Shown here: positions 1 through 64,000 of the stretch, piece after piece
Layout: the number at the start of each line of letters is the position of its first letter
Numbering within the stretch: position 1 is the stretch's first letter
Program-made: the position numbers and the translations under genes
The notes under the pieces: generated by a model
What the model was told of the DNA's origin: nothing
What the model saw: only the letters and a program-made list of their open reading frames with translations
Database searches by the model: none
Assembly: GCA_038062455.1 (NCBI GenBank)
Contig: JBBTXE010000001.1
Span: 58,371 to 122,370, forward strand
Origin: Patescibacteria group bacterium
GTDB taxonomy: Bacteria; Patescibacteriota; Microgenomatia; UBA12405
Length of the DNA: 64,000 nucleotides
Direction: 5' to 3'

Positions 1-488
1 TAGTATCCAGTGGTGTCGGCACCGTCACTGACAATGATGTCTTCCTGGCCACTTCGGCCAAAGCCCAAATTTTTGCCTACAATGTCCCCGTTCCCCGCTT
101 TATCCGAAATCTGGCCGATAATGAAAAAGTGCCTATCTTTGAATCAAAAATCATTTACGAAATCATCGAGGATATCCAGACCCAGGTTCTCCGTTTGCTT
201 GACCCGACCATCGAAGAGACGATTCTGGGTGAGGCCAAAATCATTGCTGAATTTAAAATCGAGAAGATTCGAATTGCCGGGATAGATGTCACTAAAGGTG
301 AAATCTCCTCCGGCGACCGTATTCATCTTAAACGCGATGACGAAATTATCAAGGATACTAAAGCAGAAGGCATTCACCAGGCTAAATTAATCGTTGACAA
401 AGCCAAGACGGGCAACCAATACGGCATCACTTTTAAGCCCTATATTGACTTTAAAATCGGTGATGTTATAATAGCCTATAAGAATTAA
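1..488 (+). CDS. infB: translation initiation factor IF-2, C-terminal part (5' end lies outside the window)
   Basis: Frame 3 is open from nt 3. The translation VSSGVGTVTDNDV...VPIFESKIIYEIIEDIQ...GDVIIAYKN matches the conserved IF-2 C-terminal domains. The neighbourhood with rpsO-pnp is typical. Confidence 0.85.
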   Translation, partial: VSSGVGTVTDNDVFLATSAKAQIFAYNVPVPRFIRNLADNEKVPIFESKIIYEIIEDIQTQVLRLLDPTIEETILGEAKIIAEFKIEKIRIAGIDVTKGEISSGDRIHLKRDDEIIKDTKAEGIHQAKLIVDKAKTGNQYGITFKPYIDFKIGDVIIAYKN

Positions 489-493
489 AAAAT

Positions 494-1321
494 ATGAAAA
501 ACTATAATATTGCAAGTATTAAGAGTTTGGTTGACAAAGCCAAGTCGGCTTTAGTAGTCGTTCCCACCCTTTCCGTTGATAACGTTGGTGCCGCTCTCGC
601 CTTGGCCCTTTCCCTTAAAAAGAGTGGCCGCGAAGTCAAAGTCTATTGTCCTCAAAAACCTGATCAAAATTACAGCAAACTAAGCGGTTTGGAATTAATC
701 ACCGATACTTATATTGCTTCTGATCTGGTTGTTTCTCTTAACTACCCCCTCAATCAAATCGAACAGGTTTCCTACAACGATGACGGTGGTCGCCTAAATT
801 TGGTCGTTAAAACCAAATTCGGTGCCGCCAAGGTGGAAAACAGCCAAATTGTTATCAACAATAGTTCCTCTTCGACTGATCTTTGTTTTATGCTTGGTGA
901 CGAATCTCCGCTTGGTGCCAATGCCTCAATCGTCAATCAGGGAGACTGGATTTTAATTTCCCCCGTTGCTGTTACCAAAACCTGGGCCAAAGCCACTTTG
1001 GTTGATGCCGATGCTCCTTTTTCCGAAATCTTTACCTTTTTATTACCCATGCTTGGGTTAAATCTGGATATCGACTCCGGCAAGGATTTGCTCATTGGGC
1101 TTCGGGTAGCCACCCAGTCCTTTAGTGTCAATGTCTCCCCCGAATCTTTCGAAGCCGGGGCTGTTTGTCTTCGGGCTACCCAACCTCCTGAAGCTGACGG
1201 CCTTGCCGCTCCCGCTTTCGCCCCCAATACTTTTGACAATCAAACCCCGATTGAAAATATCGAAAAAGGCGCCTCTTTTGTTCCGGGCACCAACAAAGCC
1301 AATCCCACCCCGGTGGTTTAA
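494..1321 (+). CDS. hypothetical protein, degenerate DHH/NrnA-like fold (catalytic DHH-type residues not conserved)
   Basis: The N-terminus IKSLVDKAKSALVVVPTLSVDNVGAALALALSLKKSGREVKVY parallels the DHH phosphoesterase N-terminal motif region, but the Asp/His metal ligands are replaced. The position after infB is where nrnA-like genes often sit. Confidence 0.4.
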   Translation: MKNYNIASIKSLVDKAKSALVVVPTLSVDNVGAALALALSLKKSGREVKVYCPQKPDQNYSKLSGLELITDTYIASDLVVSLNYPLNQIEQVSYNDDGGRLNLVVKTKFGAAKVENSQIVINNSSSSTDLCFMLGDESPLGANASIVNQGDWILISPVAVTKTWAKATLVDADAPFSEIFTFLLPMLGLNLDIDSGKDLLIGLRVATQSFSVNVSPESFEAGAVCLRATQPPEADGLAAPAFAPNTFDNQTPIENIEKGASFVPGTNKANPTPVV

Positions 1322-1323
1322 AA
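1295..1323 (+). repeat. direct repeat copy 1 (29 nt, covers the last 8 codons plus stop of ORF 494-1321)
   Basis: aaagccaatcccaccccggtggtttaaaa is identical to 1622-1650. Confidence 0.9.
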
Positions 1324-1338
1324 CTAAATATTTTTACT

Positions 1339-1608
1339 ATGGCAACAAATATCTCAAAACTGGAAACACTGTTAAGAGAAAGAGGATATAACATATATTG
1401 TAGCCCAATATTTAACCCTCCGAGAACACCCCTTGATGTACCCGTTATTAAGAATATTGGTGAGAAAGGTATTAAATGTTCTGGTGCTTTTTATGTCCCA
1501 GAGAGAACACGACTTTTTGATTGGTGTGGATCATGCCCAGCATATTCACCAGATATAAAATCCCGAGAAAGAAAAGTTAAAAACAATAACCTTCGTTTTG
1601 AAGAATAA
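1339..1608 (+). CDS. hypothetical small Cys-containing protein (cassette ORF)
   Basis: 89-aa ORF with an ATG start that fills the space between the two 29-nt repeat copies. No recognisable family. Confidence 0.4.
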   Translation: MATNISKLETLLRERGYNIYCSPIFNPPRTPLDVPVIKNIGEKGIKCSGAFYVPERTRLFDWCGSCPAYSPDIKSRERKVKNNNLRFEE

Positions 1609-1621
1609 TTCAAAAATTAAT

Positions 1622-1650
1622 AAAGCCAATCCCACCCCGGTGGTTTAAAA
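1622..1650 (+). repeat. direct repeat copy 2 (29 nt echo of the 3' end of ORF 494-1321)
   Basis: Perfect match to 1295-1323, non-coding in this context. Confidence 0.9.
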
Positions 1651-1655
1651 AGGAT

Positions 1656-1898
1656 ATGAAAATAAATTACGATAGTGCTATTTCCATCAAGGCTATCGGA
1701 TGTGGAGCCAATGCGACTATTCACAGAGGCTTAGATCAATATACTCTTAGGCGTAAGGTAGGAGACGCCAAAGGGATAAAAGAATTGTGTGGTGGATGTG
1801 TTTTCAGACGTGTTCCTGACCAACCCAATATGGCTGAAATGATTCCGGGACAAAAACGCTTGCGTGCATGTGTAGACGAAAATGCACCTACAACATAA
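1656..1898 (+). CDS. hypothetical small Cys-containing protein
   Basis: 80-aa ORF that starts 5 nt after repeat copy 2. It contains a CGGC motif; no family recognised. Confidence 0.4.
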   Translation: MKINYDSAISIKAIGCGANATIHRGLDQYTLRRKVGDAKGIKELCGGCVFRRVPDQPNMAEMIPGQKRLRACVDENAPTT

Positions 1899-1903
1899 TT
1901 CCA

Positions 1904-1912
1904 TGTTATAAT
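1904..1912 (+). promoter_or_regulatory. candidate extended -10 promoter element (TGTTATAAT) for rpsO-pnp
   Basis: Exact TGnTATAAT match about 75 nt upstream of the rpsO ATG. Confidence 0.3.
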
Positions 1913-1932
1913 CTCTCTGCACTACCTTTGGT

Positions 1933-1958
1933 ATTTCCGTAGCCATTCGGAAATTTTT
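1933..1958 (+). promoter_or_regulatory. hairpin plus T-run in the rpsO leader (weak terminator of the upstream ORF or S15 autoregulatory element)
   Basis: ATTTCCG-8 nt loop-CGGAAAT followed by TTTT. Confidence 0.3.
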
Positions 1959-1986
1959 ACTAAAACCAATCTTAGCGCTATAAACT

Positions 1987-2256
1987 ATGGCCTTAACCAC
2001 CGAAGAAAAAACGGAAATTGTTACCAAGTTTGCTCAAGCCAAAGGCGATACCGGCTCTCCTGAAATCCAAGTAGCGATTCTGTCAAAAGAAATCGACAAA
2101 CTTCAGGGACATTTAGGTGATAACAAACATGATTCACCGGCCAAAAGGGGACTATTAAGCAAAATCGCCAAAAGACGCCGGCTTCTTCGCTACCTTTCTC
2201 TTCACAATGATGACCGCTATGGTAAGTTAATCAAAGCCTTGGGTCTAAAAAAATAA
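1987..2256 (+). CDS. rpsO: 30S ribosomal protein S15
   Basis: 89 aa. GDTGSPEIQVAILS...RRRLLRYL is the S15 signature. Immediately upstream of pnp. Confidence 0.95.
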   Translation: MALTTEEKTEIVTKFAQAKGDTGSPEIQVAILSKEIDKLQGHLGDNKHDSPAKRGLLSKIAKRRRLLRYLSLHNDDRYGKLIKALGLKK

Positions 2257-2258
2257 AA

Positions 2259-4451
2259 ATGGACAATTTTTCCTTTGATCTAAAATTATCAGACGATAAG
2301 CAGATTCACCTTGAATCAGGCAAACTCGCCCCTCAAGCCAATGCTGCAGTTCTGGCCGCCTTTGGTAAAACCGTAGTTTTGGCCACCGTCGTTTTAGGGG
2401 CCGTTGACAAAAGCAAAGATTATTTTCCACTTTCAGTTGAGTTCACCGACAAACTTTACGCCGGCGGATTTATCAAAGGCGGCAAATGGGTCAAACGCGA
2501 AGGCGCCCCCTCTGATACCGCCATTCTTTTTGGTCGGATTATCGATCGGGCTATTCGTCCTCTTTTCCCCGCCGGTTTCAAACAGGAAGTTCAGGTTATG
2601 GCCACAATTTTAAGTAATGACAAAGATAATGACGTCATTATCCCTGCCTTTACGGCCGTCTCCGCCGCCCTAATGCTTTCCGATATTCCCTTTAACGGTC
2701 CGGTATCGGCTGTCCGTGTTGGCCTAAAAGAAGGCAAAATCTCTCTCTTCCCCACCGTTTCTGAACTTAAGACCTCACCTCTTGACCTACTGGTCTGCCG
2801 CGATTTAGAAGGCATCAATATGATTGAGGCCGGTGCTCAAATTGTCGATAACGACATCGTCCTTTCAGCTATTGAAGAGGCTTTCAAAACCGGCGAACAA
2901 CTAAACCGGCGGTTGACTGAATTTTCCCAAAAACACGCCAAAGCAAAAATCAAGTTCGAAGACCTCTCCCCCCCGAAAGAATTAGTAACCGAAATTTCCA
3001 AACTTATTAATCCCAACCTTGAAGAGTTTATGAAAGACGGCACCGACGGTGCTCATATTGCTGCCGAAGAAAAAATCAAAGAAATAGTTATCAGTAACTA
3101 TCAAACCCAAATTGATGCCGGTGAAATCGAAGTCGGCCAGCTTATCGATGCAGTTGATGTTTTAGTTAGACTCTATGTCCGCCAACATACCCTCGCCGGC
3201 ACCCGCTATGACCATCGCCGGCTGGATGAAATTCGGCCTCTAAATATTGAAGTCGATGTCTTGCCTTGTACCCACGGCTCCGCCCTCTTTGAACGTGGTC
3301 TGACCCAAGCTATTACCATTACCACTCTCGGTCCTCTGGCTGATCAGCAATATTTACAGGACAGCAGCGGCGAATCTACCAAGCGCTATATTCATTATTA
3401 TTCCGCTGCTCCCTTTTCCACCGGTCAGACCGGACGTTTCGGCCGTCCCGGTCGTCGGGAAATCGGTCACGGGGCTCTAGCCGAAAAAGCTCTGCTTCCG
3501 GTTCTTCCTTCAATTGAAGAGTTTCCTTACACTATTGCCCTAACATCCGAAGTTTTATCTCAAAATGGCTCCTCCTCCATGGCTTCCACCTGCGGTTCCA
3601 CCCTAAGTCTTATGGCCGCTGGTGTCCCCATCAAAGATAAAGTAGCCGGTATTTCCGTGGGCATGGTATCAGACGCTGACAAATATCTTTTATTAACCGA
3701 TATTGCCGGTCTTGAAGATCACTGCGGCGATATGGATTTTAAAATTACCGGTACCCGAACAGGTATCACTGCCATTCAACTCGATATCAAACGAATGGGC
3801 TTAAGCCTCAATATGATCCGCGATACCTTCACCGCCTCGACCAAAGCCCGTTTAGCCATTTTGGATAAAATTGATTCGATTCTTTCCGCTCCCAGAACAG
3901 AACTCTCTCCCTATGCTCCCAAAATTAAATTAATCACTCTCCCTGAAGACAAAATCGGTGAAGTGATTGGCAGCGGTGGCAAAACCATCAAAGCCCTAAT
4001 GGAAAAATTTGCTGTCCAAATCGATATTGATGATGATGGCCGGGCCTCTATTTGTTCTCAAGATATAGCTAAAATCGATGCCTGTGTCTTCCAAATCGAA
4101 TCAATGATTCGGGATATTAATATCGGTGAAGAATTTGATGGAGTAGTTACCAGAGTTGAAAACTTTGGCGCCTTTGTCGAATTTTTACCCGGTCGTGAAG
4201 CCCTCCTCCACGTTTCCGAAATGACCGGCGGCTTCTTATCTGATCCGGGAACTATCATCAAAATTGGCGATAAACTTCACGTCCGGGTTTCCGGTTTTAA
4301 CGACAATTACCAAATCAAACTTTCCGCTCCCGAATTCAAAGCCGCTCATCCTAGCAATCCTGATGCGGTACCCGGTCGTCCCCGCCCCGATTTTGACCGC
4401 AATCGCCAAAACTTCCGCAACTTCAGTCCTCCCGTCCGTCCCCGAAGATAA
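2259..4451 (+). CDS. pnp: polyribonucleotide nucleotidyltransferase (PNPase)
   Basis: 730 aa with two RNase PH-like domains, KH (IGEVIGSGGKTIK) and S1 (GVVTRVENFGAFVEF) domains. Confidence 0.97.
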   Translation: MDNFSFDLKLSDDKQIHLESGKLAPQANAAVLAAFGKTVVLATVVLGAVDKSKDYFPLSVEFTDKLYAGGFIKGGKWVKREGAPSDTAILFGRIIDRAIRPLFPAGFKQEVQVMATILSNDKDNDVIIPAFTAVSAALMLSDIPFNGPVSAVRVGLKEGKISLFPTVSELKTSPLDLLVCRDLEGINMIEAGAQIVDNDIVLSAIEEAFKTGEQLNRRLTEFSQKHAKAKIKFEDLSPPKELVTEISKLINPNLEEFMKDGTDGAHIAAEEKIKEIVISNYQTQIDAGEIEVGQLIDAVDVLVRLYVRQHTLAGTRYDHRRLDEIRPLNIEVDVLPCTHGSALFERGLTQAITITTLGPLADQQYLQDSSGESTKRYIHYYSAAPFSTGQTGRFGRPGRREIGHGALAEKALLPVLPSIEEFPYTIALTSEVLSQNGSSSMASTCGSTLSLMAAGVPIKDKVAGISVGMVSDADKYLLLTDIAGLEDHCGDMDFKITGTRTGITAIQLDIKRMGLSLNMIRDTFTASTKARLAILDKIDSILSAPRTELSPYAPKIKLITLPEDKIGEVIGSGGKTIKALMEKFAVQIDIDDDGRASICSQDIAKIDACVFQIESMIRDINIGEEFDGVVTRVENFGAFVEFLPGREALLHVSEMTGGFLSDPGTIIKIGDKLHVRVSGFNDNYQIKLSAPEFKAAHPSNPDAVPGRPRPDFDRNRQNFRNFSPPVRPRR

Positions 4452-4475
4452 CCAAAATCGTATATACTGATATCA

Positions 4476-5537
4476 ATGCCTGACCCCGACACTTTAACTA
4501 TTACCGCCGCTATTGACAAGTTAATTGCCAAAAGTAAATCTGTTCCTCTTCCCTCCGAACTAAGCAGTCGTCTTGAAGAACTTTTTTCCCAACTTCAAAT
4601 AAATTCCCGCTCCGAAGAAACATTCTGGGCTTTTTATCAGAGCACCGCCAAATACATTGATTGGATTACCCGCCTCCCTTGGAAAACTCAAAGCGACGAC
4701 ATCCTCGATACCCGGCACACCCAAGAGAAACTTGACGAAAATCATTATGGATTGCAGGATGTTAAATTAAGGATTCAGGAATATGTTTCCGTTCTATCTC
4801 TCCAAAAGACCCGTCATCCCGATCTACCCTTTCAGGCCCCCATTCTTTTATTTGTCGGATTGGTCGGCACCGGCAAAACCACCATCGCCAAATCTATTGC
4901 CGACTGTCTTAACCGAAAACTTATCCGTATTCCCTTCGGCGGTCTTGGTGATCCTCTTTATCTTCGGGGGCAGAGTCGTCTTCACCCCGAAGCCGAACCC
5001 GGAGCCATCATCCGTGGGCTGGCCACCTGCGGCACCCGAAACCCAGTTATATTACTTGACGAAATTGACAGGGTGGCTGATGGAGCTCTCAACACCATTA
5101 TGGGAGTTCTAGTTGAGCTTCTTGACCCCGAACAAAATTCCCGTTTTGCCGACTACTATCTTGATTACCCCTTTGATTTATCCCAGACCTTTTTTGTGGC
5201 CACCTGCAACAACACTTCCCGGATTGCTACCGCTGTTTTGGACCGTCTGGAAATAATTCAAATGCCTTCTTACACCGATGAGGAAAAACTTAATATAGGT
5301 CGTAGTTATCTTCTCCCCCGGGCCATCAAAGAAGCCGGTCTCAATCCGGGTGAATTAACAATTATCGACTCCGTTTGGCCCAATATTATTCGTCCCTTAG
5401 GTTTTGATGCCGGTGTCCGAACCTTAAAGCGGAATATTGAAGGACTTTGCCGCAAAACTGCCACCCTGATTTTATCCGGCCAAAAACAAGTAGTGGTTGA
5501 TGAGTCCAATGTTAAAAAATATCTGCCTCAATGGTAA
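4476..5537 (+). CDS. Lon-type AAA+ ATPase module without a protease domain
   Basis: YGLQDVKLRIQEYV, Walker A GLVGTGKTT and Walker B ILLDEIDR resemble the Lon ATPase region. The ORF ends before any Ser-Lys protease domain. Confidence 0.7.
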   Translation: MPDPDTLTITAAIDKLIAKSKSVPLPSELSSRLEELFSQLQINSRSEETFWAFYQSTAKYIDWITRLPWKTQSDDILDTRHTQEKLDENHYGLQDVKLRIQEYVSVLSLQKTRHPDLPFQAPILLFVGLVGTGKTTIAKSIADCLNRKLIRIPFGGLGDPLYLRGQSRLHPEAEPGAIIRGLATCGTRNPVILLDEIDRVADGALNTIMGVLVELLDPEQNSRFADYYLDYPFDLSQTFFVATCNNTSRIATAVLDRLEIIQMPSYTDEEKLNIGRSYLLPRAIKEAGLNPGELTIIDSVWPNIIRPLGFDAGVRTLKRNIEGLCRKTATLILSGQKQVVVDESNVKKYLPQW

Positions 5538-5545
5538 GACGAAAG

Positions 5546-5632
5546 ATGGAACAAAATTTTACCTATTTTTCTCTGGTCTTGCTCGCCATCGCTTTTATTA
5601 TTCTTCTTATCAGTCTCTACCCTTATCGCTAA
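5546..5632 (+). CDS. possible 28-aa hydrophobic micropeptide (MEQNFTYFSLVLLAIAFIILLISLYPYR)
   Basis: ATG-initiated ORF 8 nt after the previous stop. Its TAA overlaps the next ATG (TAATG). It has a single predicted TM helix. Absent from the ORF track because it is under 60 aa. Confidence 0.25.
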   Translation: MEQNFTYFSLVLLAIAFIILLISLYPYR

Positions 5633-6162
5633 TGTCGACTCTTAACTCTCAAAAACTAAAATTAAACGGTAAGACGGCGGTATTTATTGATTATGCCAAT
5701 GTCTATGGCTGGAAAAAAAGTCTAAAAAAACCCGTCGATGCCGTCAAATTATATAAATATCTCAAAACGTATCCAAATATAACTGCCATTGAATTTTATT
5801 ACGGTTCCGACGTCAATAAAAAGTCAAAAGATTTTTTAAAAGAAATCAAAACCTGCGGTTTTCAACTGGTAACTAAACCGGTTAAATATATCGATATTTC
5901 TAATACCAAAAAGCCGGTACTGATCCGTAAATGTGACTTCGATATCGAAATCTGTATGTCAGTCTATAAACACCTCGAAAGGAAAATTGACAGCTTCGTC
6001 TTTTTTTCCGGCGACGGGGACTTAATTCCGCTTTACCGTTATCTAATTGAGCACCGAAAACAGGTTATTGTTATTTACCAAAGTGGCCATTTGGGTAAAG
6101 AAATTTGGGAAACCAAAAAAGGCATCTTCAAAACTGAAATTACTAATTTTCCGGTTTTTTAA
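5632..6162 (+). CDS. NYN/LabA-like domain protein (putative RNase)
   Basis: AVFIDYANVY...FFSGDGDLIPL pattern of NYN (DUF88/LabA) domains. The internal ATG at 5632 was chosen because the upstream extension (from 5497) overlaps the previous gene. Confidence 0.7.
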   Translation: MSTLNSQKLKLNGKTAVFIDYANVYGWKKSLKKPVDAVKLYKYLKTYPNITAIEFYYGSDVNKKSKDFLKEIKTCGFQLVTKPVKYIDISNTKKPVLIRKCDFDIEICMSVYKHLERKIDSFVFFSGDGDLIPLYRYLIEHRKQVIVIYQSGHLGKEIWETKKGIFKTEITNFPVF

Positions 6163-6213
6163 CAAAAAATGTCCCCCCGATTGCTCGAGGGGCGTGATTA
6201 AAGAAATTATAAC

Positions 6214-6846
6214 ATGCCAATCGACAAACTTCAAAAACTCGAATATGTCTCCCGGCTCATAGCCAAATGTCAAAAGTGTCCTTTGTCCAAAACCGCTACC
6301 AATCCGGTTCCGGGGAGTGGCTCTCCTGATGCCAAAATTGTTTTTATCGGTGAAGCCCCCGGTTTTTTTGAAGACCAACAGGGTTTACCTTTTGTCGGTA
6401 ATTCCGGCAAACTTCTCGACAAGCTTTTAGCCAAAATAAATATTTTACGCACCGATGTTTATATCTGTAATATCCTCAAACACCGTCCACCCGAAAATCG
6501 CGACCCTCTGCCCGAGGAAATCAAGGTTTGTACTCCCTATCTCAAGGCCCAACTGGAAATTCTTCGCCCTCAAATTATTGTTACTTTGGGCCGTTTCGCC
6601 CTCAATTACTTTTTACCACTTGAAAGTATTGGCCGAATTCATGGCCAAATCAGAAAGATTTCTTGGCAGGGACTTGACGTCAACCTCATTCCCCTGTATC
6701 ATCCTTCAGCTGGATTACGCAACGGTAGCATGTTACGCGAGCTGGAATCTGACTTTCTTAAAATTGACTCATTTCTTCACCCGCAACCCTTAATCGTTAA
6801 AAGAGACCCCGTGTCTTCTGCTGTTTCCAATCCCACTTTGTTTTAA
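6214..6846 (+). CDS. uracil-DNA glycosylase, family 4
   Basis: CQKCPL...VFIGEAPG..ED..G.PFVG.SG..L...NILKHRPP motifs. Confidence 0.85.
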   Translation: MPIDKLQKLEYVSRLIAKCQKCPLSKTATNPVPGSGSPDAKIVFIGEAPGFFEDQQGLPFVGNSGKLLDKLLAKINILRTDVYICNILKHRPPENRDPLPEEIKVCTPYLKAQLEILRPQIIVTLGRFALNYFLPLESIGRIHGQIRKISWQGLDVNLIPLYHPSAGLRNGSMLRELESDFLKIDSFLHPQPLIVKRDPVSSAVSNPTLF

Positions 6847-6858
6847 TTTATTAAATTT

Positions 6859-8610
6859 ATGACTACTGATAACAAAAATCGTCCTCAACAGTATTTTGGC
6901 TCCAAAGGCCCCATTAAAAATTTAGGATCTTCCCGCGATTTTGTCCGAATTGCCTCCCTTGGCGGTTTTGGTGATGTCACCCAAAATATGTTCGTTTACG
7001 AATATTTCCCCGGCGGTAACGAGGCCCAAAGCCAAATTATTATTGTTGATTGCGGGGTTGGTTTTCCTGAAGATGATGCCTTTGGTGTCGATCTTCAAAT
7101 CCCCGATACTAAATACCTCGAAGACAGAAAAACCCGGATTTTGGGTATTTTTATTACCCACGGTCACGAGGACCATATTGGGGCCATCCGTTTTATTCTG
7201 CCAATTTTAGGTAAATCCATTCCTATTTTTGCCCCCAAAACTGCCGCCGCCTTTATTGAATCACGACTCCAGGAAAGCCAAATCCGGGCTTCTATCAAGG
7301 TCTATCAAAACGGTGATCTTTTTAACATCGGCCCCTTTACCGTCGACCCCATCCGGGTCAATCATTCCATTCCCGACACTTTCCATTTTGCTATTACTAC
7401 CCCCATTGGCATTTTTTACCACGGTTCTGATTTCAAATTTGATGTTTTCCCCCTTGATGGCAAGCCTTCTGATTTAGCCCATATCGCCCGCATTGGTGAA
7501 AAGAAAGTTGTTGCCCTGCTATCGGACTGTTTAGGGGCCGACCACGAGGGTTTTTCACCCTCCGAGTCTTCCATTGCTGAAAAATTTGAACATGATATCA
7601 AAACCGCCAAAGGCCGGGTTTTTGTTACTTCCATTAGTAGCAATATTGTCCGCTGGGGGCAGGCTATCGACTATGCCAAGAGAGCCGGTCGAAAAGTAGT
7701 GGTAGTCGGCTTCTCGGTTACCAAAGCCATTGAAATTGCCCAGACCCTAGGTTATGTCAACCTCACCGACGCTGATTTAATTCCGGTTGAGCGGGTTAAA
7801 AATTTTGCCGATAATAAGCTAATCTTTTTAGTGGCCGGTTTTGCTGGTCAGCCCAATTCAGCCCTTTCTAAAATGGTTATGGGCAAACATAAAGTCAAAA
7901 TCAGCTCCGGCGATAAAGTCATTTTCTCTTCCCCCGACTACATTCCCGGCACCTCTACTCAAATCTATGATCTAATTGATACTCTTTCCAAAATGGGGGC
8001 TGAAGTAATTTATGGTGAAGAGCAGGAGATTCATGTTTCCGGCCACGGTTATCAAAAAGAACATGCTATTTTAATTGATTTGGTTCGGCCTAAATTTTTA
8101 CTTCCCATCGGCGGCAACTTTCGTCACATCAAAAGTTACCAAACCATGGCCAAAAACATGGGTTATCGTGACGACCAGTTTATCTTTCCTGATGTCGATT
8201 CAGCCGTTACTTTTACCTCTGATGGTAAAGCTGACACCAAATACCATATTCCACTTCACAAAGTCCTTATCGATGGTTTGGGAATCGGTGATGTCGGTAC
8301 CACTGTTTTACGGGACCGAAAAACTCTGGCCGAAGAAGGTATGTTTTCCTTTGTTATTTTACTCAACAAAGACAGCGGCAAAATGTTTAAAGAACCGGTT
8401 ATTCTTTCCCGCGGCTTTGTCTTTATGAAGGAAAATACGGATCTTCTTGATTATCTCAAAAAAGAAATCATTCGAAAATTTACCCAAGTGACCAGTTCTC
8501 CGGCCAATTTTGATTTTATCCGCGAAGAACTCCAGGCCTTTCTTGAAGGGATAATTCTCCAAAAAACCGGCCGCCAGCCCATGGTTTTACCCCTGATTAT
8601 TGAGGTATAG
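6859..8610 (+). CDS. rnj: ribonuclease J (metallo-beta-lactamase/beta-CASP)
   Basis: 583 aa. THGHEDHIGA motif, beta-CASP region and C-terminal domain. Confidence 0.9.
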   Translation: MTTDNKNRPQQYFGSKGPIKNLGSSRDFVRIASLGGFGDVTQNMFVYEYFPGGNEAQSQIIIVDCGVGFPEDDAFGVDLQIPDTKYLEDRKTRILGIFITHGHEDHIGAIRFILPILGKSIPIFAPKTAAAFIESRLQESQIRASIKVYQNGDLFNIGPFTVDPIRVNHSIPDTFHFAITTPIGIFYHGSDFKFDVFPLDGKPSDLAHIARIGEKKVVALLSDCLGADHEGFSPSESSIAEKFEHDIKTAKGRVFVTSISSNIVRWGQAIDYAKRAGRKVVVVGFSVTKAIEIAQTLGYVNLTDADLIPVERVKNFADNKLIFLVAGFAGQPNSALSKMVMGKHKVKISSGDKVIFSSPDYIPGTSTQIYDLIDTLSKMGAEVIYGEEQEIHVSGHGYQKEHAILIDLVRPKFLLPIGGNFRHIKSYQTMAKNMGYRDDQFIFPDVDSAVTFTSDGKADTKYHIPLHKVLIDGLGIGDVGTTVLRDRKTLAEEGMFSFVILLNKDSGKMFKEPVILSRGFVFMKENTDLLDYLKKEIIRKFTQVTSSPANFDFIREELQAFLEGIILQKTGRQPMVLPLIIEV

Positions 8611-8621
8611 ACCGAATAGAT

Positions 8622-8652
8622 CTTGACAAAGCTTGACAAAGTATGCCATAAT
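8622..8652 (+). promoter_or_regulatory. sigma70-like promoter/operator of the TA cassette: tandem CTTGACAAAG x2, -35 TTGACA (8623-8628), 18 nt spacer, -10 CATAAT (8647-8652)
   Basis: Perfect 10-bp tandem duplication containing two TTGACA hexamers. The -10 box ends 5 nt before the ATG at 8658. Confidence 0.45.
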
Positions 8653-8657
8653 ATCTT

Positions 8658-8942
8658 ATGGCCACAGTCAATATTTCTATCACTGCCCAACAGAGCAAAA
8701 TTGTCGATCACTTTATCAAACTTTATGATTTTGAAAATAGAAGCGAGTTTTTTCGCACCCTGATTCGCTTTATTTCTCTTCGGCCTGACTTGGTTTCTCA
8801 AAGTACCACTTATCCCTTTATCGAGCCGGCCGATCGAAGTGTTAAATCGGTCATGAAGAGTTTCTCGAAAACAAAAAAATACAATCAACAGTTTTTGAAA
8901 GATTTGGAGATAGGTTTAAAGGAAAGCCAAACCTTTAATTGA
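8658..8942 (+). CDS. putative antitoxin (ribbon-helix-helix-like)
   Basis: 94 aa. The N-terminal MATVNISITAQQSKIVD beta-strand/helix pattern is typical of CopG/RHH antitoxins. Its stop overlaps the toxin start (ATGA). Confidence 0.5.
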   Translation: MATVNISITAQQSKIVDHFIKLYDFENRSEFFRTLIRFISLRPDLVSQSTTYPFIEPADRSVKSVMKSFSKTKKYNQQFLKDLEIGLKESQTFN

Positions 8943-9187
8943 TGAACAGTTTGTCTCTGACCCCCCGCCAAGACAAGTATCTTAAGGACAGGAGATTGGA
9001 AAAAAAGTTTATAAAACAACTTAATTTTCTTTTGGAAAACCCTTTTCACCCCAGTTTAAATCTTGAATTACTCGAACCCAAAGAAAAAGGTCTCTATAGC
9101 TTTCGTCTTGATCGTCAATATCGGGTTATCTTTATCTTCACCAAAGGCGATATTGAAGTTATCACTATCACCAACCATTATCGTTAA
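8939..9187 (+). CDS. RelE/ParE-family type II toxin
   Basis: 82 aa. LYSFRLDRQYRVIFIF..GDIEVITITNHY resembles the RelE/ParE core. Translationally coupled to the upstream small ORF. Confidence 0.6.
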   Translation: MMNSLSLTPRQDKYLKDRRLEKKFIKQLNFLLENPFHPSLNLELLEPKEKGLYSFRLDRQYRVIFIFTKGDIEVITITNHYR

Positions 9188-9204
9188 GTATCGAGGATTA
9201 ATTT

Positions 9205-9252
9205 AAACCGGCCGCTAACCCATGATTCTGCCCCTGATCATTGAAGGTATAG
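9205..9252 (+). repeat. diverged echo of the rnj 3' end (non-functional fragment)
   Basis: aaaccggccgcTAAcccatgattctgcccctgatcattgaaggtatag aligns with rnj 8564-8610 (TGRQPMVLPLIIEV* versus TGR*PMILPLIIEG...), with roughly four fifths of positions identical. Confidence 0.75.
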
Positions 9253-9256
9253 GTCC

Positions 9257-9664
9257 CTAAGGACTCCAGTTTCTTACTATAGGTATTTTGGTTTCAATAG
9301 GTTCCTTTGCTTTTATTTCAACCGAACAACCATCTTCAGGTCTAACCCTTCTTACTGCGATGGTGAAAGGTTCGCTATCTTCTCCATATCCTCCAACCGC
9401 TTCTCTGGTTGCCACAGGAATCCCCATATTAGCCAAGTCTTGTCTAATTTTTGCTTGTCTTTGCCATGTCGTATCAATTATTAATACAGTTGATTCAGGT
9501 TCATCAGTTAATAACTTGGCAACTTTCGCAACAGCCGGATCTAATTTAGGAGCTTTATTGTAACTCCTCCGTGCTCGAGGGATAAATTTTATTAACTCAA
9601 CCTCCTCCGGCATTGCCACTCTTACGGTTTCACCTTCCGGAATTCCGCCCCTATTTCTTGGCAT
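9257..9664 (-). CDS. hypothetical protein
   Basis: 135-aa ORF on the minority strand. No family recognised. Confidence 0.45.
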   Translation of the reverse strand: MPRNRGGIPEGETVRVAMPEEVELIKFIPRARRSYNKAPKLDPAVAKVAKLLTDEPESTVLIIDTTWQRQAKIRQDLANMGIPVATREAVGGYGEDSEPFTIAVRRVRPEDGCSVEIKAKEPIETKIPIVRNWSP

Positions 9665-9893
9665 ACAGCCGATTATAACACTAGTATCTTTTTCATATAA
9701 CCACTGTCTACTCTCGGGGTACAGGTGGGGTTATCTCGCCCGCCTTCCAACTTTATGCCAAATTAGTCGGCGGTGATATCGTTAACGATTCCAACATCAT
9801 TCATTTGCCTTGCTTCCAACTTGGGTCAGATAAAATGCTCCAGAGATTTGTAGTTGATCTGCCCGACAAATCGATCGAGGTTATTGCCAATTA

Positions 9894-9925
9894 GTAGAGA
9901 CCCCGCCGCTGCGGGGCGTCTCTAC
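9894..9925. repeat. REP-like palindrome (GTAGAGACCCCGCCGCTGCGGGGCGTCTCTAC)
   Basis: Imperfect hairpin sharing both arms with the 28-bp palindromes at 44967 and 45285. Confidence 0.7.
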
Positions 9926-9963
9926 AAAACCATCAAAAGATATATTCAAAACAATGTGACCAA

Positions 9964-9992
9964 TTGGGAAAAAGATTCATATCATTTATAAT
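9964..9992 (+). promoter_or_regulatory. candidate proS promoter: -35 TTGGGA, 17 nt spacer, -10 TATAAT, ending 5 nt before the ATG
   Basis: The hexamers and spacing can be read directly. The geometry implies a leaderless or near-leaderless mRNA. Confidence 0.4.
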
Positions 9993-9997
9993 AGGCC

Positions 9998-11419
9998 ATG
10001 GCTAAATCTCAACTTAAAGATTTCAACACTGATCTCTCCGGGTGGTTTAATGATGTCGTTTTAAAGGCCGAATTGGCCGACTATGCCCCGATCAAAGGTT
10101 GTATGGTTATTCGTCCTTACGGCTACGCCCTATGGGAAAACATTCAGAAATTTATGGACCCGCTCATTAAAAACAGGGGAGTTGAAAATGCCTATTTCCC
10201 CCTTTTCATACCCATGCACTATCTTCAAAAAGAAAAAGAACACATCGAAGGTTTTGCCCCCTTACTGGCAGTAGTTACTATAGGAGGAGGTAAAGAATTA
10301 ACCGAAAAATTGGCCGTCAGACCAACATCAGAAATGGTTATGTACGATCTGTATAAAAAATGGTTTGGCAGTTGGCGCGATTTACCGGTTCGCCTAAACC
10401 AATGGTGCAATATCGTCCGCTGGGAAAAACGAACTTACCTTTTCCTCCGCACTTCTGAATTTTTATGGCAGGAGGGTCATTGCGCCCACCTGACCCATGA
10501 ACAAAGTCAAGAAGAAGTTATCTGGGCAATTAACATGTATCAACAAACTTATCAGGAACTTATGGCTGTTTATGGAATTATTGGAGTCAAAAGCGACTCA
10601 GAAAAATTTGCCGGCGGAGCCAAAACTTACACTTTCGAATCTTTAATGCCCAGTGGCAAATCTCTCCAGGCCTGCACCTCTCACGATTTAGGCCAAAATT
10701 TTTCTAAATCCCTGGATTGGACCGTTCAGAACAAAGATGGTCAAAAAGTTCATCCTTGGCAAAATAGCTGGGGTTTCACCACTCGCAGTATCGGTGCTCT
10801 GATTATGACCCACGGTGATGAAAACGGATTAGTTCTGCCGCCCAAAATTGCCCCAATCCAGATCATTATTGTACCCATTCCCGGCCATCAGCAAGCTATT
10901 CTAAAATCGATAGAACTTTATGAAAAACTAAAAAATAATTATCGAGTTAAATTAGACAATGTTGACGGTGAAACCGCCGGTTTCAAATTTAATAAGTGGG
11001 AACTAAAAGGAGTACCTCTCCGTTTGGAAATTGGTGATGATGACGCATCTAAAGATTTAGTTACCATTTACCGTCGTGATACCGGGGCTAAAGAAAAAAT
11101 TGGTTTACTTAATTTAGAAAAATATCTCTTCTCCACCCTAGCCGGTATCCAAAACTCTTTATTTGCAAAACATAAAAAATTTACCAACGATAATACATTT
11201 TTAGTTGATTCTTACGATGAGTTTAAAAAAATTATGAGTACCACCCGGGGATTTATTTTAGCCCATTGGTGTGAAAACCCCGGTTGTGAAAACGAAATTA
11301 AAAAAGACACCAAAGCCACCACCCGCTGTCTCCCCCTGGATTCCAAAGAAGAAGAGGGTAAATGTATTCACTGTGGCAAGATTTCCCATCATCGTTGGCT
11401 CTTTGCCCTATCATACTAA
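9998..11419 (+). CDS. proS: proline--tRNA ligase (archaeal/eukaryote-like class II form)
   Basis: 473 aa. GCMVIRPYGYALWE..., class II motifs, and a C-terminal zinc-binding CENPGCE...CIHCG. Confidence 0.93.
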   Translation: MAKSQLKDFNTDLSGWFNDVVLKAELADYAPIKGCMVIRPYGYALWENIQKFMDPLIKNRGVENAYFPLFIPMHYLQKEKEHIEGFAPLLAVVTIGGGKELTEKLAVRPTSEMVMYDLYKKWFGSWRDLPVRLNQWCNIVRWEKRTYLFLRTSEFLWQEGHCAHLTHEQSQEEVIWAINMYQQTYQELMAVYGIIGVKSDSEKFAGGAKTYTFESLMPSGKSLQACTSHDLGQNFSKSLDWTVQNKDGQKVHPWQNSWGFTTRSIGALIMTHGDENGLVLPPKIAPIQIIIVPIPGHQQAILKSIELYEKLKNNYRVKLDNVDGETAGFKFNKWELKGVPLRLEIGDDDASKDLVTIYRRDTGAKEKIGLLNLEKYLFSTLAGIQNSLFAKHKKFTNDNTFLVDSYDEFKKIMSTTRGFILAHWCENPGCENEIKKDTKATTRCLPLDSKEEEGKCIHCGKISHHRWLFALSY

Positions 11420-11453
11420 TAATACTTGATACTTAATACATAATACGTAATAC
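11412..11453 (+). repeat. heptanucleotide tandem array, NTRATAC units x5-6
   Basis: catacta ataatac ttgatac ttaatac ataatac gtaatac, ending 7 nt before the ftsK ATG. Confidence 0.8.
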
Positions 11454-11460
11454 TGTATAT

Positions 11461-13581
11461 ATGCCCCGAGGTCGAAGAAAAAATCGGATTTTACCGTCTC
11501 TCAAACTTAAACCTGACACCGTCAAATCAATTTTTTTTATTTTCTTTTTAATTTTATCCCTAATATCAGTATTTTCCTTTCTTCAACAAGGGACTTTTGC
11601 CACCCAGTACAACACCCTCCTAAACCGTTTTTTTAGTTTTGCCTCGGTTATGGTTCCCTTTCTCCTTTTATTAATTTCCTTTCTTTTCGCCAAAATTAAA
11701 AGTCCTCTTAAGGAAGCCAATGTTTTTTTTGGCTTTCTTATTATGTTCGTCGCCGGTCTTAGCCTTTTTAAACAAGGCATCATCGGCCTTTTTTTGTGGG
11801 AGCAGCTGTTAGCTCTTTTTTCCTCTGAAGTTATTACTTTTATTATTTATTTCTTTGCTTTTATTGTTGGTTTTGTTGTTCTATTTGATACCAACATTGC
11901 CCAAATCTTCAAATTTTTCTCCCAGGCCTTACTCTTCATGAAAAAAATTACCTTTGGTTTATCCACTAAATCGGGAAGCAAAAAAACCAAAAGCACCCGG
12001 GGAAACGCTGTTTATTCTTCATCAGTTTCCGAAGTCCCTTCCAAAGAAAAACCCAATCAGGATGATTATGTCGTTGGACTTCCTTCGCTTGTCAAAACCA
12101 AAACCAACCCCATTTTCCCCGGTCCGCTTTTAAGTTCTTCCAGCCATCAGGCTTGGGCCTATCCGTCTCTGTCTATTTTTGATGATACTCCCGGTGCTAA
12201 AGCCGACCGCGGGGATGTTCGCAAAAATGCCGGTATTATCGAACAAACACTCGATTCATTTGGAATCACTGCTCGGGTAGCCGATGTCAACAACAGCCCT
12301 TCAGTTACTCAATACGCCCTTGAGGTGGCCTTAGGCACCAAACTGGCTAAAATCGTCAGTTTAAGTAATGACTTGGCTATGGCCCTGGCCGCCCCTGGCG
12401 GTCAAATTAGAGTTGAAGCCCCCATTCCCGGTCGTTCTCTGGTTGGCATCGAGGTTCCTAATCGTTCTCTTGAGGTTGTTCCCATCCGGGACGTCCTCGA
12501 ATCTGAAGCCATGAAGAATGCCCGCAGCAAAATCACCGTTCCTCTGGGTCTTGATGTTGCCGGTTTGCCTAAGGTGGCCGATATCAGCAAAATGCCCCAC
12601 GTTCTCATCGCCGGCCAAACCGGTTCCGGAAAATCAGTTTGTATTAATTCCTGGATTTCCACCCTTCTCTTTCGGGCCTCTCCCGATGAGGTACGTCTGA
12701 TTATGGTTGATCCCAAGAGAGTCGAATTAACCCCCTATAACGGTATTCCTCATTTACTTACTCCGGTTATCGTTGAACCGGAAAAAGTTGTTTCAGCCTT
12801 AAAATGGGCCGTTTCCGAAATGGAACACCGTTACAAAAGATTTAATGAAGTCGGCGCCAAAAACATCGAAGGCTACAACAATACCTCCGGCTTTCAATCT
12901 CTTCCCTACATTTTAATTCTTATCGATGAACTGGCCGATATTATGCTCTTTTCCCCGGCCGAAGTTGAGGACAACATTTGCCGCATTGCCCAAATGGCCC
13001 GGGCTGTCGGTATTCACTTAATTCTAGCCACCCAGCGTCCCTCGGTTAATATTATTACCGGCCTTATCAAAGCCAATATTCCCGCCCGTCTGGCCTTTGC
13101 TGTTGCTTCGATGATGGATTCCCGAGTTATTCTTGACTCCCCGGGTGCCGAAAAACTTTTGGGCCGGGGTGACATGCTCTATATTCCGCCGGATCTAGCC
13201 AAACCCATCCGGATTCAGGGTTGCTTTGTCTCCGACCGGGAAATTACCCGTTTAGTTGAGTTTCTTAAGACTCAAAGAGTTGGTGAATATAATGACGAAA
13301 TCTTAAAGCAGCCGGTCAAAAGCCCCACTACTCTCTCACCCAATGTCAACATAGTTGATGGTGAAAATCACGATGCTCTTTTTAATCAGGCTGTTGACTT
13401 AATCCGGAATACCGGCAAAGCTTCAGCCTCCTTTATGCAGCGTCACCTCAAAATCGGCTATGCCCGGGCTGCCCGGATTCTCGACGAAATGGAAAAAGCT
13501 GGTCTGATTGGTCCGGTTAAAGGCGCCAAGGCCAGAGATATACTTATCCCTCATGCCACCCCTAGTAGCAACGAAGACTGA
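11461..13581 (+). CDS. ftsK: DNA translocase FtsK/SpoIIIE
   Basis: 706 aa. N-terminal TM helices, Walker A AGQTGSGKS, LILIDELAD, and a C-terminal gamma winged-helix domain. Confidence 0.93.
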   Translation: MPRGRRKNRILPSLKLKPDTVKSIFFIFFLILSLISVFSFLQQGTFATQYNTLLNRFFSFASVMVPFLLLLISFLFAKIKSPLKEANVFFGFLIMFVAGLSLFKQGIIGLFLWEQLLALFSSEVITFIIYFFAFIVGFVVLFDTNIAQIFKFFSQALLFMKKITFGLSTKSGSKKTKSTRGNAVYSSSVSEVPSKEKPNQDDYVVGLPSLVKTKTNPIFPGPLLSSSSHQAWAYPSLSIFDDTPGAKADRGDVRKNAGIIEQTLDSFGITARVADVNNSPSVTQYALEVALGTKLAKIVSLSNDLAMALAAPGGQIRVEAPIPGRSLVGIEVPNRSLEVVPIRDVLESEAMKNARSKITVPLGLDVAGLPKVADISKMPHVLIAGQTGSGKSVCINSWISTLLFRASPDEVRLIMVDPKRVELTPYNGIPHLLTPVIVEPEKVVSALKWAVSEMEHRYKRFNEVGAKNIEGYNNTSGFQSLPYILILIDELADIMLFSPAEVEDNICRIAQMARAVGIHLILATQRPSVNIITGLIKANIPARLAFAVASMMDSRVILDSPGAEKLLGRGDMLYIPPDLAKPIRIQGCFVSDREITRLVEFLKTQRVGEYNDEILKQPVKSPTTLSPNVNIVDGENHDALFNQAVDLIRNTGKASASFMQRHLKIGYARAARILDEMEKAGLIGPVKGAKARDILIPHATPSSNED

Positions 13582-13586
13582 TTATT

Positions 13587-14180
13587 ATGAAACAAGCCGC
13601 CGACATTTTAGAAACTACTCGCCTCGATAAAGAATTAAGTTTTCAGGATCTTAGCCGCAAAACCCGCATTCCGATCCATTATTTAGAAGCTTTTGAAAAA
13701 GACAATCAAGCTGCCTTTCCGGCGGAACCTTATTGTTCACTGATGGTCAGAGAATACGCCGGCGCCCTAAATCTCAATCCGGAAAAAATATTATCTCTTT
13801 TTCGCCGTGATCATGAACATAAAAACCCTCCAACTTCCGCTACCCATCACGGTCCCGCCATTACCCCTCAAATTACCTACACTATTTTCATTATCCTCTC
13901 CTTTCTTCTTTTTTCCGGCTATCTCCTATTCGAATATGTCAAATTCAATCGACCGCCCCATTTAAAAGTCAACTGGCCCGAAGCTAAATCTAAAATTATC
14001 GAGGTTAGCGGTCAAACCGATCCGGAATCCACCATCAAAATCAATAACGATTTAGTTGTGGTTGACCTCGAAGGCAGTTTTAAAAAACAGCTTGAACTGT
14101 CCACTCCGGAGGCCAAAATTATCGTTGAATCCCGTTCTCCGGCCGGCAAAACCACGGTTACCGAAAAAATTTACAAATAG
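13587..14180 (+). CDS. RodZ-like helix-turn-helix membrane protein
   Basis: N-terminal HTH (LSFQDLSRKTRIPIHYLEAFE), a central TM helix and a C-terminal beta domain. Confidence 0.55.
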   Translation: MKQAADILETTRLDKELSFQDLSRKTRIPIHYLEAFEKDNQAAFPAEPYCSLMVREYAGALNLNPEKILSLFRRDHEHKNPPTSATHHGPAITPQITYTIFIILSFLLFSGYLLFEYVKFNRPPHLKVNWPEAKSKIIEVSGQTDPESTIKINNDLVVVDLEGSFKKQLELSTPEAKIIVESRSPAGKTTVTEKIYK

Positions 14181-14194
14181 TGTAAACTTATCCA

Positions 14195-14452
14195 ATGGAC
14201 CCAACCCAAATTATTATCACTGTCAGCATTTCCCTAATTACCCTTACCATTATTTTTTGTGCTGTCTATTTTGTCAGACTCCTTTCCGATCTTCGCCGGC
14301 TTCTTGTCAAAATCCACCCCATCATTTCCGATGCCGGATTAATCAGTAGTTCCATTGCCAAGCCGGTTTCTTCCATTTCTGAATTTGTCATGGGTTTCAA
14401 AAACGGTTTTAGTATTTTCAATAATCTTTTCCCAAAAGATAAAGAAAAATAA
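14195..14452 (+). CDS. small membrane protein (DUF948-like)
   Basis: 85 aa with an N-terminal TM helix followed by an amphipathic helix. Confidence 0.4.
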   Translation: MDPTQIIITVSISLITLTIIFCAVYFVRLLSDLRRLLVKIHPIISDAGLISSSIAKPVSSISEFVMGFKNGFSIFNNLFPKDKEK

Positions 14453-14453
14453 C

Positions 14454-14762
14454 ATGACTTGTTGTCAGGACAAAGATTGTCAATGCGGTGGGGGAAGTAG
14501 CAGTTTTGTTTTTGGATTAATAATCGGCGCTTTTTTAGCCGCCGCCGTCATCATTTTAACTTCCAAGGACAAAGACAAAATCATCAAAAACATTAGAAAT
14601 AAAATCGAGGATTTATTTAAGGACAAAATTCCCGAAATCAAAAAAAATATTCCTGAGATTAAAAAGAAAATCGCTGTTATTATTCCTGACTCTCTTTCTC
14701 CTCCTCCCGTTGTTTCCTCCCCCAAGAAACCCGTCAAACTCTTCAAACCCCCCAAAAAATAG
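14454..14762 (+). CDS. YtxH-like small membrane protein
   Basis: The internal ATG at 14454 directly follows the previous stop. FVFGLIIGAFLAAAV TM segment followed by a Lys-rich helix. The longer 14355 start overlaps the upstream gene. Confidence 0.4.
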   Translation: MTCCQDKDCQCGGGSSSFVFGLIIGAFLAAAVIILTSKDKDKIIKNIRNKIEDLFKDKIPEIKKNIPEIKKKIAVIIPDSLSPPPVVSSPKKPVKLFKPPKK

Positions 14763-14786
14763 CCCCATCCCTGCTATAATTCCCTC

Positions 14787-16541
14787 ATGAATGCCCGGGA
14801 ATTAAAAAAGCTTTTTGTTGACTTTTTTGTACCAAAAAATCACGTTGAAATTCCCTCCGCTTCCCTCATTCCTGACAATGACCCCAGTACCCTTTTTATT
14901 TCTGCCGGCATCCAGCCCCTCGTTCCCTACTTTTTAGGCAAAACCCATCCCAACGGTTCGCGATTGGTTAACGTTCAAAAATGCGTCCGTACCGGTGACA
15001 TTGATGAGGTTGGTGATACCGTTCACCACACCTTTTTTGAAATGCTGGGTAACTGGTCTTTAGGCGACTACTTTAAAAATGAAATGATCCCCTGGAGTTT
15101 TGAATTTTTGACTAAAAGCTTAAATATTCCGGCAGACAAATTAGCCATTACCTGTTTTGAGGGGGACACCGATGCTCCCCAAGACACAGAAACCGCCAGT
15201 CTCTGGGGAAAACAAGGAATATCTTCTCCAAGAATTGTATTTTTACCCAAAAAAAATAACTGGTGGGGTCCTCCCGGAATTACCGGACCTTGCGGCCCTG
15301 ATACCGAAATGTTTTATTGGACCAAAGCCTCTCCCCCTCCCCAACAATTTGACCCCAATGATTCTACTTGGGTAGAAATTTGGAATGACGTCCTAATCCA
15401 ATATTTTAAAAATGATTCCAGTAAATACGAGAAACTTGTTCAAAACAACATTGACACCGGCATGGGGGTGGAACGGACTTTGGCAGTCCTCAATGATTTT
15501 TCCGATAATTATCAGACTCCAATTTGGCAACCAATTATTAAAAAAATTGAAGAAATTTCTGGCCAAAAATATGCCGATAATTTAAATTCCATGCGGATTA
15601 TCGCCGATCATCTCCGCGCCGCTGCATTTATCATTGCCGATGGAGTCGAGCCGTCAAACAAAGAAGCCGGCTACGTTCTCCGTCGTCTGATCCGCCGTTC
15701 TGTCCGCCACGGCAAGATAATCGGCATCGAAAATAATTTCTGTCAAAATATAGCCCAATCCGTTTTAGGCAACCAAAACAATTATGCCGGTATATATCCG
15801 GAGTTAGATCAAAACCAAGAAAAAATATTAGAAATTATTGATCTGGAGGAAAACAAATTCCGAAAAACTTTAAACAGGGGATTGAATGAAATTAATAAAC
15901 TAATCAAGCGCCGTCATAACGTCAGTGGTCAAGAAGCCTTTGATCTTTATCAAAGTTTCGGTTTTCCGTTGGAGTTAATCGAGGAAGAGTTAAAGAAAAA
16001 TGATCTAAGTTTGGATATAGACGAATTTAATAAGTCAAAAGAGGAGCATATCAAGCAGTCCCGCACTCTCTCTGCTGGCAAATTCAAGTCGGGACTGGCA
16101 GATAACAGTGAAATTATTACTAAATATCACACTGCCACTCATCTTCTCCACGCTTCCCTGAGAAAAGTTTTAGGAAATCACGTTTCGCAATCCGGCTCAA
16201 ATATCACCCAAAAGCGTTTACGTTTTGACTTTAGCCATGGTCAAAAGTTAACCGATAACGAGTTAAAGCAGGTTTCCGATTTAATCAACGAGCAAATTGA
16301 AAAAAAGCTGATCGTTACCAAAGAAACCACCACCTTTGTTGAAGCTCAAAAAAGCGGCGCTTTGGCCTTTTTTGGGACCAAATATCCGGAGACTGTAACC
16401 GTCTTTTCGATTGGCAATTTTTCCCGGGAGCTATGCACCGGACCCCATGTTGATAATACGGGTATTTTAGGCAAATTTGAAATCTATAAGGAAGAATCGG
16501 CCGGATCTGAGAAACGTCGGATTTATGCTATTCTTAAGTGA
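14787..16541 (+). CDS. alaS: alanine--tRNA ligase, short form (catalytic + tRNA-recognition + editing domains, no C-Ala domain)
   Basis: FFEMLGNWSLGDYFK, an HTATHLLH...CTGPH editing zinc site; the ORF ends at 584 aa. Confidence 0.92.
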   Translation: MNARELKKLFVDFFVPKNHVEIPSASLIPDNDPSTLFISAGIQPLVPYFLGKTHPNGSRLVNVQKCVRTGDIDEVGDTVHHTFFEMLGNWSLGDYFKNEMIPWSFEFLTKSLNIPADKLAITCFEGDTDAPQDTETASLWGKQGISSPRIVFLPKKNNWWGPPGITGPCGPDTEMFYWTKASPPPQQFDPNDSTWVEIWNDVLIQYFKNDSSKYEKLVQNNIDTGMGVERTLAVLNDFSDNYQTPIWQPIIKKIEEISGQKYADNLNSMRIIADHLRAAAFIIADGVEPSNKEAGYVLRRLIRRSVRHGKIIGIENNFCQNIAQSVLGNQNNYAGIYPELDQNQEKILEIIDLEENKFRKTLNRGLNEINKLIKRRHNVSGQEAFDLYQSFGFPLELIEEELKKNDLSLDIDEFNKSKEEHIKQSRTLSAGKFKSGLADNSEIITKYHTATHLLHASLRKVLGNHVSQSGSNITQKRLRFDFSHGQKLTDNELKQVSDLINEQIEKKLIVTKETTTFVEAQKSGALAFFGTKYPETVTVFSIGNFSRELCTGPHVDNTGILGKFEIYKEESAGSEKRRIYAILK

Positions 16542-18592
16542 TGGCCGGCAATTATTATTGGCTAATTTCCATTACTTCTGAATCGACTCGGGTCTCTCTC
16601 GTCTCTTTCGACTCCACTTCCACTGATGTCAAAAGTTTGGGTCCGGAAACTGCCTGGAATAGAGACTTACCTGATAGTCTAATCCGGGCAGTCGATACTT
16701 CACTTTCCGCCGCCTCTGCCGAATACCAATTACCTGCCGATTCGGAACCGGAGGATTGTGCTTTTATTATTCCACCGCTTTGGGTGGGGGATGATGGCCG
16801 TATTTATCCGGAAATTCTGAAAAGCTTAGAACAACTCTGTAAAGAATTAAAATTTCATCCCCTGGGTTTTATTGGCGACGACGACGCCTTTGTCGAGTCA
16901 TATAGTAGCGTCGATTCTTTTCCCGGAAGTTACATTCTACTCCACCTGCTATCAGACCGTTTTCAACTAACACTCGTCTATCTTGGCAGCATCAAAAAAA
17001 GAATCACCCGGGATTTTGGTAACGATTTTTCCGTCAAGCTTCTTGAAGATACTTTAATGGAACTAAATTTTTCCTCAGCCCTTCCTCCCAAGATCATTAT
17101 AATCGGCTCTTTTACCAACTCTCTTGTCGAAGACATCAAAAATTACAATTGGGTTGAAACCAAAGATACTGAAACTTTTCTTCATCTTCCCGACATAGTC
17201 ACTATTCCGGCTCTCGATCTTCAACAACTTTTTTCCCAGACCGTTTTTCATCAACTTTCTCCACTTGGCTCGCCGAAACCTCCCGGCGAAGGCGGCCTCA
17301 ACTCGTCTGAAGTCCCGCCTCCGGAATCCAAGCCTTCCTCAACCGAATTAGAGCCGTCACCAATATCGCTCGTCCCGGTCGATGCCTCCGACTTCGGTTT
17401 TGGTGAAGAAATGCCTATTCCGGAAACTGAATCAAATTTTGTCGAAGTTACCCCGCCTTTCCCAAAACATCATTTCCGCTATTATTGGTTACTCCCGCTG
17501 GTATTACTATTTTTCGTTCCCGTTTTACCACTATACTTGGCAAAAACCGAACTTATCCTCCATTTCACCCCCATTGAGTTTAAGGATAGTTTTATTTTAA
17601 CCCTTGATTCCACCGCCGCTACCACTACCAACAATCTAATTTCCGTTTCTCAAAAAAATCTCAGTCTTTCTGTTAGTGCTTCTATCCCTACCACTGGGAA
17701 AAAAGAAATCGGGGAAAAAGCCCGGGGTGAAGTTGTTATTTTTAATAAACTCGATACTATCCAAAATTTAAATAAGGGAGTTATTTTCTCTGATCCAAAC
17801 GGCCAAAAGTTTGAACTTACCGGAAATCTTCAGGTTCCTGGAAGCACCTACAATTTAGATGCCGGAATTATTACTCTGGGTCAGGCCAAAACATCACTCA
17901 TCGCGGTTAATATCGGTCCCGAATCGAATTTACCTGCCAAGACTCAACTTATTTCCTCTAATCCTAACCATTTCGTTAAAGTCTTATCAGGCTTAACCGG
18001 TGGTACCAAAGAACAGGTTTCTATTGTTTCTGCTGAAGACCGCTCCCGGATACTGGAAATCGCCCGTCAAAACCTTCAGGAAAAAGCCAAAAATCAAATT
18101 CAATCCGAATCTGCCCCCGGTTTAACAATTTTTGATTTAACTGCCTTCTTCAATAACCCCAAAACGGATTTTAATCGGGAAATTGGTGAAGCCACTGATT
18201 CTCTGGCTCTAAATCTTTCTGCCCAAGTTAGTTTTCTTTATGTTGACACCGCCACCAAATCAAAAATTCTGTCCTTATTACTTCAAAATAACCCAAAACT
18301 ATCCGGACTCGATCCCAATTCCCTAAGTCTTAATCTTTCCTTTGTCCCCAAAGATTTAACCTCTACTAAATCCACCGGCACCCTCATTATTTCCGGACAA
18401 GGGAACCCTCAAATCGACATTAATTCTCTCCGCCGTCAGTTGGCTTTTAAAAACGATTCCGAAGTCAAAAAAATCGTTTCCGCTTTACCCCGTTTCTATA
18501 ATCTCACCGTCAAAAACAGTTTAGGGTTTATTAACCTTTTTCATCGTCTGCCAAGAAATCCCGATAAAATAACTATTGTTACTAAAAATTAA
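16541..18592 (+). CDS. hypothetical membrane protein with a baseplate-J-like C-terminal region
   Basis: About 683 aa with a central TM helix. C-terminal repeats of the GEVVIFN...IPAKTQL type recall baseplate J/gp47-like domains. The start (TGATG) overlaps the alaS stop. Confidence 0.45.
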   Translation: MAGNYYWLISITSESTRVSLVSFDSTSTDVKSLGPETAWNRDLPDSLIRAVDTSLSAASAEYQLPADSEPEDCAFIIPPLWVGDDGRIYPEILKSLEQLCKELKFHPLGFIGDDDAFVESYSSVDSFPGSYILLHLLSDRFQLTLVYLGSIKKRITRDFGNDFSVKLLEDTLMELNFSSALPPKIIIIGSFTNSLVEDIKNYNWVETKDTETFLHLPDIVTIPALDLQQLFSQTVFHQLSPLGSPKPPGEGGLNSSEVPPPESKPSSTELEPSPISLVPVDASDFGFGEEMPIPETESNFVEVTPPFPKHHFRYYWLLPLVLLFFVPVLPLYLAKTELILHFTPIEFKDSFILTLDSTAATTTNNLISVSQKNLSLSVSASIPTTGKKEIGEKARGEVVIFNKLDTIQNLNKGVIFSDPNGQKFELTGNLQVPGSTYNLDAGIITLGQAKTSLIAVNIGPESNLPAKTQLISSNPNHFVKVLSGLTGGTKEQVSIVSAEDRSRILEIARQNLQEKAKNQIQSESAPGLTIFDLTAFFNNPKTDFNREIGEATDSLALNLSAQVSFLYVDTATKSKILSLLLQNNPKLSGLDPNSLSLNLSFVPKDLTSTKSTGTLIISGQGNPQIDINSLRRQLAFKNDSEVKKIVSALPRFYNLTVKNSLGFINLFHRLPRNPDKITIVTKN

Positions 18593-18593
18593 C

Positions 18594-19319
18594 ATGGGCT
18601 ACACCTATTTAAAAAAGTCTTCACCAAAAAGTCGCCGCCATTCCCTCAAGCCCCGAAAAATTTTTGCTGTTGTTTTTTTAAGTCTAGGGGTGTTTTTATT
18701 TCTCTCCGCCGTTTTACCCATTATTCAGTTTCAATTTGAGTATTCTCTTAAATTTAATCAAATAATCAGCCCTCTTTCTTCCCGTTTTTCCGACTCCGGC
18801 TCTGTTTTAGGCGAGAATACCGATTTTACCCAGCTGTCAAATTGGTTCATACCGGGTTCCGCCGTTGTCTCAAGTAACCCTAATTTTTTTTCACCCGACA
18901 ACAAAATTGCCTCCTATTCAATCTCTATTCCTAAACTAAAAATTAGTGAGGCTGAAGTTCTTTTTGGCAGTTCAGATCTAAAAACCAGTTTAATCCAATA
19001 CCCCCAAACCGCCCTTCCGGGTCAGCTGGGTAGTTCGGTAATTTTCGGACATTCGGTTTTACCCCAGTTTTTCAATCCCAAATCCTATCTAACTATTTTT
19101 TCCACTCTCTATAAATTAAAGTTGGGTGATGAAGTTTTTGTTGATTTTGATAACGTCAAATATCGCTATTTAGTTGAGGAAATGTATGAAGTCCAACCCA
19201 CTGATCTTTCGGTGCTGGAACAACGCTTTGATGGCCGCTATCTCACCCTTATTACCTGTTCACCTCCGGGTACTTATCTTCGCCGCCTAATTGTTAAAGC
19301 CCGGATTGTAGAAATTTAA
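18594..19319 (+). CDS. sortase family transpeptidase
   Basis: N-terminal TM anchor, catalytic His (VIFGHS), TLITCSP (TLxTC) Cys motif and a conserved Arg near the C-terminus. Confidence 0.8.
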   Translation: MGYTYLKKSSPKSRRHSLKPRKIFAVVFLSLGVFLFLSAVLPIIQFQFEYSLKFNQIISPLSSRFSDSGSVLGENTDFTQLSNWFIPGSAVVSSNPNFFSPDNKIASYSISIPKLKISEAEVLFGSSDLKTSLIQYPQTALPGQLGSSVIFGHSVLPQFFNPKSYLTIFSTLYKLKLGDEVFVDFDNVKYRYLVEEMYEVQPTDLSVLEQRFDGRYLTLITCSPPGTYLRRLIVKARIVEI

Positions 19320-19855
19320 ACCTGGTTTTTTCTACTCCAATATAATTTTTCGGTCAAACCGCCCTCTCTCTCAAACTTTTCAATCATGGCTTTGATCTGT
19401 TTTTCGAGAAGATAGGTGACAATGTGGCAGAGAGTCAATAAAAAATTCGCGTTTGCCTCGGGATTATTAGATAGTTTCGCTTTGACTTTTAAGTCACCTA
19501 AGTCACTTAAGTTTCTTAAGTTACTTAAAGAATAAGCAATTGTCTGAAATTTTCCAATAATTATCGAACCTTTCTCGTAAACTTTCATTTGATGTTGTCT
19601 TAGGAAGTCTTCATAATCGGCTTGCAGTTCTTCAAAAGACGCCTTGGCTACGCCCAATAGTTTTATTTCTCCCTTTTTCGAGGTTTGGCTTTGTCCGACT
19701 CCTTCAACAATATTTTGTTTTCCTGATCTAGCGGCCTGTTCCATCTGGTCCCTTGTTCGGGATTTATAATCAATGTTTTTTTTAACAAACTCCACCGTCA
19801 AATCATGGATAATCAAAGCATATCTGTAGGTTAAAAGATATTTATATTTTTCCAT
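19316..19855 (-). CDS. four-helix-bundle protein (23S rRNA intervening-sequence-protein-like)
   Basis: YRYALIIHDLTVEFVKK...QMEQAARSGKQNIVEG...ASFEEL pattern of the four-helix-bundle (TIGR02436-like) family. Confidence 0.65.
   Translation of the reverse strand: MEKYKYLLTYRYALIIHDLTVEFVKKNIDYKSRTRDQMEQAARSGKQNIVEGVGQSQTSKKGEIKLLGVAKASFEELQADYEDFLRQHQMKVYEKGSIIIGKFQTIAYSLSNLRNLSDLGDLKVKAKLSNNPEANANFLLTLCHIVTYLLEKQIKAMIEKFEREGGLTEKLYWSRKNQV
19490..19528. repeat. 9-bp tandem repeat TAAGTYWCY x4.3 inside the four-helix-bundle gene
   Basis: taagtcacc taagtcact taagtttct taagttact taaag, translated on the minus strand as LSNLRNLSDLGDLK. Confidence 0.8.
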
Positions 19856-19876
19856 CGGTTAAAATAGAATATCACT

Positions 19877-20257
19877 ATGAAAAGTTTTTTAGCTATCGAC
19901 TATGGCACCAAAAGAATTGGTTTGGCCTATACCCAAAACAACATTATTTTTACCCTACCTCAACTCCAAAATAATAAAAACCTTTTTTCAAAAATTAAAA
20001 AAATAATCTCCGATTATCACATTCAAAAAATCTATATTGGTTTATCCGAAGGTTATGTTGCTACCCAAACTCTTGATTTTATTTCCCGGCTTAGAGGACA
20101 ATTAAGTATTCCTGTTGATACTGTTGAGGAAGCGGTATCCACTCTTGAGGCCGAATCTTTATACAAAAAGTTAGGCAAAAAGAAAAAAGAACATAAAAAA
20201 AATATTGACTCCTTTTCTGCTGCCGTGATTCTAGGTCGGGCTTTGGGGTATAATTAA
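19877..20257 (+). CDS. ruvX: Holliday junction resolvase-like protein RuvX/YqgF
   Basis: FLAIDYGTKRIGLAY N-terminal RNase H-like motif; 126 aa. Confidence 0.85.
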   Translation: MKSFLAIDYGTKRIGLAYTQNNIIFTLPQLQNNKNLFSKIKKIISDYHIQKIYIGLSEGYVATQTLDFISRLRGQLSIPVDTVEEAVSTLEAESLYKKLGKKKKEHKKNIDSFSAAVILGRALGYN

Positions 20258-20259
20258 CT

Positions 20260-20457
20260 GTGTTCAAAAATCTTATTTCTCCTATCCAAGCCTGGCTTCT
20301 ATCCCAGAGACGCTGCGTTGGTTGTGGTGAAGCCCTATCGAAAGGTAGGCGCCAAGATGTTCGGGGTCAAACGACCGTCACTTGTCGTTGTGGCCGCATC
20401 TTTATCCACGACTTCAAAAAAGGAAGCTATCGTCGGGCACTTTTTGACGAGGTCTAA
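20260..20457 (+). CDS. hypothetical zinc-ribbon protein
   Basis: 65 aa with a GTG start. CVGC...CRC cysteine pairs. The stop overlaps the mltG start (TAATG). Confidence 0.35.
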   Translation: MFKNLISPIQAWLLSQRRCVGCGEALSKGRRQDVRGQTTVTCRCGRIFIHDFKKGSYRRALFDEV

Positions 20458-21371
20458 TGAAGTGGCGTTATTTTATTGCCAGCCTGGGTACCCTCTTGCT
20501 TTTTTTAGTCGTGTCTCTGCTTGTTTTTTCCCGGCCTCAATCCTCCGACTCCTCACTTCGGCCCTTTGTTATCAATCAAGGGGAAAGTATTGTTGATATT
20601 GGCCAACGTTTGGGTAAAAATCATTTTATCACCAGCCCTCTGATTTTTATTTTTTGGACAGCATTAAGCGGACAAAAAAACAACATTAAAGCCGGAAAAT
20701 TTGATATAGCTTCTTCTTGGGATGTCAGAACCCTAATTAAAGAACTGACCACTGGCGGTACGGCCGACTATTGGTTCAAAATTATTCCCGGACAGCGCTT
20801 GGAGGAATTTACCCAAGACAATCTACTTTCGGTTGCTGATGGCAAAGAAGGTTATCTTTTCCCCGACAGTTACCTAATCCCTGAATATTTTACTCCCGAA
20901 GAAATAATCACTCTCATCACCAAAAATTTTAATCAAAAAATTAAATCTCTAAATATCAGCAGTCAAAACCTGTCAGAAATTGTCACTCTGGCCTCCCTCC
21001 TGGAAAGAGAAGCCAGAACCAAAACCGATAAGCAAAAAGTTGCCGCCGTTCTCTTAAACCGTCTCCAAGCCGGCATGCCTCTTCAGGTTGATGCCGCCGT
21101 TCAATATGGCCGCGACAGTATCGTTAAACCTTCAAAATACTGGTTGCCTCTTACCAAAACCGATTTACAAATCAACTCTCCTTTTAATACCTATCAAAAC
21201 CGCGGTCTGCCCCCGACACCCATTTGTAATCCCGGCCTCGATTCTCTCTTTGCGGCCCAAAACCCCCTACCTTCCGACAATCTCTATTACATCTCCGGCT
21301 CCGATGGTCTCATGCATTTTGCCAGTACTCTCGCCGACCACAACCAAAATATTGCCAAATATCTAAAATGA
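20457..21371 (+). CDS. mltG: endolytic murein transglycosylase MltG (YceG-like)
   Basis: N-terminal TM helix; LASLLEREA...LQVDAAVQY...SPFNTYQNRGLPPTPICNPG motifs. Confidence 0.88.
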   Translation: MKWRYFIASLGTLLLFLVVSLLVFSRPQSSDSSLRPFVINQGESIVDIGQRLGKNHFITSPLIFIFWTALSGQKNNIKAGKFDIASSWDVRTLIKELTTGGTADYWFKIIPGQRLEEFTQDNLLSVADGKEGYLFPDSYLIPEYFTPEEIITLITKNFNQKIKSLNISSQNLSEIVTLASLLEREARTKTDKQKVAAVLLNRLQAGMPLQVDAAVQYGRDSIVKPSKYWLPLTKTDLQINSPFNTYQNRGLPPTPICNPGLDSLFAAQNPLPSDNLYYISGSDGLMHFASTLADHNQNIAKYLK

Positions 21372-21937
21372 TCAGATTAGCCAAACTTCTTTCCCAAAAA
21401 GTTATTTTCAATAAATACGGCAAGAAATTAGTCGTCGATACGGTCAAACTACTCGATGGCACCACCGGTGACTGGACCTATTTCATTTGCCAACCGGGGG
21501 TAATTATTGTTTCCCTAACCCCTGGTTTAAAAATAATTTTGGTCAAACAATATCGCTACACTCTTAAAACTTTTACTTACGAAAATCCGGCGGGGGGTTG
21601 TCACCCGAATCAGATGCTAAAATCTGCTGCTAAGCAGGAACTTCTCGAAGAAACTAGTTATGTAGCTCCAAAAATTATTTCTTTGGGAACATATTACGAT
21701 CTCCCTAGTGAAACCAACCACCAATCTCAAACTTTTTTGGCTCTAAATTGTCGACTAATAGAAACACCCAAATTAGATAACGAAGCTGAAATCTATGAAG
21801 AGTTATCTGTTGAAACCCACTCATTTTTAGATATTTTCAACTCTCTTGGCCAAAAAAATTCGTTAATCAAAAGCTCCGAACATACTGCGGCTATTTTTTT
21901 GGCCCATCGCTATTTATCTTCTCGTCACTTGCTTTAA
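21368..21937 (+). CDS. NUDIX hydrolase
   Basis: Nudix box GG...SAAKQELLEETSY. Confidence 0.7.
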   Translation: MIRLAKLLSQKVIFNKYGKKLVVDTVKLLDGTTGDWTYFICQPGVIIVSLTPGLKIILVKQYRYTLKTFTYENPAGGCHPNQMLKSAAKQELLEETSYVAPKIISLGTYYDLPSETNHQSQTFLALNCRLIETPKLDNEAEIYEELSVETHSFLDIFNSLGQKNSLIKSSEHTAAIFLAHRYLSSRHLL

Positions 21938-21965
21938 TTATTCATTATTTGTTACAATAATTACA

Positions 21966-22169
21966 ATGAAAAAACCAATCGTCTATATCCTAGCTGTTTT
22001 TGGTGCTGTTTTTGTCTATTATTTACTTCGGGCTGTTTGGGGAGGGTTTTCCTCTACTGCTGCTCCCAACAAAATGGTTCAAAAAGCCAAATGTGTTGCC
22101 GAATGTCGGAAAAATGCTTTAAGTGAAAATTGTGATCAATATTGCCTAGATCAGTCATTTAATCAATAG
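21966..22169 (+). CDS. small membrane-anchored protein with a twin Cx3C motif
   Basis: 67 aa. N-terminal TM helix, then CVAEC...CDQYC. Confidence 0.4.
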   Translation: MKKPIVYILAVFGAVFVYYLLRAVWGGFSSTAAPNKMVQKAKCVAECRKNALSENCDQYCLDQSFNQ

Positions 22170-23169
22170 GTTTTTTGTTCACCAACTCGTCTAATATTCT
22201 CCACCTTCTCTTCTTTTCACTCATCGGTACGTCATCCTCATATAGTTTGGCGGAAACTGTGCCTCGCCTCGGGCTATACTTATTTATATAAGCAATTTCA
22301 AATATGACCTTTTTACAGACCGAAACTGTTTTTTGAAAAGCGGCTTCGTCCTCTCCCGGAAACCCGACAATTATATCGGTTGACAATCTTACTCCCGGAA
22401 TTTTCTTTTTAATTCTTGACACCAATTTCAAATATTCCTCTTGTGTATATCCCCGTTTCATTCTTTTCAAAATTTCATCATCACCCGACTGAAAAGGCAG
22501 ATGAATTAAGCGGTCAATATTTTTATATTTGGCGATGGTGTCAATTAGCTCATCCGAAAAATCCCAGGGGTTACTACTAATAAATGAAACTTTTTTTAGA
22601 TTTTTTTGGGCCACTGCCTCCAGTAATTTTGGGAAACTGGGCTGGTAGGAATTTACATTTTGTCCAATCAATACTACTTCTTCAAAGCCCTTGTCTATCG
22701 CTTTATCCACCTCATTTAAAATTTCCTTCATGCTTCTGGATATTTCCCGACCGCGGGAGTAGGGGACTATACAATAGGAGCAATAATTGTCGCAACCGGA
22801 GCTTATTGGAACCAATGCCGCGCTTCTATTTCTCCTTAGTGGCTCTACTTCAAAACTAATGTTTTTTATCGGCAACATCTCATCTACACCCTCGATCTTC
22901 TTTTTAGCAATCGGCACCAAACACCCGGTCAAAATAATTTTGGGTTTTTTATTCGTAATTCGTAATTCGTAATTCGTAATTTTATTGATGAGTCCATATA
23001 CTCTGTTTTCTGCCGATTCCCGGACGACACAACTATTTATAACTACCACATCTGCCTCTTTCCAATCATCTACCAATTTATCACCCTTCTCCCAAAAAAA
23101 GGTTTTTATCCTCTCCGAATCAGCTTCATTCTGAACACAACCAAAAGTCTTTATATAAATTTTCGCCAT
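22159..23169 (-). CDS. MiaB/RimO-family radical SAM methylthiotransferase (no TRAM domain)
   Basis: IKTFGCVQNEADSE N-terminal domain; radical SAM CDNYCSYC. The start at the internal ATG (MAKIYIK) avoids overlap with the neighbouring gene. Confidence 0.8.
   Translation of the reverse strand: MAKIYIKTFGCVQNEADSERIKTFFWEKGDKLVDDWKEADVVVINSCVVRESAENRVYGLINKITNYELRITNKKPKIILTGCLVPIAKKKIEGVDEMLPIKNISFEVEPLRRNRSAALVPISSGCDNYCSYCIVPYSRGREISRSMKEILNEVDKAIDKGFEEVVLIGQNVNSYQPSFPKLLEAVAQKNLKKVSFISSNPWDFSDELIDTIAKYKNIDRLIHLPFQSGDDEILKRMKRGYTQEEYLKLVSRIKKKIPGVRLSTDIIVGFPGEDEAAFQKTVSVCKKVIFEIAYINKYSPRRGTVSAKLYEDDVPMSEKKRRWRILDELVNKKPID
22951..22981 (+). repeat. heptanucleotide tandem array (ATTCGTA) x4.4 inside a CDS
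   Basis: attcgtaattcgtaattcgtaattcgtaatt, read on the minus strand as ITNYELRITN within the methylthiotransferase. Confidence 0.9.
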
Positions 23170-23174
23170 TGAGC

Positions 23175-23645
23175 CTATCTTATCACCCTGACTCCACCCA
23201 ATACCAAAAACAGTGCCATCCCCATCAATATTAGTGTCGGCCAAATTGTTCCCACCGCCGGTAAAGCCTCACTACCACCCTTTTCCACTGCCTCCCAATT
23301 AACGTTACCCGCCCCAATTGTTAGGGTAAATTTTATCTCACTGCCACTATTAGTCAGTATTACGCTATGGTCGCCGTCACTTAAGACTTCTATCGGTGTA
23401 AACACCCAATCTCCGGCACTATTGGCACTTACCTGCAAAGCCGTTCCGTCAATGTCCACTATCACGTCTCCACCGGCACCCGTTTCTCCCCGAAAAGTCG
23501 GTTGACTGCCACTGTACCACCAATGACTTATTTGTTTTCCGTCAGTACTTACATTTCCAATCGATTTCAGATTAAAACCGGCCGCCAAGGCTTCGGAAAC
23601 CGTCAAAAAAAATATTGCCATTACCAATAACCAAATTTTCTTCAT
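23175..23645 (-). CDS. secreted Ig-like-fold surface protein with a C-terminal LPAVG cell-wall sorting signal
   Basis: Signal peptide MKKIWLLVMAIFFLTVSEALA. The C-terminus is LPAVG, then a hydrophobic stretch, then RVIR. Confidence 0.6.
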   Translation of the reverse strand: MKKIWLLVMAIFFLTVSEALAAGFNLKSIGNVSTDGKQISHWWYSGSQPTFRGETGAGGDVIVDIDGTALQVSANSAGDWVFTPIEVLSDGDHSVILTNSGSEIKFTLTIGAGNVNWEAVEKGGSEALPAVGTIWPTLILMGMALFLVLGGVRVIR

Positions 23646-23709
23646 AAATAAATATTATGCCCTACCTCGTTCACTTGCAAGTCACGATTTTTCATGCCAT
23701 AGTTATCCT

Positions 23710-24648
23710 ATGGCCGATTCTAGCGACAACGATCAATTGCAAAAACAGTATCAGGAAATTTTAAATCAGTACGCCGACGCTCTTAGTAAAAATCCACCAC
23801 CCCCAGCCCCAGAAACACTGCCTCCGCCTCCGGAAATAATTCCCCCTTCTGTTTCCACGCCACCATCACCTCTTTTCTTCAAAATTCTTTTTTATTTTTC
23901 CTTACTTATCTTTTTAGCGGTCGTAATTGCGGTTGTTAAAAGTTTTACTAAAAATCAACAACCTTCCTCTAATTCTTCTCCCGCCCCTGTTCCCACTGAA
24001 ACTCAATCAGTAGCAGTTTGTGAGCTAAACGAAAATACTTATCAAATTAATGAAATTTTTTCTGCCGCCGACGGCTGTAACACCTGTGCCTGCCAACCCG
24101 ATCAACTTATTATTTGTACCCAAATTGCCTGCACTACCCCAACCAAATCCACTCCCACCAAAACCTCCACCACCCCCACCACTACATTGGTTTTTCCAAA
24201 AGTCAAATTGCTCGACACTTCCGCTTGGCAGACATATACCTGCGGTCCAATTTCCTACAAAGCTCCCGCCGATTACAGCGCCAAATGTAACTCTGACGCC
24301 GATGTTCTAATCAGCAAAAACAACGAATATTCAACCCAAGCCAATATCAACATCCGTTCTTTTGACGGTAGCTCCCGTCGGCAATATTGGATAAAGCTTC
24401 TTCAGGCCTCCCCGGCAGATGTTGAAAAATATATGCGTTTTCAGGAAACTCAATTTGGATCGATAGTAGGGCTTGACGTTTTTGCTTCCGGCGGTTGGTG
24501 GCAGGGAGGTTATGCCAGCCCAATTTTAATCGCCTTCGGCAAAACTATCGTGGCCATTCATGGCGGTCGGACATTTGATGATCAAACCAACCAAATCTCC
24601 CGTTGGGATTTTACCGACACCATTGCCTCAACAATTAAATTAAAATAA
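23710..24648 (+). CDS. hypothetical membrane-anchored protein (Pro-rich N-terminus, Cys-rich module, Thr/Pro linker)
   Basis: 312-aa ORF with one TM helix and a DGCNTCAC...CTQIAC cysteine cluster. Confidence 0.5.
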   Translation: MADSSDNDQLQKQYQEILNQYADALSKNPPPPAPETLPPPPEIIPPSVSTPPSPLFFKILFYFSLLIFLAVVIAVVKSFTKNQQPSSNSSPAPVPTETQSVAVCELNENTYQINEIFSAADGCNTCACQPDQLIICTQIACTTPTKSTPTKTSTTPTTTLVFPKVKLLDTSAWQTYTCGPISYKAPADYSAKCNSDADVLISKNNEYSTQANINIRSFDGSSRRQYWIKLLQASPADVEKYMRFQETQFGSIVGLDVFASGGWWQGGYASPILIAFGKTIVAIHGGRTFDDQTNQISRWDFTDTIASTIKLK

Positions 24649-24658
24649 AGTATTTTTT

Positions 24659-25123
24659 ATGAAACAATCAAACCGTCTAGTCATTATTCTTTTCTCCCTC
24701 GTTGCCGTTCTTTTTGTCACGGTTTTTTACCTACTATATATAATAAACATCCCCAAACCGCTTCCCCCAATTTATGAAGAAGTTTTAGGAATTCAAATTA
24801 ATACCTGTTGCTCTTGTCCCACTCGAATTTCTTCTTCTTTAATCGGCACCGATGGTTGGGTTATCTATGAAAAAGGCAAAAATTATTCTCAATTTCTCCC
24901 TGAAAAATGTAAACCCACTGTTTGTCAGCCCTGTCCTCCTCTTGAAGAGGAGCTCTCTTCTCTGCCTGATTCAGATCTTCGTCGGGGTTGGTATTGGGGT
25001 ACGGAGGATCAAAAGCAACTAGGCACCCCCGATACTTGGGTATTCACCGAAGCCGGCCGAGGCTCCTGTTGGCACGATCCGAATAATGACTGTAGTTTTT
25101 CCCCTTCAGAAGCCGCCTATTAG
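24659..25123 (+). CDS. hypothetical membrane-anchored Cys-rich protein
   Basis: 154-aa ORF with an N-terminal TM helix and multiple CxxC-type pairs. Confidence 0.5.
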   Translation: MKQSNRLVIILFSLVAVLFVTVFYLLYIINIPKPLPPIYEEVLGIQINTCCSCPTRISSSLIGTDGWVIYEKGKNYSQFLPEKCKPTVCQPCPPLEEELSSLPDSDLRRGWYWGTEDQKQLGTPDTWVFTEAGRGSCWHDPNNDCSFSPSEAAY

Positions 25124-25146
25124 CTAAACTGATCCAAATCATCTTC

Positions 25147-25175
25147 TTGCTCTAGGTATAATATGTGTGTATAAT
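25147..25175 (+). promoter_or_regulatory. candidate rpoBC promoter: -35 TTGCTC, 17 nt spacer, -10 TATAAT
   Basis: Hexamers read directly. A second TATAAT lies at 25157-25162. Confidence 0.35.
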
Positions 25176-25238
25176 CTACAAATTCGGCGAGCGGTTGGTA
25201 CATAACTCGTCTATTAGCAATACAACTCAAACTATTTG

Positions 25239-28200
25239 ATGCCTTCCGCCAAAAGAATCAACTGGGGTAAAATTTATCCTGACATTCCTCAACTAGATCT
25301 ATTGGCCGTTCAAAAAGAGTCCTGGGAAGAATTTTTCAAAAAAGATTTAATTAACACCATCCATTCCGTTTCTCCGGTTTCCGATTACACCGGCAACAAC
25401 TGGGTTCTCGAATTAGGAGATATTTCCTTTGATAAAGTTAACGTTACTCCGGCCACCGCCCGACTTAAGGGATTAAATTACACCATTCCGGTAACAATCA
25501 AGGCCCGACTGACCAATAAACGAACTGGCCTAGTCAAGGAAGAAGAGGTCTTTTTACTCAATCTTCCGGCCATGACCCCTCAAGCCACTTTCATTATCAA
25601 TGGTATTGAGAGGGGAGTTATCAATCAACTCGTCCGTTCTCCCGGTGTTTATTTTACCGGCACTGCCGATCCGGCTACCGGTAAAACCCTTTGCAATGCC
25701 GAAATTAGACCGGTCCGTGGTTCTTGGCTCGAGTTTTTTGTCGGCAAAAAAGATGTAATCTTTGCCCGTATCGACCGCAAAAAGAAAGTCCCAGCCACTG
25801 TCATTATCCGGGCTGCCACCGCCTTTCCCGACAAACAAATTATTTCAGAGCTCGGCGATTTTATCCAATCCACTCTAAATGCTGATACCACCAAAACCCA
25901 GGAAGAATCGCTTTTGGAGTTTTACCGTAAACTCCGCCCGGGTGAACCGGTAGTTTTGGAAAACGCCCAAAAGTTTTTTCAGGAACGTTTTTTTGATCTC
26001 CGCACTTACGAACTGGGTAACGTCGGCCGACACAAAGTCAACAAAAAATTTAGTTTTAATTTCAGTGATTCTGATAAAACCAATTGGGTTTTGAGAAATG
26101 AGGATCTTCTGGCCACTGTCAAACATTTAATTAAACTTCAAAAAGACGAAACCAGAATTTTTGACGACATTGATTCATTGGGAAACCGCCGTCTTCGCCG
26201 TTGTGGCGAAATTGTGGCTCAAGTTGCTCTCCGTCCGGCCATGGCCAGATTTGAACGCATGGTCAAGGAGAGAATGAGTTTAATTTCCACCAAAGAAAAA
26301 CCTCAACCCTCCCAAATGATCAACCCCCAACCCTTAATTTCTGCCCTTAATACCTTTTTTAGAAGCAATCAGTTATCCGCCATTCTTGACCAGACCAATC
26401 CCTTATCCGAACTTGATCTTCTGCGCCGGGTGACCGTTGTTGGTGTCGGTGGTTTAACCCGCGAGCGGGCGGCCTTTTCTATCCGCGATGTTCACAGTTC
26501 CCAATACGGCCGTATCTGCACTGTCCGTTCCCCTGAAGGTCCCAATATCGGCTTAGTTACTTATCTCGCTCTCTATGCCAAAGTCGACAAATACGGTTTT
26601 ATTTTGGCTCCCTTTAGAAAAATCGAGAAAAACGGCAAAAATTACCAAGTTAGCAACGAAATTGTCTACCTTGATGCCGACGACGAGTTTAACCACCGCA
26701 CCACCCATCTGGGCATTAAAATCGACTCTAAAGGCTGTATCCAGCAGCAATGGGTTCCCCTGCGTTTTCAGGGAGAATTTATTGAAGGTCCACTTAATCT
26801 TGTCAAGTATATTGATATGGTCCCCAACGAAATCGTCGGTACCTCCGCTTCTCTCATTCCCTTTATTGATCACGATGATGCCACCCGGGCTCTGATGGGT
26901 TCTCACATGCAGACTCAAGCAGTGCCGCTTGTCACTACCGAAGCTCCCATTGTTGGTACCGGCATGGAAACGACCATTGCTTCAGCTATGGACCGCTCCC
27001 TAGTCGCCCTAAAATCTGGTACGGTCAAATATGTTGACGCTGGGAAAATTATTATCGATGATCTCACTTACGAAACCTTAAAATTTGCCAGAACTTCTCC
27101 CTATGGTACCTGTTATAACCACCGGGTTTTGGTTGATGTCGGCGATAAGGTCAAGAAAGGTGAAATAATTGCCGATGGTCCGGCTACTTTTGAAGGCGAG
27201 TTATCCATCGGCCGCAATCTTTTAGTTGCCTATGCCTCCATCGACGGTCTGGGTTACGAGGATTCTTTTTTAATTTCCGACCGTTTAGTTAAGGAAGATG
27301 TTCTAACCAGTATTCAAATTTACGAATATCAAGCCAACGTTGTTGAAACCAAATTGGGCAGCGAAGAGCTGACTAAAGATATTCCCAATGTTTCCGAAAC
27401 CGAATTAGCCAAACTGACCGAAGACGGAATTGTTATGATCGGTGCCACCGTTGGTCCCAATGATATTTTAGTCGGTAAAGTCGAACCCCGGGGTGAAAAG
27501 GAATTAACCGCCGAAGAAAGACTCCTTCGGGCTATTTTTGGCGAAAAAGCCCGGGAAGTTAAAGATACCTCGCTTCGTATTCCTAACGGCGAAGGTGGAG
27601 TCGTCATTAAAATTGATATTTTAGACAAAGATGAAGGTGATGATCTTGACCCGGGTGTCAACAAAGTAGTCAAGGTCTATGTTGCCCAAATCCGTCGGAT
27701 TCAGGAGGGCGACAAAATTGCCGGTCGTCATGGAAATAAGGGAGTCATTTGCCGGATAATGCCCTCATATGATATGCCGCGCCTCGCCGATGGCACTCCG
27801 GTCGACATGGTTATGTCCCCTCTCTCCGTTATTGCCCGGATGAACCTTGGTCAAATTTTAGAGGTAACCTTGGCCGCCGCCGGCTACCGTCTCGGTAAAA
27901 AATACGCCGTTCCTGTTTTTGAAAAATATTCTGAAGACCAAATTAGTGCCGAACTCAAAGTCGCCGGTCTGACTCCCACCGGTAAAACCCGGCTCTTTGA
28001 TGGCCGCACCGGCGAAGCCTACGATCAGGATGTAGTTGTTGGTATCGGTTATATTCTCAAACTGGTCCACATGGTTGATGACAAAGTTCACGCCCGCTCT
28101 ACTGGTCCTTACTCCCTCGTCACTCAACAGCCCCTGGGGGGTAAAGCCCGAATGGGGGGGCAGCGTCTGGGTGAAATGGAAGTCTGGGCCCTGGAAGCTC

Positions 28201-28493
28201 ATCAAGCCGCCCATACCCTCCAAGAAATGTTGACCATCAAATCTGACGATATCGAGGGTCGGACTCATGCTTTCCAGGCTATTATCAAAGGTCAACCCAT
28301 TCCCGAACCGGCCATTCCCGAATCCTTCAAAGTTCTAACCAAAGAATTAGCCGGTTTGGCCATCGATATTTCTCCTGTTGGCGTTAGAGAGACCATTATT
28401 ACCGCCGAACCCGAAACTCCTCCGCCACCTCAAATTGATGTTGACTCTCAAAATTCGCTTGAAGGTTTAAACGAAAAAAAAACCAATGTTTAA
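25239..28493 (+). CDS. rpoB: DNA-directed RNA polymerase subunit beta
   Basis: About 1084 aa with conserved beta-subunit blocks throughout (e.g. GRHGNKGV, GGQRLGEMEVWALEA). Confidence 0.97.
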   Translation: MPSAKRINWGKIYPDIPQLDLLAVQKESWEEFFKKDLINTIHSVSPVSDYTGNNWVLELGDISFDKVNVTPATARLKGLNYTIPVTIKARLTNKRTGLVKEEEVFLLNLPAMTPQATFIINGIERGVINQLVRSPGVYFTGTADPATGKTLCNAEIRPVRGSWLEFFVGKKDVIFARIDRKKKVPATVIIRAATAFPDKQIISELGDFIQSTLNADTTKTQEESLLEFYRKLRPGEPVVLENAQKFFQERFFDLRTYELGNVGRHKVNKKFSFNFSDSDKTNWVLRNEDLLATVKHLIKLQKDETRIFDDIDSLGNRRLRRCGEIVAQVALRPAMARFERMVKERMSLISTKEKPQPSQMINPQPLISALNTFFRSNQLSAILDQTNPLSELDLLRRVTVVGVGGLTRERAAFSIRDVHSSQYGRICTVRSPEGPNIGLVTYLALYAKVDKYGFILAPFRKIEKNGKNYQVSNEIVYLDADDEFNHRTTHLGIKIDSKGCIQQQWVPLRFQGEFIEGPLNLVKYIDMVPNEIVGTSASLIPFIDHDDATRALMGSHMQTQAVPLVTTEAPIVGTGMETTIASAMDRSLVALKSGTVKYVDAGKIIIDDLTYETLKFARTSPYGTCYNHRVLVDVGDKVKKGEIIADGPATFEGELSIGRNLLVAYASIDGLGYEDSFLISDRLVKEDVLTSIQIYEYQANVVETKLGSEELTKDIPNVSETELAKLTEDGIVMIGATVGPNDILVGKVEPRGEKELTAEERLLRAIFGEKAREVKDTSLRIPNGEGGVVIKIDILDKDEGDDLDPGVNKVVKVYVAQIRRIQEGDKIAGRHGNKGVICRIMPSYDMPRLADGTPVDMVMSPLSVIARMNLGQILEVTLAAAGYRLGKKYAVPVFEKYSEDQISAELKVAGLTPTGKTRLFDGRTGEAYDQDVVVGIGYILKLVHMVDDKVHARSTGPYSLVTQQPLGGKARMGGQRLGEMEVWALEAHQAAHTLQEMLTIKSDDIEGRTHAFQAIIKGQPIPEPAIPESFKVLTKELAGLAIDISPVGVRETIITAEPETPPPPQIDVDSQNSLEGLNEKKTNV

Positions 28494-31400
28494 ATTCAAA
28501 AACATGCTCGATTTTACGGGCATTAAAATCAAACTAGCCTCACCCGAGGAAATTCTTTCCTGGTCCAATGGTGAAGTTCTTAAACCGGAAACTATTAATT
28601 ACCGTTCCTGGCGTCCGGAAAAAGACGGTCTTTTTTGTGAAAAAATCTTTGGTCCGAGTCATGATTATGAGTGTTATTGTGGTAAGTACAAAAAAATCCG
28701 ATTCAAAGGTGTAATTTGTGACAAATGCGGCGTCGAAGTTACTACTTCAAAAGTCCGCCGCGAACGCATGGGTCATATATCTTTGGCCGCTCCCATCGTT
28801 CATCTCTGGTATCTTCGCAATACCCCCTCGCCCATCAGCGTCATTTTAGATGTTCCCCAAAAAGAACTCGAATCAGTTGTCTATTTCACTAAATATTTGG
28901 TCACTTCCGTTGATAACGACAAACGGAAAGAGGCTCTCAGCAATTTGGAAACCAATTCCCAAAAACGTCAGACTCAAATTGATATCGACACCAAGACCAG
29001 TATTGAAAAAACCAAGACTTTAGTTGTTGCTGACAATAAAGAATTTAAAAATAAAATAAAAAATCCCGAGCAGTTGCTAATTGCTCAAAAAGAACGCGAT
29101 GTCCGTTTCAAACAGGATGTCCAAAAACTGGAAAACAAAGCCTCCGCCGAAAAAAACCGGATTCAAAGCTTGATGAACTTTCTGGAGGATAAAATCAAGT
29201 CTCTGCGGGTCCTGTCCGTCCTAACCGACGAAGAAGAATTTTATTTGGCCCAATTTAAGTCTAATATTTTCTACGAGGCCAAAATGGGTGCCGAAAGTCT
29301 TTTGGAAGTCCTGGGTCAACTTGATCTGCCCGCTACTGTCAAAGATCTCAAAAAAGAATTAGCCAAAACCAGTAGCAAACTCAAAAAAAAGAAAATCATG
29401 TACAAAATCCGGATCTTAAACGGCATGATAGGCGAAGAAATTGATCCCTCCTGGGTAGTGCTTCGAAACGTTCCGGTAATTCCGCCTGATCTTCGTCCCA
29501 TGGTTCAGCTCACCGGCGGCCGTTTTGCCACCTCTGATTTAAATGATCTTTACCGCCGTTTAATAAACCGCAACAACCGTCTCAAAAAACTTATTAAATT
29601 AAGCGCCCCGGAAATCATTTTAAGAAACGAAAAACGGATGCTTCAGGAATCGGTTGACATTCTCATTGATGCTCAAAAAAGTGCCAAAAATAAACGCAAA
29701 AACAATGTCAAACGTCTTCCCCGTTCCCTTTCCGACCTGCTCCGTAGCAAAAAAGGCCGTTTTCGCCGCAATCTTTTAGGTAAACGGGTTGATTATTCCG
29801 GTCGTTCCGTTGTGGTTGTCGGTCCGGAATTAAAATTAAATCAGGTTGGCCTTCCCAAGGAAATTGCTCTGGAAATGTATCGCCCCTTCGTTTTACGGGA
29901 ATTAATGAACATCGGACTGGCCGCTAATATCAAAAGTGCCAAAAATCTCATTGATCATCGGGTCAACGAGGTTTACGATATTCTCGAGCGGGTTACTAAA
30001 AATACTTATGTTCTTCTTAACCGGGCTCCCACTCTTCATAAATTATCCATTCAAGCCTTTAAGCCGGTACTGGTTGACGGTTTGGCTATTCGAATCCACC
30101 CCTGTGTTTGTAAAGGTTTTAATGCCGATTTTGACGGAGACCAAATGGGAGTTCATTTACCCCTCTCGGAATTATCCCAAAAAGAGGCCAAAAAACTCAT
30201 GCTGCCTTCCAAAAATTTGCTCAAACCGGCTGACGGTTCCCCAATATCCATTCCCTCCCAGGAAATGGCTGTCGGTTGTTATTACATTACCTCGGTTAGA
30301 ACCGAGGATTTGGCCAAGCAAGAAAAAACTGACTTTAAGGGTCTATCAATTATGGCCGATGATGCCGAAGTTACTCTAGCCTATCAATCCGCGAAAATTA
30401 AACTTCGGGAACTTATTGCCGTTCGCCATCAGGGAAAATTAATTAAAACTACTTACGGCCGTCTCTGGTTTAATTCAGTCTTACCCCCAGAATTCGAATA
30501 TATAAATCAACCCATGGCCGGTAGTAAAGCCCTAAATGATTTAATTGTCCACTCTCTGGAAATTGCCGGCCGACTCAAAACCGTCAAACTTATTGACTCC
30601 CTCAAGGATATCGGCTTTGCCGGCTTTACTCTATCGGGGCTTTCTCTGTCAATGGCTGATTGTGGCTATCTTCCCGGGAAAGAAAAAATCATTCAGACTG
30701 CTGACAAACGGATAGCCGAAATTAACGATAATTTTATAATGGGTCTGATTAGCAACGATGAGCGGAAGCGCCTCTGTCAAAGTATTTGGATGGAAGTCAC
30801 CGAGGATATCGCTGAAAAAACCTGGGCCACCCTGGATATTGATTCTCCTATCCGGGTAGTTTCCAATGCCGGTATCAAGCGGGCCAGTAAAGATCAGATC
30901 AAACAACTTTCCGGCATGAGGGGTCTCATGGTCGACCCCACCGGCAAAATCGTTCAACTGCCAACCAAATCAAATTTCCGCGAAGGACTCTCGGTTTTTG
31001 AATACATTACCGGTGCCAGGGGTACTCGCAAGGGTTTAGCTGACACTGCTCTGCGCACCGCCGATGCCGGTTATCTTACCCGTCGACTTGTCGACAGCGC
31101 CCATGTGGCCATCACTCACGAGGACGATTGCGGCACCACTAAATTTTGGGCAGTAAACCGCAATGAAAAAGGCCGGGAAAAATTCTTTGGCCGTCGGCTT
31201 TTAGGTCGGGTCTTAGGTACTGATGTCATCAATTCCAAAGGAAAAATCATTGTCAAAAAAGGAACTCCTGTCGACAACCATCTTCAGATTTTAATTGAAA
31301 ATTCTGATATCAATACTGTCGAAGTCCGATCTCCTCTGACCTGCAAATCCAAATATGGACTTTGCCGCCAGTGTTACGGTTGGGACTTATCCAACCGAAA

Positions 31401-32223
31401 ATTAGTCAAACTTGGTGTTCCGGTAGGGGTTATCGCCGCTCAATCTATTGGCGAGCCGGGAACTCAATTAACCCTTCGGACCAAGCATACCGGTGGAGTC
31501 CTGGGTGTTGACGTAACGCAGGGTTTACCCCGTGTTCAGGAACTTTTTGAAGTCCGAACCCCCAAACTTCCCTCTCCATTAGCTGAAATTGGCGGCAAGA
31601 TTAAGGTTAAAGAATCTGTCGACGGATATGAAGTTAAAGTTGCCGGTAAAGACAAAAACAATGCTGCCAAAACCGTTACTTATATACTCCCCAGCAATGT
31701 CACTCTATTAGTTGCCGATGGCGATCTGATAGTTTCCGGCACCCAACTTTGTTCCGGTCCTCTTGACGTCAGAGAAATTTTGGAAGTCAGTGGACTTGAG
31801 AGTGCCCAAAAATATCTCATCAATTGTATTCAAGGTGTTTACGAATCCCAGGGTATTTCCATCCATGACAAACATCTTGAAGTTATCGTTAAAGAAATGA
31901 GTGACAAGCTCAAAATTGAAGATCCGGGCGATACCAATTTCCTTTACGGTCAAATTGTCACCCGGGCTGTCTATCAGGACGAAAACGATCAGGCCAAAGC
32001 CAAACCCGACGGTAAAGTTGCCAAAGGCAAAAAGGTTTTGCTTGGCCTAATTCAATCTTCTCTGACTACCGGTTCCTGGCTATCAGCCGCTTCTTTCCAG
32101 CAAACCACTTCAGTTTTAACTGAAGCCTCGCTTTTAGGTGAGGTCGATCACTTGATTGGGCTAAAGGAAAATGTTATTATCGGACGTCTCATTCCGGTCG
32201 GAAAAGACGCAAAAATTCAGTAA
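28486..32223 (+). CDS. rpoC: DNA-directed RNA polymerase subunit beta'
   Basis: 1245 aa. Zinc finger CYCGKYKK...CDKCG, catalytic NADFDGDQM. Overlaps the rpoB stop by 8 nt. Confidence 0.97.
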   Translation: MFKFKNMLDFTGIKIKLASPEEILSWSNGEVLKPETINYRSWRPEKDGLFCEKIFGPSHDYECYCGKYKKIRFKGVICDKCGVEVTTSKVRRERMGHISLAAPIVHLWYLRNTPSPISVILDVPQKELESVVYFTKYLVTSVDNDKRKEALSNLETNSQKRQTQIDIDTKTSIEKTKTLVVADNKEFKNKIKNPEQLLIAQKERDVRFKQDVQKLENKASAEKNRIQSLMNFLEDKIKSLRVLSVLTDEEEFYLAQFKSNIFYEAKMGAESLLEVLGQLDLPATVKDLKKELAKTSSKLKKKKIMYKIRILNGMIGEEIDPSWVVLRNVPVIPPDLRPMVQLTGGRFATSDLNDLYRRLINRNNRLKKLIKLSAPEIILRNEKRMLQESVDILIDAQKSAKNKRKNNVKRLPRSLSDLLRSKKGRFRRNLLGKRVDYSGRSVVVVGPELKLNQVGLPKEIALEMYRPFVLRELMNIGLAANIKSAKNLIDHRVNEVYDILERVTKNTYVLLNRAPTLHKLSIQAFKPVLVDGLAIRIHPCVCKGFNADFDGDQMGVHLPLSELSQKEAKKLMLPSKNLLKPADGSPISIPSQEMAVGCYYITSVRTEDLAKQEKTDFKGLSIMADDAEVTLAYQSAKIKLRELIAVRHQGKLIKTTYGRLWFNSVLPPEFEYINQPMAGSKALNDLIVHSLEIAGRLKTVKLIDSLKDIGFAGFTLSGLSLSMADCGYLPGKEKIIQTADKRIAEINDNFIMGLISNDERKRLCQSIWMEVTEDIAEKTWATLDIDSPIRVVSNAGIKRASKDQIKQLSGMRGLMVDPTGKIVQLPTKSNFREGLSVFEYITGARGTRKGLADTALRTADAGYLTRRLVDSAHVAITHEDDCGTTKFWAVNRNEKGREKFFGRRLLGRVLGTDVINSKGKIIVKKGTPVDNHLQILIENSDINTVEVRSPLTCKSKYGLCRQCYGWDLSNRKLVKLGVPVGVIAAQSIGEPGTQLTLRTKHTGGVLGVDVTQGLPRVQELFEVRTPKLPSPLAEIGGKIKVKESVDGYEVKVAGKDKNNAAKTVTYILPSNVTLLVADGDLIVSGTQLCSGPLDVREILEVSGLESAQKYLINCIQGVYESQGISIHDKHLEVIVKEMSDKLKIEDPGDTNFLYGQIVTRAVYQDENDQAKAKPDGKVAKGKKVLLGLIQSSLTTGSWLSAASFQQTTSVLTEASLLGEVDHLIGLKENVIIGRLIPVGKDAKIQ

Positions 32224-32226
32224 ATA

Positions 32227-32649
32227 ATGCCCACAATTAATCAATTAATCCGAAAAAAAAGAATCGTTCGTCGGGAAAAACTTAAATCGGTTGCCCTTCG
32301 GGGTAATTTCAACAGTCTTAAAAATACTCTTGTTCCTACCTACAATCCCCAGAAAAAAGGTGTTGTCACTGTTGTCAAAACCATGACTCCCAAAAAACCT
32401 CATTCGGCTCTCCGCAAAGTTGCCAAAATCCGTTTGAGTAATCACTCCACTATTACTGCCTACATTCCCGGTATTGGCCACAATCTGGCCGAACATGGCA
32501 TCGTTTCTATCCGGGCCGGCCGGGTCCGTGACCTTCCCGGTATCCGTTATCACGTTATTCGGGGCCGCTATGATGCTTCTCCGGTGGCCGGCCGTCTTCA
32601 GTCCCGCAGTAAATACGGTGTCAAACGTCCCGCCAAAGCCACTGCCTAA
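32227..32649 (+). CDS. rpsL: 30S ribosomal protein S12
   Basis: [10 protein letters not shown]...[10 protein letters not shown] signature. Confidence 0.97.
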
Positions 32650-32690
32650 CTTTATAAACTTTACAAACTTTTTAACTTTATAAACTCAAA
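32648..32690 (+). repeat. 8-9 bp tandem repeat AACTTTAY(A) x5 filling the rpsL-rpsG spacer
   Basis: aactttat a aactttac a aacttttt aactttat a aactcaaa. Confidence 0.7.
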
Positions 32691-32692
32691 CA

Positions 32693-33175
32693 ATGTCTAG
32701 AAAAGGTCAAACTAAAATTCGTCGTCTCGAACCCGACACTCTCTACCAGAGTCCGATTGTCGCCAAATTAATTAATCGCAGTCTTAAAGACGGCAAAAAA
32801 ACTGCCGCTCAAAATCAGGTCTATAAAGCTCTGGAAATTTTGAAAAAAGAATCTAAATCCGAAGACGTTTTAACCACTCTCGAACAGGCTCTGGATAATA
32901 TCAAACCCAAGGTTGAGGTCCGCCCCCGCCGAATCGGTGGCGCTGTCTATCAAGTGCCGACTCCGGTTCGGGGTTCCCGCCAATATTCCCTGGCCATCCG
33001 TTGGCTGGTCACTGCCGCCCGGGCCCGGGCTAACAAACAATATCATACTTATGGTGAAAAACTGGCCGCCGAACTATTTTCAGCTTTCAATGGTGAAGGC
33101 GCCGCTGTTACCAAACGAAGTGAAGTTGAACGTATGGCCGAGGCCAACAAGGCGTTTTCACATATGCGTTGGTAA
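32693..33175 (+). CDS. rpsG: 30S ribosomal protein S7
   Basis: 160 aa. PDTLYQSPIVAKLIN...AEANKAFSHMRW. Confidence 0.97.
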   Translation: MSRKGQTKIRRLEPDTLYQSPIVAKLINRSLKDGKKTAAQNQVYKALEILKKESKSEDVLTTLEQALDNIKPKVEVRPRRIGGAVYQVPTPVRGSRQYSLAIRWLVTAARARANKQYHTYGEKLAAELFSAFNGEGAAVTKRSEVERMAEANKAFSHMRW

Positions 33176-33180
33176 ACTTC

Positions 33181-33960
33181 CTATAAACCTCTTGCCACTC
33201 TCCTTAAAACAACATTAGTTGTTTGTTCTGGGGTCAAAAAATGGGGAACTTGATAAGAGTCAGTATCCCTAACAAGACCTAACATGTACGGGTAAAGTGC
33301 TTTTCTAACTTCCATCGCCGACAATTCCCTTGTAGATGTAAGAAAAGAAGTGTGTAGCTCTGGCCGGTGCTTAAATAGACGAATAATATCAACTGGCCCA
33401 TCCGCTTGCATTCTGGTTATTATTTTCAACCAATAGGGGTTTTCAACATTAGCACACCAAACAGCTGGAGCAATCCGCCTATGGATCTGCAAATAATGTT
33501 CTTCGTCCGGAACATCAACTTCCTTCTCAGGCAAAAGAATCACGGCATCAACCAAACCCGACGTTGACCATAATTGTTCTCTCTGTTCAATATTAACGAT
33601 TGGCTGTCTTCCTTTTTGTCTGACAATATATGAATCTGGCTCCAGCATTAAAACAAAAGGTGTGTTTATGTCTGCCGTCAGAGCTCTAACCTCTCGCATT
33701 TCTGATACGGCCCACATATGTCCCCGGGTTCCCTCAAACCCACCCGACATTACCATCTTCCGAGCATTTTTAAAGTCACCATCAAAAATTGCACTATTCT
33801 CTTGCGCTAGACCACTATCAAACGAAAGGTTAAAAACTGGACAAGGCGGTTGGGTAAAACCCTCCCTTAGTAAAGGCAAACAATTGATGACCCAATTGGC
33901 CACCTTCCAACTCCTCCAATTTTCCCTAATATCATTCTCTACTTCATTTCTTGCGCCCAT
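33181..33960 (-). CDS. hypothetical protein with a cytidylyltransferase-like (RfaE-II/TagD-like) core and a degenerate HxGH motif
   Basis: KMVMSGGFEGTRGHMWAV...IVRQKGRQPIVNIEQREQLWSTSGLVDAVILLP parallels nucleotidyltransferase motifs GxFDxxHxGH ... R...L..L..VD.V. Confidence 0.35.
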   Translation of the reverse strand: MGARNEVENDIRENWRSWKVANWVINCLPLLREGFTQPPCPVFNLSFDSGLAQENSAIFDGDFKNARKMVMSGGFEGTRGHMWAVSEMREVRALTADINTPFVLMLEPDSYIVRQKGRQPIVNIEQREQLWSTSGLVDAVILLPEKEVDVPDEEHYLQIHRRIAPAVWCANVENPYWLKIITRMQADGPVDIIRLFKHRPELHTSFLTSTRELSAMEVRKALYPYMLGLVRDTDSYQVPHFLTPEQTTNVVLRRVARGL

Positions 33961-34004
33961 TTTTTATGAAGACAGTACAACTTAACGAACAAAGTATATC
34001 AAAA

Positions 34005-34043
34005 GCCAAAGCCAATAAAGCCTTTTCTCACATGAGGTGGTAA
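34005..34043 (+). repeat. echo of the rpsG 3' end (AKANKAFSHMRW*), non-functional fragment
   Basis: Codon-by-codon comparison with 33137-33175. The ten residues ANKAFSHMRW are identical, with six synonymous codon changes, the same stop, and a similar first few nt after the stop. Confidence 0.8.
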
Positions 34044-34056
34044 ATTTCAGGTCTCC

Positions 34057-34443
34057 TTACACATCTCCAACCACTGCTCCGAAAGTTTTCTTCTCCAGAT
34101 TCTCAATTCTATCGGTATTACTAGTTGTCTGGTGGCCGATAATCTCCCTGTATTCTCGACTCTCTTTTATCTCCAGTGCGAAAGTATCCACCGCATTCAT
34201 AATCTCTGATTTCCAATCGAGGAGTTTATTTTCAAGTTCTTTTATTCGATTTTCAACTTTCACCTCAATCAACCCTTCCAATCTCTTATTTTGTTCTTCA
34301 AGTTTTACATCCATTACCTCTCCAAGTTTCTTCTCTTGGGCCACAAGCTTGGTATCAATAAATCCGGTTAACCTTTTATCCTGAGCCTCAAGCTTGGTCT
34401 CGATCAGTTTTGAAATTTCCGAAATCAGTTTCGTATCATCCAT
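34057..34443 (-). CDS. hypothetical coiled-coil protein with four 15-aa tandem repeats
   Basis: TKLEAQDKRLTGFID / TKLVAQEKKLGEVMD / VKLEEQNKRLEGLIE / VKVENRIKELENKLL. Confidence 0.5.
   Translation of the reverse strand: MDDTKLISEISKLIETKLEAQDKRLTGFIDTKLVAQEKKLGEVMDVKLEEQNKRLEGLIEVKVENRIKELENKLLDWKSEIMNAVDTFALEIKESREYREIIGHQTTSNTDRIENLEKKTFGAVVGDV
34219..34398 (-). repeat. 45-nt in-frame tandem repeat x4 within the coiled-coil ORF
   Basis: Derived from the 15-aa periodicity of the translation (aa 16-75). Confidence 0.6.
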
Positions 34444-34447
34444 GAAA

Positions 34448-34864
34448 TTATTCTACCACTAAAATCTTTCCCGATTTTATATCCTCAAAAAACTTTTTTG
34501 TTCCCGGATATAGTGGTAAATTCAACGCTTCATCAACCGTAAACCAACCGTATTCCGAAATCTCACCACTATCAAATTTCATTTCCTGATTTTCTTTCAT
34601 TTCCACCAACCAAAACGACACGGTTTTTACCTTCGTATCCGCCGCCACTGTAACCAGTTTTTTTAACGGTACTACTTCTACCCCAATTTCTTCCTTTGTC
34701 TCCCTAATAACAGCACTTTCTTCATTTTTATCCTCCGGATTTAATCGTCCATGTGGTGGTCCCCAATGTCCATTCAATAAATCTCTCGCCTCCTTTATCA
34801 TCAAAAACTTACCATCTTTTTTTATTACCGCCACCACCCCATGACTACTAAAATCTATATCCAT
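34448..34864 (-). CDS. NUDIX hydrolase
   Basis: Nudix box GHWGPPHGRLNPEDKNEESAVIRETKEEIGVEV. Confidence 0.8.
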   Translation of the reverse strand: MDIDFSSHGVVAVIKKDGKFLMIKEARDLLNGHWGPPHGRLNPEDKNEESAVIRETKEEIGVEVVPLKKLVTVAADTKVKTVSFWLVEMKENQEMKFDSGEISEYGWFTVDEALNLPLYPGTKKFFEDIKSGKILVVE

Positions 34865-34866
34865 AG

Positions 34867-36567
34867 TTATTTTTTAAGATACGACCAAAGCAAACTAAAA
34901 TCGTTTGGTTCCAAAACAATCATTTTACAACGTTGATAGTAGGTATATCCTTCTTGTAGTTTTTTGGAGAGCGATTTCTGGCCACCATCTTTTTCATTAA
35001 AAAGAACCAACTTCTTGCCCTTGAGTAAAATATGTTCAAGGGAAATAAATTTCTTTTCTTGAAAATTAAATCGGTTTTGAAATAAACCCAAACCAAGACT
35101 TGTTGTTCCCAAAGCCGAAAAACCCACGATTTTTAGTTTTGGATTTATTTTTTTCAAATTTTCGAGAAGTTTATTTAAGTCGTCAAGGATTTTAATGTAA
35201 TAATTTTCGGTCAGAAAAAGTTTTTCCATGTGGTAGTTATGCAATGCAATTTCATTGTCTTTTTTGATGTCAAAAATATCTTTAGAACCCAAATCGGATT
35301 CAGACAATGTTCCATTCATAACTTTTTGCCAACTCGAACTTTTTAATGGCACAAATGCACAAACCCCGACAATTTTTCCACCAAACTCATAGACCATACC
35401 AAACTCCGGATTATTCGCATACCATGCTCCCATATTAGTTGGGGTAACAGGGTTTTGGGTGGGATAAACACGATTGTCAAAACCAAGTATCCGCCTATAA
35501 TCGCCTTTATCTATTGGACGGAGGTTTACTGACAACCATTGTTTTTTATTAGGGACAATCATTGGTTCGTATCCTGGACCCGTTAATGGTGTTTTGACGA
35601 TACGGAAATCAAGTTTCACCACATTTCTAGGAAATCCGCGTAAATAGTTTTCAATATTTCGGGCAAAACTTTCCTGTTTAGTCGCCGTAGCCTCTTCAGT
35701 AGTAAAACCGATTGGGAGATGAATAACGCAATTGCTAAGATGTTTGAGAACCTCTAATTGTTTCGCTTCAACCTCATCAGAATGATCAAAAATAAAGGTC
35801 ATATCATTTTTATTTAGTCTGTTAACTAATGCGTCAAAGCTTATAAGTTCCATTGGACTTGGGTTTATCAGAACCGCTCCTTTCTTTATCAAATTTATTT
35901 TCTCCCCATCTAAAAAATTTTTCGTCTCTGAGTTGAGGGAAATGTTTAGGGTAATAAAATCAGATGTTCGAATTAATTTATCTAATTCCATATACTCAAT
36001 GCCTAGATTTTTTTCTTCCGTTTCTTTTCTTCGTCTTGACCAATATCTGACATTTGCCCCAAAAGCTTTGGCAATTTCAGCGGTGCGATGCCCAATGTTA
36101 CCCAGACCAATTACCCCAAAACTTTTACCTTTTATTTCCACTCCGACAAATGTTGACCCGGAATAATTGCCCCGCCTTGCTTCATTTTTCTCCCGTTCTA
36201 TCTCCCGTATCTGATCAAAAATCCATCCAAAAGTCATCTCTACCACACCTTCGGTTGCGTAGTCTCTGACATTTGTAACTACAATCTTTTTGGAGTTACA
36301 ATACGCCAAATCTATCCCTCCGGTTCCGGTACCAAGCATCCCAATATATTTAAGATTAGGAACCATGCCAATAAACTCTTTGGTGATCTTGTCTCCGACC
36401 GGTTTTAAAAGCAGGGCATCGGCATTTTTTAGTTCAGATTGTAACTTAGGGTCATCTTTCGAGATTAAAACTTTATTTATAGTTAAAGGATCAATCCGGT
36501 GCCAATACTGTGTCCAAAGTTCAGATCCGCGATAGTTGAGAAAGACCATTTTCTTGAATTTGGTCAT
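34867..36567 (-). CDS. fusion protein: D-isomer-specific 2-hydroxyacid dehydrogenase domain plus a C-terminal GNAT-like/unknown domain
   Basis: NAD-binding GVIGLGNIGHRTAEIAKAFGANV and a downstream catalytic region in the first ~310 aa. The remaining ~250 aa has an acetyltransferase-like beta-strand pattern (GKIVGVCAFVPL). Confidence 0.6.
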   Translation of the reverse strand: MTKFKKMVFLNYRGSELWTQYWHRIDPLTINKVLISKDDPKLQSELKNADALLLKPVGDKITKEFIGMVPNLKYIGMLGTGTGGIDLAYCNSKKIVVTNVRDYATEGVVEMTFGWIFDQIREIEREKNEARRGNYSGSTFVGVEIKGKSFGVIGLGNIGHRTAEIAKAFGANVRYWSRRRKETEEKNLGIEYMELDKLIRTSDFITLNISLNSETKNFLDGEKINLIKKGAVLINPSPMELISFDALVNRLNKNDMTFIFDHSDEVEAKQLEVLKHLSNCVIHLPIGFTTEEATATKQESFARNIENYLRGFPRNVVKLDFRIVKTPLTGPGYEPMIVPNKKQWLSVNLRPIDKGDYRRILGFDNRVYPTQNPVTPTNMGAWYANNPEFGMVYEFGGKIVGVCAFVPLKSSSWQKVMNGTLSESDLGSKDIFDIKKDNEIALHNYHMEKLFLTENYYIKILDDLNKLLENLKKINPKLKIVGFSALGTTSLGLGLFQNRFNFQEKKFISLEHILLKGKKLVLFNEKDGGQKSLSKKLQEGYTYYQRCKMIVLEPNDFSLLWSYLKK

Positions 36568-36623
36568 ATTAGGAATTATATAACTTTTTGAATCTTGAGT
36601 TTTCTTTATGCTATCCTTATTTA

Positions 36624-37931
36624 ATGTCTCTATTTGGTGGTCACCGGGTGGTTATTTGGCCCAAGGCCAAAACGCTTGATATCTATCTTTCCCGATCAGA
36701 TGACAATATCCTCTCTTTTGACATCAATCTCTGGCAAGCCTTAGCCGATACCGAAATCACCCGTCTCTCTCAATTTTTAAAAAGTAACCATTTTACCTCC
36801 GCCACCGTTTTAATCGAGGACAACGTTGTTTTTACCAAATCCTTTATTTACGATCAGGCCGTCACCTCCCTTGACCCAAGAGAAGTTGTGGCTTTAGCCA
36901 AAGATATGGTTTCTTTTGACATCGACCTCAGCTCGGTCACCTTCGAGCTTGTTCCCAAAGGCGACAAAACCCTGGTCCAAACCCGGATATTTAATCAAAA
37001 AAAATTAGCCCCACTTCTGAAAAATCTGTCCCTTCTTAACTTAAAACTAAAATACTCTGCCGTTTCCGAAAGCTTGGCCAAAATTTTCTCCCGCTTTTAC
37101 CAAAAACCCTTTTTTGTCTTTTATCCTTTGGCAGATGATTCTGAATACATCGCCGCCCTTTGTGCTAAAGACAAGGTCTATTTTACCTCTCCTATCAAAA
37201 AGGCTCTTCCCGAAGTCAAAAAGATAATCAATTATTCCAAATCTTATTTTAGTACCCAAATTTCCAAAGTTTTTCTTCCTGAAAGTATTGCTGCCAACCT
37301 CGATCTGCCCGATGTTGACAAAACTACCTATGTCGAATCCCAAGTTAACATCGATATAAATTTACCCAGTAACCTCCCTCTGCCGGTAGCTGGTATAATA
37401 GGAGTACCTATGGAAAACAAAAAAAACATCCTTCCAATTATTGCTGTTTTTCTCTTCACCGCCATTATCGCCGCCGTTATTGTTTGGGTGGTTTTAACCC
37501 AGAGCAATAAAAGCAGTGATGTTACCAATCCTTCCGCCGATTTAATTACCCCCGTTTCCTCAATCGATCTTTCCCCGACTCCGGCAGTAACAGTCGTCAT
37601 GCCGTCTAAAGCTCTAAAGTTCCAAGTGCTGAATGCTACTGATATCAGCGGTCAGGCTGCCACCATCAAGGCCGAATTAGTTAAACTGGGTTTTAGTAGT
37701 GTCACTGTCGGTAATTCCCAGGGGGCAGTTACCGGCAACGAAATTCAGTTAAAATCAGCCCTATCAACCAGTTCTGCTTATTTTAAGTCCAAAATAGCCG
37801 GATTTGCTGATGCTGCTGTCGGTGAGTTAAAAACCAATTCTACTTATGATGTTATTTTCATTATCGGTGTTGACTTAAAAACCGGTCAACCTTCGGCTAC
37901 CGCCACTCCCCAATTAACCCCCGCCCAATGA
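36624..37931 (+). CDS. membrane protein with a LytR_C (LytR/CpsA/Psr C-terminal) domain
   Basis: TM helix ILPIIAVFLFTAIIAAVIVWVVL. C-terminal KFQVLNATDISGQAATIKAELVKLGF...VIFIIGVD. ATG at 36624 chosen; a TTG at 36588 is possible. Confidence 0.55.
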   Translation: MSLFGGHRVVIWPKAKTLDIYLSRSDDNILSFDINLWQALADTEITRLSQFLKSNHFTSATVLIEDNVVFTKSFIYDQAVTSLDPREVVALAKDMVSFDIDLSSVTFELVPKGDKTLVQTRIFNQKKLAPLLKNLSLLNLKLKYSAVSESLAKIFSRFYQKPFFVFYPLADDSEYIAALCAKDKVYFTSPIKKALPEVKKIINYSKSYFSTQISKVFLPESIAANLDLPDVDKTTYVESQVNIDINLPSNLPLPVAGIIGVPMENKKNILPIIAVFLFTAIIAAVIVWVVLTQSNKSSDVTNPSADLITPVSSIDLSPTPAVTVVMPSKALKFQVLNATDISGQAATIKAELVKLGFSSVTVGNSQGAVTGNEIQLKSALSTSSAYFKSKIAGFADAAVGELKTNSTYDVIFIIGVDLKTGQPSATATPQLTPAQ

Positions 37932-38944
37932 AGATACTAGTCACCGGCGGTTCCGGCTTTATCGGATCCAATTTTGTCCGTTTTTGGCTTTCCCGGCATC
38001 CCGACGACGAAGTTTCCAATCTCGATAAACTCACTTATGCCGCCAATCCCCAAAGCCTTAGCGATGTTGCCGCCAATCCTCACTATCACTTTGTCCGGGG
38101 CGATATTTGTGATCCCCTGGCAGTTGACAATTTTGTCTCTTCGGGTATTGAATTAATTGTCCATTTTGCCGCCGAATCTCACGTTGATCGTTCGTTGGAT
38201 GACCCGGAGGCTTTTCTTAAAACCAATATTTTTGGCACCCATCTTCTCCTTGAAGCCGCCAAAAAATATCAAATTCGTTTTCACCACATCTCCACCGATG
38301 AAGTTTACGGTGCTCTCCCCCTCAATTCACCGGTCAAATTTAGCGAAACCACTCCCTATGATCCCCGCTCTCCCTATTCGGCCTCCAAAGCCGCTTCTGA
38401 TCATTTTGTTATGGCCTATTATCATTCTTTCGGATTATCGGTAACCATCACCAATTGTTCCAACAATTACGGCCCGTATCAGTCCCCGGAAAAATTTATT
38501 CCCCGAATGATCACCAATTTAATTGACGGTCAAAAAATTCCTATTTATGGCGATGGCCTCTATGTCCGCGATTGGCTCTATGTCGCCGACCACTGTAGTG
38601 CAATTGAGGCAGTGATTCAAAAAGGGGAAATCGGTCAAACTTACAATGTCGGCGGCTTAGTCAAAGATGTTCCCAACATCGAGATTGCCCAAACTATTTT
38701 AAAATTAATGTCCAAAGATGAATCCAGTGTTGAACACGTTCCTGACCGTCCCGGTCACGACCGCCGCTATTCGGTTGATTGGTCCAAAATAAATTCCAAA
38801 CTTGGCTGGCAGCCATCACTCACTTTCGAAGAGGGGATTGCGGCCACGATTTCATGGTATCAGGACAATGAATCATGGTGGCGGCCGATGAAAACCGAAG
38901 CCGAAGAATTTTACCGCCATCTGGCCGCCTCTCGAAAAAAATAA
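37928..38944 (+). CDS. rfbB: dTDP-glucose 4,6-dehydratase
   Basis: MKILVTGGSGFIGSNF, YSASKAASD catalytic YxxxK, and the family-typical C-terminus. Confidence 0.93.
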   Translation: MKILVTGGSGFIGSNFVRFWLSRHPDDEVSNLDKLTYAANPQSLSDVAANPHYHFVRGDICDPLAVDNFVSSGIELIVHFAAESHVDRSLDDPEAFLKTNIFGTHLLLEAAKKYQIRFHHISTDEVYGALPLNSPVKFSETTPYDPRSPYSASKAASDHFVMAYYHSFGLSVTITNCSNNYGPYQSPEKFIPRMITNLIDGQKIPIYGDGLYVRDWLYVADHCSAIEAVIQKGEIGQTYNVGGLVKDVPNIEIAQTILKLMSKDESSVEHVPDRPGHDRRYSVDWSKINSKLGWQPSLTFEEGIAATISWYQDNESWWRPMKTEAEEFYRHLAASRKK

Positions 38945-38965
38945 AATCTGCTACAATCTTTCTGT

Positions 38966-39526
38966 ATGATGAAATTTACTCCTCTATCTTTGTCGGGATT
39001 AATGTTAATCGAACCCCAAGTCTTTGGTGACGACCGCGGTTTTTTTATGGAAACATATTCCAAAAAAGAATTCACCCAAAACGGTATTAATATCGATTTT
39101 GTTCAGGATAATCATTCCCGGTCCGGCAATGGTGTTCTCCGTGGCCTTCACTTCCAAAAACCCCCTTTTGCCCAGGCCAAATTAATTCGGGTAAGCATGG
39201 GTGAAGTTCTCGATGTGGCAGTCGACATCCGCCCCGATTCTTCCACCTTTGGCAAATGGGATTCAGCCCATCTTTCAGCCGAAAATAAAAAAATGCTTTT
39301 TATTCCAGTCGGTTTTGCCCATGGTTTTTATTGTCTGACTGAAATTGTTGATTTCCAATACAAATGCAGCTCTTTCTATGATAAAGAGTCCGAAAGCGGT
39401 TTTTTATGGAACGACCCCGATGTCAATGTTGGTTGGTTGGCAGCGTCTCCTGTTCTCTCCGAAAAAGATAAATTACTGCCTTCCTTCAAATCCCAAATCA
39501 AGGATCTCAAAAAACTTGTCTGGTAA
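38966..39526 (+). CDS. rfbC: dTDP-4-dehydrorhamnose 3,5-epimerase
   Basis: FGDDRGFFMETY...VLRGLHFQ..P.AQAKL.RV..G...DVAVDIR signature. Confidence 0.92.
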   Translation: MMKFTPLSLSGLMLIEPQVFGDDRGFFMETYSKKEFTQNGINIDFVQDNHSRSGNGVLRGLHFQKPPFAQAKLIRVSMGEVLDVAVDIRPDSSTFGKWDSAHLSAENKKMLFIPVGFAHGFYCLTEIVDFQYKCSSFYDKESESGFLWNDPDVNVGWLAASPVLSEKDKLLPSFKSQIKDLKKLVW

Positions 39527-39535
39527 TTTTTATAA

Positions 39536-39570
39536 ATTATACGTAATACTTGATACTTAATACTTAATAC
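39536..39570 (+). repeat. heptanucleotide tandem array, NTRATAC units x5
   Basis: attatac gtaatac ttgatac ttaatac ttaatac, ending 5 nt before the rfbD ATG. Confidence 0.8.
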
Positions 39571-39575
39571 GTCTT

Positions 39576-40454
39576 ATGAAAATCATCGCCACCGGTATCA
39601 CCGGCTTAGTTGGTTCCCGAATTTCAGAGCTTAACCCCGATCTTTCTTTTGCCGATATTTCCATTGAATCCGGCATCAGTATTCTGGATCCAGTGGCTTT
39701 AGAAAAAGTATTTACTAACAACCCCGACGCTGTCACCGTTTTACATTTAGCCGCCTTTACTGATGTTAATGGGGCTTGGTCACAAAATAAAGACCAAAAT
39801 GGTTTATGTTTCCAGTTAAATGTCACCGGTACTCAAAATATTGTCAATCTATGTAAAAAATATGGTAAATATTTAATTCACATTTCTACCGATTATGTTT
39901 TTGACGGCACCAAGGAAGGAAAATATTTAGAAACCGATACCTCCAGTCCGATCGAATGGTATGGTGAAACCAAATATTTAGCTGAAAAAGTCGTCCTCGA
40001 TTCCGGCATCAAAGCCGCCATCCTTCGTCTGGCTTTTCCTTATCGCGCCTCTTTCGAGCCCAAAAAAGATATTGTCCGAAAATTAATTGACGGTTTTAAG
40101 GTCGGCAAACTTTATCCCCAATGGACCGATCATTTTACCTCACCCACCTTTATTGATGATATCGCTGTCGCTGTCCGTAAATTTATCGACAACCAATACA
40201 CCGGTATCTACCATTGTTGCGGCTCTTCCGCCCAGTCACCCTTTGATATGTGTCAATTAATTGCCGAAGTTTTTGGGTTTGATAAATCGTTAATTGTCGC
40301 CTCAACTTTGGCTGAATTTCTTACCACCCAGGCTCCTGGTTCCCGCCCTTGGCAAAAAAATCTCTCCCTCGATAATTCTAAAATTACCGCTCTGGGTATC
40401 AAAATGAAAACTCTCCGCGAAGGCCTTGAAGAGATGAAACGTCAGCTTTCTTAG
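39576..40454 (+). CDS. rfbD: dTDP-4-dehydrorhamnose reductase
   Basis: Rossmann N-terminus GITGLVGS, HISTDYVFDG, YGETKYLAE catalytic motif. Confidence 0.85.
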   Translation: MKIIATGITGLVGSRISELNPDLSFADISIESGISILDPVALEKVFTNNPDAVTVLHLAAFTDVNGAWSQNKDQNGLCFQLNVTGTQNIVNLCKKYGKYLIHISTDYVFDGTKEGKYLETDTSSPIEWYGETKYLAEKVVLDSGIKAAILRLAFPYRASFEPKKDIVRKLIDGFKVGKLYPQWTDHFTSPTFIDDIAVAVRKFIDNQYTGIYHCCGSSAQSPFDMCQLIAEVFGFDKSLIVASTLAEFLTTQAPGSRPWQKNLSLDNSKITALGIKMKTLREGLEEMKRQLS

Positions 40455-41634
40455 CCACCTTCTCCCCCTCCCGCACCCCAAAGTTAATCCCCCTATCTTC
40501 CGGATAAATATTGGCAAAATTCACGTTGATAATTTTTCCGGCTGTTTTTTGATAATTGATAATTGAGTGTTGATAATTGGCATCAACGATATGTTGCGCA
40601 TATTTAAATTTGAAAATATTTTTCTCTGAAATTTGTTTTTTATCAAAATCGGGTAAAATCTTTTTCAAATAATCAAAAAACTCCTGCCAAATTATTTTGT
40701 CATCAACTTTAAAATATCTATGGTTTTGAGGAAGATAGGTGCCAAGATAATAGACTTGTTTTTCTTGGTACTGAGTACTTGGTACTAAGTTCGTGTGTTG
40801 AATCATCGCCACGAAAGGGGATTTGGGATCAGTAATATTATGCCAATAAAATTTACTCAAATTTTGAGTTGATGAAAACACTGCCGTTATTGCCCCCAAA
40901 TAATCAACATTTAGTAACGCTTCCGAACTGATCACTGTATCGTAATTCGTAATTCGTAATTCGTAATTCGTAATTTTTGTATTTAGCTTTATTTCTCCCC
41001 CCAACTTCTTAATTCTCTTTTTCAGTTCTTTGATTATTTGCCCAAATCCCCCCATTAAATAACCCAATTTTTCACCACCTTTTTCGCTCGAATTGGCTCG
41101 GGTGTGAATTCGGGCCCAGAGCCAGGCCATCGAAATATCCTGATATCGATTGGCAAATTTTCCTTTTAATAACGGCTCCCAAATAATTTCATAGGCTCTT
41201 TCTCCACACCACTTTTTCATCCATTGATAGGCTAAAACATTTTCAAACTTCTGCCACTTTTTTTCTTTTTCCAAATAAATCTTTACTAAACCCAAACGAA
41301 CTTTGTCAAAAATATTTAACGGCTTAAAATGCAGTAAATCTATTGCCCCATTAAATGGCCACATTTTTTTACCAAAATATATCGCCGTTGATCCGTTAAA
41401 CCATTTTAATTTTGACGATAGTCCCAAGTCTTCAATTAATTCGATAATATATTTATCGGTTTTAAAAATATGATGATAGGCTTTCTCCAAACCCTTCCCC
41501 TCAATTTTAAAAGACCCCAAAAGTCCGCCCAATTCCTTTTCTTTTTCAAAAATCGTCACCTCGTGTCCCGCTTGTAATAATCGATACCCTGCCACCAATC
41601 CGGTTATTCCGGCTCCGATAATTGCTACCTTCAT
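40399..41634 (-). CDS. FAD/NAD(P)-binding oxidoreductase (amine oxidase/protoporphyrinogen-oxidase-like)
   Basis: MKVAIIGAGITGLVAGYRL...IFEKEKELGG dinucleotide-binding motif. Its 3' end overlaps rfbD convergently by 56 nt. Confidence 0.7.
   Translation of the reverse strand: MKVAIIGAGITGLVAGYRLLQAGHEVTIFEKEKELGGLLGSFKIEGKGLEKAYHHIFKTDKYIIELIEDLGLSSKLKWFNGSTAIYFGKKMWPFNGAIDLLHFKPLNIFDKVRLGLVKIYLEKEKKWQKFENVLAYQWMKKWCGERAYEIIWEPLLKGKFANRYQDISMAWLWARIHTRANSSEKGGEKLGYLMGGFGQIIKELKKRIKKLGGEIKLNTKITNYELRITNYDTVISSEALLNVDYLGAITAVFSSTQNLSKFYWHNITDPKSPFVAMIQHTNLVPSTQYQEKQVYYLGTYLPQNHRYFKVDDKIIWQEFFDYLKKILPDFDKKQISEKNIFKFKYAQHIVDANYQHSIINYQKTAGKIINVNFANIYPEDRGINFGVREGEKVAKKADVSSLQGLRGEFSF
40938..40975 (+). 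repeat. heptanucleotide tandem array (ATTCGTA) x4 perfect, plus degenerate/partial units, inside a CDS
   Basis: tatcgta attcgta attcgta attcgta attcgta att, read on the minus strand as KITNYELRITNYD. Confidence 0.9.
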
Positions 41635-41655
41635 TGTGCTAAAATTTTATCATTT

Positions 41656-42429
41656 ATGAAACTCACTGTTTTAGGTTGTGGTTCTTTCTTCGTTAGTGCT
41701 AATCAAACCGCCTCGGCCTTTCTGCTAGAAACCGCCGGAAAGAAGATATTGATTGATTGTGGTCCCGGCACTCTGGTTCGTCTTTCAGAACAGAAAGTAA
41801 AACTTGAGGACATCGATTATGTTTTTCTCACCCACTTCCACCCCGATCATTCCTCCGACTTGTTCCCCCTATTCATGAATTATAAATTGACTGATTTTTT
41901 TACTCCGGGCACTTTGACCAAATTTCCTGAATTCTTTGGCCCCGAAGGTTTTGATAAATTTTTTCTTGATTATTCTCACTTATGTCAATTACACAGTTAT
42001 GAAAACTGGAAAAAAATTAAACTTAATGACCATCAACCGGAAATTAAATTAGGTAATATCACTGTTAAAACCTTTAAAGTTGATCACAATGCTTTTGGTA
42101 TATTTGCCAAGGCCTATGCTCTTCGTTTCGAGGCCGAGGGTAAAACCATTGTCTTTTCCGGGGATAGTGCCATTTGCCCCGGTATCAGGCAAGCTTGTCA
42201 AGGAGCCGATCTTTTTGTTTGTGATACATCCTATCCTAAGGGTAAAAGCGCTCCTTCCCATATGGATACTATAGATATTGGTAATATTTGCCAGGCAGGT
42301 AAAGTCAAAAAAGTAGTGTTAACCCACTTTTATCCTCAGTTTGCTGATAGCGATTTTGTTTCTGAAATAAAAGAAAACTTTAATGGTGAAGTTGAAAGCT
42401 GCCACGACGGCCTGAAATTAGAATTTTAG
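41656..42429 (+). CDS. MBL-fold metallo-hydrolase (RNase Z-like)
   Basis: LTHFHPDHSSDL metal-binding motif; 257 aa. Confidence 0.7.
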   Translation: MKLTVLGCGSFFVSANQTASAFLLETAGKKILIDCGPGTLVRLSEQKVKLEDIDYVFLTHFHPDHSSDLFPLFMNYKLTDFFTPGTLTKFPEFFGPEGFDKFFLDYSHLCQLHSYENWKKIKLNDHQPEIKLGNITVKTFKVDHNAFGIFAKAYALRFEAEGKTIVFSGDSAICPGIRQACQGADLFVCDTSYPKGKSAPSHMDTIDIGNICQAGKVKKVVLTHFYPQFADSDFVSEIKENFNGEVESCHDGLKLEF

Positions 42430-42511
42430 GTCGGGCATTGTAAATTTATTTTCCCATTGCTATGATACTATGTTTATACTTCAGCTTTAATTATTATAAT
42501 AATTTATCTAA

Positions 42512-42546
42512 AAAATACGTAATACTTAATACGTAATACTTGATAC
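42512..42546 (+). repeat. heptanucleotide tandem array, NTRATAC units x5
   Basis: aaaatac gtaatac ttaatac gtaatac ttgatac, ending 9 nt before the fusA ATG. Confidence 0.8.
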
Positions 42547-42555
42547 TATTTTTAT

Positions 42556-44667
42556 ATGCCCGATGCGATTCAAGTCACCAAAAACCGGATTGTAACCATG
42601 GACAAGGTCCGAAACATCGGTATTATTGCCCATATAGACGGCGGCAAAACTACCACCACCGAACGTCTCCTTTTCTATACCGGCAAAATTCACAAAATCG
42701 GTTCCGTCGATGAAGGTACTACTACCACCGATTCCATGATTCAGGAGCGGGAGCGGGGGATTACTATCCAGTCTGCCTGTATCACTACCTTTTGGAAACA
42801 ATACCGTATTAACATTATTGACACTCCCGGCCATGTTGACTTTACTGCCGAGGTTGAACGTTCTCTTCGGGTGTTGGATGGCGCCATTATGATTTTTGAC
42901 GGTAACGCCGGTGTTCAGGCCCAATCCGAAACCGTTTGGCGCCAAGCCGACAAATATGGAGTTCCCAGAATTGCCTTTGTCAATAAAATGGACAAAATCG
43001 GTGCCTCTTTTACCAAAACCCTAGACTCCATCACCCAAAAACTCCGAGCTCCGATTGTGCCGGTAGTTATCCCGGTCGGTGAAGAGCATGCCCATATCGG
43101 AGTCATCGACCTAATGGAAATGAAAATGATTGTTTACGACAAAGATCCCGAGGGTATGGAATTCAGTGTCAAAGAAATTTCTCCGGAATATGCCAAAACG
43201 GCGAAAATTGCCCGGGCCCACATGGTCGAAAAAATTTCCGGTGTGAATGATTTGTTGATGGAGAAATTTCTAAATAACCAGGATATTTCTGTTCTCGAAC
43301 TTAAATCCGCTCTCCGTCAAGCCACTATTGCCCGCAAACTCTTTCCGGTTTTTTGTGGCGCCGCTTGGCGTAACAAAGGTATTCATCCGATTCTTGACGC
43401 TATTATTGACTATTTACCATCTCCTGTCGATTTGCCCCCAATCGAAGGTTTTGATGTCAACGGTGGTGACAAAATCACCCGAAAACCGGAAAACAATGAT
43501 CCTTTTTCCGGTCTCTTATTTAAAGTCCAATCCGATCCCCACGTTGGCACTCTATCTTATGTCCGGGTTTATTCCGGCGTGGTCAAATCCGGCTCTGAAG
43601 TCTATAACTCTACCCGCCAAAAAAGTGAACGTATCGGCCGCCTATTATTAATGCATGCCGACAAAAGGGAGGGGATTGAGGAAGGTTTTGCCGGAGAAAT
43701 TATTGCTTGTATTGGCCTCAAAGAATCCTACACCGGCGACACTCTCTGCGACAAATTTGCCCCCATTTCCCTGTCTCCGATTCAATTTCCCGATCCGGTA
43801 ATCTCACTTTCTATCGAACCGGAAACAACCGATGATCAGGAAAAAATGAGTCAAGCCCTCAACCGGCTGAGTCAGGAAGATCCCACTTTTAAAGTTTCCT
43901 ACAATCAGGAAACCGGTCAATCAATTATTGCCGGTATGGGTGAACTGTATCTGGAAATTATCGTTGACCGTCTCAAGCGTGAATTTGGCGTCAATGTTAA
44001 AACCGGTGTCCCCCAAGTGGCCTACCGGGAAACTATTTCGGCTCACGCCGAAGGCGAGGGAAAATATATCCATCAGTCCGGCGGTCATGGTCAATATGGC
44101 CACTGTAAAATCAAAGTCGAACCCAAAAACCGCGGTGAAGGGATTGAATTTGTCAATGCTATCAAAGGTGGAGCCATTCCCGGCAACTTTATTCCGGCTA
44201 TTGAAAAAGGAGTCCGGGAAACTTTAACTAAGGGAATTATTGCCGGTTATCCGGCAACCGATATTAAAGTTACCGTCTTTGATGGTTCCTACCATGATGT
44301 TGACTCTTCGGAACAGGCCTTTAAATTAGCCGGGTCCTACGCCATCAAAGACGCCTTTATTTTAGCCAGCCCCATAGTTCTCGAGCCCATCATGAAAATG
44401 GAGGTAGCCACTCCCTCCGACTTTTTAGGCACTGTTATCGGCGATCTTTCTTCCCGACGCGGTCAAATTGGCGGTACTACCGATTCTTTTGGTTTCACCA
44501 TCGTCAATGTCACTATTCCTCTAGAAGCTGTTCGCGGCTACGCCACCGTCATTCGGTCACTCACTCAAGGCCGCGGTTCTTTTTACATGGAACCCAGCCA
44601 CTACGATCCCGTCCCCCGCGATATCCAGGAAAAACTGACCATCAAAACTTCTGACAAAAAAGAATAA
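42556..44667 (+). CDS. fusA: translation elongation factor G
   Basis: 703 aa. AHIDGGKTTTTE, DTPGHVDF, NKMD GTPase motifs and domains II-V. Confidence 0.97.
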   Translation: MPDAIQVTKNRIVTMDKVRNIGIIAHIDGGKTTTTERLLFYTGKIHKIGSVDEGTTTTDSMIQERERGITIQSACITTFWKQYRINIIDTPGHVDFTAEVERSLRVLDGAIMIFDGNAGVQAQSETVWRQADKYGVPRIAFVNKMDKIGASFTKTLDSITQKLRAPIVPVVIPVGEEHAHIGVIDLMEMKMIVYDKDPEGMEFSVKEISPEYAKTAKIARAHMVEKISGVNDLLMEKFLNNQDISVLELKSALRQATIARKLFPVFCGAAWRNKGIHPILDAIIDYLPSPVDLPPIEGFDVNGGDKITRKPENNDPFSGLLFKVQSDPHVGTLSYVRVYSGVVKSGSEVYNSTRQKSERIGRLLLMHADKREGIEEGFAGEIIACIGLKESYTGDTLCDKFAPISLSPIQFPDPVISLSIEPETTDDQEKMSQALNRLSQEDPTFKVSYNQETGQSIIAGMGELYLEIIVDRLKREFGVNVKTGVPQVAYRETISAHAEGEGKYIHQSGGHGQYGHCKIKVEPKNRGEGIEFVNAIKGGAIPGNFIPAIEKGVRETLTKGIIAGYPATDIKVTVFDGSYHDVDSSEQAFKLAGSYAIKDAFILASPIVLEPIMKMEVATPSDFLGTVIGDLSSRRGQIGGTTDSFGFTIVNVTIPLEAVRGYATVIRSLTQGRGSFYMEPSHYDPVPRDIQEKLTIKTSDKKE

Positions 44668-44675
44668 AATGTTCT

Positions 44676-45278
44676 GTGGTCGTTGACGATCCTTTTCGTT
44701 TTGCTGATAAATTTGCCGTCAAATCATCCCGTTTACCAAATTGGGACTACTCATCTCCCGGAATATATTTCAATACTATTTGCACTCTCAATCACAATAA
44801 TTTCTTTGGAAAAATTGTTGATAATAAAATGGTTTTGTCGACTTGCGGTCAGATTGCTCGCGATGAATTAATTAAAACAATTCAAATTCGAAACAATATT
44901 TCCATCGACCTGTGGGTAATAATGCCCAACCATATTCATCTGTTAATCACCATTTATGATTGTCATGTAGAGACGCCCCGCGGGGCGTCTCTACGAATAA
45001 ACCCCACGTCTCTACAGCAAAATAAAGTGATAACCATATCTCAAGAAAAACGCGAGTTGTTTCAGAGGTTAAATACCAAATCAAATCAAATAGTCCCGAA
45101 AATGATTAATCAATTTAAATCACGTGTCACTCTGGTTTGCAGACAAAACAATTTCTTTTTCGCCTGGCAATCTCGTTTTTATGATGAAATCATCAAAGAC
45201 AATCAACGGTTTATGGTAGTTAAACACTATATTCAAAACAATATTGCTAACTGGAACAAAGATAAATTCTATCGATAA
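44676..45278 (+). CDS. IS200/IS605-like HUH Y1 transposase, REP-associated (RayT-like)
   Basis: HUH motif PNHIHLL and the catalytic Tyr region WQSRFYDEII. Flanked by, and interrupted in-frame by, 28-bp palindromes. The GTG start is uncertain. Confidence 0.7.
   Translation: MVVDDPFRFADKFAVKSSRLPNWDYSSPGIYFNTICTLNHNNFFGKIVDNKMVLSTCGQIARDELIKTIQIRNNISIDLWVIMPNHIHLLITIYDCHVETPRGASLRINPTSLQQNKVITISQEKRELFQRLNTKSNQIVPKMINQFKSRVTLVCRQNNFFFAWQSRFYDEIIKDNQRFMVVKHYIQNNIANWNKDKFYR
44967..44994. repeat. REP-like perfect 28-bp palindrome GTAGAGACGCCCCGCGGGGCGTCTCTAC (inside the RayT-like ORF)
   Basis: Self-complementary. Translated as VETPRGASL. The next ~22 nt resemble the sequence following the 45285 copy. 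Confidence 0.9.
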
Positions 45279-45284
45279 TAATCC

Positions 45285-45312
45285 GTAGAGACGCCCCGCG
45301 GGGCGTCTCTAC
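45285..45312. repeat. REP-like perfect 28-bp palindrome (downstream of the RayT-like ORF)
   Basis: Identical to 44967-44994. Confidence 0.9.
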
Positions 45313-45440
45313 AACTAACCCCCACATCTTTACTGATTTGAATTGATAAGAGAAATTGTAAATCAGCCATATTGCAAAGCTAGCCACCTACTGATACAAT
45401 TCTAAAGCGTTTTCCGCTATTTCTTAATGGTGGGATAATG

Positions 45441-45446
45441 TATAAT
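45441..45446 (+). promoter_or_regulatory. candidate -10 box (TATAAT) upstream of tuf
   Basis: Exact hexamer 55 nt upstream of the tuf ATG. No convincing -35 element. Confidence 0.25.
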
Positions 45447-45501
45447 CTTAATTGTTATAAATTTTCCGAAAAATCGGAAGACATTTTAAAACTAAAAAAA
45501 T

Positions 45502-46674
45502 ATGGCAGGCACATATCAAAGAACCAAGCCCCATGTTAATGTCGGCACTATCGGTCACGTTGACCATGGTAAGACTACCTTAACTGCGGCTATTACAAAA
45601 ATTCAGGGGAATCCCAAGTCCTATGCGGATATTGCTAAGGGTGGAACCGTTCGTGACGCTAGCAAAATCGTTACCATCGCTATCTCTCACGTTGAATACG
45701 AGACTGCCAAAAGGCACTATGCCCACATCGATTGTCCCGGTCACGCTGATTATGTCAAAAACATGATCACCGGTGCCGCTCAAATGGACGGTGCTATTCT
45801 CGTCGTTTCTGCTCCTGACGGCCCCATGCCTCAAACCCGTGAGCACGTATTGCTTGCCAAACAAGTCAATGTCCCGGCTCTGGTGGTTTATCTTAACAAG
45901 TGTGATTTAGTCACTGATCCGGAATTCTTAGATCTCGTCGAAATGGAAATCCGCGATCTTCTCAAGAAATATCAATATCCGGGTGATGAAATCCCCATTA
46001 TTCGCGGTTCGGCTCTCAAGGCCCTTAACGGTGATGCCGACGGGATTGAATCCATTAAAAAATTAATGGAAACCCTCGACACTTATATTTCCGAGCCCAA
46101 GCGCGAACTTGACCAGCCCTTTTTGATGCCTATCGAGGACGTTTTTTCCATTAAGGGTCGTGGCACCGTTGCCACCGGTCGTATCGAGCGTGGTGTTGTC
46201 AAAGTCAACGACGAAATTGAAGTTGTCGGCCTTCGCGACACCAAAAAGATCGTCGTCACCGGTGTGGAAATGTTCCACAAATCACTTGATCAGGGTCAGG
46301 CCGGCGACAATGTCGGTATTCTTCTCCGCGGTGTTGAAAAAGACGATATCGAACGCGGCCAGGTTTTGGCCAAAATCGGTACCATCACTCCTCACACCGA
46401 GTTTAAAGCCGAAATCTATTTACTTAAAAAAGAGGAAGGCGGTCGTCACACTCCGGTTTTTACCGGTTACCGGCCCCAGGTATTTATTCGGACCACCGAT
46501 GTTACCGGTGAAGTTACTCTTCCCGAGGGAGTAGAGATGGTTATGCCGGGAGATAATGCCAATGTTTTGGTTAAATTAATCAAAGCTGTCGCCATGGAAA
46601 AAGGTCAGCGCTTCGCTATCCGCGAGGGCGGTCTGACCGTTGGTGCCGGTGCTATCACCGAAATTATTAAATAA
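45502..46674 (+). CDS. tuf: translation elongation factor Tu
   Basis: 390 aa. [22 protein letters not shown] motifs. Confidence 0.98.
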
Positions 46675-46681
46675 AATCAAA

Positions 46682-46699
46682 CCCCCGCTTCGGCGGGGG
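46682..46699 (+). terminator. GC-rich hairpin after tuf (CCCCCGC-TTCG-GCGGGGG)
   Basis: 7-bp GC stem with a TTCG tetraloop 8 nt after the tuf stop. The downstream tract is A/T-rich, though not a pure T-run. Confidence 0.5.
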
Positions 46700-46798
46700 G
46701 AATAATTTAAAAAATAAATTAATAATTAATAATTTAAAAAAATAAGTTCGATTTCTTTAGACATTAGAAATTAGGATTTAGAAATTTTTTGTATTAGT

Positions 46799-47110
46799 AT
46801 GGCTAAAGGTACCCGTATTCGAATTCGACTCAAGTCTTTTGACCATCGCCTCATTGATGAGGCAGCGGTCAAAATTGTCGAAGCTGCCGTTACCGCCGGC
46901 GCCAGTGTCCAGGGACCCATTCCTCTTCCTACCAGCCGTAAACTTATTACTGTTTTGACTAGCCCTCATACCGATAAAAACGCCCGTGAACACTATCAGA
47001 TCTTAACCCACAAACGCCTTATTGATATTATTAGTGCCAGTCTACGTACTGTTGACAGCCTTCAACATTTGGATCTACCCTCCGGAGTCGAAGTCGAAGT
47101 TAAAATGTAA
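46799..47110 (+). CDS. rpsJ: 30S ribosomal protein S10
   Basis: [14 protein letters not shown]...GPIPLPT signature; first gene of the S10 operon. Confidence 0.97.
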
Positions 47111-47118
47111 TTTTTCCC

Positions 47119-47685
47119 ATGATTTCAGGATTTATCGCCAAAAAGAAGGCAATGACCAGTGTTTATAGCCCTGAGGGTAAACGGATTGGGGTGACCGCAC
47201 TTCTAGCCAAACCCGTCAAAGTCAGTAGCCTTAAAACCGTTACCAAAAATGGTTATCAGGCTGTAGAGGTCGCCTTCGGCGTCAAAGGCCATAAGGAATT
47301 TTCCCCCATCTCTGAGACTTTCCCTGAAATAAACACCGAAATTTCAGTTGATTTGGTTTTTTCCCCCGGCGATATCGTTACTGCCACCGCCAAAACTAAA
47401 GGTCGCGGTTTTGCCGGTGTTATTAAAAGATGGGGTTTTCACCGTCAGCCGGTATCCGGCGGACAATCAGATCGGGTCCGGGCCCCCGGTTCAATCGGCG
47501 CCCAAACCCCGGGTAAAGTCATTAAGGGTAAAAAAATGCCGGGACATTATGGCAATGCCACCAAAACAATTACCGGCCTAAAAATTGTGTCTTTAAATAA
47601 AGAAACACATTTAATTTACGTTAGTGGTTCAGTTCCCGGAGCTTTCAATTCCTGGGTCACTCTCAAAAAAGTTCATGAAAACTGA
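47119..47685 (+). CDS. rplC: 50S ribosomal protein L3 (short, 188 aa)
   Basis: KGRGFAGVIKRWGF...GSIG motifs; operon position. Confidence 0.93.
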   Translation: MISGFIAKKKAMTSVYSPEGKRIGVTALLAKPVKVSSLKTVTKNGYQAVEVAFGVKGHKEFSPISETFPEINTEISVDLVFSPGDIVTATAKTKGRGFAGVIKRWGFHRQPVSGGQSDRVRAPGSIGAQTPGKVIKGKKMPGHYGNATKTITGLKIVSLNKETHLIYVSGSVPGAFNSWVTLKKVHEN

Positions 47686-48307
47686 TTTATACAATCTAAA
47701 AGGGGAAAAAATCGGGGATTTGACTCTTCCCAAATCCGTCTTCGGGGCCAAAATAAACGAAACCTTAATTTCCCAAGCCATTCGGGTTCTATTAAGCCGT
47801 CGCCGGAGTGCTCATGCTAAAACCAAACACCGCGGCGAGGTTGCCGGAAGCACTAAAAAAATGTGGGCCCAAAAAGGTACCGGTAGAGCCCGACATAGTA
47901 CTGCCAAAGCTCCTCAATTTGTCGGTGGAGGCAGCGCCCACGGACCCCGGGGCAATCGAAACTTCACCCTCAAGCTAACCAAAAGAATGAAAGTTGTCGC
48001 TCTCAAATCCGTTCTCTCCAAATTTGCCAAAGAAAAAGCGCTGCTGGCCATTGATAAAATCAGCCGCCTTTCTCCCAAGACTAAAGTTGCCCAAAATTTG
48101 GTTTACAAACTGGAAGAAGCCAACAAACTATTAGCCGACAGCCGCCGGATTGGGATTGTCACTACCGCTACTCTACCGTCGGTCAAACGGGCCTTTGGAA
48201 ATATACCGGGTCTTACCCTACTTTCTTTATCTTCCCTCAACCCCTACAATTTATCGTCTCAAAATTTTCTCATCTTTACCAAGAAAGCTATTAATAAACT
48301 AAAATAA
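47675..48307 (+). CDS. rplD: 50S ribosomal protein L4
   Basis: Internal ATG giving MKTDLYNLKGEKIG...; the KKMWAQKGTGRARH motif. The longer 47624 start overlaps rplC. Confidence 0.92.
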   Translation: MKTDLYNLKGEKIGDLTLPKSVFGAKINETLISQAIRVLLSRRRSAHAKTKHRGEVAGSTKKMWAQKGTGRARHSTAKAPQFVGGGSAHGPRGNRNFTLKLTKRMKVVALKSVLSKFAKEKALLAIDKISRLSPKTKVAQNLVYKLEEANKLLADSRRIGIVTTATLPSVKRAFGNIPGLTLLSLSSLNPYNLSSQNFLIFTKKAINKLK

Positions 48308-48309
48308 TC

Positions 48310-48597
48310 ATGTATTTAAAACGACCTCTTATTACCGAGAAAGCCATTACTGCCCAAAGTAAAGGGAAATATTCTTTTGTGGTTGAATTTGGTGCCTCCA
48401 AGGGTCAAATATTTAACGAATTTTTTCACTATTTTGGAATTAAACCTCAAAAAGTAAACACCTATCGGATTAAAGGTAAAGTCAAAACCAATTGGAAAAC
48501 CCGAAAATCCTCCCCCCGCCCCGACATTAAAAAAGCCGTAGTTACCATTTCCCGGGATCAGAAAATTGATCTTTTAACCCTAAAAAATGAGAAATAA
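48310..48597 (+). CDS. rplW: 50S ribosomal protein L23
   Basis: LKRPLITEKA...KYSFVV pattern; operon position. Confidence 0.9.
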   Translation: MYLKRPLITEKAITAQSKGKYSFVVEFGASKGQIFNEFFHYFGIKPQKVNTYRIKGKVKTNWKTRKSSPRPDIKKAVVTISRDQKIDLLTLKNEK

Positions 48598-49327
48598 ATT
48601 ATTTTCTATCAAAAAGAAACAAAGCGGCCGCGACGCCAGAGGCCATGTCTCTGTCCGACACCGTGGCGGCGAACACAAACGCTTTTTGCGTCTCCTCGAT
48701 TGGCAAAGAGCCAAGAAGGACATCAAGGCTAAGGTCACCTCTATTGAATATGATCCCAATCGTACCGCTTCTATCGCTCTTCTTACCTATTCAGACGGCG
48801 CTAAAAAATATATTCTGGCCAGCAGTCTTTTAAAACTTGGCGATGTGGTTGTTTATTCCGATACCGCTCCTATCAAAGACGGCAACAAATTGCCTCTAAA
48901 AAACATCCCCGTTGGTACTCCTTTTCATTGTTTGGAATACCGGCCCGGTTCTCAAGCCCAAATAATTAAAAGCGCCGGCTCCGCCGCTTATCTTCAAAGT
49001 ATTGATGGGCACATCGCCATCGTCAAATTACCCTCCGGTGAACTTAGAATATTTTCCAGTAACTGTACCGCCGTTATCGGCCAAGTTAGCAATGTCGACC
49101 ACTCCAATCAAAAAATGACCAAAGCCGGAGATTCCCGCCATCGGGGAATTCGTCCCGCTGTTCGCGGTGTGGCCCAGAATCCCCGTTCCCACCCCCATGG
49201 CGGCGGTGAGGGTCGGTCCTCAATCGGTATGAATCCTAAGACTCCTTGGGGTAAAGTTGCCATGGGCAAAAAAACCCGAAAACACAAAAAACATTCCAAC
49301 CGGTTAATTATTAAAAGAAGGAAGTAA
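48587..49327 (+). CDS. rplB: 50S ribosomal protein L2 (N-terminally short, 246 aa)
   Basis: VRHRGGEHKRFLR, IEYDPNRTA, and a C-terminal GGGEGRS motif. Confidence 0.93.
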   Translation: MRNKLFSIKKKQSGRDARGHVSVRHRGGEHKRFLRLLDWQRAKKDIKAKVTSIEYDPNRTASIALLTYSDGAKKYILASSLLKLGDVVVYSDTAPIKDGNKLPLKNIPVGTPFHCLEYRPGSQAQIIKSAGSAAYLQSIDGHIAIVKLPSGELRIFSSNCTAVIGQVSNVDHSNQKMTKAGDSRHRGIRPAVRGVAQNPRSHPHGGGEGRSSIGMNPKTPWGKVAMGKKTRKHKKHSNRLIIKRRK

Positions 49328-49338
49328 TCTATCAATTA

Positions 49339-49373
49339 ATTCGTAATTCGTAATTCGTAATTGATAATTAATT
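49339..49373 (+). repeat. heptanucleotide tandem array: ATTCGTA x3, ATTGATA, ATTAATT
   Basis: Ends 4 nt before the rpsS ATG. Shares a 23-nt stretch (attcgtaattcgtaattgataatta) with the 53477 array. Confidence 0.85.
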
Positions 49374-49377
49374 AAAT

Positions 49378-49647
49378 ATGTCCCGCTCCAGCAAAAAAGG
49401 TCCCTATATTGATCCCCGGCTTTTAGAAAAGATTGCCAAAACCAAAGAGGTTATCAATACCTATTCCCGCCGTTGTCAGGTTGCTCCTGAATTTGTTGGT
49501 CGCACCTTTGGAGTTCATAATGGTCGAAAGTTCATTAGTGTTTATATTACCGAAGACATGGTCGGCCACCGCCTGGGTGAATTTTCACCCACCCGTACCT
49601 TTAAAGGTCACGGTCGGGTGGTCAAGCGGGTTATTGAAAAAACCTAA
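49378..49647 (+). CDS. rpsS: 30S ribosomal protein S19
   Basis: [12 protein letters not shown]...[16 protein letters not shown]. Confidence 0.96.
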
Positions 49648-49654
49648 AAATTAT

Positions 49655-50056
49655 ATGACTACTGTTAAAACTAAAATTACTGCTCCAAAAGTTGTGGCGT
49701 CTCCGGTGTTTAAAGAATCAATATTTATTGACAAAAATCTTCAGATTTCTCCCCGTAAACTCCGGCTACTTGTCAACACTATCAAAAAACTTTCGGTATT
49801 ATCGGTTCTTCCCCGTCTGCAATTAACCAATACCAAAGCCGCCAGGATTTTAACCAAGAGCCTAAAGACTGCCGTTGCCACTGCCAAAAATAACTATAAA
49901 CTTTCCCCCGACACTCTCTCTTTCGTCTCTTTTAAAGTTGATGAAGGTCCTAAAACCAAACGAATGGACAAATCTCACGGATCCCGCTTTGCCCGTGGTA
50001 TCATCACCCGTCGCCACAGTCGTTTAACCATTGTCCTTCGAGGGCAAACTAAATAA
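49655..50056 (+). CDS. rplV: 50S ribosomal protein L22
   Basis: Internal ATG after the rpsS stop; ISPRKLRLLVNTIK motif. The 49433 start would overlap rpsS out of frame. Confidence 0.9.
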   Translation: MTTVKTKITAPKVVASPVFKESIFIDKNLQISPRKLRLLVNTIKKLSVLSVLPRLQLTNTKAARILTKSLKTAVATAKNNYKLSPDTLSFVSFKVDEGPKTKRMDKSHGSRFARGIITRRHSRLTIVLRGQTK

Positions 50057-50066
50057 AAAATTAAAT

Positions 50067-50708
50067 ATGGGACAAAAAGTTAATCCTCTCTCATTCAGAT
50101 TAAAAACTTCACCTACTGCTCCCGAGTGGCAGTCTTCCTGGTTTGCCAATAAATATAAATATCCCATTCTTCTTCTCGAAGATAAACGCATCCGTGATTT
50201 TATTCAAAAAAAGCTTTCTTCTGCCGGTATTGTTTCTATCCGTATCGAGCGCTCGGTTAAAAAGATTAAAATTATTTTAGTTGTTAGTCGGCCGGGGTTG
50301 GTTATCGGCCGCGGCGGCAAAGAACTTGAAGCCTTAAAAAATGACATTCAAAAATTATTAACCCGCTCCTCTGCCAAAATAAACATTGATATTCAGGTTG
50401 AAGAGTTTAGAAATGTTGATTTTTCCGCCAAACTCATCGCCGAAAAAATATCTTATCAGCTTCAAAAACGCATGCCCCATCGCCGGGTTATTTTGGGAGC
50501 CATGGAAAAATCAATGGGTGCCGGGGCTAAAGGAATCAAAATTGTTCTTTCCGGTCGTATCAATGGTGCCGAAATTAGCCGTCGGGAGAAATTTTCCCAG
50601 GGAACCGTTCCCCTAAGCACTATCAAATCCCACATTGATTATTTTGAACAACCCTGTTTAACCCGCTCTGGCTATATCGGTATTAAAGTTTATCTTTGTT
50701 TAGCTTAA
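50067..50708 (+). CDS. rpsC: 30S ribosomal protein S3
   Basis: MGQKVNPLSFRL start; KH domain RPGLVIGRGGKE. Confidence 0.95.
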   Translation: MGQKVNPLSFRLKTSPTAPEWQSSWFANKYKYPILLLEDKRIRDFIQKKLSSAGIVSIRIERSVKKIKIILVVSRPGLVIGRGGKELEALKNDIQKLLTRSSAKINIDIQVEEFRNVDFSAKLIAEKISYQLQKRMPHRRVILGAMEKSMGAGAKGIKIVLSGRINGAEISRREKFSQGTVPLSTIKSHIDYFEQPCLTRSGYIGIKVYLCLA

Positions 50709-50750
50709 ATATGAATATATTTTTTATTTATTTAAATAATCAGCCTAACG

Positions 50751-50772
50751 CCCTGCCCTGTTAAGGGAAGGG
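50751..50772 (+). other. hairpin in the unusually long rpsC-rplP spacer (CCCTGCCCT-GTTA-AGGGAAGGG)
   Basis: 9-bp stem with one mismatch, followed by the purine-rich taggtgaagggtttaattt and then the ATG. Confidence 0.3.
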
Positions 50773-50791
50773 TAGGTGAAGGGTTTAATTT

Positions 50792-51196
50792 ATGTTACAA
50801 CCCGGTCGTACCAAATATCGAAAAGCCTTTCGGGGCAGGATGCGTGGTCTCTCGGCCGGCAATTTGGTCAACTTTGGTGACTACGGTCTCAAGGCCATGG
50901 CCTGCGGCTGGGTAACCAGCAACCAAATCGAAGCCGCCCGTCGGGCTATTACCCATGCTACTAAAAGAAATGGCCGGATGTGGATTAGAATTTTTCCCGA
51001 CAAACCTTTTACCCAAAAAGGCGCCGGCGCCCCCTTAGGTTCCGGCAAAGGCGATGTCAAAGGTTATGTTGCCGTTATCCGTCCCGGTCGGATTTTGTTC
51101 GAAGTTACTGGAATTCCTGAAAAAGAGGCTCATGAAGCTCTCCGATTGGCCGGTGCCAAATTGCCCATCGTTACCAAAATTGTTTCAAAACTATGA
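50792..51196 (+). CDS. rplP: 50S ribosomal protein L16
   Basis: MLQPGRTKYRKAFRGR start. Confidence 0.97.
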   Translation: MLQPGRTKYRKAFRGRMRGLSAGNLVNFGDYGLKAMACGWVTSNQIEAARRAITHATKRNGRMWIRIFPDKPFTQKGAGAPLGSGKGDVKGYVAVIRPGRILFEVTGIPEKEAHEALRLAGAKLPIVTKIVSKL

Positions 51197-51402
51197 AAAA
51201 ATCTGATAAAATAGCCATGACTTCCAAATCAACCACTGAACTTCAAAAAATCTTGGTTGAGAAAAATAAACAACTTTTTGAGGCCAAGGCCAAACAATTT
51301 TTAGGAAGTCTTAAGGATACCTCCATTTTTAAAAAAATCCGTTTTGAGATTGCCTTTGTCTCTTCTCTTATAAAACGTCACCAAAATGCCAGAACTAAAT
51401 AA
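51193..51402 (+). CDS. rpmC: 50S ribosomal protein L29
   Basis: 69 aa helical protein; TTELQKIL...LFEAKAK; operon position. Confidence 0.85.
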   Translation: MKKSDKIAMTSKSTTELQKILVEKNKQLFEAKAKQFLGSLKDTSIFKKIRFEIAFVSSLIKRHQNARTK

Positions 51403-51640
51403 AACCATCGGCAAAATATTTACAGGCAAAGTCGTCTCCGACAAGATGACCAATACTTTAGTGGTGTCCCTTGACTATAAATTCCGCCACCCCCGTTATC
51501 AAAAAATTGTCAAACGCCACCAAAAGATTTACGCTGAAAACAACCTAGGCGCCAAAGTGGGCGATATAGTCAAAGTCCGCGAAGTCCGGCCGCTAAGCCA
51601 CTTAAAAAGATTTACTACCGTTGAAATAATTAATAAATAA
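51386..51640 (+). CDS. rpsQ: 30S ribosomal protein S17
   Basis: GKVVSDKMTNTLVV...HPRYQKIVKR...VGDIVKVREVRPLS. Confidence 0.93.
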   Translation: MPELNKTIGKIFTGKVVSDKMTNTLVVSLDYKFRHPRYQKIVKRHQKIYAENNLGAKVGDIVKVREVRPLSHLKRFTTVEIINK

Positions 51641-51652
51641 CCGACTAACCAT

Positions 51653-52021
51653 ATGTTACAACTACGAACTATTATTAAACCGGCTGACAACTGCGGCGCC
51701 AAGTCCGTCCAAATAATGCATATCTACGTTGGTTCCAAACACAAACAGGCTGGTATCGGCGATATCGTATTAGGGGTAGTTAAAGAAGCTATCCCCAATG
51801 CTTTAGTCAAGAAAAAGGAAAAAGTCAGAGTAGTTATTGTTCGGACTAAAAAAGAAATAGGGCGGCGCGATGGTTCTTATATCCGTTTCAGCGACAACGC
51901 CGGTATAATCATCGACACCCAAAACAATCCCCGGGGTACCCGTATTTTTGGCCCAATTGCTCGGGAAATTAAAGATGCCGGTTTTAATAAAATTGCCTCT
52001 ATGGCCAGGGAGGTCTATTAA
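51653..52021 (+). CDS. rplN: 50S ribosomal protein L14
   Basis: MLQLRTIIKPADNCGAK...; 122 aa. Confidence 0.97.
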   Translation: MLQLRTIIKPADNCGAKSVQIMHIYVGSKHKQAGIGDIVLGVVKEAIPNALVKKKEKVRVVIVRTKKEIGRRDGSYIRFSDNAGIIIDTQNNPRGTRIFGPIAREIKDAGFNKIASMAREVY

Positions 52022-52024
52022 CTT

Positions 52025-52345
52025 ATGAAAATTTTAAAAGGCGACCAAATCCGGGTTTTGATTGGTAAAGACAAAGGCCGAAGCGGGGAAGTGATCAAAA
52101 CTTTCCCTAAAACAGGTAAAGTTATTGTCAAAGGACTAAATCTCTTTAAAAAACACCTAAAACCAAGCCGGGGTCAAAAGGGCGGTATTGTTGAAAAAGA
52201 GAGGGCCTATCAAGCCTCAAAAGTCATTGTCCTTTGTCCCGGTTGTCAAAAACCGATTAGGATTGCCTACACCATTGACAAAAACGGCCATAAATTAAGA
52301 CTTTGCCGTAAGTGCAAAACTCCGCTTACCCAAATAAGAAAATAA
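52025..52345 (+). CDS. rplX: 50S ribosomal protein L24 (with CPGC...CRKC cysteine pairs)
   Basis: KGDQIRVLIGKDKGRSGEV KOW motif; operon position. Confidence 0.92.
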   Translation: MKILKGDQIRVLIGKDKGRSGEVIKTFPKTGKVIVKGLNLFKKHLKPSRGQKGGIVEKERAYQASKVIVLCPGCQKPIRIAYTIDKNGHKLRLCRKCKTPLTQIRK

Positions 52346-52347
52346 AA

Positions 52348-52878
52348 ATGATCTACACCCCTGCAGAAATAAATAAAAAACTAGTTAAAGTATTTGGGCC
52401 CAAAAAGAATTTTTTTTCCATGCCCCGGCTAAATAAAGTCGTTCTCAATTACCGTGTTCCCGAGGCTCGGGAAAGTCAGGAAGCGCTTTTAGCCGCCGAA
52501 AAAGAACTCATGGCTATCGCCGGCCAAAAACCCCGTCTGACCCGTTCCAAAAAGTCAATTTCTACCTTCAAACTTCGTCAAAACGACCCCCTGGCCCTAA
52601 AAGTAACTCTTCGGGGGAAGCGGATGTATCAGTTTGTCGCCAAACTTTTTAATTTAGTTTTACCCCAACTTCGTGATTTCAAAGGCATGTCAACCTCCGC
52701 CTTTGATCAAAACGGAAACTACTCTCTTACTATCCGCGATCAGACCTATTTTCCTGAAGTTAACTTAAATATTGTCAGTAAAATCCGCAGTCTCGAAGTC
52801 ACTCTCAACATCTCTGCTACTTCAGTTGCCGATTCAAAAATGTTATTATCCACCCTGGGTTTTCCATTTCAAAAATAA
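52348..52878 (+). CDS. rplE: 50S ribosomal protein L5
   Basis: Internal ATG directly after the rplX stop; a conserved L5 core pattern (TLRG..MY.F...L). Confidence 0.9.
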   Translation: MIYTPAEINKKLVKVFGPKKNFFSMPRLNKVVLNYRVPEARESQEALLAAEKELMAIAGQKPRLTRSKKSISTFKLRQNDPLALKVTLRGKRMYQFVAKLFNLVLPQLRDFKGMSTSAFDQNGNYSLTIRDQTYFPEVNLNIVSKIRSLEVTLNISATSVADSKMLLSTLGFPFQK

Positions 52879-52884
52879 CCTTAT

Positions 52885-53070
52885 ATGGCCAGATTAACCA
52901 AAAAAATTCGGGAATTAAAAAAACTTCGCTTTAAGACCCGCTATCATAATCGTTGCCACCTCTGTGGTCGGGGACGGGCCTATATCCGCCTTTTTGGTCT
53001 CTGTCGTCTTTGTTTTAGAAAATTAGCCGATACCGGTATGTTGCCCGGTGTTAAAAAAGCCAGCTTTTAA
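52885..53070 (+). CDS. rpsN: 30S ribosomal protein S14, zinc-binding type Z
   Basis: 61 aa; CHLCGR...CRLCFR. Confidence 0.95.
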
Positions 53071-53073
53071 CCT

Positions 53074-53442
53074 ATGATTAACTCTCTTTCCTGCGACCTT
53101 TTTATCCGAATCAAAAATGCTTCTCTAAGTGGTAAAAAAACTATTACCGCCCCTTTTTCTTCTTTTTCTGAAAACATTTTAATAAAACTTAAATCCCATG
53201 GTTTTATAGCGGGATTTTCTGTTGACAAAGACAAAAAAAGTTTTGTCATCACTTCTCCCCGGGTTACTGACATCCGTCTTTTATCCAAACCCGGCTGCCG
53301 CCTATACAGTAAACACTCCTCTCTCCCTTGGGGAAAAACTCAAAATTCACTAATTATTGTTTCCACCTCGGCGGGTCTTCTTTCCCAAAAAGAAGCTGCT
53401 GTCAAAAAACTCGGCGGTGAACTTATTGCTGAAATTTATTAA
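53074..53442 (+). CDS. rpsH: 30S ribosomal protein S8
   Basis: Operon position; IRIKNA...GGELIAEIY pattern. Confidence 0.92.
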   Translation: MINSLSCDLFIRIKNASLSGKKTITAPFSSFSENILIKLKSHGFIAGFSVDKDKKSFVITSPRVTDIRLLSKPGCRLYSKHSSLPWGKTQNSLIIVSTSAGLLSQKEAAVKKLGGELIAEIY

Positions 53443-53476
53443 TAAATAGTTTATTTTTTAAAAAATAAAAAATTAA

Positions 53477-53511
53477 ATTCGTAATTCGTAATTGATAATT
53501 AATAATTAATA
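53477..53511 (+). repeat. heptanucleotide tandem array: ATTCGTA x2, ATTGATA, ATTAATA x2
   Basis: Ends 3 nt before the rplF ATG. Confidence 0.85.
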
Positions 53512-53514
53512 CAT

Positions 53515-54054
53515 ATGTCCCGAATTGGCAATAAAATTATAACTATTCCCGAAAACGTCACCGTTACCGTTGGCAATCGTCTGGCTACGGTTAAGGGTCC
53601 CAAAGGCGAACTAACTCTTAATCTACCTATCAAAATCGACGTTGAGGTAAGAGATAATCAAATAATTGTTTCCCGCCAAGGTAATGATAAAAAAACCCGT
53701 TCCTGCCACGGTTCTACCCGGGCCCATCTCCAAAACATGATTACCGGAGTTGTCACTCCCTGGGTGAAACAATTAGAAATTCGGGGTACCGGTTACAAGG
53801 CTTCGGTTGACGGCCATAAATTAAATGTATCCGCCGGCTTTATCCATCCGGTTTTTATTACCGCACCCGAAGGTATCGAATTTCAGGTTATCGAAGACAC
53901 CAAGGTCACTGTCACCGGAATCGACAAAACTATCGTCGGTCAGGTAGGGAGCAATATCCGTAAAATCAAACCCCCCGAACCTTACAAAGGCAAGGGTATC
54001 CGTTACCTTAATGAATTTATTAAACTAAAGGCCGGTAAAACCGCCAAAGCCTAA
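53515..54054 (+). CDS. rplF: 50S ribosomal protein L6
   Basis: MSRIGNKIITIPENV...EPYKGKGIRY. Confidence 0.96.
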   Translation: MSRIGNKIITIPENVTVTVGNRLATVKGPKGELTLNLPIKIDVEVRDNQIIVSRQGNDKKTRSCHGSTRAHLQNMITGVVTPWVKQLEIRGTGYKASVDGHKLNVSAGFIHPVFITAPEGIEFQVIEDTKVTVTGIDKTIVGQVGSNIRKIKPPEPYKGKGIRYLNEFIKLKAGKTAKA

Positions 54055-54060
54055 ATAAAA

Positions 54061-54408
54061 ATGACTATAATTCATAATCAAAAATTGCGCCGACTGGCCC
54101 GAGTCCGGGGTAAAATCAAGGCCAATCTTGGTATTCCCCGTCTGTCAGTACACCGGAGCAATTGTCACATCTGGGTTCAAATAATTGACGACAAACACGG
54201 CCGGACTCTTGCTTCCGTTTCTACCAAATCTCTCAAACTCAAAGAGGGGACTAAAACAGAAAAGGCGGAAATTGTTGGCCAGGCTATTGCCGCTCTGGCC
54301 CTAAAAGAAAAGATTATCAAAGTCCGCTTTGACCGTGGTCTTTACCGCTACCACGGGCGGGTAAAGGCTCTGGCTGAAGCGGCCAGAATTGGTGGTTTAG
54401 ATTTTTAA
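54061..54408 (+). CDS. rplR: 50S ribosomal protein L18
   Basis: PRLSVHRSN.HIWVQIIDD...FDRGLYRYHGRVKALAEAAR. Confidence 0.95.
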   Translation: MTIIHNQKLRRLARVRGKIKANLGIPRLSVHRSNCHIWVQIIDDKHGRTLASVSTKSLKLKEGTKTEKAEIVGQAIAALALKEKIIKVRFDRGLYRYHGRVKALAEAARIGGLDF

Positions 54409-54412
54409 AAAT

Positions 54413-54889
54413 ATGGACAACAATCAATACAATAAACGAGCCTCTTTTGAAAGGTTCCAGAAGCCTGTTAGTGAGTTTACTGAAAAAGTAGTTCAAATCA
54501 AACGCGTTTCCAAAAAAACTAAAGGCGGCAATCAGATTGCTTTTACTGCCCTGGTGGTTTCCGGTGACAAAAAATCCCGTGTCGGTGTCGGTCACGGTCG
54601 GGCCAAAAGTGTGGCTGACGCCATTCAGAAAGCCATTAAACGAGCCCAAAAATCAATGTACACCGTTCCTATTGTTGACGGCACAATTTCCAATTCCCTC
54701 AAATTAAAATTCAAAGGTGCTATCATTTTAATCCGCCCGGGCAAAAAAGGAAGCGGCCTTATCGCCGGCGGTCCGGTCCGATCAGTTGTTGAACTGGCTG
54801 GAATTAAAGATATTGTCAGTAAAATCATCGGCTCCCGAAACAAATCAGTTAATGTTTGGGCTACCTTTCGGGCTCTCAAAATGCTCTAA
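54413..54889 (+). CDS. rpsE: 30S ribosomal protein S5
   Basis: VVQIKRVSKKTKGG...GVGHGRAK...PGKKGSGLIAGGPVR. Confidence 0.95.
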   Translation: MDNNQYNKRASFERFQKPVSEFTEKVVQIKRVSKKTKGGNQIAFTALVVSGDKKSRVGVGHGRAKSVADAIQKAIKRAQKSMYTVPIVDGTISNSLKLKFKGAIILIRPGKKGSGLIAGGPVRSVVELAGIKDIVSKIIGSRNKSVNVWATFRALKML

Positions 54890-54893
54890 ATTC

Positions 54894-55349
54894 ATGAAAA
54901 TTTTAAGCCAACTTAAACCAATTGTTTCCAAAGCCGCCAAACGGGTTGGCCGGGGTATCGGTTCTGGTGTTGGCGGTCACACCACCGGCCGGGGTGCCAA
55001 AGGCGACAAGGTTCGGGGGAAAACCAAATTAACTTTTGACGGTACCAAAATAAAAAAATCCTGGATAAAGCGCCTCCCTTTCCTTCGCGGCAAACATCGT
55101 ACCTTGGCCTTAAATAAATTTCAAACCCTAACCCTTACCCAAATTGACAAAGTTTACCAATCGGGTGACACCATCAATCTCAAAAATATTTTTGAGAAAT
55201 TCCCTCAACTTAATACCCGGATGTATAAATTAGGGGTCAAAATATTGTCCACCGGCGAAATTACCAAAACTTTCACTTTTCAAAAAATAAAATTGACAAA
55301 ATCCGCTGCCGGGAAAGTTATCACTGCCGGTGGTAAGATAGAAGAGTAA
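54894..55349 (+). CDS. rplO: 50S ribosomal protein L15
   Basis: Internal ATG 4 nt after the rpsE stop; KRVGRGIGSGVGGHTTGRGAKG motif. Confidence 0.93.
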   Translation: MKILSQLKPIVSKAAKRVGRGIGSGVGGHTTGRGAKGDKVRGKTKLTFDGTKIKKSWIKRLPFLRGKHRTLALNKFQTLTLTQIDKVYQSGDTINLKNIFEKFPQLNTRMYKLGVKILSTGEITKTFTFQKIKLTKSAAGKVITAGGKIEE

Positions 55350-56630
55350 ATGAATCGTCTGACTCGTGGCTTATCACTCTACCTTGAAGGCCTCAAAACC
55401 CCAGTTCTTAAAAAAAAGATTTTAATCACTCTTGGTATTTTAGTCTTCTTTCGATTTTTGGCCCATATCCCTGTTCCGGGAGTAAATCTTGTTCTACTTA
55501 AAAGTTTCTTTGCTCAAAATCAGTTTCTCTCTCTTTTGGACATTTTTTCCGGCGGAACTCTGGCCAATTTTTCCATTGCCGCCCTGGGTCTAAATCCCTA
55601 TATCAACGCCTCAATTATGCTTCAAATGCTGGGATTTGTCATTCCCGAATTAAAAGCTCTTCAAAAAGAAGGGGAGTATGGTCGGGCCAAGCTCAATCAA
55701 TACACCCGTATTCTCACTATTCCCCTGTCAGCTTTCCAGGCTCTGGCTATGTACGGTATTCTTCATTCCCAAAAGATAATTGGCACCCTTAATCCTTTAA
55801 CCATGGTAGCTCTGGTTACCAGTATGGTTACCGGCACTATGCTCATGATTTTCTTAGGCGAATTAATTAATGATTATGGTATCGGCAACGGTATATCGGT
55901 TATCATTTTTGCCGGAATTATTGCCCGTCTTCCGGTTAGTCTTTTTCAGACCTTAACTCTCTCTGATTTTAGTAATCCCGAAAATCTTTTTAATATTCTT
56001 CTTTTTGCTGCCATTGCCTTTGGGATTATTATTTCGGTAGTTATGGTCGAAGAGGCGGTTTTAAGAGTGCCGATTAACTACGCCCGTCGCTCTCAAACTA
56101 CCTATCTTCCCATCAAGGTCAATGTCGCCGGGGTCATGCCCATTATTTTTGCTGTATCTCTGGCTTCTATTCCTTCCCTCCTGGGTCAGGCTCTTTCCCG
56201 AAGTTCCAATCAGGCCCTCGCTTCAATTGCTCTAAATATCAGCCGGATTTTTTCCCAGACCAGTTTGGTTCACATTGTTTTTTATTTTGTTTTAGTCATC
56301 GCCTTTACTTATTTTTACGCTTCGGTTGTCTTTCGTCCCAAAGATGTGGCCGATGAACTCCGTAAATCCGGTGGTTTTATCCCCGGTATCCGTCCCGGAA
56401 TTACCACTGAAAAAAGACTCGAGTTTTTACTCAATCGGGTAGTGTTAATCGGTGCTGTCTTTCTAGGTTTAATTGCCGTTGTTCCGTCTCTTTTAGAGCG
56501 GATGACCGGTATTTCCACTTTATCCATTGGCGGTACTTCAGTTTTAATCGTGGTTTCAGTTATTCTTGAATTGACCCGTAAAATCGAAAACGTGGTTCAA
56601 ATGTACCATTACGAAAAATTAAGTTACTAA
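55350..56630 (+). CDS. secY: preprotein translocase subunit SecY
   Basis: 426 aa, ten TM segments, IPVPGV and [12 protein letters not shown] motifs. Confidence 0.96.
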
Positions 56631-57211
56631 TGAACCATCGTTATCTTATTGAAATAAAAAAGCTTCAAGATTTGTTTAAACCATTGGGTTTTGAGGTTGC
56701 TGTCGGTGGGGGATTGGCCTACGATGCCTATATTGGAAAATTTAGCCGTCCTCATGGTGATTTGGACATTGATATTATTGGTAAAGTTGATCACAAAACT
56801 GGTTTTACCACTGTTTCAAAATCAGTTTTTAAAACTTATCCAAACATTTCGACTGTAAAAAACAATCGCCTTATTGTTGAAGATGGTAAATTTGTCATTG
56901 ACATTGAGTATGTCCAAATTATTGATGAATCGAAAAATATCTATCAATATGCTGACGGTTGTTACACTTATCCTGTAGTAACTTATTTGCACAATCGAGG
57001 GAAAATCGGCAAATATATTTTTACTATCGAAAATCCAAATTCTCTCTTCGTCATCAAATTACTTCAACCAATTCTCGGGAAAAAATCAATTCGTTTAAAA
57101 GATGTTCACGACCTAAAACTAATTCGTCCCTATCTCGATTTTGATCAATTGATTAAATCGTGCGAATTCGAATTAAATTATTTCAAAGAACGGCTGAATA
57201 AAACTAAATGA
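56630..57211 (+). CDS. nucleotidyltransferase (aminoglycoside/lincosamide nucleotidyltransferase-like fold)
   Basis: GGGLAYDAYIGKFSRPHGDLDIDI matches the GG...R.H.D.D motif of minimal NTases. The start overlaps the secY stop. Confidence 0.55.
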   Translation: MNHRYLIEIKKLQDLFKPLGFEVAVGGGLAYDAYIGKFSRPHGDLDIDIIGKVDHKTGFTTVSKSVFKTYPNISTVKNNRLIVEDGKFVIDIEYVQIIDESKNIYQYADGCYTYPVVTYLHNRGKIGKYIFTIENPNSLFVIKLLQPILGKKSIRLKDVHDLKLIRPYLDFDQLIKSCEFELNYFKERLNKTK

Positions 57212-57849
57212 AATATAATTTAATAAACTCCCCTTTTGAAGGGGAGATCCCGAGCAGAGCGAGGGAAAGGGGTTTAAATCTTTTCATCATCGGACCCTCC
57301 GGCTGCGGTAAATCTACTCAAGCCAAACTCATTGCCGATAAATACCATTTGACTTATTTCTCCATGGGCCAGCTTCTTCGGGATGAAATTGCCTCTGGTT
57401 CCGGTTTTGGTCTCGAAGCCAAATCCTATTTAGATCGGGGTGTTTGGGTTCCCGATGATCTGACTTTTGATGTTCTGATTAGTAAACTTAAATCTATAAA
57501 TTTTCAAAATTTTATTATCGATGGTTTTCCCCGGGTATTAAATCAGGGAAAAATTATTGAATTCTTTCTAAAAAAACAGTCAAAACCGTTTTCCTTATTA
57601 ATTCATCTCGAAGTCAGTCAGCAGGAAATAACCGCTCGGCGACAAATTGAAGGAGAGTCTTTTCAGGATGCCAATCGCTCCGACAATACTCCCGAAGCTA
57701 TCAAACAACGCCAACTTTCTTACGACGAAACCATTAATCCAATTAAAGATTACTTCCAATCTATCGGCAAATTTTGTGACGTCGACGGTAACCGCCCCGT
57801 TAAACCTATTTTTGCTGATATATGTTTAGCCATTGATTCCCTTAAATAA
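57208..57849 (+). CDS. adk: adenylate kinase with a ~25-aa N-terminal extension
   Basis: P-loop GPSGCGKSTQA, and LRDEI...G..VPD. No in-frame start codon closer to the P-loop. Confidence 0.85.
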   Translation: MKYNLINSPFEGEIPSRARERGLNLFIIGPSGCGKSTQAKLIADKYHLTYFSMGQLLRDEIASGSGFGLEAKSYLDRGVWVPDDLTFDVLISKLKSINFQNFIIDGFPRVLNQGKIIEFFLKKQSKPFSLLIHLEVSQQEITARRQIEGESFQDANRSDNTPEAIKQRQLSYDETINPIKDYFQSIGKFCDVDGNRPVKPIFADICLAIDSLK

Positions 57850-57850
57850 T

Positions 57851-58243
57851 ATGCTCCAAATTCCAAAAGACATAAAAGACCTACTCGAGAAATCTATTAT
57901 TGCTTTTGGTACCTGCGACAAAACCATGCGACCCAATATTATTACCATTGCTTCCTGTCAGGTAGTTGGTCCCAATCAAGTTTTATTTACCGATTATTTT
58001 TTTAATAAAACTTACAAAAACCTCCTTGAAAATAGCCAGGTGGCTTTATCCTTTTGGGATCAGGATGGTAAAAAAGCCTATCAACTCAAGGGAAACGCTC
58101 AATATATGACTTCAGGTGACTGGAAAAAAAGAGTTGATAATGACCCCGCCAACGCCGGCCTTGTCTACAACGCCGCTGTTTTAGTCAACGTTACCGAAAT
58201 TTGGGATTTGGCCGACCCCAAATTAATTTGTTCTCAAGATTAA
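57851..58243 (+). CDS. pyridoxamine 5'-phosphate oxidase-like FMN-binding protein
   Basis: Split-barrel pattern (PNIITIASCQVVG...VALSFWD...AYQLKGNAQY). ATG immediately after the adk stop. Confidence 0.55.
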   Translation: MLQIPKDIKDLLEKSIIAFGTCDKTMRPNIITIASCQVVGPNQVLFTDYFFNKTYKNLLENSQVALSFWDQDGKKAYQLKGNAQYMTSGDWKKRVDNDPANAGLVYNAAVLVNVTEIWDLADPKLICSQD

Positions 58244-58256
58244 TAATTTAAATTAA

Positions 58257-58463
58257 ATGAAAGATCAAGCCACAGTCCGAGGTTTGGTTACTGAAGTTTT
58301 ACCCGATCAACTTTTCCGGGTTAAACTCGAAGACGATAGACTTATCGTCTGCTATATAGCCGGTCGTTTAAAACTTAACCACATTCGTTGTCTGGCCGGT
58401 GACAATGTATCTCTGGTTTTGTCACCCGACGGCAACAAAGGTCGCATCGTTTACCGCGGCTAA
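58257..58463 (+). CDS. infA: translation initiation factor IF-1
   Basis: 68 aa S1-like; VTEVLPDQLFRVKLEDDRLIVCYIAGRLK. Confidence 0.93.
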   Translation: MKDQATVRGLVTEVLPDQLFRVKLEDDRLIVCYIAGRLKLNHIRCLAGDNVSLVLSPDGNKGRIVYRG

Positions 58464-58526
58464 TTTTATGTAATTTACCCTTTGATATTGGGGTAACTTT
58501 AGGGTACAATACCAAAGTTCATCTCT

Positions 58527-58640
58527 ATGAAGGTTAAATCGAGTATCCGCCGTCGCTGTAAAAAATGTCTCATCGTCATCAGACGCGGCCTTCGCCGGGT
58601 TATCTGTTCTACCAAGCGGCACAATCAAAAACAAGGGTAA
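58527..58640 (+). CDS. rpmJ: 50S ribosomal protein L36
   Basis: Hand-translated 37 aa, MKVKSSIRRRCKKCLIVIRRGLRRVICSTKRHNQKQG. Not in the ORF track (too short). Canonical position between infA and rpsM. Confidence 0.9.
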   Translation: MKVKSSIRRRCKKCLIVIRRGLRRVICSTKRHNQKQG

Positions 58641-58642
58641 AT

Positions 58643-59062
58643 ATGAGAATATCCGGAGTGGAACTTCCTGATTCAGAACGCGCTGAAATTGGTTTAACCC
58701 GTTTCTATGGCATTGGTCTAAAAAATGTATTAAATCTGGCTAAAAAAGCTGGAATTAACCTAGACACCCGCATTAAAGATTTTACCCGTGACAATGTCAG
58801 TAATTTGATGAAAGCCTTGGAAACTTTCACCGTCGAAGGTGATTTAAAAAAAGAAGTCCGGGAAAACATCGACCGCCTCAAAGCCATTCGCTGTTATCAG
58901 GGAATCCGCCATATTGTCAGTTTACCGGTTCGTGGTCAGCGAACCAAAAGCAATGCCCGTACCCGCAAAGGTAAAAGAAAAACCGTTGGTTCTCTTACCA
59001 AAGAAGCCTGGGCTAAAATTGAAACTCAGCAAAAAACTGCCGAAGTTACCAAAAACAGCTAA
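58643..59062 (+). CDS. rpsM: 30S ribosomal protein S13
   Basis: Internal ATG giving [10 protein letters not shown]...YGIGLKN...[13 protein letters not shown]. Confidence 0.94.
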
Positions 59063-59064
59063 CT

Positions 59065-59496
59065 ATGACTACCACCACCCCTGTCGAAAAAAAATCACCA
59101 TCCGAAACTCCCAAAATTATTTCCAAAAAGAAAGTCATTACCAAATCTTTCGCCGAAGCCAAGCTTTTTATTAAATCCACCTTTAATAACACTCTAGTCA
59201 CTGTCACTGATCCCAAAGGCAACACCCTTGCTTGGTCCTCATCCGGCCGCTGTGGTTTCAAAGGATCCCGCAAATCAACCCCTTTCGCCGCCACCACTGC
59301 CATCGAACGTGCTTTAGAAGAGGCAAAAAAATATGGTATCAAAACATTATCAGTTTATTTAAAAGGTCCGGGAACCGGTCGCGACGCTGCTCTGCGCTAT
59401 CTTCGCGCCAAGCGTGATTTTGAAGTCTCCTTAATCGCCGATATTACCCAGATTCACCACAACGGCCCTCGTCCCCCTAAACAAAGGCGCGCCTAA
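59065..59496 (+). CDS. rpsK: 30S ribosomal protein S11
   Basis: [34 protein letters not shown]. Confidence 0.95.
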
Positions 59497-59502
59497 AAAT
59501 TT

Positions 59503-60138
59503 ATGTCCAGATCCACCGTCGATACTAAATGTCGTCTCTGCCGCACCGAAGGTGCCAAACTTTTTCTCAAAGGCGCCCGGTGTCTTTCCGTCAAATGTCC
59601 CCTGGAGAAAAAAGGTGCCATTATTCCCGGTATGCATGGTCTTAAACGTGCCAAAAAGTTAAGTGACTACGGTCGGCAGCTTCGGGCCAAACAAAAAGCC
59701 AAACGTTTTTACGGAGGATTAACTGAAACTCAATTCAAAAATTACTATACCAAAGCCAAAAAACTCAAAGGACTTGTCGGAACCAACCTTTTGACTCTAC
59801 TTGAACGCCGACTGGACAACGTCGTCTATTCCGCCGGTTTAAGTCTGTCCCGTTCTCACGCCCGATCCCTGGTTTCTCATCGCCAGGTTTTAGTTAACAG
59901 CGCTCCGTTAAATATTGCCTCATATAGTGTCAAAGTAGGCGACCTTGTCGCTCTTAATAAAAACACTGCCGCCAAAATTGGAGATCTGATTAGACTTTCT
60001 GACAAAGATTTTAAAGCCCCCCAGTGGCTTGATTTGGGAAAATCAAAATTTTCCGTTAAAATAATCTCTTTACCTATTATCGATCCGATTCTATTGGGTA
60101 TCGATATAAATTTAATTATTGAATATTATTCCAGATAA
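59503..60138 (+). CDS. rpsD: 30S ribosomal protein S4
   Basis: CRLCRTEG zinc-type N-terminus, S4 RNA-binding domain (LERRLDNVVY). Confidence 0.94.
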   Translation: MSRSTVDTKCRLCRTEGAKLFLKGARCLSVKCPLEKKGAIIPGMHGLKRAKKLSDYGRQLRAKQKAKRFYGGLTETQFKNYYTKAKKLKGLVGTNLLTLLERRLDNVVYSAGLSLSRSHARSLVSHRQVLVNSAPLNIASYSVKVGDLVALNKNTAAKIGDLIRLSDKDFKAPQWLDLGKSKFSVKIISLPIIDPILLGIDINLIIEYYSR

Positions 60139-60150
60139 AAGGAGACCCTT

Positions 60151-61071
60151 ATGATCGACACCAGCCGATTTCATCTCAAAACTATTAAACAAACCGACAC
60201 TTTCGGAAAGTTCGAGCTTAGTCCTTTGATTGGTGGTTTTGGCCATACTTTAGGTAATTCCCTTCGTAGGGTACTTTTAATCACCATTCCCGGGGCCGCC
60301 ATCACCCGAATCCGGGTTAACGGTGCCAGTCATCTCTTTACCACTCTTACCGGTGTCAAAGAGGACCTCGTTGAGGTCTCCTTAAATCTAAAAAAAGTTA
60401 AATTTGTTTACAACCGCGAAGAACCCACCACCCTAATCCTCGAGAAAAAAGGCAAAGGGATAGTAACCGCCGGTGACATCGCCGACAGTGAAATTTGTAA
60501 AGTTGCCAATCCTGACTTAGTAATTGCTACTCTAACCGACCACAAAGCCAACCTAAAGATTGAAATGACTGTTGAGCGCGGTGTCGGTTATACTTTAGCT
60601 AAAGAACAAAAAACTGATATTGTTGGTGAAATTATCCTCGACGCCACCTTCACTCCCGTGCTCAGAGCTAATTATTCTATTGAACCGACCCGTTTAGGAA
60701 AAAAATCCAATTACGACAAGTTAACCATGGAAATCTGGACTGACGCTTCAGTTAGTCCGGAAACTGCCCTTAAAACCGCTGCTAAAGATTTGATCAATTC
60801 CCTAAATCAAATTGTCGACACCCGTGAATTTGATGACGAAGTGGTGACTCTGTCTGCCCACCCCGGTTCTCAATTATCTGATATTTCCGTCGAAGAAATC
60901 GAGCTGCCTCTCCGGGTTACCAATGCTCTAAAAAAAGCTGATTTTAATACTATTGACACTCTGATCAAGGCCGGTCGGGGAGAAGTCAGCAAGTCTCGGA
61001 ATGTCGGCGAAAAATCACTAAAAGTTATTGATGCTTGGCTCAAAAATAAGGGCTATTCCTGGAGCAAATAA
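60151..61071 (+). CDS. rpoA: DNA-directed RNA polymerase subunit alpha
   Basis: GHTLGNSLRRVLL N-terminal domain and a C-terminal domain with ELPLRVTNALK. AAGGAG Shine-Dalgarno upstream. Confidence 0.95.
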   Translation: MIDTSRFHLKTIKQTDTFGKFELSPLIGGFGHTLGNSLRRVLLITIPGAAITRIRVNGASHLFTTLTGVKEDLVEVSLNLKKVKFVYNREEPTTLILEKKGKGIVTAGDIADSEICKVANPDLVIATLTDHKANLKIEMTVERGVGYTLAKEQKTDIVGEIILDATFTPVLRANYSIEPTRLGKKSNYDKLTMEIWTDASVSPETALKTAAKDLINSLNQIVDTREFDDEVVTLSAHPGSQLSDISVEEIELPLRVTNALKKADFNTIDTLIKAGRGEVSKSRNVGEKSLKVIDAWLKNKGYSWSK

Positions 61072-61074
61072 ACC

Positions 61075-61488
61075 ATGCGTCATCGGATTTTTGGTCGCCG
61101 GCTTAATCGAACCCATAATCAGCGCCAGGCGTTGTTTCGAAGTCTTCTGCGTAGTCTCTTTACCCACGGAGCCGTCACTACTACTGCCGCCAAAGCCAAA
61201 TCAATTAGTAACTCGGCTGAAAAAATAGCCACCTTAGCTGTCAAAAATAATTTGACATCCTTCCGGCGGATAAATAAAATTTTTAACAACCGTCAATTTG
61301 TAGCCGAGTTAATTACCCGTATCAATACTACTTTTACCGATCAAAACTCAAACTTTTTCCGTTTTGACAATGTTGGTTATCGCCAAGGTGATAATTCTCT
61401 TCAAGTCAAGCTAAGTTTAACCAAAGCCTATTCCAAGTTGGAAGAAAAGAAAACTAAAAAGAAAGTTACTAAAGAGGAGGCAAAATGA
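61075..61488 (+). CDS. rplQ: 50S ribosomal protein L17
   Basis: MRHRIFGRRLNRTHNQRQALFRSL. Confidence 0.94.
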   Translation: MRHRIFGRRLNRTHNQRQALFRSLLRSLFTHGAVTTTAAKAKSISNSAEKIATLAVKNNLTSFRRINKIFNNRQFVAELITRINTTFTDQNSNFFRFDNVGYRQGDNSLQVKLSLTKAYSKLEEKKTKKKVTKEEAK

Positions 61489-61904
61489 AACCCAAAAGCA
61501 CTATCGTTAAAGAAAAATTAATCGTCCGAAAATGGCATCTTATCGATTTATCGGGTAAAATCCTCGGTCGCGCCTCGGTTGAAATCGCTCATTTATTAAT
61601 GGGCAAAGACAAAGCCTCCTTTTCCTTCAATCGTGATGACGGTGATTATGTAGTGGCTATAAATGCCAGTAAAATTGTAACCACCGGCAACAAACTTAAA
61701 GACAAAATATACTATCACCATACGGGTTTTGCCGGGCACTTACGGGAAATGTCGCTTAAAAACTTACTTCAAAAAGATGCTCGTTTAGTTATTTCCCACG
61801 GAGTTGCTGGAATGTTACCCAAAAATACCTTCCGCCCCCGTCGTCTCGTCCGTTTAAAAATTTTTATTGGCCCGGAACACCCCTATGCCGACAAAATCAA
61901 GTAA
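61485..61904 (+). CDS. rplM: 50S ribosomal protein L13
   Basis: RKWHLIDLSGKILGRASVEIAHLLMGK...YYHHTGFAG. Confidence 0.94.
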   Translation: MKPKSTIVKEKLIVRKWHLIDLSGKILGRASVEIAHLLMGKDKASFSFNRDDGDYVVAINASKIVTTGNKLKDKIYYHHTGFAGHLREMSLKNLLQKDARLVISHGVAGMLPKNTFRPRRLVRLKIFIGPEHPYADKIK

Positions 61905-62286
61905 AAAATATACCTACGCCGTTGGTCGGCGTAAAGCCGCTGTGGCCACCGTCAAACTTTTTTCCGGAAAAGGGGAATCAACTGTTAACAAAATAGAGGT
62001 ATCCAAATATTTCCCCACTACCTTTATTTATCTTGATAAACCTTTTATTAAAACCGATACCTTAAATAAATATTACTTCGAAGCTAAAATTGTTGGTGGC
62101 GGCAAAGAGGGGCAACGTGAAGCCTTGACTCTGGCCTTATCCCGGGCTCTAAAGATCATTAACGTTGACTACACTGCCCCCCTCCGTCAAGCAGGTCTTT
62201 TAACCGTTGATTCCCGGGTCCGCCAAAGGCGGATGGTCGGCACCGGCGGCAAAAGTCGTCGCCAAAAACAATCTCCTAAGCGGTAA
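61885..62286 (+). CDS. rpsI: 30S ribosomal protein S9
   Basis: ATG at 61885 (a TTG at 61867 is possible); GRRKAAVATVKL...GGGKEGQREAL...RQKQSPKR. Confidence 0.93.
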   Translation: MPTKSSKKYTYAVGRRKAAVATVKLFSGKGESTVNKIEVSKYFPTTFIYLDKPFIKTDTLNKYYFEAKIVGGGKEGQREALTLALSRALKIINVDYTAPLRQAGLLTVDSRVRQRRMVGTGGKSRRQKQSPKR

Positions 62287-62294
62287 AATTGTAT

Positions 62295-63089
62295 ATGTCC
62301 TGGTTGGTTTCTCTTTTTTTAGGCCTCCTTCAAGGTCTGACCGAATTTTTACCTGTCTCTTCCTCCGGTCATCTCAATCTGGCCCAACATTTTCTTAAAT
62401 TTACCCCTTCCTTGTCTCTCGATGTTTTTCTCAACGCCGCTACCCTTTTATCAGTTCTTGTATTTTTTCGTGGCCAAATAAAATATTTTATAAAAAATAT
62501 AAAATATATTTTTATTGCCACCATACCGGCGGCAGTAGTTGGTATCTTTTTCAAAAACCAAATTAGCCACCTCTTTTCTTCAATTCAATTTCTCCCCTTC
62601 TTTTTTCTGGTTACTTCTGTCTTTCTATTTTCCACCCGTTTTGCCAAAAACAAATCGTTTTTAAACTATAAAAATGCCCTGATTATCGGTCTGGTTCAAG
62701 CTCTGGCCCTCCTCCCCGGCGTTTCCCGTTCCGGAGCCACCATTGCCGCCGCCCTTTTGTTAGGGATAAGCTCTATTGACGCCTTCAAATTTTCCTTCTG
62801 TTTATTTATTCCTGCTTCCCTCGGTGCTCTAATTTTAGATTTTCCCGGTATTTCTTCTCTCGCCTTCACCTCACCCCTCTTAATTTCCTTTGTTATTGCC
62901 TTTTTTGTCGGTCTTTGGGCTCTTCAAATACTCAAGCTTGTTGTCAATAAAAAATCTTTCTGGCTTTTCGGTATTTATACGCTTTTAGTGGCTCTTTTAT
63001 CTTTCATGGTGCTACAACAATTGTTTTCCAAAACTAATACACAGTTGGTCAATATCCAACAAATCAAAACCACTATGTTTCAGGGCTGA
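62295..63089 (+). CDS. uppP: undecaprenyl-diphosphate phosphatase
   Basis: GLLQGLTEFLPVSSSGHL and PGVSRSGATI motifs. Confidence 0.92.
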   Translation: MSWLVSLFLGLLQGLTEFLPVSSSGHLNLAQHFLKFTPSLSLDVFLNAATLLSVLVFFRGQIKYFIKNIKYIFIATIPAAVVGIFFKNQISHLFSSIQFLPFFFLVTSVFLFSTRFAKNKSFLNYKNALIIGLVQALALLPGVSRSGATIAAALLLGISSIDAFKFSFCLFIPASLGALILDFPGISSLAFTSPLLISFVIAFFVGLWALQILKLVVNKKSFWLFGIYTLLVALLSFMVLQQLFSKTNTQLVNIQQIKTTMFQG

Positions 63090-63629
63090 TTCAATGGCCA
63101 TTGTCACTTCTGGCGGCTTTTGGCAACTAACATGTTTTACCCAGGCCTCACGATTCACCGCTCTAATTAACCCTTCCGGATCAACCGGCACACTCTCTAC
63201 TCCCTTGGGCGTTGATTTGGTTTTGGCGCCTCTCGGTGTCGTCGGGCTGGTCTGGCCGGTGGTTAGTGAATAAAGTTGATTGTTGGCTACTAATATAGTG
63301 ATATCGATATTTAATCTGGCAGCGGCCACCAAATGGGACAAACCCTCTCCATAAATTCCGCCGTCTCCGCCGACCACCACCACTTTTAATTCCGGTCTGG
63401 CCAGTTTTATTCCCACCGCCGTCGGCACTGATCGACCATGAAGTTAATGAACTCCAAAAACTTTCAGAAAATCAGCCATATTGCCGATACAGCCAATGTC
63501 ATAAACAATTACCAAGTCTTTTAAATCAATTTTTTGATTAATTATCGCTTGCTGGAGGCCGGTATAAATCACAAAATCCTGACACCCCGGACACCAAGTC
63601 GGCACTATTTTTGACTTTAAATTGATCAT
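63012..63629 (-). pseudogene. 2-oxoacid:ferredoxin oxidoreductase beta subunit (TPP-binding) interrupted by one in-frame TAA
   Basis: ORFs 63444-63629 (..WCPGCQD..FGVH) and 63012-63428 (PTAVGIKLARPE..GGDGG..) are in the same frame. Read-through gives FGVH*LHGRSVPTAVGIKLA, which spans the conserved H-x-L-HGR motif. Confidence 0.7.
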
Positions 63630-63646
63630 TGATTATTGTCCCGATG

Positions 63647-64000
63647 TCAATCGGGATCCGCCTTTGGCGGAATAATTGATAATTCTTTGCGGATCTCTTC
63701 CGCAAAGAAAGGTCTCCCATCATATTTTAATATCGTCTTATCAAAATTAATTGCCAATTCCGATCTTAATAATCGTCCCAACTGGCCTGTGGCATTATTC
63801 TCAACCAATATTTTTGTTTTAAAAGCATTTATAATTTTTCCTATTTCTTTATTCAACGGCCAGAGCATTTTTATCTGTAAATAAGCATATTTATCACTAT
63901 CTCTTATTGCTTCTAAAAGCGCTCCCTTGGTTGACCCCCAGGAAACAATCAAGATACTCGCCTTTTTATTTCCATAATAATTAAATATATCTTTTTCATT
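63647..64000 (-). CDS. 2-oxoacid:ferredoxin oxidoreductase alpha subunit, C-terminal part (5' end outside the window)
   Basis: The frame is open to the window edge. IVSWGSTKGALLEA...LVENNATGQL...KYDGRPF matches the domain III pattern of KorA/PorA. Confidence 0.75.
   Translation of the reverse strand, partial: NEKDIFNYYGNKKASILIVSWGSTKGALLEAIRDSDKYAYLQIKMLWPLNKEIGKIINAFKTKILVENNATGQLGRLLRSELAINFDKTILKYDGRPFFAEEIRKELSIIPPKADPD

What the first reader, a model, noticed from the sequence alone, without database searches (positions are those of the whole stretch)
22951..22981. ATTCGTA heptamer array translated as ITNYELRITN inside a radical-SAM methylthiotransferase
Four and a half tandem copies of a 7-nt unit sit inside an otherwise conserved enzyme gene on the minus strand, between the N-terminal MTTase domain and the following conserved block. 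Because 7 is not a multiple of 3, the reading frame survives only for particular copy numbers. Gain or loss of one unit by slippage would frameshift the gene. The identical unit, in the same + strand orientation, occurs in a second unrelated CDS (40938) and in intergenic arrays (49339, 53477).
Basis: partly seen in the sequence, partly recalled or inferred. Interest (0 to 1): 0.65.

Follow-up and report, generated by a model that had tools for sequence, protein, structure and literature searches.

The report
Fixed heptamer repeat inside MiaB gene
A perfect 7-base repeat inside a tRNA-modification gene of an uncultivated groundwater bacterium is real, but it is a stable in-frame member of a poorly understood family of 7-base repeat arrays found across several phyla, not a frameshift on/off switch.

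Summary
(ATTCGTA)x4.4 lies at 22951-22981 inside a minus-strand MiaB-like gene. The same unit occurs at 40940, 49337 and 53476.

It belongs to a window-wide excess of period-7 arrays: 7 perfect arrays against 0.06 expected. All carry TAATNNN on the + strand. Six fill the spacer just before an ATG of + strand genes, including rpsJ, rpsS, rplF and fusA. The others lie in two minus-strand genes, where the complementary strand is open in all frames.

The frameshift-switch reading is not supported. The MiaB protein is identical on 7 contigs. Intergenic arrays are identical in four assemblies. Orthologues of 60-86% identity, and a Planctomycete MiaB of 41% identity, carry a heptamer array at the same site; in the closer orthologues (70-86%) the segment length is unchanged.

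The array is also more conserved than the gene around it: 46 of 50 third-codon positions match, against 48-62% gene-wide.

The closest known analogues are cyanobacterial STRR heptamers and the TAACTGA repeats of Beggiatoaceae. (TAATTCG)3 is 10-25 times commoner in IMG/VR than composition-matched controls.

Side lead: PF05635 "23S rRNA IVS protein" genes are usually flanked by inverted heptamer arrays.

The parts
22951..22981 (+). (ATTCGTA)x4.4, i.e. TAATTCG units on the + strand. On the minus (gene) strand it reads (ATTACGA)x4 and encodes ITNYELRITN of the MiaB-like protein.
22159..23169 (-). MiaB/RimO-family radical-SAM methylthiotransferase, 336 aa. It has UPF0004 and Radical_SAM domains and no TRAM domain. 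The cysteine triad C11/C47/C83 and the CxxxCxxC motif are intact.
40940..40975 (+). (TCGTAAT)x5.1, the same unit. It encodes KITNYELRITNYD at variable site 1 of a minus-strand FAD-dependent oxidoreductase.
40549..40579 (+). (TTGATAA)x4.4 by TRF (75% matches); the perfect core is 40549-40566, 2.6 copies. It encodes NYQHSIINYQ at variable site 2 of the same oxidoreductase. Orthologues L382 and L383 carry (AATTACG)x3.6-4.6 at this site.
40399..41634 (-). FAD-dependent oxidoreductase (Amino_oxidase/NAD_binding_8; NF005560), the second host gene of heptamer arrays.
49337..49369 (+). TAATTCG x3, then TAATTGA and TAATTAA, filling the rplB-rpsS spacer and ending 8 nt before the rpsS ATG (49378).
53476..53511 (+). 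AATTCGT x2.6, then TAATTGA and TAATTAA x2, ending 3 nt before the rplF ATG (53515).
11420..11454 (+). TAATACT TGATACT TAATACA TAATACG TAATACT. It fills the 41-nt spacer between the ProRS-like and FtsK-like genes (ATG 11461). It is 94-96% identical in relative L089.
39539..39570 (+). TAATACT-family array ending 5 nt before the ATG at 39576.
42514..42547 (+). TAATACT/TAATACG array ending 8 nt before the fusA ATG (42556).
46757..46786 (+). TTAGACA TTAGAAA TTAGGAT TTAGAAA array before the rpsJ ATG (46799). The same unit family forms the miaB-site array of L004 and an intergenic array of L084.

Best explanation
The tract is one copy of a genome-wide family of heptanucleotide tandem arrays (units TAATTCG, TAATACT/G, TAATTGA, TAATTAA, TTAGAAA). 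These are of the same kind as cyanobacterial STRR repeats and the TAACTGA repeats of Beggiatoaceae.

Shown:
- On the + strand each unit carries a stop codon. Because 7 is coprime to 3, that stop falls in all three frames within three copies.
- The arrays are therefore found only between + strand genes, where they fill the spacer just before the ATG in this Shine-Dalgarno-poor genome, or inside minus-strand genes, where the complement (ATTACGA) is open in every frame.
- Inside genes they sit at structurally permissive sites with a frame-preserving length. In MiaB the tract extends the distal end of the helix after the second cluster cysteine and the following loop.
- The array is old and fixed. 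It has the same position and length in orthologues, and its nucleotide sequence is held far more constant than the gene's synonymous sites.

Inferred:
- The arrays arise and are kept uniform by replication slippage and gene conversion, with a bias towards a few favoured heptamers.
- Selection on reading frame freezes the length.
- The intergenic copies may serve as start-codon-proximal RNA or DNA elements, and the genic copies are tolerated by-products of the same process.

It is not a frameshift on/off switch.
For: - Period-7 excess and shared TAAT core, all on the + strand.
- Six intergenic arrays end 3-14 nt before an ATG. SD-like motifs occur at only 8 of 79 starts.
- Genic arrays lie at hypervariable sites of two unrelated enzymes, where orthologues carry other small inserts or none.
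- AF2 places the peptide at a helix end and loop.
- Stability: identical proteins on 7 and 6 contigs, and identical intergenic arrays in 4 assemblies.
- An orthologous array is present in L082, L084/85, L086, L003, L004 and the Planctomycete L033.
- Array identity is 26-29 of 30 nt and 46 of 50 third-codon positions, against 48-62% third-position identity gene-wide.
- L086 has ATTACTA in three units but ATTACAA exactly where a T would create an in-frame TAA. This shows homogenisation opposed by frame selection.
- Independent gains of arrays at one gene junction and at a different site of the oxidoreductase.
- Favoured units: (TAATTCG)3 gives 50 stretches and (TAACTGA)3 107 in IMG/VR, against 5 and 2 for composition-matched controls.
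- The same anatomy is published for TAACTGA (PMC4679880). Heptamer SSR excess in bacteria is reviewed in PMC4692102.
Against: - No mechanism explains why 7 nt, or why these particular units recur in genomes of 25-67% GC. Plain slippage of local sequence would give site-specific units.
- The strong nucleotide-level conservation could mean the genic copy itself is functional rather than a by-product.
- Leaders containing arrays are not less structured than other AT-rich leaders, so a simple 'unstructured landing pad' role is unsupported.
- The one-strand bias of the window is not repeated in L082, where an intergenic array has the opposite orientation.
- The assemblies compared come largely from one aquifer and are consensus sequences, so minority length variants would be invisible.
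Confidence: 0.6

Rival explanations
1. Contingency locus. Slipped-strand gain or loss of one 7-nt unit frameshifts miaB and switches tRNA methylthiolation on and off in the population.
For: The unit length is not a multiple of 3 and the tract is perfect at 4.4 copies. Heptamer tracts control expression by phase variation in Haemophilus HMW adhesins (PMC8262952, listed).
Against: - Identical protein on 7 contigs.
- No length change in orthologues of 70-86% identity, and an array at the same site in more distant ones.
- Intergenic arrays are invariant across assemblies.
- The tract is short.
- The gene is a conserved housekeeping gene with an intact active site.
Confidence: 0.03
2. The peptide ITNY(E/K)LRITN is a selected functional part of this MiaB lineage, for example a helix extension contacting tRNA or a partner. 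On this reading the DNA periodicity is incidental.
For: Same position and length in several Microgenomates lineages. Predicted helical continuation. In-frame stop avoidance in L086.
Against: - Close orthologues have unrelated inserts or none at the site.
- The same peptide occurs in unrelated proteins: the oxidoreductase, LeuRS, ValRS, TsaD, RsmH and glycosyltransferases.
- Synonymous positions are conserved far beyond what protein selection needs.
Confidence: 0.1
3. All arrays, including the genic ones, are functional nucleic-acid elements. They would be binding sites on DNA or RNA for a repeat-recognising factor (S1, Csp-like or unknown), and selection keeps their exact sequence.
For: Nucleotide-level conservation of the genic array and of the proS-ftsK spacer array, 94-96% against 78% for the surrounding region. 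Position just before start codons, including in the r-protein operon. Favoured units across phyla. Proposed for TAACTGA (PMC4679880) and for Nostoc heptamers (10.1101/2022.06.06.494920).
Against: - Arrays are present or absent at the same junction in close relatives, and with different units.
- The orientation rule is not universal.
- No candidate binding protein was identified.
- No structural signature was found.
Confidence: 0.2
4. The arrays are, or derive from, an ultra-small mobile element. They would be the terminal repeats, landing pads or scars of small cassettes, such as PF05635 four-helix-bundle genes flanked by inverted heptamer arrays, or products of a strand-specific ssDNA transposase.
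For: - 9 of 11 PF05635 genes in the fetched loci are flanked by inverted short tandem arrays, 8 of them heptamers and several of them (AATTACG)n/(TAATTCG)n.
- Inverted array pairs are common.
- The same unit occurs in hosts of very different GC and in viral contigs.
- Independent gains at permissive sites.
- A Y1 transposase-like gene lies in the window.
Against: - No target-site duplication or defined ends at filled versus empty sites.
- The window's arrays are all solo and direct.
- The window's own PF05635-like gene has no array flanks.
- In phage contigs the arrays flank ordinary genes too.
- The miaB array has stayed at one site over long divergence.
Confidence: 0.12

Closest known systems
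TAACTGA heptamer direct repeats of marine Beggiatoaceae, some Cyanobacteria and Bacteroidetes (MacGregor 2015, PMC4679880)
   Same: - Arrays of 2-6 copies of a TAA-starting heptamer.
- Mostly 'forward' within a few nt of a start codon that lacks an SD.
- Present inside ribosomal-protein operons.
- The forward strand has stops in all frames. 'Reverse' copies occur inside ORFs as a 7-aa repeat.
- One favoured unit plus related 'split' units.
- Patchy cross-phylum distribution.
- Reverse TAACTGA itself occurs in relative L086.
   Different: - Different units (TAATTCG, TAATACT).
- The host is a small-genome CPR bacterium.
- Here the in-ORF copies sit at internal permissive sites of conserved housekeeping enzymes, and are orthologously conserved at nucleotide level. 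In BOGUAY they lie mostly at protein termini or in hypothetical ORFs.
STRR (short tandemly repeated repetitive) heptanucleotides of heterocystous cyanobacteria (Mazel et al. 1990, cited in PMC4692102; my own knowledge for details)
   Same: Tandem heptamers of a few unit types are dispersed through the genome. The ITNYELR translation of (AATTACG)n is found in 'hypothetical proteins' of Nostoc, Anabaena, Cylindrospermopsis and Tolypothrix PCC 7601.
   Different: Cyanobacterial arrays are often much longer and mostly intergenic. Their conservation inside essential genes has not, to my knowledge, been described.
Phase-variable simple sequence repeats (contingency loci) of Haemophilus and Neisseria
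   Same: A tandem repeat whose unit is not a multiple of 3, lying within a coding sequence.
   Different: No copy-number polymorphism, a short tract, a housekeeping gene, and conservation over deep divergence.
Rickettsia palindromic elements and REP-like small elements inserted in frame in genes (Ogata et al. 2000; my own knowledge)
   Same: Short repeated DNA tolerated in frame at permissive surface sites of conserved proteins. Relatives of this genome carry small GC-rich hairpin elements (KSPFDKGD type) at the very same sites.
   Different: The heptamer arrays are direct tandem repeats, not palindromes, and are only 20-35 nt long.

Membership tests
Heptanucleotide direct-repeat arrays (STRR / TAACTGA type) | Period-7 tandem arrays over-represented relative to other periods and to chance | tested here: met
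   7 perfect arrays against 0.06 expected. 73 period-7 4-mer triples against 0-14 for periods 5, 6, 8 and 9.
Heptanucleotide direct-repeat arrays (STRR / TAACTGA type) | A few favoured units recur at several loci, with related 'split' units | tested here: met
   TAATTCG at 4 loci and TAATACT/G at 3 loci. Arrays end in TAATTGA/TAATTAA variants.
Heptanucleotide direct-repeat arrays (STRR / TAACTGA type) | Intergenic copies lie forward, within a few nt of a start codon that lacks an SD, including in r-protein operons | tested here: met
   Six arrays end 3-14 nt before an ATG (ftsK-like gene, 39576, fusA, rpsJ, rpsS, rplF). None has an SD.
Heptanucleotide direct-repeat arrays (STRR / TAACTGA type) | The forward strand has stops in all three frames, and in-ORF copies are in reverse orientation | tested here: met
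   TAA at period 7. The genic arrays lie only in minus-strand genes and read ITNYELR.
Heptanucleotide direct-repeat arrays (STRR / TAACTGA type) | The same unit occurs as tandem arrays in other taxa more often than composition-matched heptamers | tested here: met
   IMG/VR: 50 stretches against 5 and 2 for the controls. Named protein hits are in Nostocales, Tannerella and WWE3.
Phase-variable contingency locus | Copy-number polymorphism among strains, assemblies or reads | tested here: not met
   Identical proteins on 7 and 6 contigs. Identical intergenic arrays in 4 assemblies. No length change in orthologues of 70-86% identity. Reads were not available.
Phase-variable contingency locus | The host gene is of a class under fluctuating selection (surface, restriction-modification, virulence) | tested here: not met
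   MiaB/RimO-family tRNA methylthiotransferase and an FAD oxidoreductase.
MiaB (tRNA i6A37 methylthiotransferase), host gene | UPF0004 domain with three cysteines, a radical-SAM CxxxCxxC core and a C-terminal TRAM domain | tested here: inconclusive
   UPF0004 and Radical_SAM are present. TIGR00089 scores 344 bits (cut-off 251). The MiaB equivalog TIGR01574 scores 322, below its cut-off of 355. There is no TRAM domain in this protein or in any close orthologue.
REP / RPE-like palindromic in-frame insertion elements | Imperfect palindrome able to form a hairpin | tested here: not met
   The tract is a direct repeat. (UAAUUCG)6 folds no better than shuffles. No inverted partner lies within 1.5 kb in the window.

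The most novel reading that the evidence does not exclude
Heptamer arrays such as (TAATTCG)n may not be ordinary microsatellites. They could be the working ends of a cross-phylum family of ultra-small mobile cassettes. These would be the terminal inverted repeats, or RNA stems, of PF05635 four-helix-bundle ('23S rRNA IVS protein', Avd-like) genes. Solo arrays in start-codon spacers and in permissive protein loops, like the one in miaB, would be their landing pads or scars. A sequence-specific machinery would keep them uniform, which would explain the same unit in genomes of 25-67% GC and in phages.
Probability: 0.12. Interest if true: 0.8.

Novelty: new member of a known kind. Interest (0 to 1): 0.5.

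Why it matters
Heptanucleotide tandem arrays have been known since 1990, and their excess in bacteria since 2007. Neither their origin nor their function is understood.

This locus shows that they also pervade a CPR (Microgenomates/Shapirobacteria-like) genome. It also provides tractable comparative material:
- An array held at one site of an essential-type enzyme across deep divergence, with synonymous positions frozen.
- Clear gain and loss at neighbouring gene junctions.
- One case where homogenisation is visibly opposed by stop-codon avoidance.

Together these make three questions testable by comparative genomics: why 7, why these units, and conversion versus selection.

For annotation, ITNYELR-type segments in conserved proteins should be read as repeat-derived inserts, and assemblies can be expected to break at such arrays.

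Tried and rejected
- **Unstructured-leader idea.** MFE of -40..+20 around the six array-preceded starts (mean -4.8 kcal/mol) is no weaker than for other leaders of GC 0.30 or less (mean -4.5). Pure arrays fold like their shuffles. Not supported.
- **Promoter idea.** I tested TTGATA in the TGATACT variant unit as a -35 box. The spacing to a -10-like box fits only one of the three TAATACT arrays by hand, and the consensus scan gave nothing specific.
- **Antisense ORF after the miaB array.** The ATG at 22988 on the + strand opens an ORF of about 46 codons. That ATG is the complement of conserved Leu-Ile codons. Judged spurious.
- **Known RNA families.** Rfam found nothing in the window.
- **Hairpin element of relatives.** TCTCCCTTTGACAAGGGAGA is absent from the window even with 3 mismatches.
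- **Target-site duplication or clean 21-nt insertion.** Filled and empty sites show neither. The miaB site is about 5 aa longer than the minimal form, not 7.
- **Genome-contig scan with the MiaB alignment.** Close orthologues were then fetched one at a time.
- **Elhai et al. 2008 (PMC2527708)** on small dispersed repeats is not held.
- **Assembly artefact.** Rejected, because the array is present in Illumina and long-contig assemblies from several samples.

Full report
**1. The observation**

The sequence at 22951-22981 is ATTCGTA x4.4, perfect. It lies in a minus-strand ORF whose product, taken from the ATG at 23169, is 336 aa and matches UPF0004 (residues 3-94) and Radical_SAM (121-282). NCBIfam places it in the MiaB/RimO family: TIGR00089 scores 344 bits against a cut-off of 251. 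The best solved relative is Bacteroides uniformis MiaB, 7MJV/7MJZ.

The tract encodes ITNYELRITN between the conserved YGLINK and KKPKIILTGC.

The same unit, in the same + strand orientation, occurs at 40940-40975 (inside a minus-strand FAD oxidoreductase), 49337-49362 and 53476-53493. The 14-mer has 9 matches against 0.04 expected.

**2. It is part of a window-wide period-7 phenomenon**

Perfect arrays of at least 2.5 copies number 7 for period 7, against 0.06 expected under a Markov-3 model. There are none for periods 8-15. A 4-mer recurring three times at spacing 7 occurs 73 times, against 0-14 for spacings 5, 6, 8 and 9. TAATNNNTAATNNNTAAT occurs 12 times on the + strand and never on the minus strand.

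The units are TAATTCG, TAATACT/TAATACG, TAATTGA, TAATTAA and TTAGAAA.

Six arrays fill the spacer immediately before the ATG of + strand genes:
- the FtsK-like gene (ATG 11461)
- the gene starting at 39576
- fusA (42556)
- rpsJ (46799)
- rpsS (49378)
- rplF (53515)

These are shown.

On the + strand the TAA of each unit falls in all three frames within three copies. The complement ATTACGA is open in all frames. This accounts for arrays occurring only between + genes or inside minus-strand genes.

The two array-bearing genes are both on the minority strand. Minus-strand genes make up about 12% of coding sequence, so the chance of both falling there is about 0.015 (my estimate from the ORF lists). 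I note this strand bias but cannot tie it to replication within 64 kb. In relative L082 an intergenic array has the other orientation.

Shine-Dalgarno-like motifs are rare, at 8 of 79 starts. The arrays are therefore not replacing an otherwise universal SD.

**3. Organism and orthologues**

The closest proteins come from Candidatus Shapirobacteria/Microgenomates MAGs (CPR). The identical MiaB protein sits on 7 contigs, including assemblies from the Hainich aquifer.

In an alignment of 39 orthologues, the site after YGLI(N/D)KI is hypervariable. It takes four forms:
- TNYELRITN or TNYKLRITN (heptamer-coded)
- RKWEQIPRQPRLTPPLRKGGLKT-type
- RKAESASANASARRR-type
- a minimal KKFNPKIE

At DNA level the heptamer-coded orthologues read as follows:

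| Locus | MiaB identity to window | Array at the site |
|---|---|---|
| L082 | 86% | ATTACGA ATTACAA ATTACGA ATTACGA |
| L084/L085 | 84% | five ACGA/ACAA units, differing synonymously between two contigs that encode the same protein |
| L086 | 70% | ATTACTA ATTACAA ATTACTA ATTACTA |
| L003 | 60% | AATTACA AATTACG AATTACG |
| L004 | 62% | TAATTTC x4.4 |

A Planctomycetia MAG MiaB of 41% identity (L033) carries (ATTACAG/ATTACAA)x7 at the aligned position.

The insert length is unchanged among the orthologues of 70-86% identity. The PPLKKGG-type insert of L088 is a pair of GC-rich hairpins, so the site also accepts small palindromic elements.

**4. Not a switch**

No copy-number variant was seen:
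- MiaB is identical on 7 contigs and the oxidoreductase on 6.
- The rpsS, rplF and rpsJ arrays are identical in the window, a long-contig assembly (L210) and two other Hainich assemblies.
- Five short-read contigs simply break inside the rpsS array, as expected for a sequence repeated elsewhere in the genome.

Read-level data were not available.

**5. The array is conserved at nucleotide level**

Against five orthologues, the 30-nt array is 26-29 nt identical, and 46 of 50 third-codon positions match. Whole-gene third positions are only 48-62% identical.

The proS-ftsK spacer array is 94-96% identical to that of L089, whereas the surrounding 8 kb is 78% identical.

In L086 the unit has become ATTACTA in three copies, but remains ATTACAA in exactly the copy where a T would create an in-frame TAA. 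I read this as homogenisation towards a lineage-preferred unit, opposed by selection for an open frame.

**6. Yet arrays are gained and lost elsewhere**

Two cases show turnover:
- At the junction before a small Cys-rich gene (window 14454), the window and L089 have TAA-C-ATG. L082 has seven ATTACTA/TTTACTA units there, and L084 has TTAGACA/TTAGAAA x4.6.
- In the oxidoreductase, site 1 carries (ATTACGA)x5.1 only in the window. Elsewhere it holds the KSPFDKGD hairpin, PPRELGSFLEEGRL, SDVRSQ or nothing. Site 2 carries (AATTATC)x2.6 in the window but (AATTACG)x4.6 and x3.6 in L382 and L383.

The same few small sequence families therefore swap at permissive sites of unrelated genes.

**7. The unit is favoured far beyond this lineage**

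- 22 of 69 internal arrays lie inside a long ORF on the opposite strand. Host genes include LeuRS (twice), ValRS, TsaD, RsmH, a radical-SAM enzyme and glycosyltransferases.
- These loci hold 78 other period-7 arrays, against 39 for periods 5, 6 and 8-12 together.
- In IMG/VR, (TAATTCG)3 occurs in 50 stretches and (TAACTGA)3 in 107. The composition-matched controls (TAATCGT)3 and (TTATACG)3 occur in 5 and 2.
- A query of six ITNYELR repeats finds 179 proteins. The named ones are mostly from Nostocales, including Tolypothrix PCC 7601, plus Tannerella and a WWE3 CPR bacterium.

**8. Comparison with the literature**

MacGregor (2015, PMC4679880) described TAACTGA arrays in Beggiatoaceae, Cyanobacteria and Bacteroidetes with the same anatomy:
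- forward copies within a few nt of start codons lacking an SD
- presence in r-protein operons
- stops in all forward frames
- reverse copies inside ORFs
- one favoured unit
- unexplained cross-phylum distribution

Rehm et al. (PMC4692102) summarise the excess of heptameric SSRs in bacteria and the polymerase-footprint slippage hypothesis (Mrazek 2007), as well as the Calothrix STRR heptamers. A Nostoc preprint reports effects of start-proximal heptamer repeats on expression.

I found no paper describing such arrays in CPR bacteria, or their orthologous conservation inside housekeeping genes. The library is incomplete, however.

**9. Structure**

The AF2 model has pLDDT 83 and pTM 0.79. It places residues 64-73 at the C-terminal end of helix 51-71 and the loop before strand 77-82, which leads to C83. 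HMMER aligns the segment to the variable LNRLEFFHSLKKKK stretch of B. uniformis MiaB with small gaps. The site is therefore a plausible permissive surface position. Location on the surface is predicted, not shown.

**10. Mechanism and verdict**

Best supported: this is an STRR/TAACTGA-type heptamer array, fixed in frame at a permissive site. It is kept uniform by slippage or conversion biased towards favoured units, and held in length by frame selection. It is not a phase switch.

Still open is whether the nucleotide-level constancy reflects a function of the sequence itself or biased conversion.

Tests that gave nothing: RNA unstructuredness, a promoter role, Rfam and an antisense ORF.

**11. 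Side lead**

In the fetched loci, 9 of 11 PF05635 (23S rRNA IVS protein / four-helix-bundle) genes are flanked by inverted short tandem arrays. Eight of these are heptamers, and several are (AATTACG)n/(TAATTCG)n. Seven of the 11 have a perfect array within 12 nt of the ORF.

Inverted array pairs with 5-45-nt loops are also common. In phage contigs, arrays flank ordinary genes too, so the link is not exclusive.

This suggests that the arrays can act as stems or terminal repeats of small cassettes. It is the basis of the most novel reading I cannot exclude.

Noticed in passing
L258:612-1036; L167:11670-12100; L129:4661-5093; L136:300-800; L124:1397-1858; L033:7467-8130; L336:4440-5010; L020:2590-3120; L108:3130-3760: PF05635 (23S rRNA intervening-sequence protein / four-helix-bundle) genes are flanked by inverted short tandem arrays, mostly heptamers. 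An example is (TAATTCG)x4 | gene | (AATTACG)x4. This holds for 9 of 11 such genes in the fetched loci. The arrangement resembles the stem of an rRNA IVS. I found no paper linking the two.
   Followed up: partly
window 44676-45312: A Y1_Tnp (IS200-like/RAYT-like) gene lies between fusA and tuf. It carries a perfect 28-nt palindrome, GTAGAGACGCCCCGCGGGGCGTCTCTAC, in frame (44967-44994, reading VETPRGASL). A second identical copy lies just downstream (45285-45312). This looks like a REP/RAYT-type pair inside the str operon.
   Followed up: partly
window 22159-23169 and orthologues P0001-P0120: The MiaB-like methylthiotransferase of this whole Microgenomates lineage lacks the C-terminal TRAM (tRNA-binding) domain (about 330-370 aa against about 440). 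It scores below the MiaB equivalog cut-off, so its substrate is uncertain.
   Followed up: no
L088:1453-2511, L383:1911-3107 and proteins P0004, P0007, P0126, P0146, P0190 (alignments A1, A2): Relatives carry small GC-rich hairpin elements in frame at the same permissive sites of MiaB and the oxidoreductase. An example is TCTCCCTTTGACAAGGGAGA, reading KSPFDKGD. They are absent from the window.
   Followed up: partly
window 19316-19855 (-): A 179-aa weak PF05635-like gene lies on the minority strand between the sortase and ruvX genes. It is present in L084 and L088 but absent at that position in L082, L087 and L089. It contains a period-9 array (19489-19528).
   Followed up: partly
window, many starts (e.g. 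9998, 14787, 8658, 36567-, 38966): TATAAT-like boxes lie 6-8 nt upstream of the ATG, and SD motifs are nearly absent (8 of 79 starts). This suggests widespread leaderless or SD-independent initiation.
   Followed up: no
L084:2326-2352 and L004:3132-3158: A second heptamer array (TCAGATC x3.9, reading RIRSQISDVRF) lies in miaB of some relatives. It replaces the window's RIKKKIPGVRL with no length change, so arrays can arise in place without a net insertion.
   Followed up: partly
window 32648-32686: A period-9 array (AACTTTATA x4.4) lies directly upstream of the rpsG ATG (32693). In relative L383 the same junction carries two heptamer arrays.
   Followed up: no
window 1-64000: GC skew is negative across the whole window, and more so over minus-strand genes. 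This implies a strand-wide C excess on the strand that carries rpoBC and the ribosomal-protein operons.
   Followed up: no

Follow-up and report, generated by a model that had tools for sequence, protein, structure and literature searches.

A displaced copy of the rpsG 3' end beside a convergent gene in a CPR groundwater bacterium

The rpsG locus and its two tails

We analyzed a 64-kb stretch of DNA (the window) from a groundwater bacterium of the Candidate Phyla Radiation (CPR) whose relatives are Shapirobacteria-like. At its center lies rpsG, the product of which covers positions 2-148 of the 148-position PF00177 profile in a Pfam scan and has 120 homologues at 67-99% identity; where these are named, they belong to Shapirobacteria. 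The gene ends in a stretch that we term the resident tail, T1 (GCC GAG GCC AAC AAG GCG TTT TCA CAT ATG CGT TGG TAA). A 39-base copy of this end, the echo T2 (GCC AAA GCC AAT AAA GCC TTT TCT CAC ATG AGG TGG TAA), is found 868 bases downstream of the true rpsG end, and the gene that separates the two is reverse-oriented, as the initial annotation of this locus described (Table 1).

Table 1 Features of the rpsG locus and of two similar arrangements elsewhere in the window
Feature	Position	Strand	Basis
rpsG, encoding ribosomal protein S7 (160 aa); intact and apparently functional	32693-33175	+	Pfam PF00177, E = 5e-51
Resident tail T1, final 12 codons and stop of rpsG (AEANKAFSHMRW, then stop)	33137-33175	+	Sequence check
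Inserted 259-aa gene in convergent orientation to rpsG, with 5 nt between the stops; putative divergent cytidylyltransferase-like nucleotidyltransferase fold	33181-33960	-	Predicted structure
Upstream region of the 259-aa gene, with extended -10-like motif TGATATACT (reverse complement of 33993-34001)	33961-34004	-	Conserved in homologues
Echo T2, displaced relic of the rpsG 3' end (AKANKAFSHMRW, then stop), outside any gene	34005-34043	+	Colinear with the L112 rpsG tail
Putative junction/microhomology zone GCCAAAGCCAAT; codes for S7 A-(E/K)-A-N and matches the distal part of the 259-aa gene upstream region	34005-34016		Sequence comparison
128-aa coiled-coil gene, convergent neighbor of rpsG in relatives	34057-34443	-	Homologues behind rpsG
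NUDIX hydrolase gene, belonging to the older block	34448-34864	-	Pfam PF00293, E = 1.6e-17
566-aa D-2-hydroxyacid dehydrogenase fusion gene, last in the minus-strand insert	34867-36567	-	Pfam 2-Hacid_dh and 2-Hacid_dh_C
447-aa LytR_C-domain gene (called start 36624), ancestral downstream neighbor of rpsG in the clade	36588-37931	+	Order in L025, L105 and L109
Case A: tail of a 275-aa gene (1292-1323) and its 97% identical 32-nt echo (1619-1650) around an 89-aa ORF (1339-1608)	1292-1650	+	
Case B: RNase J tail (8563-8610) and its diverged, frameshifted echo (9204-9252)	8563-9252	+	

The resemblance between the two tails is real. T1 and T2 agree at 30 of 39 bases and 11 of 12 residues, the stop is retained, and six codons (N, K, A, S, H, and R) differ synonymously. 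The divergence had initially been called purely synonymous, which is accurate for these six codons and inaccurate for one other, where GAG is replaced by AAA (E to K). Ungapped similarity continues beyond the 39 bases neither upstream nor downstream, and the longest exact run common to the two copies is 7 nt (TGGTAAA). With just 12 S7-like codons and an unrelated frame upstream, the echo falls short of a full-length S7 domain, and it has no Rfam match at E values up to 1. A motif that recurs by chance, raised at the outset as a possible objection, was not borne out: when the 13-residue ends of 60 long ORFs were searched in six frames against the whole window, no background match of at least 9/13 emerged besides the rpsG echo and two similar cases.

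The same arrangement is present in ~20 contigs from ~17 different samples and at least two assembly pipelines, at 100% identity or at 99.4% with indel errors. An assembly artifact is excluded by these ~20 contigs and by the lack of any T1/T2 run longer than 7 bases for an assembler to join. A search for an empty-site strain found none; every near-identical contig carries the insert, including those recovered by look-ups of 99% S7 and 99% 128-aa variants, and the echo is identical in all available strains.

When the tails were compared with the rpsG 3' ends of relatives, a check suggested by the initial annotation, they proved to have separate affinities. The nearest relative tail to T1 is that of L108 (36/39, against just 30/39 for T2), and the best match of T2 is the tail of L112 (34/39). 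The tail variant AFSHMRW occurs in 4 of the 120 S7 homologues, closest relatives only. Synonymous codon differences affect 6/9 codons between T1 and T2, and a fraction of 0.33-0.42 between the rpsG of the window and those of L105, L106, L111, and L112, a reference set in which all members lack the 259-aa insert. Since both tails have closer counterparts among relatives than in each other, and their divergence equals or exceeds that between species, this phylogeny of 39 bases argues that T1 and T2 are different alleles from two lineages.

The inserted gene and the genes behind rpsG

The product of the 259-aa gene had no Pfam match above threshold, with a weak match to rfaE_dom_II, and no PADLOC match; a sequence search of its profile against the PDB returned no meaningful match. 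Foldseek, using an AlphaFold model with a pLDDT of 92, retrieved CTP:phosphocholine and glycerol-3-phosphate cytidylyltransferases and FAD synthetase, at a fold-match probability of 0.99-1.0 but with TM scores of 0.3-0.4 over ~110-200 residues. An invariant family motif, GGFEGTxGH, deviates from the GxFDxxHxGH of the HxGH-type nucleotide-binding motif. The model thus points to a cytidylyltransferase-like product and not to a recombinase. The family comprises 43 homologues in contexts unrelated to one another, of which none adjoins rpsG, and no viral relatives were found. Behind rpsG the gene is absent in L105, L106-108, L111, and L112, and the donor-like order, with the 259-aa gene directly behind rpsG and no echo, is absent from the ~15 family contexts found in the protein collection, JGI metagenomes, and viral contigs. 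No echoes of neighbor-gene tails lie beside the other family members inspected (L020, L022, L024, and L111-L124), so the 259-aa gene is not itself the maker of echoes. No integrase matches were obtained among the Pfam-scanned ORFs of 33181-37931 and 40399-42429. With a putative cytidylyltransferase-like fold, no integrase match, no viral relatives, and unrelated family contexts, the insert cannot move itself.

The gene appears to have its own conserved promoter-like motif: the homologues in L020 and L022 are both preceded by TTTGATATAyTT, and the one in L116 by the variant TTTGTTATACTT. A consensus scan for promoters and terminators gave counts no higher than in shuffled controls. In blastn, the alignment of the window with L020 spans 33183 to 34014, and homology of the upstream region to L020, L022, and L116 extends to ~34014-34016, overlapping the first four codons of the echo. 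These 12 bases match the S7 tails of L105 and L106 (GCCGAAGCCAAT) at 11 of 12 positions, and they also align with TTGGaTTTGtGC upstream of the 259-aa homologues in L020, L022, and L116. The sole non-synonymous codon between T1 and T2 falls within the overlap, and the 12-base patch would account for the single E-to-K difference. From the upstream regions of three homologues and these 12 bases, we infer that the overlap is probably a microhomology junction.

In four related Shapirobacteria-like contig sets (L106-108, L112, and L111), the place of the echo is taken by a functional rpsG tail, which is followed by the convergent 128-aa gene and the NUDIX gene. Homologues of the 128-aa gene lie 18 nt past the rpsG stop in L106-108 (76% aa identity) and L112 (62%), and one is present also in L111 (88%); NUDIX homologues come after them in L106, L111, and L112. 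Positions 623-1214 of L112 (reverse complement) are colinear with 34005-34592 of the window, beginning 39 nt before the L112 rpsG stop. Compared with these contig sets, only the window strain has the new tail and the wedged-in 259-aa gene. The echo marks the boundary between the youngest insert, which consists of the 259-aa gene and a replacement tail, and an older 128-aa/NUDIX block that lies directly behind rpsG in L106-108 and L112. In L111, a different gene, NUDIX149, sits right behind the rpsG stop, and no homologue of the 566-aa gene was found there, so the block itself is variable.

The echo had initially been taken as the start of an island that splits the str operon. Its substitution pattern, tail affinities, and colinearity uphold the recombination junction, not the island or the split. 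In L025, L109, and L105 (69-93% S7 identity), the gene behind rpsG is already a homologue of the 447-aa LytR_C gene and not fusA; it adjoins rpsG in L025 and L105, whereas in L109 a gap of 600 nt intervenes. The rpsG/fusA split is older than the echo event. L025, the one useful relative from a contig scan with S7 that was swamped by the universal MAEANKAF pattern, also has rfb genes, and 37928-40454 of the window matches its rfbB/C/D genes. Nor is 33181-42555, for which a composition check had been proposed, marked as foreign: its GC, GC3, and tetranucleotides are within the normal range of the window, and by these measures it is the core rpoB-rpsG and fusA segments that are atypical.

Relative to L105, the 447-aa gene is 95% identical in nucleotides and rpsG only 85%, with synonymous codon differences of 23/268 and 48/145, respectively (Fisher P = 1e-9). 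This discordance indicates recombination within the interval and, together with NUDIX149 behind rpsG in L111, marks the region as a mosaic. A sliding-window comparison against five relatives found no mosaic breakpoint inside rpsG, so the recombination anchor cannot be placed; it could lie further upstream.

Two further tail/insert/echo arrangements occur in the window (cases A and B in Table 1). The insert of case B is a putative toxin-antitoxin pair (8658-8942 and 8939-9187) with matches to HigB, YoeB, and ParE, and its tail and echo are 85% identical over 40 nt. The rpsG and case A echoes both start at AAT AAA GCC (N-K-A), exactly 9 to 7 codons before the stop. It is a speculative and, we judge, unlikely proposition that all three echoes are products of systematic gene gain, in which accessory genes enter at the extreme 3' ends of conserved genes along with a replacement tail. 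Such a route could reflect transformation with one-sided homologous recombination as the main way of gaining genes in compact genomes; alternatively, it might reflect an unrecognized mechanism that targets gene ends.

Origin of the displaced tail

Recombination between two related lineages, both Shapirobacteria-like and here called X and Y, probably stranded the 3' tip of one rpsG allele as the echo, and we favor one-sided homologous recombination after DNA uptake, that is, homology-facilitated illegitimate recombination (HFIR), as the mechanism. Lineage Y would have carried rpsG with T2, a spacer of 13-18 nt, the convergent 128-aa gene, and the NUDIX gene, a layout kept by four relatives; lineage X would have carried rpsG with T1 and, 5 nt further on, the 259-aa gene, convergent and under its own promoter. 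The left side of the window would derive from X and its right side from Y. In this scheme, the conserved rpoC-rpsL-rpsG region of incoming X DNA would pair with the Y chromosome and serve as the anchor, and the non-homologous far end, the upstream edge of the 259-aa gene cassette, would be joined illegitimately within the recipient's rpsG tail, at the 12-base microhomology. rpsG would remain intact with the donor tail T1, as would the downstream 128-aa gene, and the final 10-12 codons and stop of the recipient would be stranded as non-coding DNA upstream of the 259-aa gene promoter.

Four direct observations underlie this reading: the echo is colinear with functional tails of relatives, the 259-aa gene is absent there, the tails differ allelically, and no recombinase is encoded. 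The direction of transfer, with T2 as the native tail, the microhomology junction, and DNA uptake as the route are inferred. HFIR and displaced, orphaned 3' regions are both documented (PMC5361080, PMC3240628), and natural competence in CPR bacteria has been demonstrated, for Saccharibacteria only (PMC10633639).

Transfer in the opposite direction is a possibility that we hold to be rather doubtful. Here rpsG with T1 and the 259-aa gene would be native, and T2, the 128-aa gene, the NUDIX gene, and possibly the 566-aa gene would have been imported from a relative with the layout of L112 or L106; homology on the right would provide the anchor, and the left end of the donor fragment would fall by chance 39 nt before the donor's rpsG stop. 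The data fit a right-hand anchor with T2 and the block as the import equally well. Most relatives' tails are closer to T1 than to T2, the block is missing in L105, which has the most similar S7, and differs in content in L111, and the 447-aa gene has a separate and very recent ancestry in common with L105. The block genes also have a GC content (0.37-0.39) somewhat below that of rpsG (0.48) and the 259-aa gene (0.43), although this lies within ~1.4 sd of the mean for genes of the window and the tetranucleotides are unremarkable. Against an import of the block, the order of rpsG followed by the 128-aa gene is the commonest among close relatives and thus probably ancestral, and each of the three echo cases would require a donor fragment whose end fell within 32-48 nt of a stop.

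In another alternative, the 868-bp unit would be a small site-specific integrative element mobilized in trans, with T1 and T2 as attL and attR, the att site in the rpsG 3' end, and a replacement tail as part of its load. An insert flanked by direct repeats of a gene's 3' end, with the gene restored, is indeed the classic look of elements that reside in the ends of tRNA or protein genes; the near-perfect 32-nt repeats of case A also fit, as does the gene for a tyrosine recombinase that lies 3.7 kb past rpsG in the relative L109. We nevertheless find this very unlikely, as the unit lacks a recombinase, an identical run of at most 7 nt between T1 and T2 leaves no shared core, other members of the 259-aa family have no echo of neighbor tails, and the differences between the tails are synonymous and not random. 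Local duplication upon insertion of the 259-aa gene, as a target-site or tandem repeat that then diverged in place, would yield direct repeats around a single inserted gene, as seen, but is so improbable that we give it almost no weight. Nine random substitutions in 39 bases would change at most one residue and spare the stop with P ~1e-5, and selection on T1 alone raises this to just ~0.013 (0.0008 without the junction zone); the two copies have their closer matches in the tails of different relatives and not in each other, and they have diverged at least as far as species without the insert. The substitution pattern, the tail affinities, and the colinearity with relatives instead support the original suggestion that the echo evolved as a real S7 C-terminus elsewhere and is not a decayed local duplicate. 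Equally improbable is retention of the echo for a function of its own, whether as the end of a 25-aa ORF (33966-34043, MKTVQLNEQSISKAKANKAFSHMRW) or as an element of the 259-aa gene that acts antisense or close to the promoter. The ORF is ATG-initiated with an intact stop, and the echo sits at the expected -35/UP region of the 259-aa gene promoter. Yet inspection revealed no Shine-Dalgarno-like sequence, the ORF resembles S7 nowhere upstream of the echo, the Rfam search was negative, and no such ORF occurs at any other locus compared; the echo of case B, moreover, has a stop and a frameshift, which implies that echoes decay.

On the favored reading of recombination between two lineages, the echo is a base-pair-resolved record of gene gain in an uncultured CPR bacterium, comprising recombination between species-level relatives, one probable junction formed at a short microhomology, and a borrowed tail that preserved an essential ribosomal gene. 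Because the layout occurs three times in 64 kb and the genes behind rpsG vary among relatives, echoes could serve as simple sequence markers with which to count and date one-sided recombination events in metagenome-assembled genomes. Such counting would test natural transformation as a driver of gene gain in CPR bacteria.

Relation to known systems

The rpsG echo reveals no new molecular system. Integrase islands, which enter at the 3' end of a tRNA, tmRNA, or protein gene and duplicate the att site, resemble the rpsG locus: the insert lies between direct repeats of the gene's 3' end, and it supplies a replacement end that keeps the gene intact. The rpsG case differs in having neither an integrase nor an identical core; its repeats differ at 9/39 positions in a synonymous pattern, and the insert, 0.87 kb long, holds just one enzyme gene.

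In Rhs, CDI, and T6SS effector loci, displacement of 3' modules leaves orphaned 3' regions, as described in PMC5361080 and its references. According to that account, an incoming module with a conserved 5' part captures the gene, and the old 3' end of the other allele remains downstream as a relic, as it does behind rpsG. The rpsG relic, however, is just 10-12 codons of a ribosomal protein gene, toxin/immunity selection is not involved, and the cargo is a separate convergent gene and not a new C-terminal domain.

HFIR in natural transformation is reported for Acinetobacter, Streptococcus pneumoniae, and Pseudomonas stutzeri (cited in PMC5361080; also PMC3240628), with de Vries and Wackernagel 2002, Prudhomme et al. 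2002, and Meier and Wackernagel 2003 as the primary reports (via PMC5361080). The rpsG case is read from sequence alone and in an uncultured CPR bacterium, and its joint would lie within the anchor gene as carried by the recipient, which duplicates a short piece of that gene and does not delete it. In HFIR as presented in these sources, a conserved gene acts as the one-sided homologous anchor, the other end of the foreign DNA is joined by short microhomology, and the gained gene is missing at the same site in relatives; the last of these is seen at rpsG, and the favored reading would supply the first two. The echo and insert behind rpsG are a clean example of a kind of scar already known, ordinary in itself, and one of three within the window.

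A displaced copy of the rpsG tail

The final 12 codons and stop of rpsG (T1) recur downstream on the same strand as a displaced copy, or echo (T2), separated from T1 by 5 bases, a reverse-oriented 259-aa gene, and the 44 bases upstream of that gene. The two tails match at 30 of 39 bases, and 11 of the 12 residues are the same; six codons differ synonymously (CGT versus AGG among them), one differs non-synonymously (GAG to AAA), and the stop is retained. No ungapped similarity between them extends beyond the 39 bases on either side, and the stop of the 128-aa gene lies 13 bases past that of the echo. The match is not chance-derived. When the ends of 60 long ORFs were searched for in all six frames, no comparable background match appeared, and the probability that at least 11 residues and the stop would survive nine random substitutions is ~1e-5.

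An assembly artefact was considered and rejected: the identical arrangement is present in ~20 contigs, which come from ~17 samples and were produced by no fewer than two assembly pipelines, and the longest run common to T1 and T2, 7 bases, also counts against it. Two long contigs of the same strain (ERZ1300416 and ERZ2470813), 99.4% identical to the window, contain ~60 single-base indels that break rpoC, rfbB, and a 566-aa gene into fragments; these look like uncorrected sequencing errors, not pseudogenes.

Coordinates of features in the window
Feature	Position	Strand	Description
rpsG	32693-33175	+	S7, 160 aa; Pfam PF00177, E = 5e-51
T1	33137-33175	+	GCC GAG GCC AAC AAG GCG TTT TCA CAT ATG CGT TGG TAA
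259-aa gene	33181-33960	-
T2 (echo)	34005-34043	+	GCC AAA GCC AAT AAA GCC TTT TCT CAC ATG AGG TGG TAA
128-aa gene	34057-34443	-	coiled coil
Repeat region, 128-aa gene	34265-34404		45-nt repeat, 34331-34359 and 34376-34404
NUDIX gene	34448-34864	-
rpsL-rpsG spacer	32650-32692		ACTTTAT-type repeat
Case A	494-1321		275-aa gene; tail 1292-1323
Case A echo	1619-1650		32 nt
Case A flanked ORF	1339-1608		89 aa
Case B tail	8563-8610		RNase J
Case B echo	9204-9252
Case B flanked genes	8658-8942; 8939-9187		putative antitoxin; putative toxin
Case B convergent gene	9257-9664
Transposase-like gene	44676-45278		between fusA and tuf
28-nt palindrome	44967-44994; 45285-45312		within the transposase-like frame; just past it
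Heptamer tandem repeats	11400-11460, 39524-39570, 42500-42546; 40930-40992, 49338-49372, 53476-53510		AT-rich

Two alleles of the S7 C-terminus

Exact window proteins were found in Hainich groundwater metagenomes, and those S7 homologues (67-99% identity) that have names are labelled Candidatus Shapirobacteria, Woesebacteria, or Patescibacteria. We recovered seven related loci with the region downstream of rpsG, and in every relative recovered the 259-aa gene is absent from that position.

Region behind rpsG in related contigs
Contig	S7 identity (aa)	Downstream of rpsG
L105	93%	118 nt, then homologue of the 447-aa LytR_C gene
L111	92%	distinct NUDIX gene (149 aa) that abuts the rpsG stop; 128-aa homologue, NUDIX behind it
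L112	91%, same aquifer	18 nt, then convergent 128-aa homologue, NUDIX
L106-108	89%	18 nt, then convergent 128-aa homologue, NUDIX
L109	78%	600 nt, then 447-aa homologue
L025	69%	23 nt, then 447-aa homologue, rfbA/B/C/D

L112 623-1214 (rpsG on the plus strand) is colinear with window 34005-34592 at 72% identity (blastn), and this alignment begins exactly at the echo, 39 nt before the functional rpsG stop of L112; L106-108 are colinear with the window from the 128-aa gene stop onward. The echo therefore occupies the position of the relatives' functional rpsG tail, with the same two convergent genes behind it; in the window, an 868-bp segment (T1, 5 nt, and the 259-aa gene with its upstream region) parts the rpsG body from the old tail. 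The internal repeat of the 128-aa gene is matched a second time in its 188-aa homologue in L106-108 (L106 623-1189), which suggests repeat expansion or contraction in this coiled-coil protein.

The closest match to T1 is the tail of L108 (36/39) and that to T2 the tail of L112 (34/39), against only 30/39 between T1 and T2. Both tails encode the C-terminal variant AFSHMRW, which is otherwise confined to the closest relatives (4 of 120 homologues); lysine at the E/D position occurs in none of the 120. T1 and T2 differ at six of nine degenerate same-residue codons. Over whole rpsG, the fraction of such codons differing from the window is 0.33-0.42 in the insert-free closest relatives (L105, L106, L111, and L112) and 0.50-0.53 in the more distant L109 and L025. 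Had the copies arisen in place as a local duplicate, with selection on T1 only, at least seven of nine changes would appear synonymous with P ~0.013, or P = 0.0008 with the junction zone left out. The tail matches, codon fractions, and in-place probabilities together bear out the initial annotation's view that the sequence of the echo evolved elsewhere, as a genuine S7 terminus of another lineage.

The inserted gene, its proposed junction, and the surrounding mosaic

Genes have inserted repeatedly at the site behind rpsG; relative by relative, what stands directly behind the stop is nothing, the 149-aa NUDIX gene, or the 259-aa gene. In L111 the NUDIX gene (1737-2186, original orientation) holds the spot that the 259-aa gene has in the window, in the interval from the rpsG stop codon to the 128-aa homologue, with no echo.

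For the 259-aa protein, Pfam and PADLOC gave no match and NCBIfam no significant one. A structural model from a profile of 35 family members (pLDDT 92, pTM 0.89) has a core matching CTP:phosphocholine and glycerol-3-phosphate cytidylyltransferases and FAD synthetase (Foldseek probability ~1, partial coverage), and the invariant GGFEGTxGH of the family is nucleotidyltransferase-signature-like, yet deviating; the protein is predicted to be an enzyme and no recombinase. Its 43 homologues lie in unrelated contexts, neighbored by methyltransferases and a TrwB-like gene, by Fic and AbiEii, or by rplU and ftsW on either side; none of the 43 adjoins rpsG or lies in a viral contig. TTTGATATAyTT is common to the upstream regions of two homologues (contigs L020 and L022), with the variant TTTGTTATACTT in a third (L116), and the window copy is the reverse complement of 33993-34001. 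This motif looks like an extended -10 element (TGnTATACT), so that the moved unit would comprise a putative promoter and the gene.

Upstream homology between the window and these three homologues extends to ~34014-34016 by alignment (blastn end 34014) and thus runs into the echo, across its first four codons (GCC AAA GCC AAT). This 12-base zone (34005-34016) is identical at 11 of 12 positions to S7 tails of relatives (GCC GAA GCC AAT) and also matches the cassette TTGGnTTTGnGC on the opposite strand. From three homologues and 12 bases, we infer an illegitimate joint inside this microhomology, which would account for the relic starting there and for the sole non-synonymous codon (AAA for GAR) being there.

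The window is very probably a recombinant of two parents, with rpsG(T1) and the 259-aa gene on the left from lineage X and T2, the 128-aa gene, and NUDIX on the right from lineage Y, whose layout is the one present in the relatives. As the mechanism we lean toward homology-facilitated illegitimate recombination (HFIR), in which the conserved rpoC-rpsL-rpsG stretch would serve as anchor and the far end of the cassette would be joined within the recipient rpsG tail. Convergent-gene spacers are only 4-18 nt, so nearly any joint sparing the downstream gene must hit the tail of the upstream gene. The mirror image, in which T1 is native and T2 with its block was imported via a right-hand anchor, seems to us less likely. 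Our searches found neither a donor-like genome nor an empty-site strain, and comparison with five relatives showed no internal breakpoint in rpsG.

The wider interval around rpsG is a mosaic. Between the window and L105, the fast-evolving 447-aa gene shows 95% nucleotide identity and 23/268 synonymous codon differences (36605-37488 versus L105 626-1509), compared with only 85% and 48/145 for rpsG (32693-33176 versus L105 25-508; Fisher P = 1e-9 on synonymous codons). This discordance points to recombination or deletion as a separate and recent event, either in the window lineage or in that of L105; neither T1 nor T2 is L105-like. For the 447-aa gene, high identity to L105 sets in 19 nt ahead of its called start codon at 36624. 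The echo had also been taken to mark the start of an island splitting the str operon. It does not, because the 447-aa gene, not fusA, already stands behind rpsG in L025, L109, and L105; the str split is older than the echo event. A check of composition (GC, GC3, tetranucleotides) marked neither insert nor island as foreign, consistent with exchange among close relatives.

Other elements were observed in the window. The gene between fusA and tuf resembles REP-associated tyrosine transposases (NCBIfam NF047646, E = 1e-10; weak Pfam Y1_Tnp match), and the perfect palindrome GTAGAGACGCCCCGCGGGGCGTCTCTAC found in and beside it occurs also in L109 (10972-10999), in the spacer between rpsG and the 447-aa gene. 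Heptamer repeats, of TAATACN and AATTCGT types, are mostly in short intergenic regions, with one array immediately ahead of fusA; an AATTCGT array falls within the coding sequence of a 411-aa FAD oxidoreductase and encodes RITNYELRITNY. The repeat in the rpsL-rpsG spacer is similar.

Recurrence and relation to known recombination scars

The same scan of the window that covered the rpsG echo yielded two further tail/insert/echo layouts. In case A, a direct repeat (31/32 identical, 97%; the single difference, AAC/AAT, is synonymous) spans the last nine codons, stop, and AA of a 275-aa gene. The start of this repeat and that of the rpsG echo both coincide with an AAT AAA GCC (N-K-A) motif, which occupies codons 9 to 7 counted back from the stop. 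The flanked ORF is Cys-containing, and the repeat unit lies just upstream of an 80-aa ORF and rpsO. In case B, the insert is a putative toxin-antitoxin pair with a RelE/HigB/YoeB-like toxin and a strong TTGACA-17-TAATAT promoter sequence. Over 40 nt its echo is 85% identical to the RNase J tail. The differences include three synonymous substitutions (TTA to CTG, counted as two, and ATT to ATC) and one V-to-I change, and 4 nt separate the end of the echo from the stop of the convergent gene. This echo has decayed, with a stop codon (CAG to TAA) on its left edge and 1 nt inserted, which counts against a function for echoes. With three cases in 64 kb, the process looks recurrent, and the rpsG scar would gain interest should recurrence prove systematic.

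The structure belongs to a known class of recombination scars. HFIR, and analogous displacement with orphaned 3' regions left over, have already been described (PMC5361080, PMC3240628), and cultured CPR bacteria have been shown to be naturally competent (PMC10633639); the rpsG echo is the first example documentable here of such a scar in a CPR ribosomal gene.

Follow-up and report, generated by a model that had tools for sequence, protein, structure and literature searches.

The rpsG-fusA interval of Candidatus Shapirobacteria is probably an ancient rearrangement of the str gene string that was later edited by recombination

Why are rpsG and fusA so far apart in a member of Candidatus Shapirobacteria (CPR/Microgenomates)? 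In the 64,000-nucleotide stretch of a metagenome-assembled genome (MAG) analysed here, hereafter the window, all four genes of the canonical str operon (rpsL-rpsG-fusA-tufA in E. coli) are present with their order and strand preserved, following immediately on rpoBC and followed in turn by the S10 cluster (rpoC-rpsL-rpsG on the left of the block; fusA, a Y1_Tnp-like ORF, tuf and rpsJ on the right). Different from E. coli however, rpsG and fusA are separated by 9.4 kb in the window and by 3.3 to more than 10 kb across Shapirobacteria; a divergent gene comes before fusA, fusA has a promoter-like box of its own, and fusA and tuf are also set apart by variable genes. An initial annotation had recognised this split and had placed ten genes in it, five of them on the minus strand, and both statements are borne out by the coordinates (Table 1). 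Its gene assignments likewise agree with Pfam and NCBIfam, which match the NUDIX, 2-hydroxyacid dehydrogenase, LytR_C, RmlB, RmlC, RmlD-like, FAD oxidoreductase and MBL proteins. It had further read the whole block as an inserted island, and it is this reading that needs to be weighed.

Table 1. Features of the rpsG-fusA interval and its anchors (positions in the window)
Feature	Position	Strand	Evidence and remarks
rpsL (S12)	32227..32649	+	Pfam Ribosom_S12_S23
rpsG (S7), intact, left anchor	32693..33175	+	Pfam Ribosomal_S7
Lineage-specific segment, g1-g4 plus echo	33177..36604		stands where L100 has a 117-nt rpsG-LytR_C spacer
g1, 259 aa, cytidylyltransferase fold, degenerate HxGH	33181..33960	-	predicted structure; small Microgenomates family
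Echo of the rpsG 3' end	34005..34043	+	AKANKAFSHMRW plus stop, versus AEANKAFSHMRW plus stop in rpsG
g2, 128-aa coiled-coil repeat protein	34057..34443	-	no family match; internal 45-nt repeat
g3, NUDIX hydrolase	34448..34864	-	PF00293, E = 1.6e-17
g4, D-2-hydroxyacid dehydrogenase fused to an extra C-terminal domain of ~245 aa	34867..36567	-	Pfam 2-Hacid_dh + 2-Hacid_dh_C, residues 37-317
g5, membrane protein with LytR_C domain at the C terminus; opens the conserved core	36588..37931	+	PF13399; true start probably 36624; 435 aa in Logan gene calls
rfbB/rmlB, dTDP-glucose 4,6-dehydratase	37928..38944	+	TIGR01181, 480 bits vs cut-off 365
rfbC/rmlC, dTDP-4-dehydrorhamnose 3,5-epimerase	38966..39526	+	TIGR01221, 231 bits vs cut-off 156
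Heptamer array before rfbD	39539..39570
rfbD/rmlD-like reductase	39576..40454	+	PF04321, E = 4e-48, passes Pfam threshold; TIGR01214 157, under cut-off 224
g9, FAD-dependent oxidoreductase (NF005560/PRK07233 family); closes the conserved core	40399..41634	-	NF005560, 410 bits vs cut-off 252
MBL-fold hydrolase insertion, lineage-specific	41632..42435 (ORF 41656..42429)	+	Pfam Lactamase_B_2
fusA promoter-like box TTGTAA-17-TATGAT plus heptamer array	42438..42547 (array 42514..42547)	+	promoter scan; box within conserved 'gctatgatactatgttta' stretch
fusA (EF-G), right anchor	42556..44667	+	Pfam EF-G domains

Relatives were chosen by fusA, with one genome per species and flanks of at most 10 kb, and the 30 Shapirobacteria species (one locus each) whose fusA is at least 74% identical make up the clade set. 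In none of these loci are rpsG and fusA adjacent. All 21 that reach rpsG share the order rpsG, LytR_C, rfbB (with or without rfbC and rfbD), FAD oxidoreductase on the minus strand and fusA, with 3293-9687 nt between rpsG and fusA, and in two further loci (L017 and L018) this spacing exceeds 10 kb. The FAD oxidoreductase, always divergent from fusA, lies directly upstream of it in 29 of the 30, the contig of L024 being too short to tell. The split is a derived state, since in other Microgenomates and other phyla only 13-700 nt part the two genes. Among the loci whose fusA is 63% identical or less, L036, L039 and L048 are the exceptions; the first two of these lie just outside the clade with upstream sequence too short to date the original rearrangement. 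The core of the block, in turn, is ancestral and not an insertion, because all Shapirobacteria species sampled have it in this position. What varies in the relatives are the junctions, which carry NUDIX, radical SAM, HD, RmlD-like and NTP_transferase genes as well as proteins of no known identity. The island interpretation is only partly right: it fails for the core, and what is recent are the edges of the block, g1-g4 and the MBL gene. The source being a MAG, the contig might also be chimeric, an assembly or binning artefact in which foreign sequence was placed in the rpsG-fusA gap. This is barely conceivable, however, given that independent Logan assemblies, made from eight or more sequencing runs of different samples, have the identical order from rpoB through the FAD gene, and that the core order is common to dozens of MAGs from other studies.

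Recent additions are confined to the minus-strand genes g1-g4, which follow rpsG, and the MBL gene, which precedes fusA. They are missing from L100, the closest relative found (rpoC 96.7% identical at the amino acid level), the MBL gene also from L051, and have no homologue in the loci of the relatives. L100 has the order rpsG-LytR_C-rfbBCD-208aa-FAD-fusA, and its blastn homology with the window ends at 33176 and restarts at 36605. The g1-g4 proteins gave no tblastn match in the loci of 80 relatives, and no MBL homologue occurs in any relative's locus; the L051 alignment skips from 41631 to 42436, a place at which L051 has 29 bp, and a short direct repeat (CATTGT..AAATTT) stands at both ends of the MBL segment. 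The C-terminal part of g4, searched alone, matched no Pfam family, and the fused form of the protein is found in only 17 clusters with varied contexts. No donor in which rpsG adjoins g1 or g2-g4 was found, and homologues of g1 (43 clusters) and g4 lie in unrelated contexts.

Do the two proposed ends of the island mark its borders? The echo is real: it is identical in six independent assemblies, agrees with the end of rpsG in 11 of 12 residues, the stop codon and 30 of 39 nt, and shows seven differences in its last ten codons, all of them synonymous. Its divergence from rpsG (9 of 39 nt) matches the between-species level. It is not the start of the block, though, but sits 0.83 kb inside it, between g1 and g2, and thus flanks g1 alone. 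In having the last 12 codons and the stop of rpsG directly repeated beyond g1, with the gene itself left intact, the segment resembles integrative elements that target 3' ends, such as the tRNA- and tmRNA-targeting islands; it differs from them in that it consists of one gene (~0.87 kb) without integrase or recombinase, and in that the two rpsG copies, 77% identical with a longest exact run of 7 nt, share no long identical core. The heptamer array at the other end does adjoin fusA, which starts 9 nt further on, but forms no boundary. The array before rfbD is 85% identical to it, eight of the window's 14 short-period arrays stop 4-22 nt short of a start codon, and relatives have arrays before fusA too; such arrays are a general element of 5' leaders in this genome. 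The promoter-like box is kept in L014-16, L029 and L051, and fusA seems to be served by a promoter and leader of its own. A single recent 9.4 kb genomic island bounded by echo and array would be in keeping with the split junction, the half of the genes on the opposite strand and the duplicated rpsG end. We nevertheless regard it as extremely unlikely, as the echo lies inside the block and the array is a general leader element, the core is shared by all 30 sampled species, and the block contains no integrase and no tRNA and is normal in composition, the GC3 z-scores of the ten genes (-1.4 to +1.3) showing none of the deviation that was looked for.

The synonymous divergence from L100 is mosaic. 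Identity at 4-fold sites is 0.86 for rpoB, rpoC, LytR_C, fusA, tuf and rpsJ pooled, as compared to 0.70 for rpsL and rpsG (p = 1e-6), which together make up a first divergent tract, and to 0.55 for rfbB through FAD (p = 1e-40). Taken singly, rpsL reaches 0.73 against 0.89 in the adjoining rpoC, and rpsG 0.67 where rpoC and LytR_C have 0.89-0.91 (p about 4e-6), while LytR_C and fusA are 94% and 97.7% identical on the amino acid level, respectively. Within rfbB, identity drops from 0.95 (codons 1-40) to 0.72 (codons 41-80), which marks a predicted recombination breakpoint near codon 40. Expression level cannot explain the mosaic, because LytR_C, which has no part in translation, is highest (0.91) whereas the ribosomal protein genes are low. 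Each of the divergent tracts adjoins one recent insertion, and this suggests that they were imported by homologous recombination. Although clear sisters in fusA and tuf, the window and L100 do not group more closely in FAD than either of them does with L051 (identity 0.38 between window and L051, 0.54 between L100 and L051). These FAD identities and the mismatches to the rpsG end of L100, eight in the echo and ten in the current rpsG copy, indicate the direction of the recombination events no more than weakly.

The rhamnose genes raise a question of their own. Like an RmlABCD cluster for dTDP-L-rhamnose, the window encodes RmlB and RmlC above the NCBIfam equivalog cut-offs, followed in the usual order by an RmlD-family reductase; unlike it, RmlD stays under its equivalog cut-off, and RmlA is absent from the window as well as from the interval of about 28 of the 30 relatives. 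The initial annotation had already noted the lack of rfbA, and indeed the 64 kb contain no RmlA-like gene (best E-value 0.74 in tblastn, the queries being two RmlA-like proteins of Shapirobacteria). The interval includes rfbA in just 2 of about 30 species, so that its absence there is a rule of the clade and no peculiarity of the window genome. Could g1 stand in for RmlA and make the sugar nucleotide for RmlB, RmlC and RmlD? Its description as cytidylyltransferase-like with a degenerate HxGH is supported by predicted fold and motif alike: the AlphaFold (AF2) model has a pLDDT of 92, the best Foldseek matches are CCT, ECT, TagD and the N-domain of FAD synthetase, and the motif SGGFEG-T-x-G-H lacks the first His. 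Compared with the cytidylyltransferase family (TagD, CCT/ECT, HldC and FMN adenylyltransferase), g1 has a predicted Rossmann-like core that can be laid over TagD (2b7l; TM 0.65, target-normalised; rmsd 2.9 A over 109 residues) and also over CCT, and on manual reading G-x-F-E/D and (H)TSFLxST resemble GxFDxxHxGH and RTxGISTT. On the other hand, g1 has no match in Pfam or NCBIfam, carries extra helices (about 65 N-terminal and 50 C-terminal residues), and its family has T, N or S for the first His and in some members Q for the second. Some proteins of the HIGH-type nucleotidyltransferase fold adenylylate sugar-1-phosphates (HldC/RfaE domain II), and this predicted fold of g1, together with the lack of RmlA in the window, speaks for such a substitution. 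We still consider it very unlikely. The catalytic first His is gone and the second is variable, g1 is absent from the rfb neighbourhood of all relatives, its L100 homologue (76% identical) lies ~400 kb from the rfb genes on the same contig, and its homologues at large show no consistent rfb linkage. RmlA-like short NTP_transferases, moreover, are common in Shapirobacteria and usually encoded elsewhere. Nothing points to a tie between g1 and rhamnose synthesis.

But why would an envelope module stay next to translation genes? It may be held beside rpsL-rpsG by co-transcription or co-regulation that couples the supply of wall precursors to growth rate, a reading that is compatible with the ancient rearrangement and concerns why the arrangement persists. 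The gene order is kept throughout a deep clade, in 18 of 21 relatives LytR_C comes after rpsG in the same orientation and no more than about 110 nt away, and several of the spacers (L014, L032, L015, L016) are very short and without hairpin. However, five relatives (L013, L027, L028, L029, L038) have a clear terminator-like hairpin with T-run directly after rpsG, and the -10-like boxes in many spacers suggest separate transcription. Any coupling would also be dispensable, because in the window 3.4 kb of opposite-strand genes part rpsG from LytR_C. We therefore think of it as possible but rather doubtful.

As to the rearrangement itself, we propose that LytR_C, RmlB with or without RmlC and RmlD, and the divergent FAD oxidoreductase were already in place between rpsG and fusA when the sampled Shapirobacteria began to diverge. 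The core junctions (rpsG/LytR_C, LytR_C/rfbB, rfb/FAD and FAD/fusA) would since then have been variable and prone to recombination, so that the single genes or short sets of genes they carry differ from species to species. The window lineage would have gained its four minus-strand genes and the MBL gene most likely via homologous recombination with more divergent Shapirobacteria, with crossovers in the conserved flanks (rpoC/rpsL, LytR_C/5' rfbB and the fusA promoter), and the 39-nt echo may be the scar of one exchange, in which another, functional rpsG allele left its 3' end stranded. O-antigen or capsule cassettes are exchanged in this manner. The surface-polysaccharide loci (O-antigen rfb, galF-gnd, in E. 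coli and Salmonella; cps, dexB-aliA, in S. pneumoniae) differ from the Shapirobacteria interval in that its anchors are translation genes, most of its variable genes encode single enzymes (NUDIX, dehydrogenase, MBL), the variable region encloses a core that is conserved, and no glycosyltransferase, flippase or polymerase is encoded in the window interval. The analogy is one of dynamics and not of content, because the cargo is without glycosyltransferase or flippase: as in those loci, the flanks are conserved, gene content varies among related species and includes rml genes, and synonymous divergence rises sharply inside the cassette only, with breakpoints in or by the flanks. Taken together, we consider it likely that the block is no recent island but an old rearrangement of the str string, common to the whole clade of Candidatus Shapirobacteria and edited since by recombination.

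The gene pair rpsG-fusA is among the most stable in bacteria. In the window the string reads rpoB-rpoC-rpsL-rpsG, ten open reading frames (ORFs), fusA, a 200-aa Y1_Tnp-like ORF, tuf, rpsJ and rplC; order and strand of rpsL-rpsG-fusA-tuf are kept but contiguity is lost, with ten genes between rpsG and fusA and one between fusA and tuf. ORF, Pfam and NCBIfam analyses bear out the ten-gene inventory of the initial annotation as well as its even split between the two strands. The arrangement is no assembly artefact, since from rpoB to within the FAD oxidoreductase gene (g9, hereafter FAD) the same genes recur in the same order in independent assemblies from at least eight sequencing runs. Relatives of the fusA gene assign the window to Candidatus Shapirobacteria (Microgenomates, CPR). 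The window FAD protein has a C-terminal extension of 14 residues as compared to that of the closest relative found (L100), and neither the C-terminal domain of g4 nor the N-terminal part of the LytR_C protein (g5) has a Pfam match at E values up to 10.

Features of the window, with 4-fold-site identity of genes to those of L100
Feature	Position	Strand	Description	Identity
rpoB				0.86
rpoC				0.89
rpsL				0.73
rpsG	32693-33175		S7, MEK7527487.1	0.67
g1	33181-33960	-	259 aa; no Pfam or NCBIfam family
Mini-ORF	33967-34043		25 codons
rpsG echo	34005-34043	+	second copy of rpsG 3' end
g2	34057-34443	-	128 aa, coiled-coil, no family
g3	34448-34864	-	NUDIX
g4	34867-36567	-	D-2-hydroxyacid dehydrogenase, about 245 extra C-terminal residues without Pfam match
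g5 (LytR_C)	36588-37931	+	membrane protein, LytR_C domain	0.91
rfbB	37928-38944	+	above NCBIfam equivalog cut-off	0.56
rfbC	38966-39526	+	above NCBIfam equivalog cut-off	0.60
rfbD-like	39576-40454	+	above Pfam threshold, under TIGR01214 cut-off	0.48
rfbD-like/FAD overlap	40399-40454		convergent, 56 nt
g9 (FAD)	40399-41634	-	FAD oxidoreductase, NF005560 family	0.55
TCGTAAT array	40940-40975		5.1 perfect copies, in frame in minus-strand FAD, antisense
g10 (MBL)	41656-42429	+	MBL-fold hydrolase
Promoter-like box	42438-42466		upstream of fusA array
fusA	42556-44667			0.81
Y1-like segment	44670-45371		between fusA and tuf
Y1-like ORF	44676-45278		200 aa, weak IS200-like Y1 transposase match
Palindrome	45283-45314		after Y1-like ORF
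tuf				0.83
rpsJ				0.90
Tandem array	11420-11454
Tandem array	32648-32686
Tandem array	39539-39570
Tandem array	42514-42547		heptamers before fusA
Tandem array	46757-46786
Tandem array	53476-53511

Is the block between rpsG and fusA then a recently inserted island, as initially proposed? We mapped the 17 proteins of the window onto 80 fusA loci and their 10-kb flanks, with each species represented by a single genome. Within the Shapirobacteria clade, defined by fusA at least 74% identical, rpsG and fusA are adjacent in none of the 30 loci. All 21 loci that reach rpsG have the order rpsG-LytR_C-rfbB (usually with rfbC and rfbD)-FAD (opposite strand)-fusA, with 3,293-9,687 nt from rpsG to fusA; in L017 and L018 this distance exceeds 10 kb. 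The FAD gene lies directly upstream of fusA in 29 of the 30 loci, the contig of the remaining one (L024) being too short to tell. In the loci whose fusA identity is 63% or less (other Microgenomates, Saccharibacteria, Firmicutes, Chloroflexi, Proteobacteria and others), the two genes are separated by 13-700 nt, with L036, L039 and L048 as exceptions. The interruption of the junction is thus real and clade-defining. L100 and all 30 Shapirobacteria loci have the same core (LytR_C, rfbB, rfbC, rfbD and FAD) in this position. The core is therefore ancestral to the clade and not an inserted island, which is the outcome that the initial annotation had set as the refutation of an insertion; only the edges, g1-g4 and MBL, are recent, lineage-specific insertions absent from the loci of the relatives. 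A separate split of 2.2 kb, with two secreted-looking proteins of about 340 aa, is present in L048 (7847-9888 of that locus), one of the Microgenomates outside Shapirobacteria. Three other Microgenomates loci, in which rpsG and fusA are adjacent, carry a gene for an RmlA-like NTP_transferase immediately ahead of rpoB and some 9 kb upstream of fusA (L045, 665-1384; L046, 614-1327; L063, 211-924), and sugar-nucleotide genes may have been located near rpoBC-str before the Shapirobacteria rearrangement.

The compositional deviation expected of an island did not materialise: GC3 z-scores relative to 65 window ORFs range from -1.4 to +1.3 for the ten genes and from -0.9 to +1.3 for the core genes, which is consistent with an ancestral core. 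None of the ten proteins has a recombinase-family match (Pfam, NCBIfam, PADLOC, PHROGs), the window contains no tRNA, and Rfam matches to structured RNAs as an integration target all fall far under gathering scores. Repeats bracketing the whole block were not found; the rpsG 3' end and its echo bracket only g1, and a short CATTGT..AAATTT repeat brackets the MBL segment. The one transposase-like ORF (Y1_Tnp) follows fusA and does not belong to the block. The fusA-tuf spacer is variable too, as the Y1-like segment is absent from L051 and L100, and L100 instead has RelB and two genes of no known function. A palindrome, GAGACGCCCCGCGGGGCGTCTC, occurs inside the Y1-like ORF and again after it, a REP/RAYT-like arrangement.

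The edges have a different history. In tblastn searches g1, g2, g3, g4, MBL and the Y1-like protein had no match in any of the 80 loci. L100, a 795,561-bp JGI contig, is 96.7% (rpoC) and 97.7% (fusA) identical to the window at the amino acid level and reads rpoB-rpoC-rpsL-rpsG-LytR_C-rfbB-rfbC-rfbD-(208 aa)-FAD(-)-fusA-RelB-(97 aa)-(248 aa)-tuf. Alignment with L100 places breakpoints at 33176 and 36605, where 3.4 kb in the window face a 117-nt spacer, and alignment with L051 places them at 41631 and 42436 (0.8 kb as opposed to 29 bp). L100 does encode a homologue of g1 (76% identical), about 400 kb from its str region, and in other genomes the 43 clusters of g1 homologues and the 17 of fused g4 homologues lie in unrelated neighbourhoods; g1 and the fused g4 are individually mobile or shuffled genes and form no conserved module. 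A defence or phage origin of the edge genes was considered and rejected, the matches being a weak one of the NUDIX protein to a candidate system and a trivial one of MBL in PADLOC, and generic NUDIX and hydrolase families in PHROGs. The extra genes differ among the relatives at each of four junctions and comprise NUDIX hydrolases between LytR_C and rfbB (L027, L028, L038), an HD-domain protein (L053), a radical SAM protein (L042), RmlD-like paralogues, short RmlA-like NTP_transferases (L018, L034) and several proteins of no known type.

At 4-fold degenerate sites the window and L100 diverge in a mosaic pattern. Pooled identity is 0.86 for the backbone, 0.70 for a first tract (rpsL and rpsG; p = 1e-6) and 0.55 for a second (rfbB through FAD; p = 1e-40). 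It falls at the rpoC/rpsL boundary, is regained at LytR_C, falls anew past about codon 40 of rfbB and is regained at fusA. Expression-linked codon constraint is ruled out as the cause, because the gene of the LytR_C membrane protein is the best conserved and two ribosomal protein genes are divergent. Each divergent tract adjoins a lineage-specific insertion. The FAD genes of the window and L100 resemble one another no more than either resembles that of L051; in fusA and tuf the two are clear sisters. The simplest reading of these alignments would be homologous import, in which segments from more divergent Shapirobacteria entered by crossovers in the conserved flanks and may have carried the extra genes along; there is only a weak indication of the direction of transfer. 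The block lies between conserved anchors, varies in content and has its raised divergence limited to the cassette, and it evolves like a recombination-exchanged polysaccharide or other envelope locus. Its core is old and its edges are a patchwork. Unlike O-antigen-type polysaccharide loci, it has no glycosyltransferase, Wzx/Wzy or ABC export genes among its ten proteins.

The rpsG echo, taken by the initial annotation as the start of the block, lies inside it, between g1 and g2. It encodes AKANKAFSHMRW followed by a stop codon, and rpsG itself ends in AEANKAFSHMRW and a stop codon. The two match at 30 of 39 nt, and over the last ten codons all seven differences are synonymous. In addition, both have the S-H-M state that is rare among the relatives. 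A duplicate in decay would have lost its coding sense, which the echo has kept; the echo therefore resembles the left-behind end of a second rpsG allele that once was functional. The rpsG/g1 (5 nt) and echo/g2 (13 nt) junctions are both tight and convergent, which suggests that two arrangements of rpsG followed by a reverse-strand gene were joined by recombination. No g1 or g4 homologue was found beside rpsG in other genomes as a possible donor context for the echo, and a relaxed tblastn search of the window with all flanking proteins as queries detected no internal scar in the block other than the echo. The echo forms the end of an ATG-initiated mini-ORF, MKTVQLNEQSISKAKANKAFSHMRW, which is probably fortuitous.

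The heptamer array in front of fusA, which had been proposed as the other boundary, is a leader element of general occurrence in these genomes. It ends 9 nt before the fusA start codon, an array 85% identical to it precedes rfbD, of the 14 short-period arrays in the window 8 stop 4-22 nt short of a start codon, and relatives have 7-nt arrays of other unit sequence before fusA. Array leaders of fusA occur also in L012, L016, L018, L033, L035, L047 and L051. The leader arrays have a period of 7 nt (some 9 nt) and 4-5 copies, and they occupy the place where a Shine-Dalgarno sequence would be; their units vary by gene and species (AATACTT, AATTCGT, TTACTAA, GTTCTAA and others) with position and period kept, and they look like a general 5'-leader feature of Shapirobacteria/Microgenomates. 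The TCGTAAT array within FAD resembles the plus-strand leader arrays, shares its unit with the L051 fusA leader and encodes ITNYELRITNY where L100 has a different insert, FNPSKSPFDKGD, which the L100 protein carries twice. The promoter-like box upstream of the fusA array is kept in five relatives, and fusA is probably transcribed on its own. Eight loci (L012, L013, L017, L019, L032, L035, L037 and L042) have, some 60-110 nt upstream of fusA, a conserved -10-like ttcgtgttatcataat box and after it a hairpin (aaagcgggt...gcccgttttt) that resembles a terminator or attenuator; the window, L014-16, L029 and L051 have another leader type, gctatgatactatgttta. At the rpsG side LytR_C follows closely downstream in most relatives, terminator-like hairpins lie between the two genes in five of them, many of the spacers have -10-like boxes, and in the window 3.4 kb of opposite-strand genes intervene. 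From these sequence features, co-transcription of LytR_C with rpsL-rpsG is not established.

What, then, of the rhamnose pathway? RmlB (TIGR01181, 479.6 against a cut-off of 365.1) and RmlC (TIGR01221, 230.6 against 155.75) are present, and the RmlD-like protein exceeds the gathering score of PF04321 (164 bits) but reaches 157.1 against a cut-off of 224.05 in TIGR01214. RmlA is without a match, and the reported absence of rfbA from the 64-kb window was confirmed, as tblastn with two RmlA-like proteins of relatives gave a best E value of 0.74. An rfbA inside the interval is the exception (2 of about 30 species), and short RmlA-like proteins are otherwise common in Shapirobacteria according to a protein database search. 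The description of g1 as a cytidylyltransferase-like protein with a degenerate HxGH motif is supported at the level of the fold. An AlphaFold (AF2) model built on an alignment of 34 homologues (pLDDT 92) has as top PDB matches in Foldseek CCT, ECT, TagD and FAD synthetase (CTP:phosphocholine, phosphoethanolamine and glycerol-3-phosphate cytidylyltransferases and the FMN adenylyltransferase domain; probability 0.99-1.0, E down to 1.8e-4), and g1 is thus predicted to have a nucleotidyltransferase α/β fold. At the level of sequence models it is not, neither CTP_transf_like nor any other Pfam or NCBIfam family matching g1 even at E = 10. Unlike the cytidylyltransferase family, g1 lacks the catalytic HxGH signature: in the family consensus, SGGFEG-T-x-G-H, the place of the missing first catalytic His is taken by T, N, S or D, and the last His, replaced by Q in four members, is not on the near-invariant list. 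Its predicted fold might be thought to make g1 a substitute for RmlA in the rfb pathway, but in no relative is g1 tied to the rfb genes and we regard such a substitution as highly improbable.

Literature searches on the str operon or rhamnose in Shapirobacteria or Patescibacteria turned up nothing relevant. The split is common to a whole candidate-phylum-level CPR lineage and hence usable as a taxonomic marker, and it shows that not even the rpsG-fusA junction is safe from permanent rewiring. The mosaic divergence suggests that CPR lineages have exchanged DNA by homologous recombination at an envelope locus. Current understanding is not overturned by this, the enzymes being ordinary and the dynamics akin to the well-known evolution of polysaccharide loci. 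CPR organisms are not culturable and their surface biology is largely unknown. It is conceivable, though in our estimation rather unlikely, that the Shapirobacteria rpsG-fusA space is a dedicated, clade-wide hypervariable locus at which lineages swap envelope-sugar and nucleotide-metabolism genes by homologous recombination anchored in the translation genes; more speculative is the idea that g1 is a non-canonical sugar-phosphate nucleotidyltransferase feeding the pathway. If such a hypervariable locus exists, it would act as a hotspot of diversity, much like O-antigen loci, in CPR bacteria that are ultra-small and probably attached to hosts, and could tune their surface chemistry or partner specificity.
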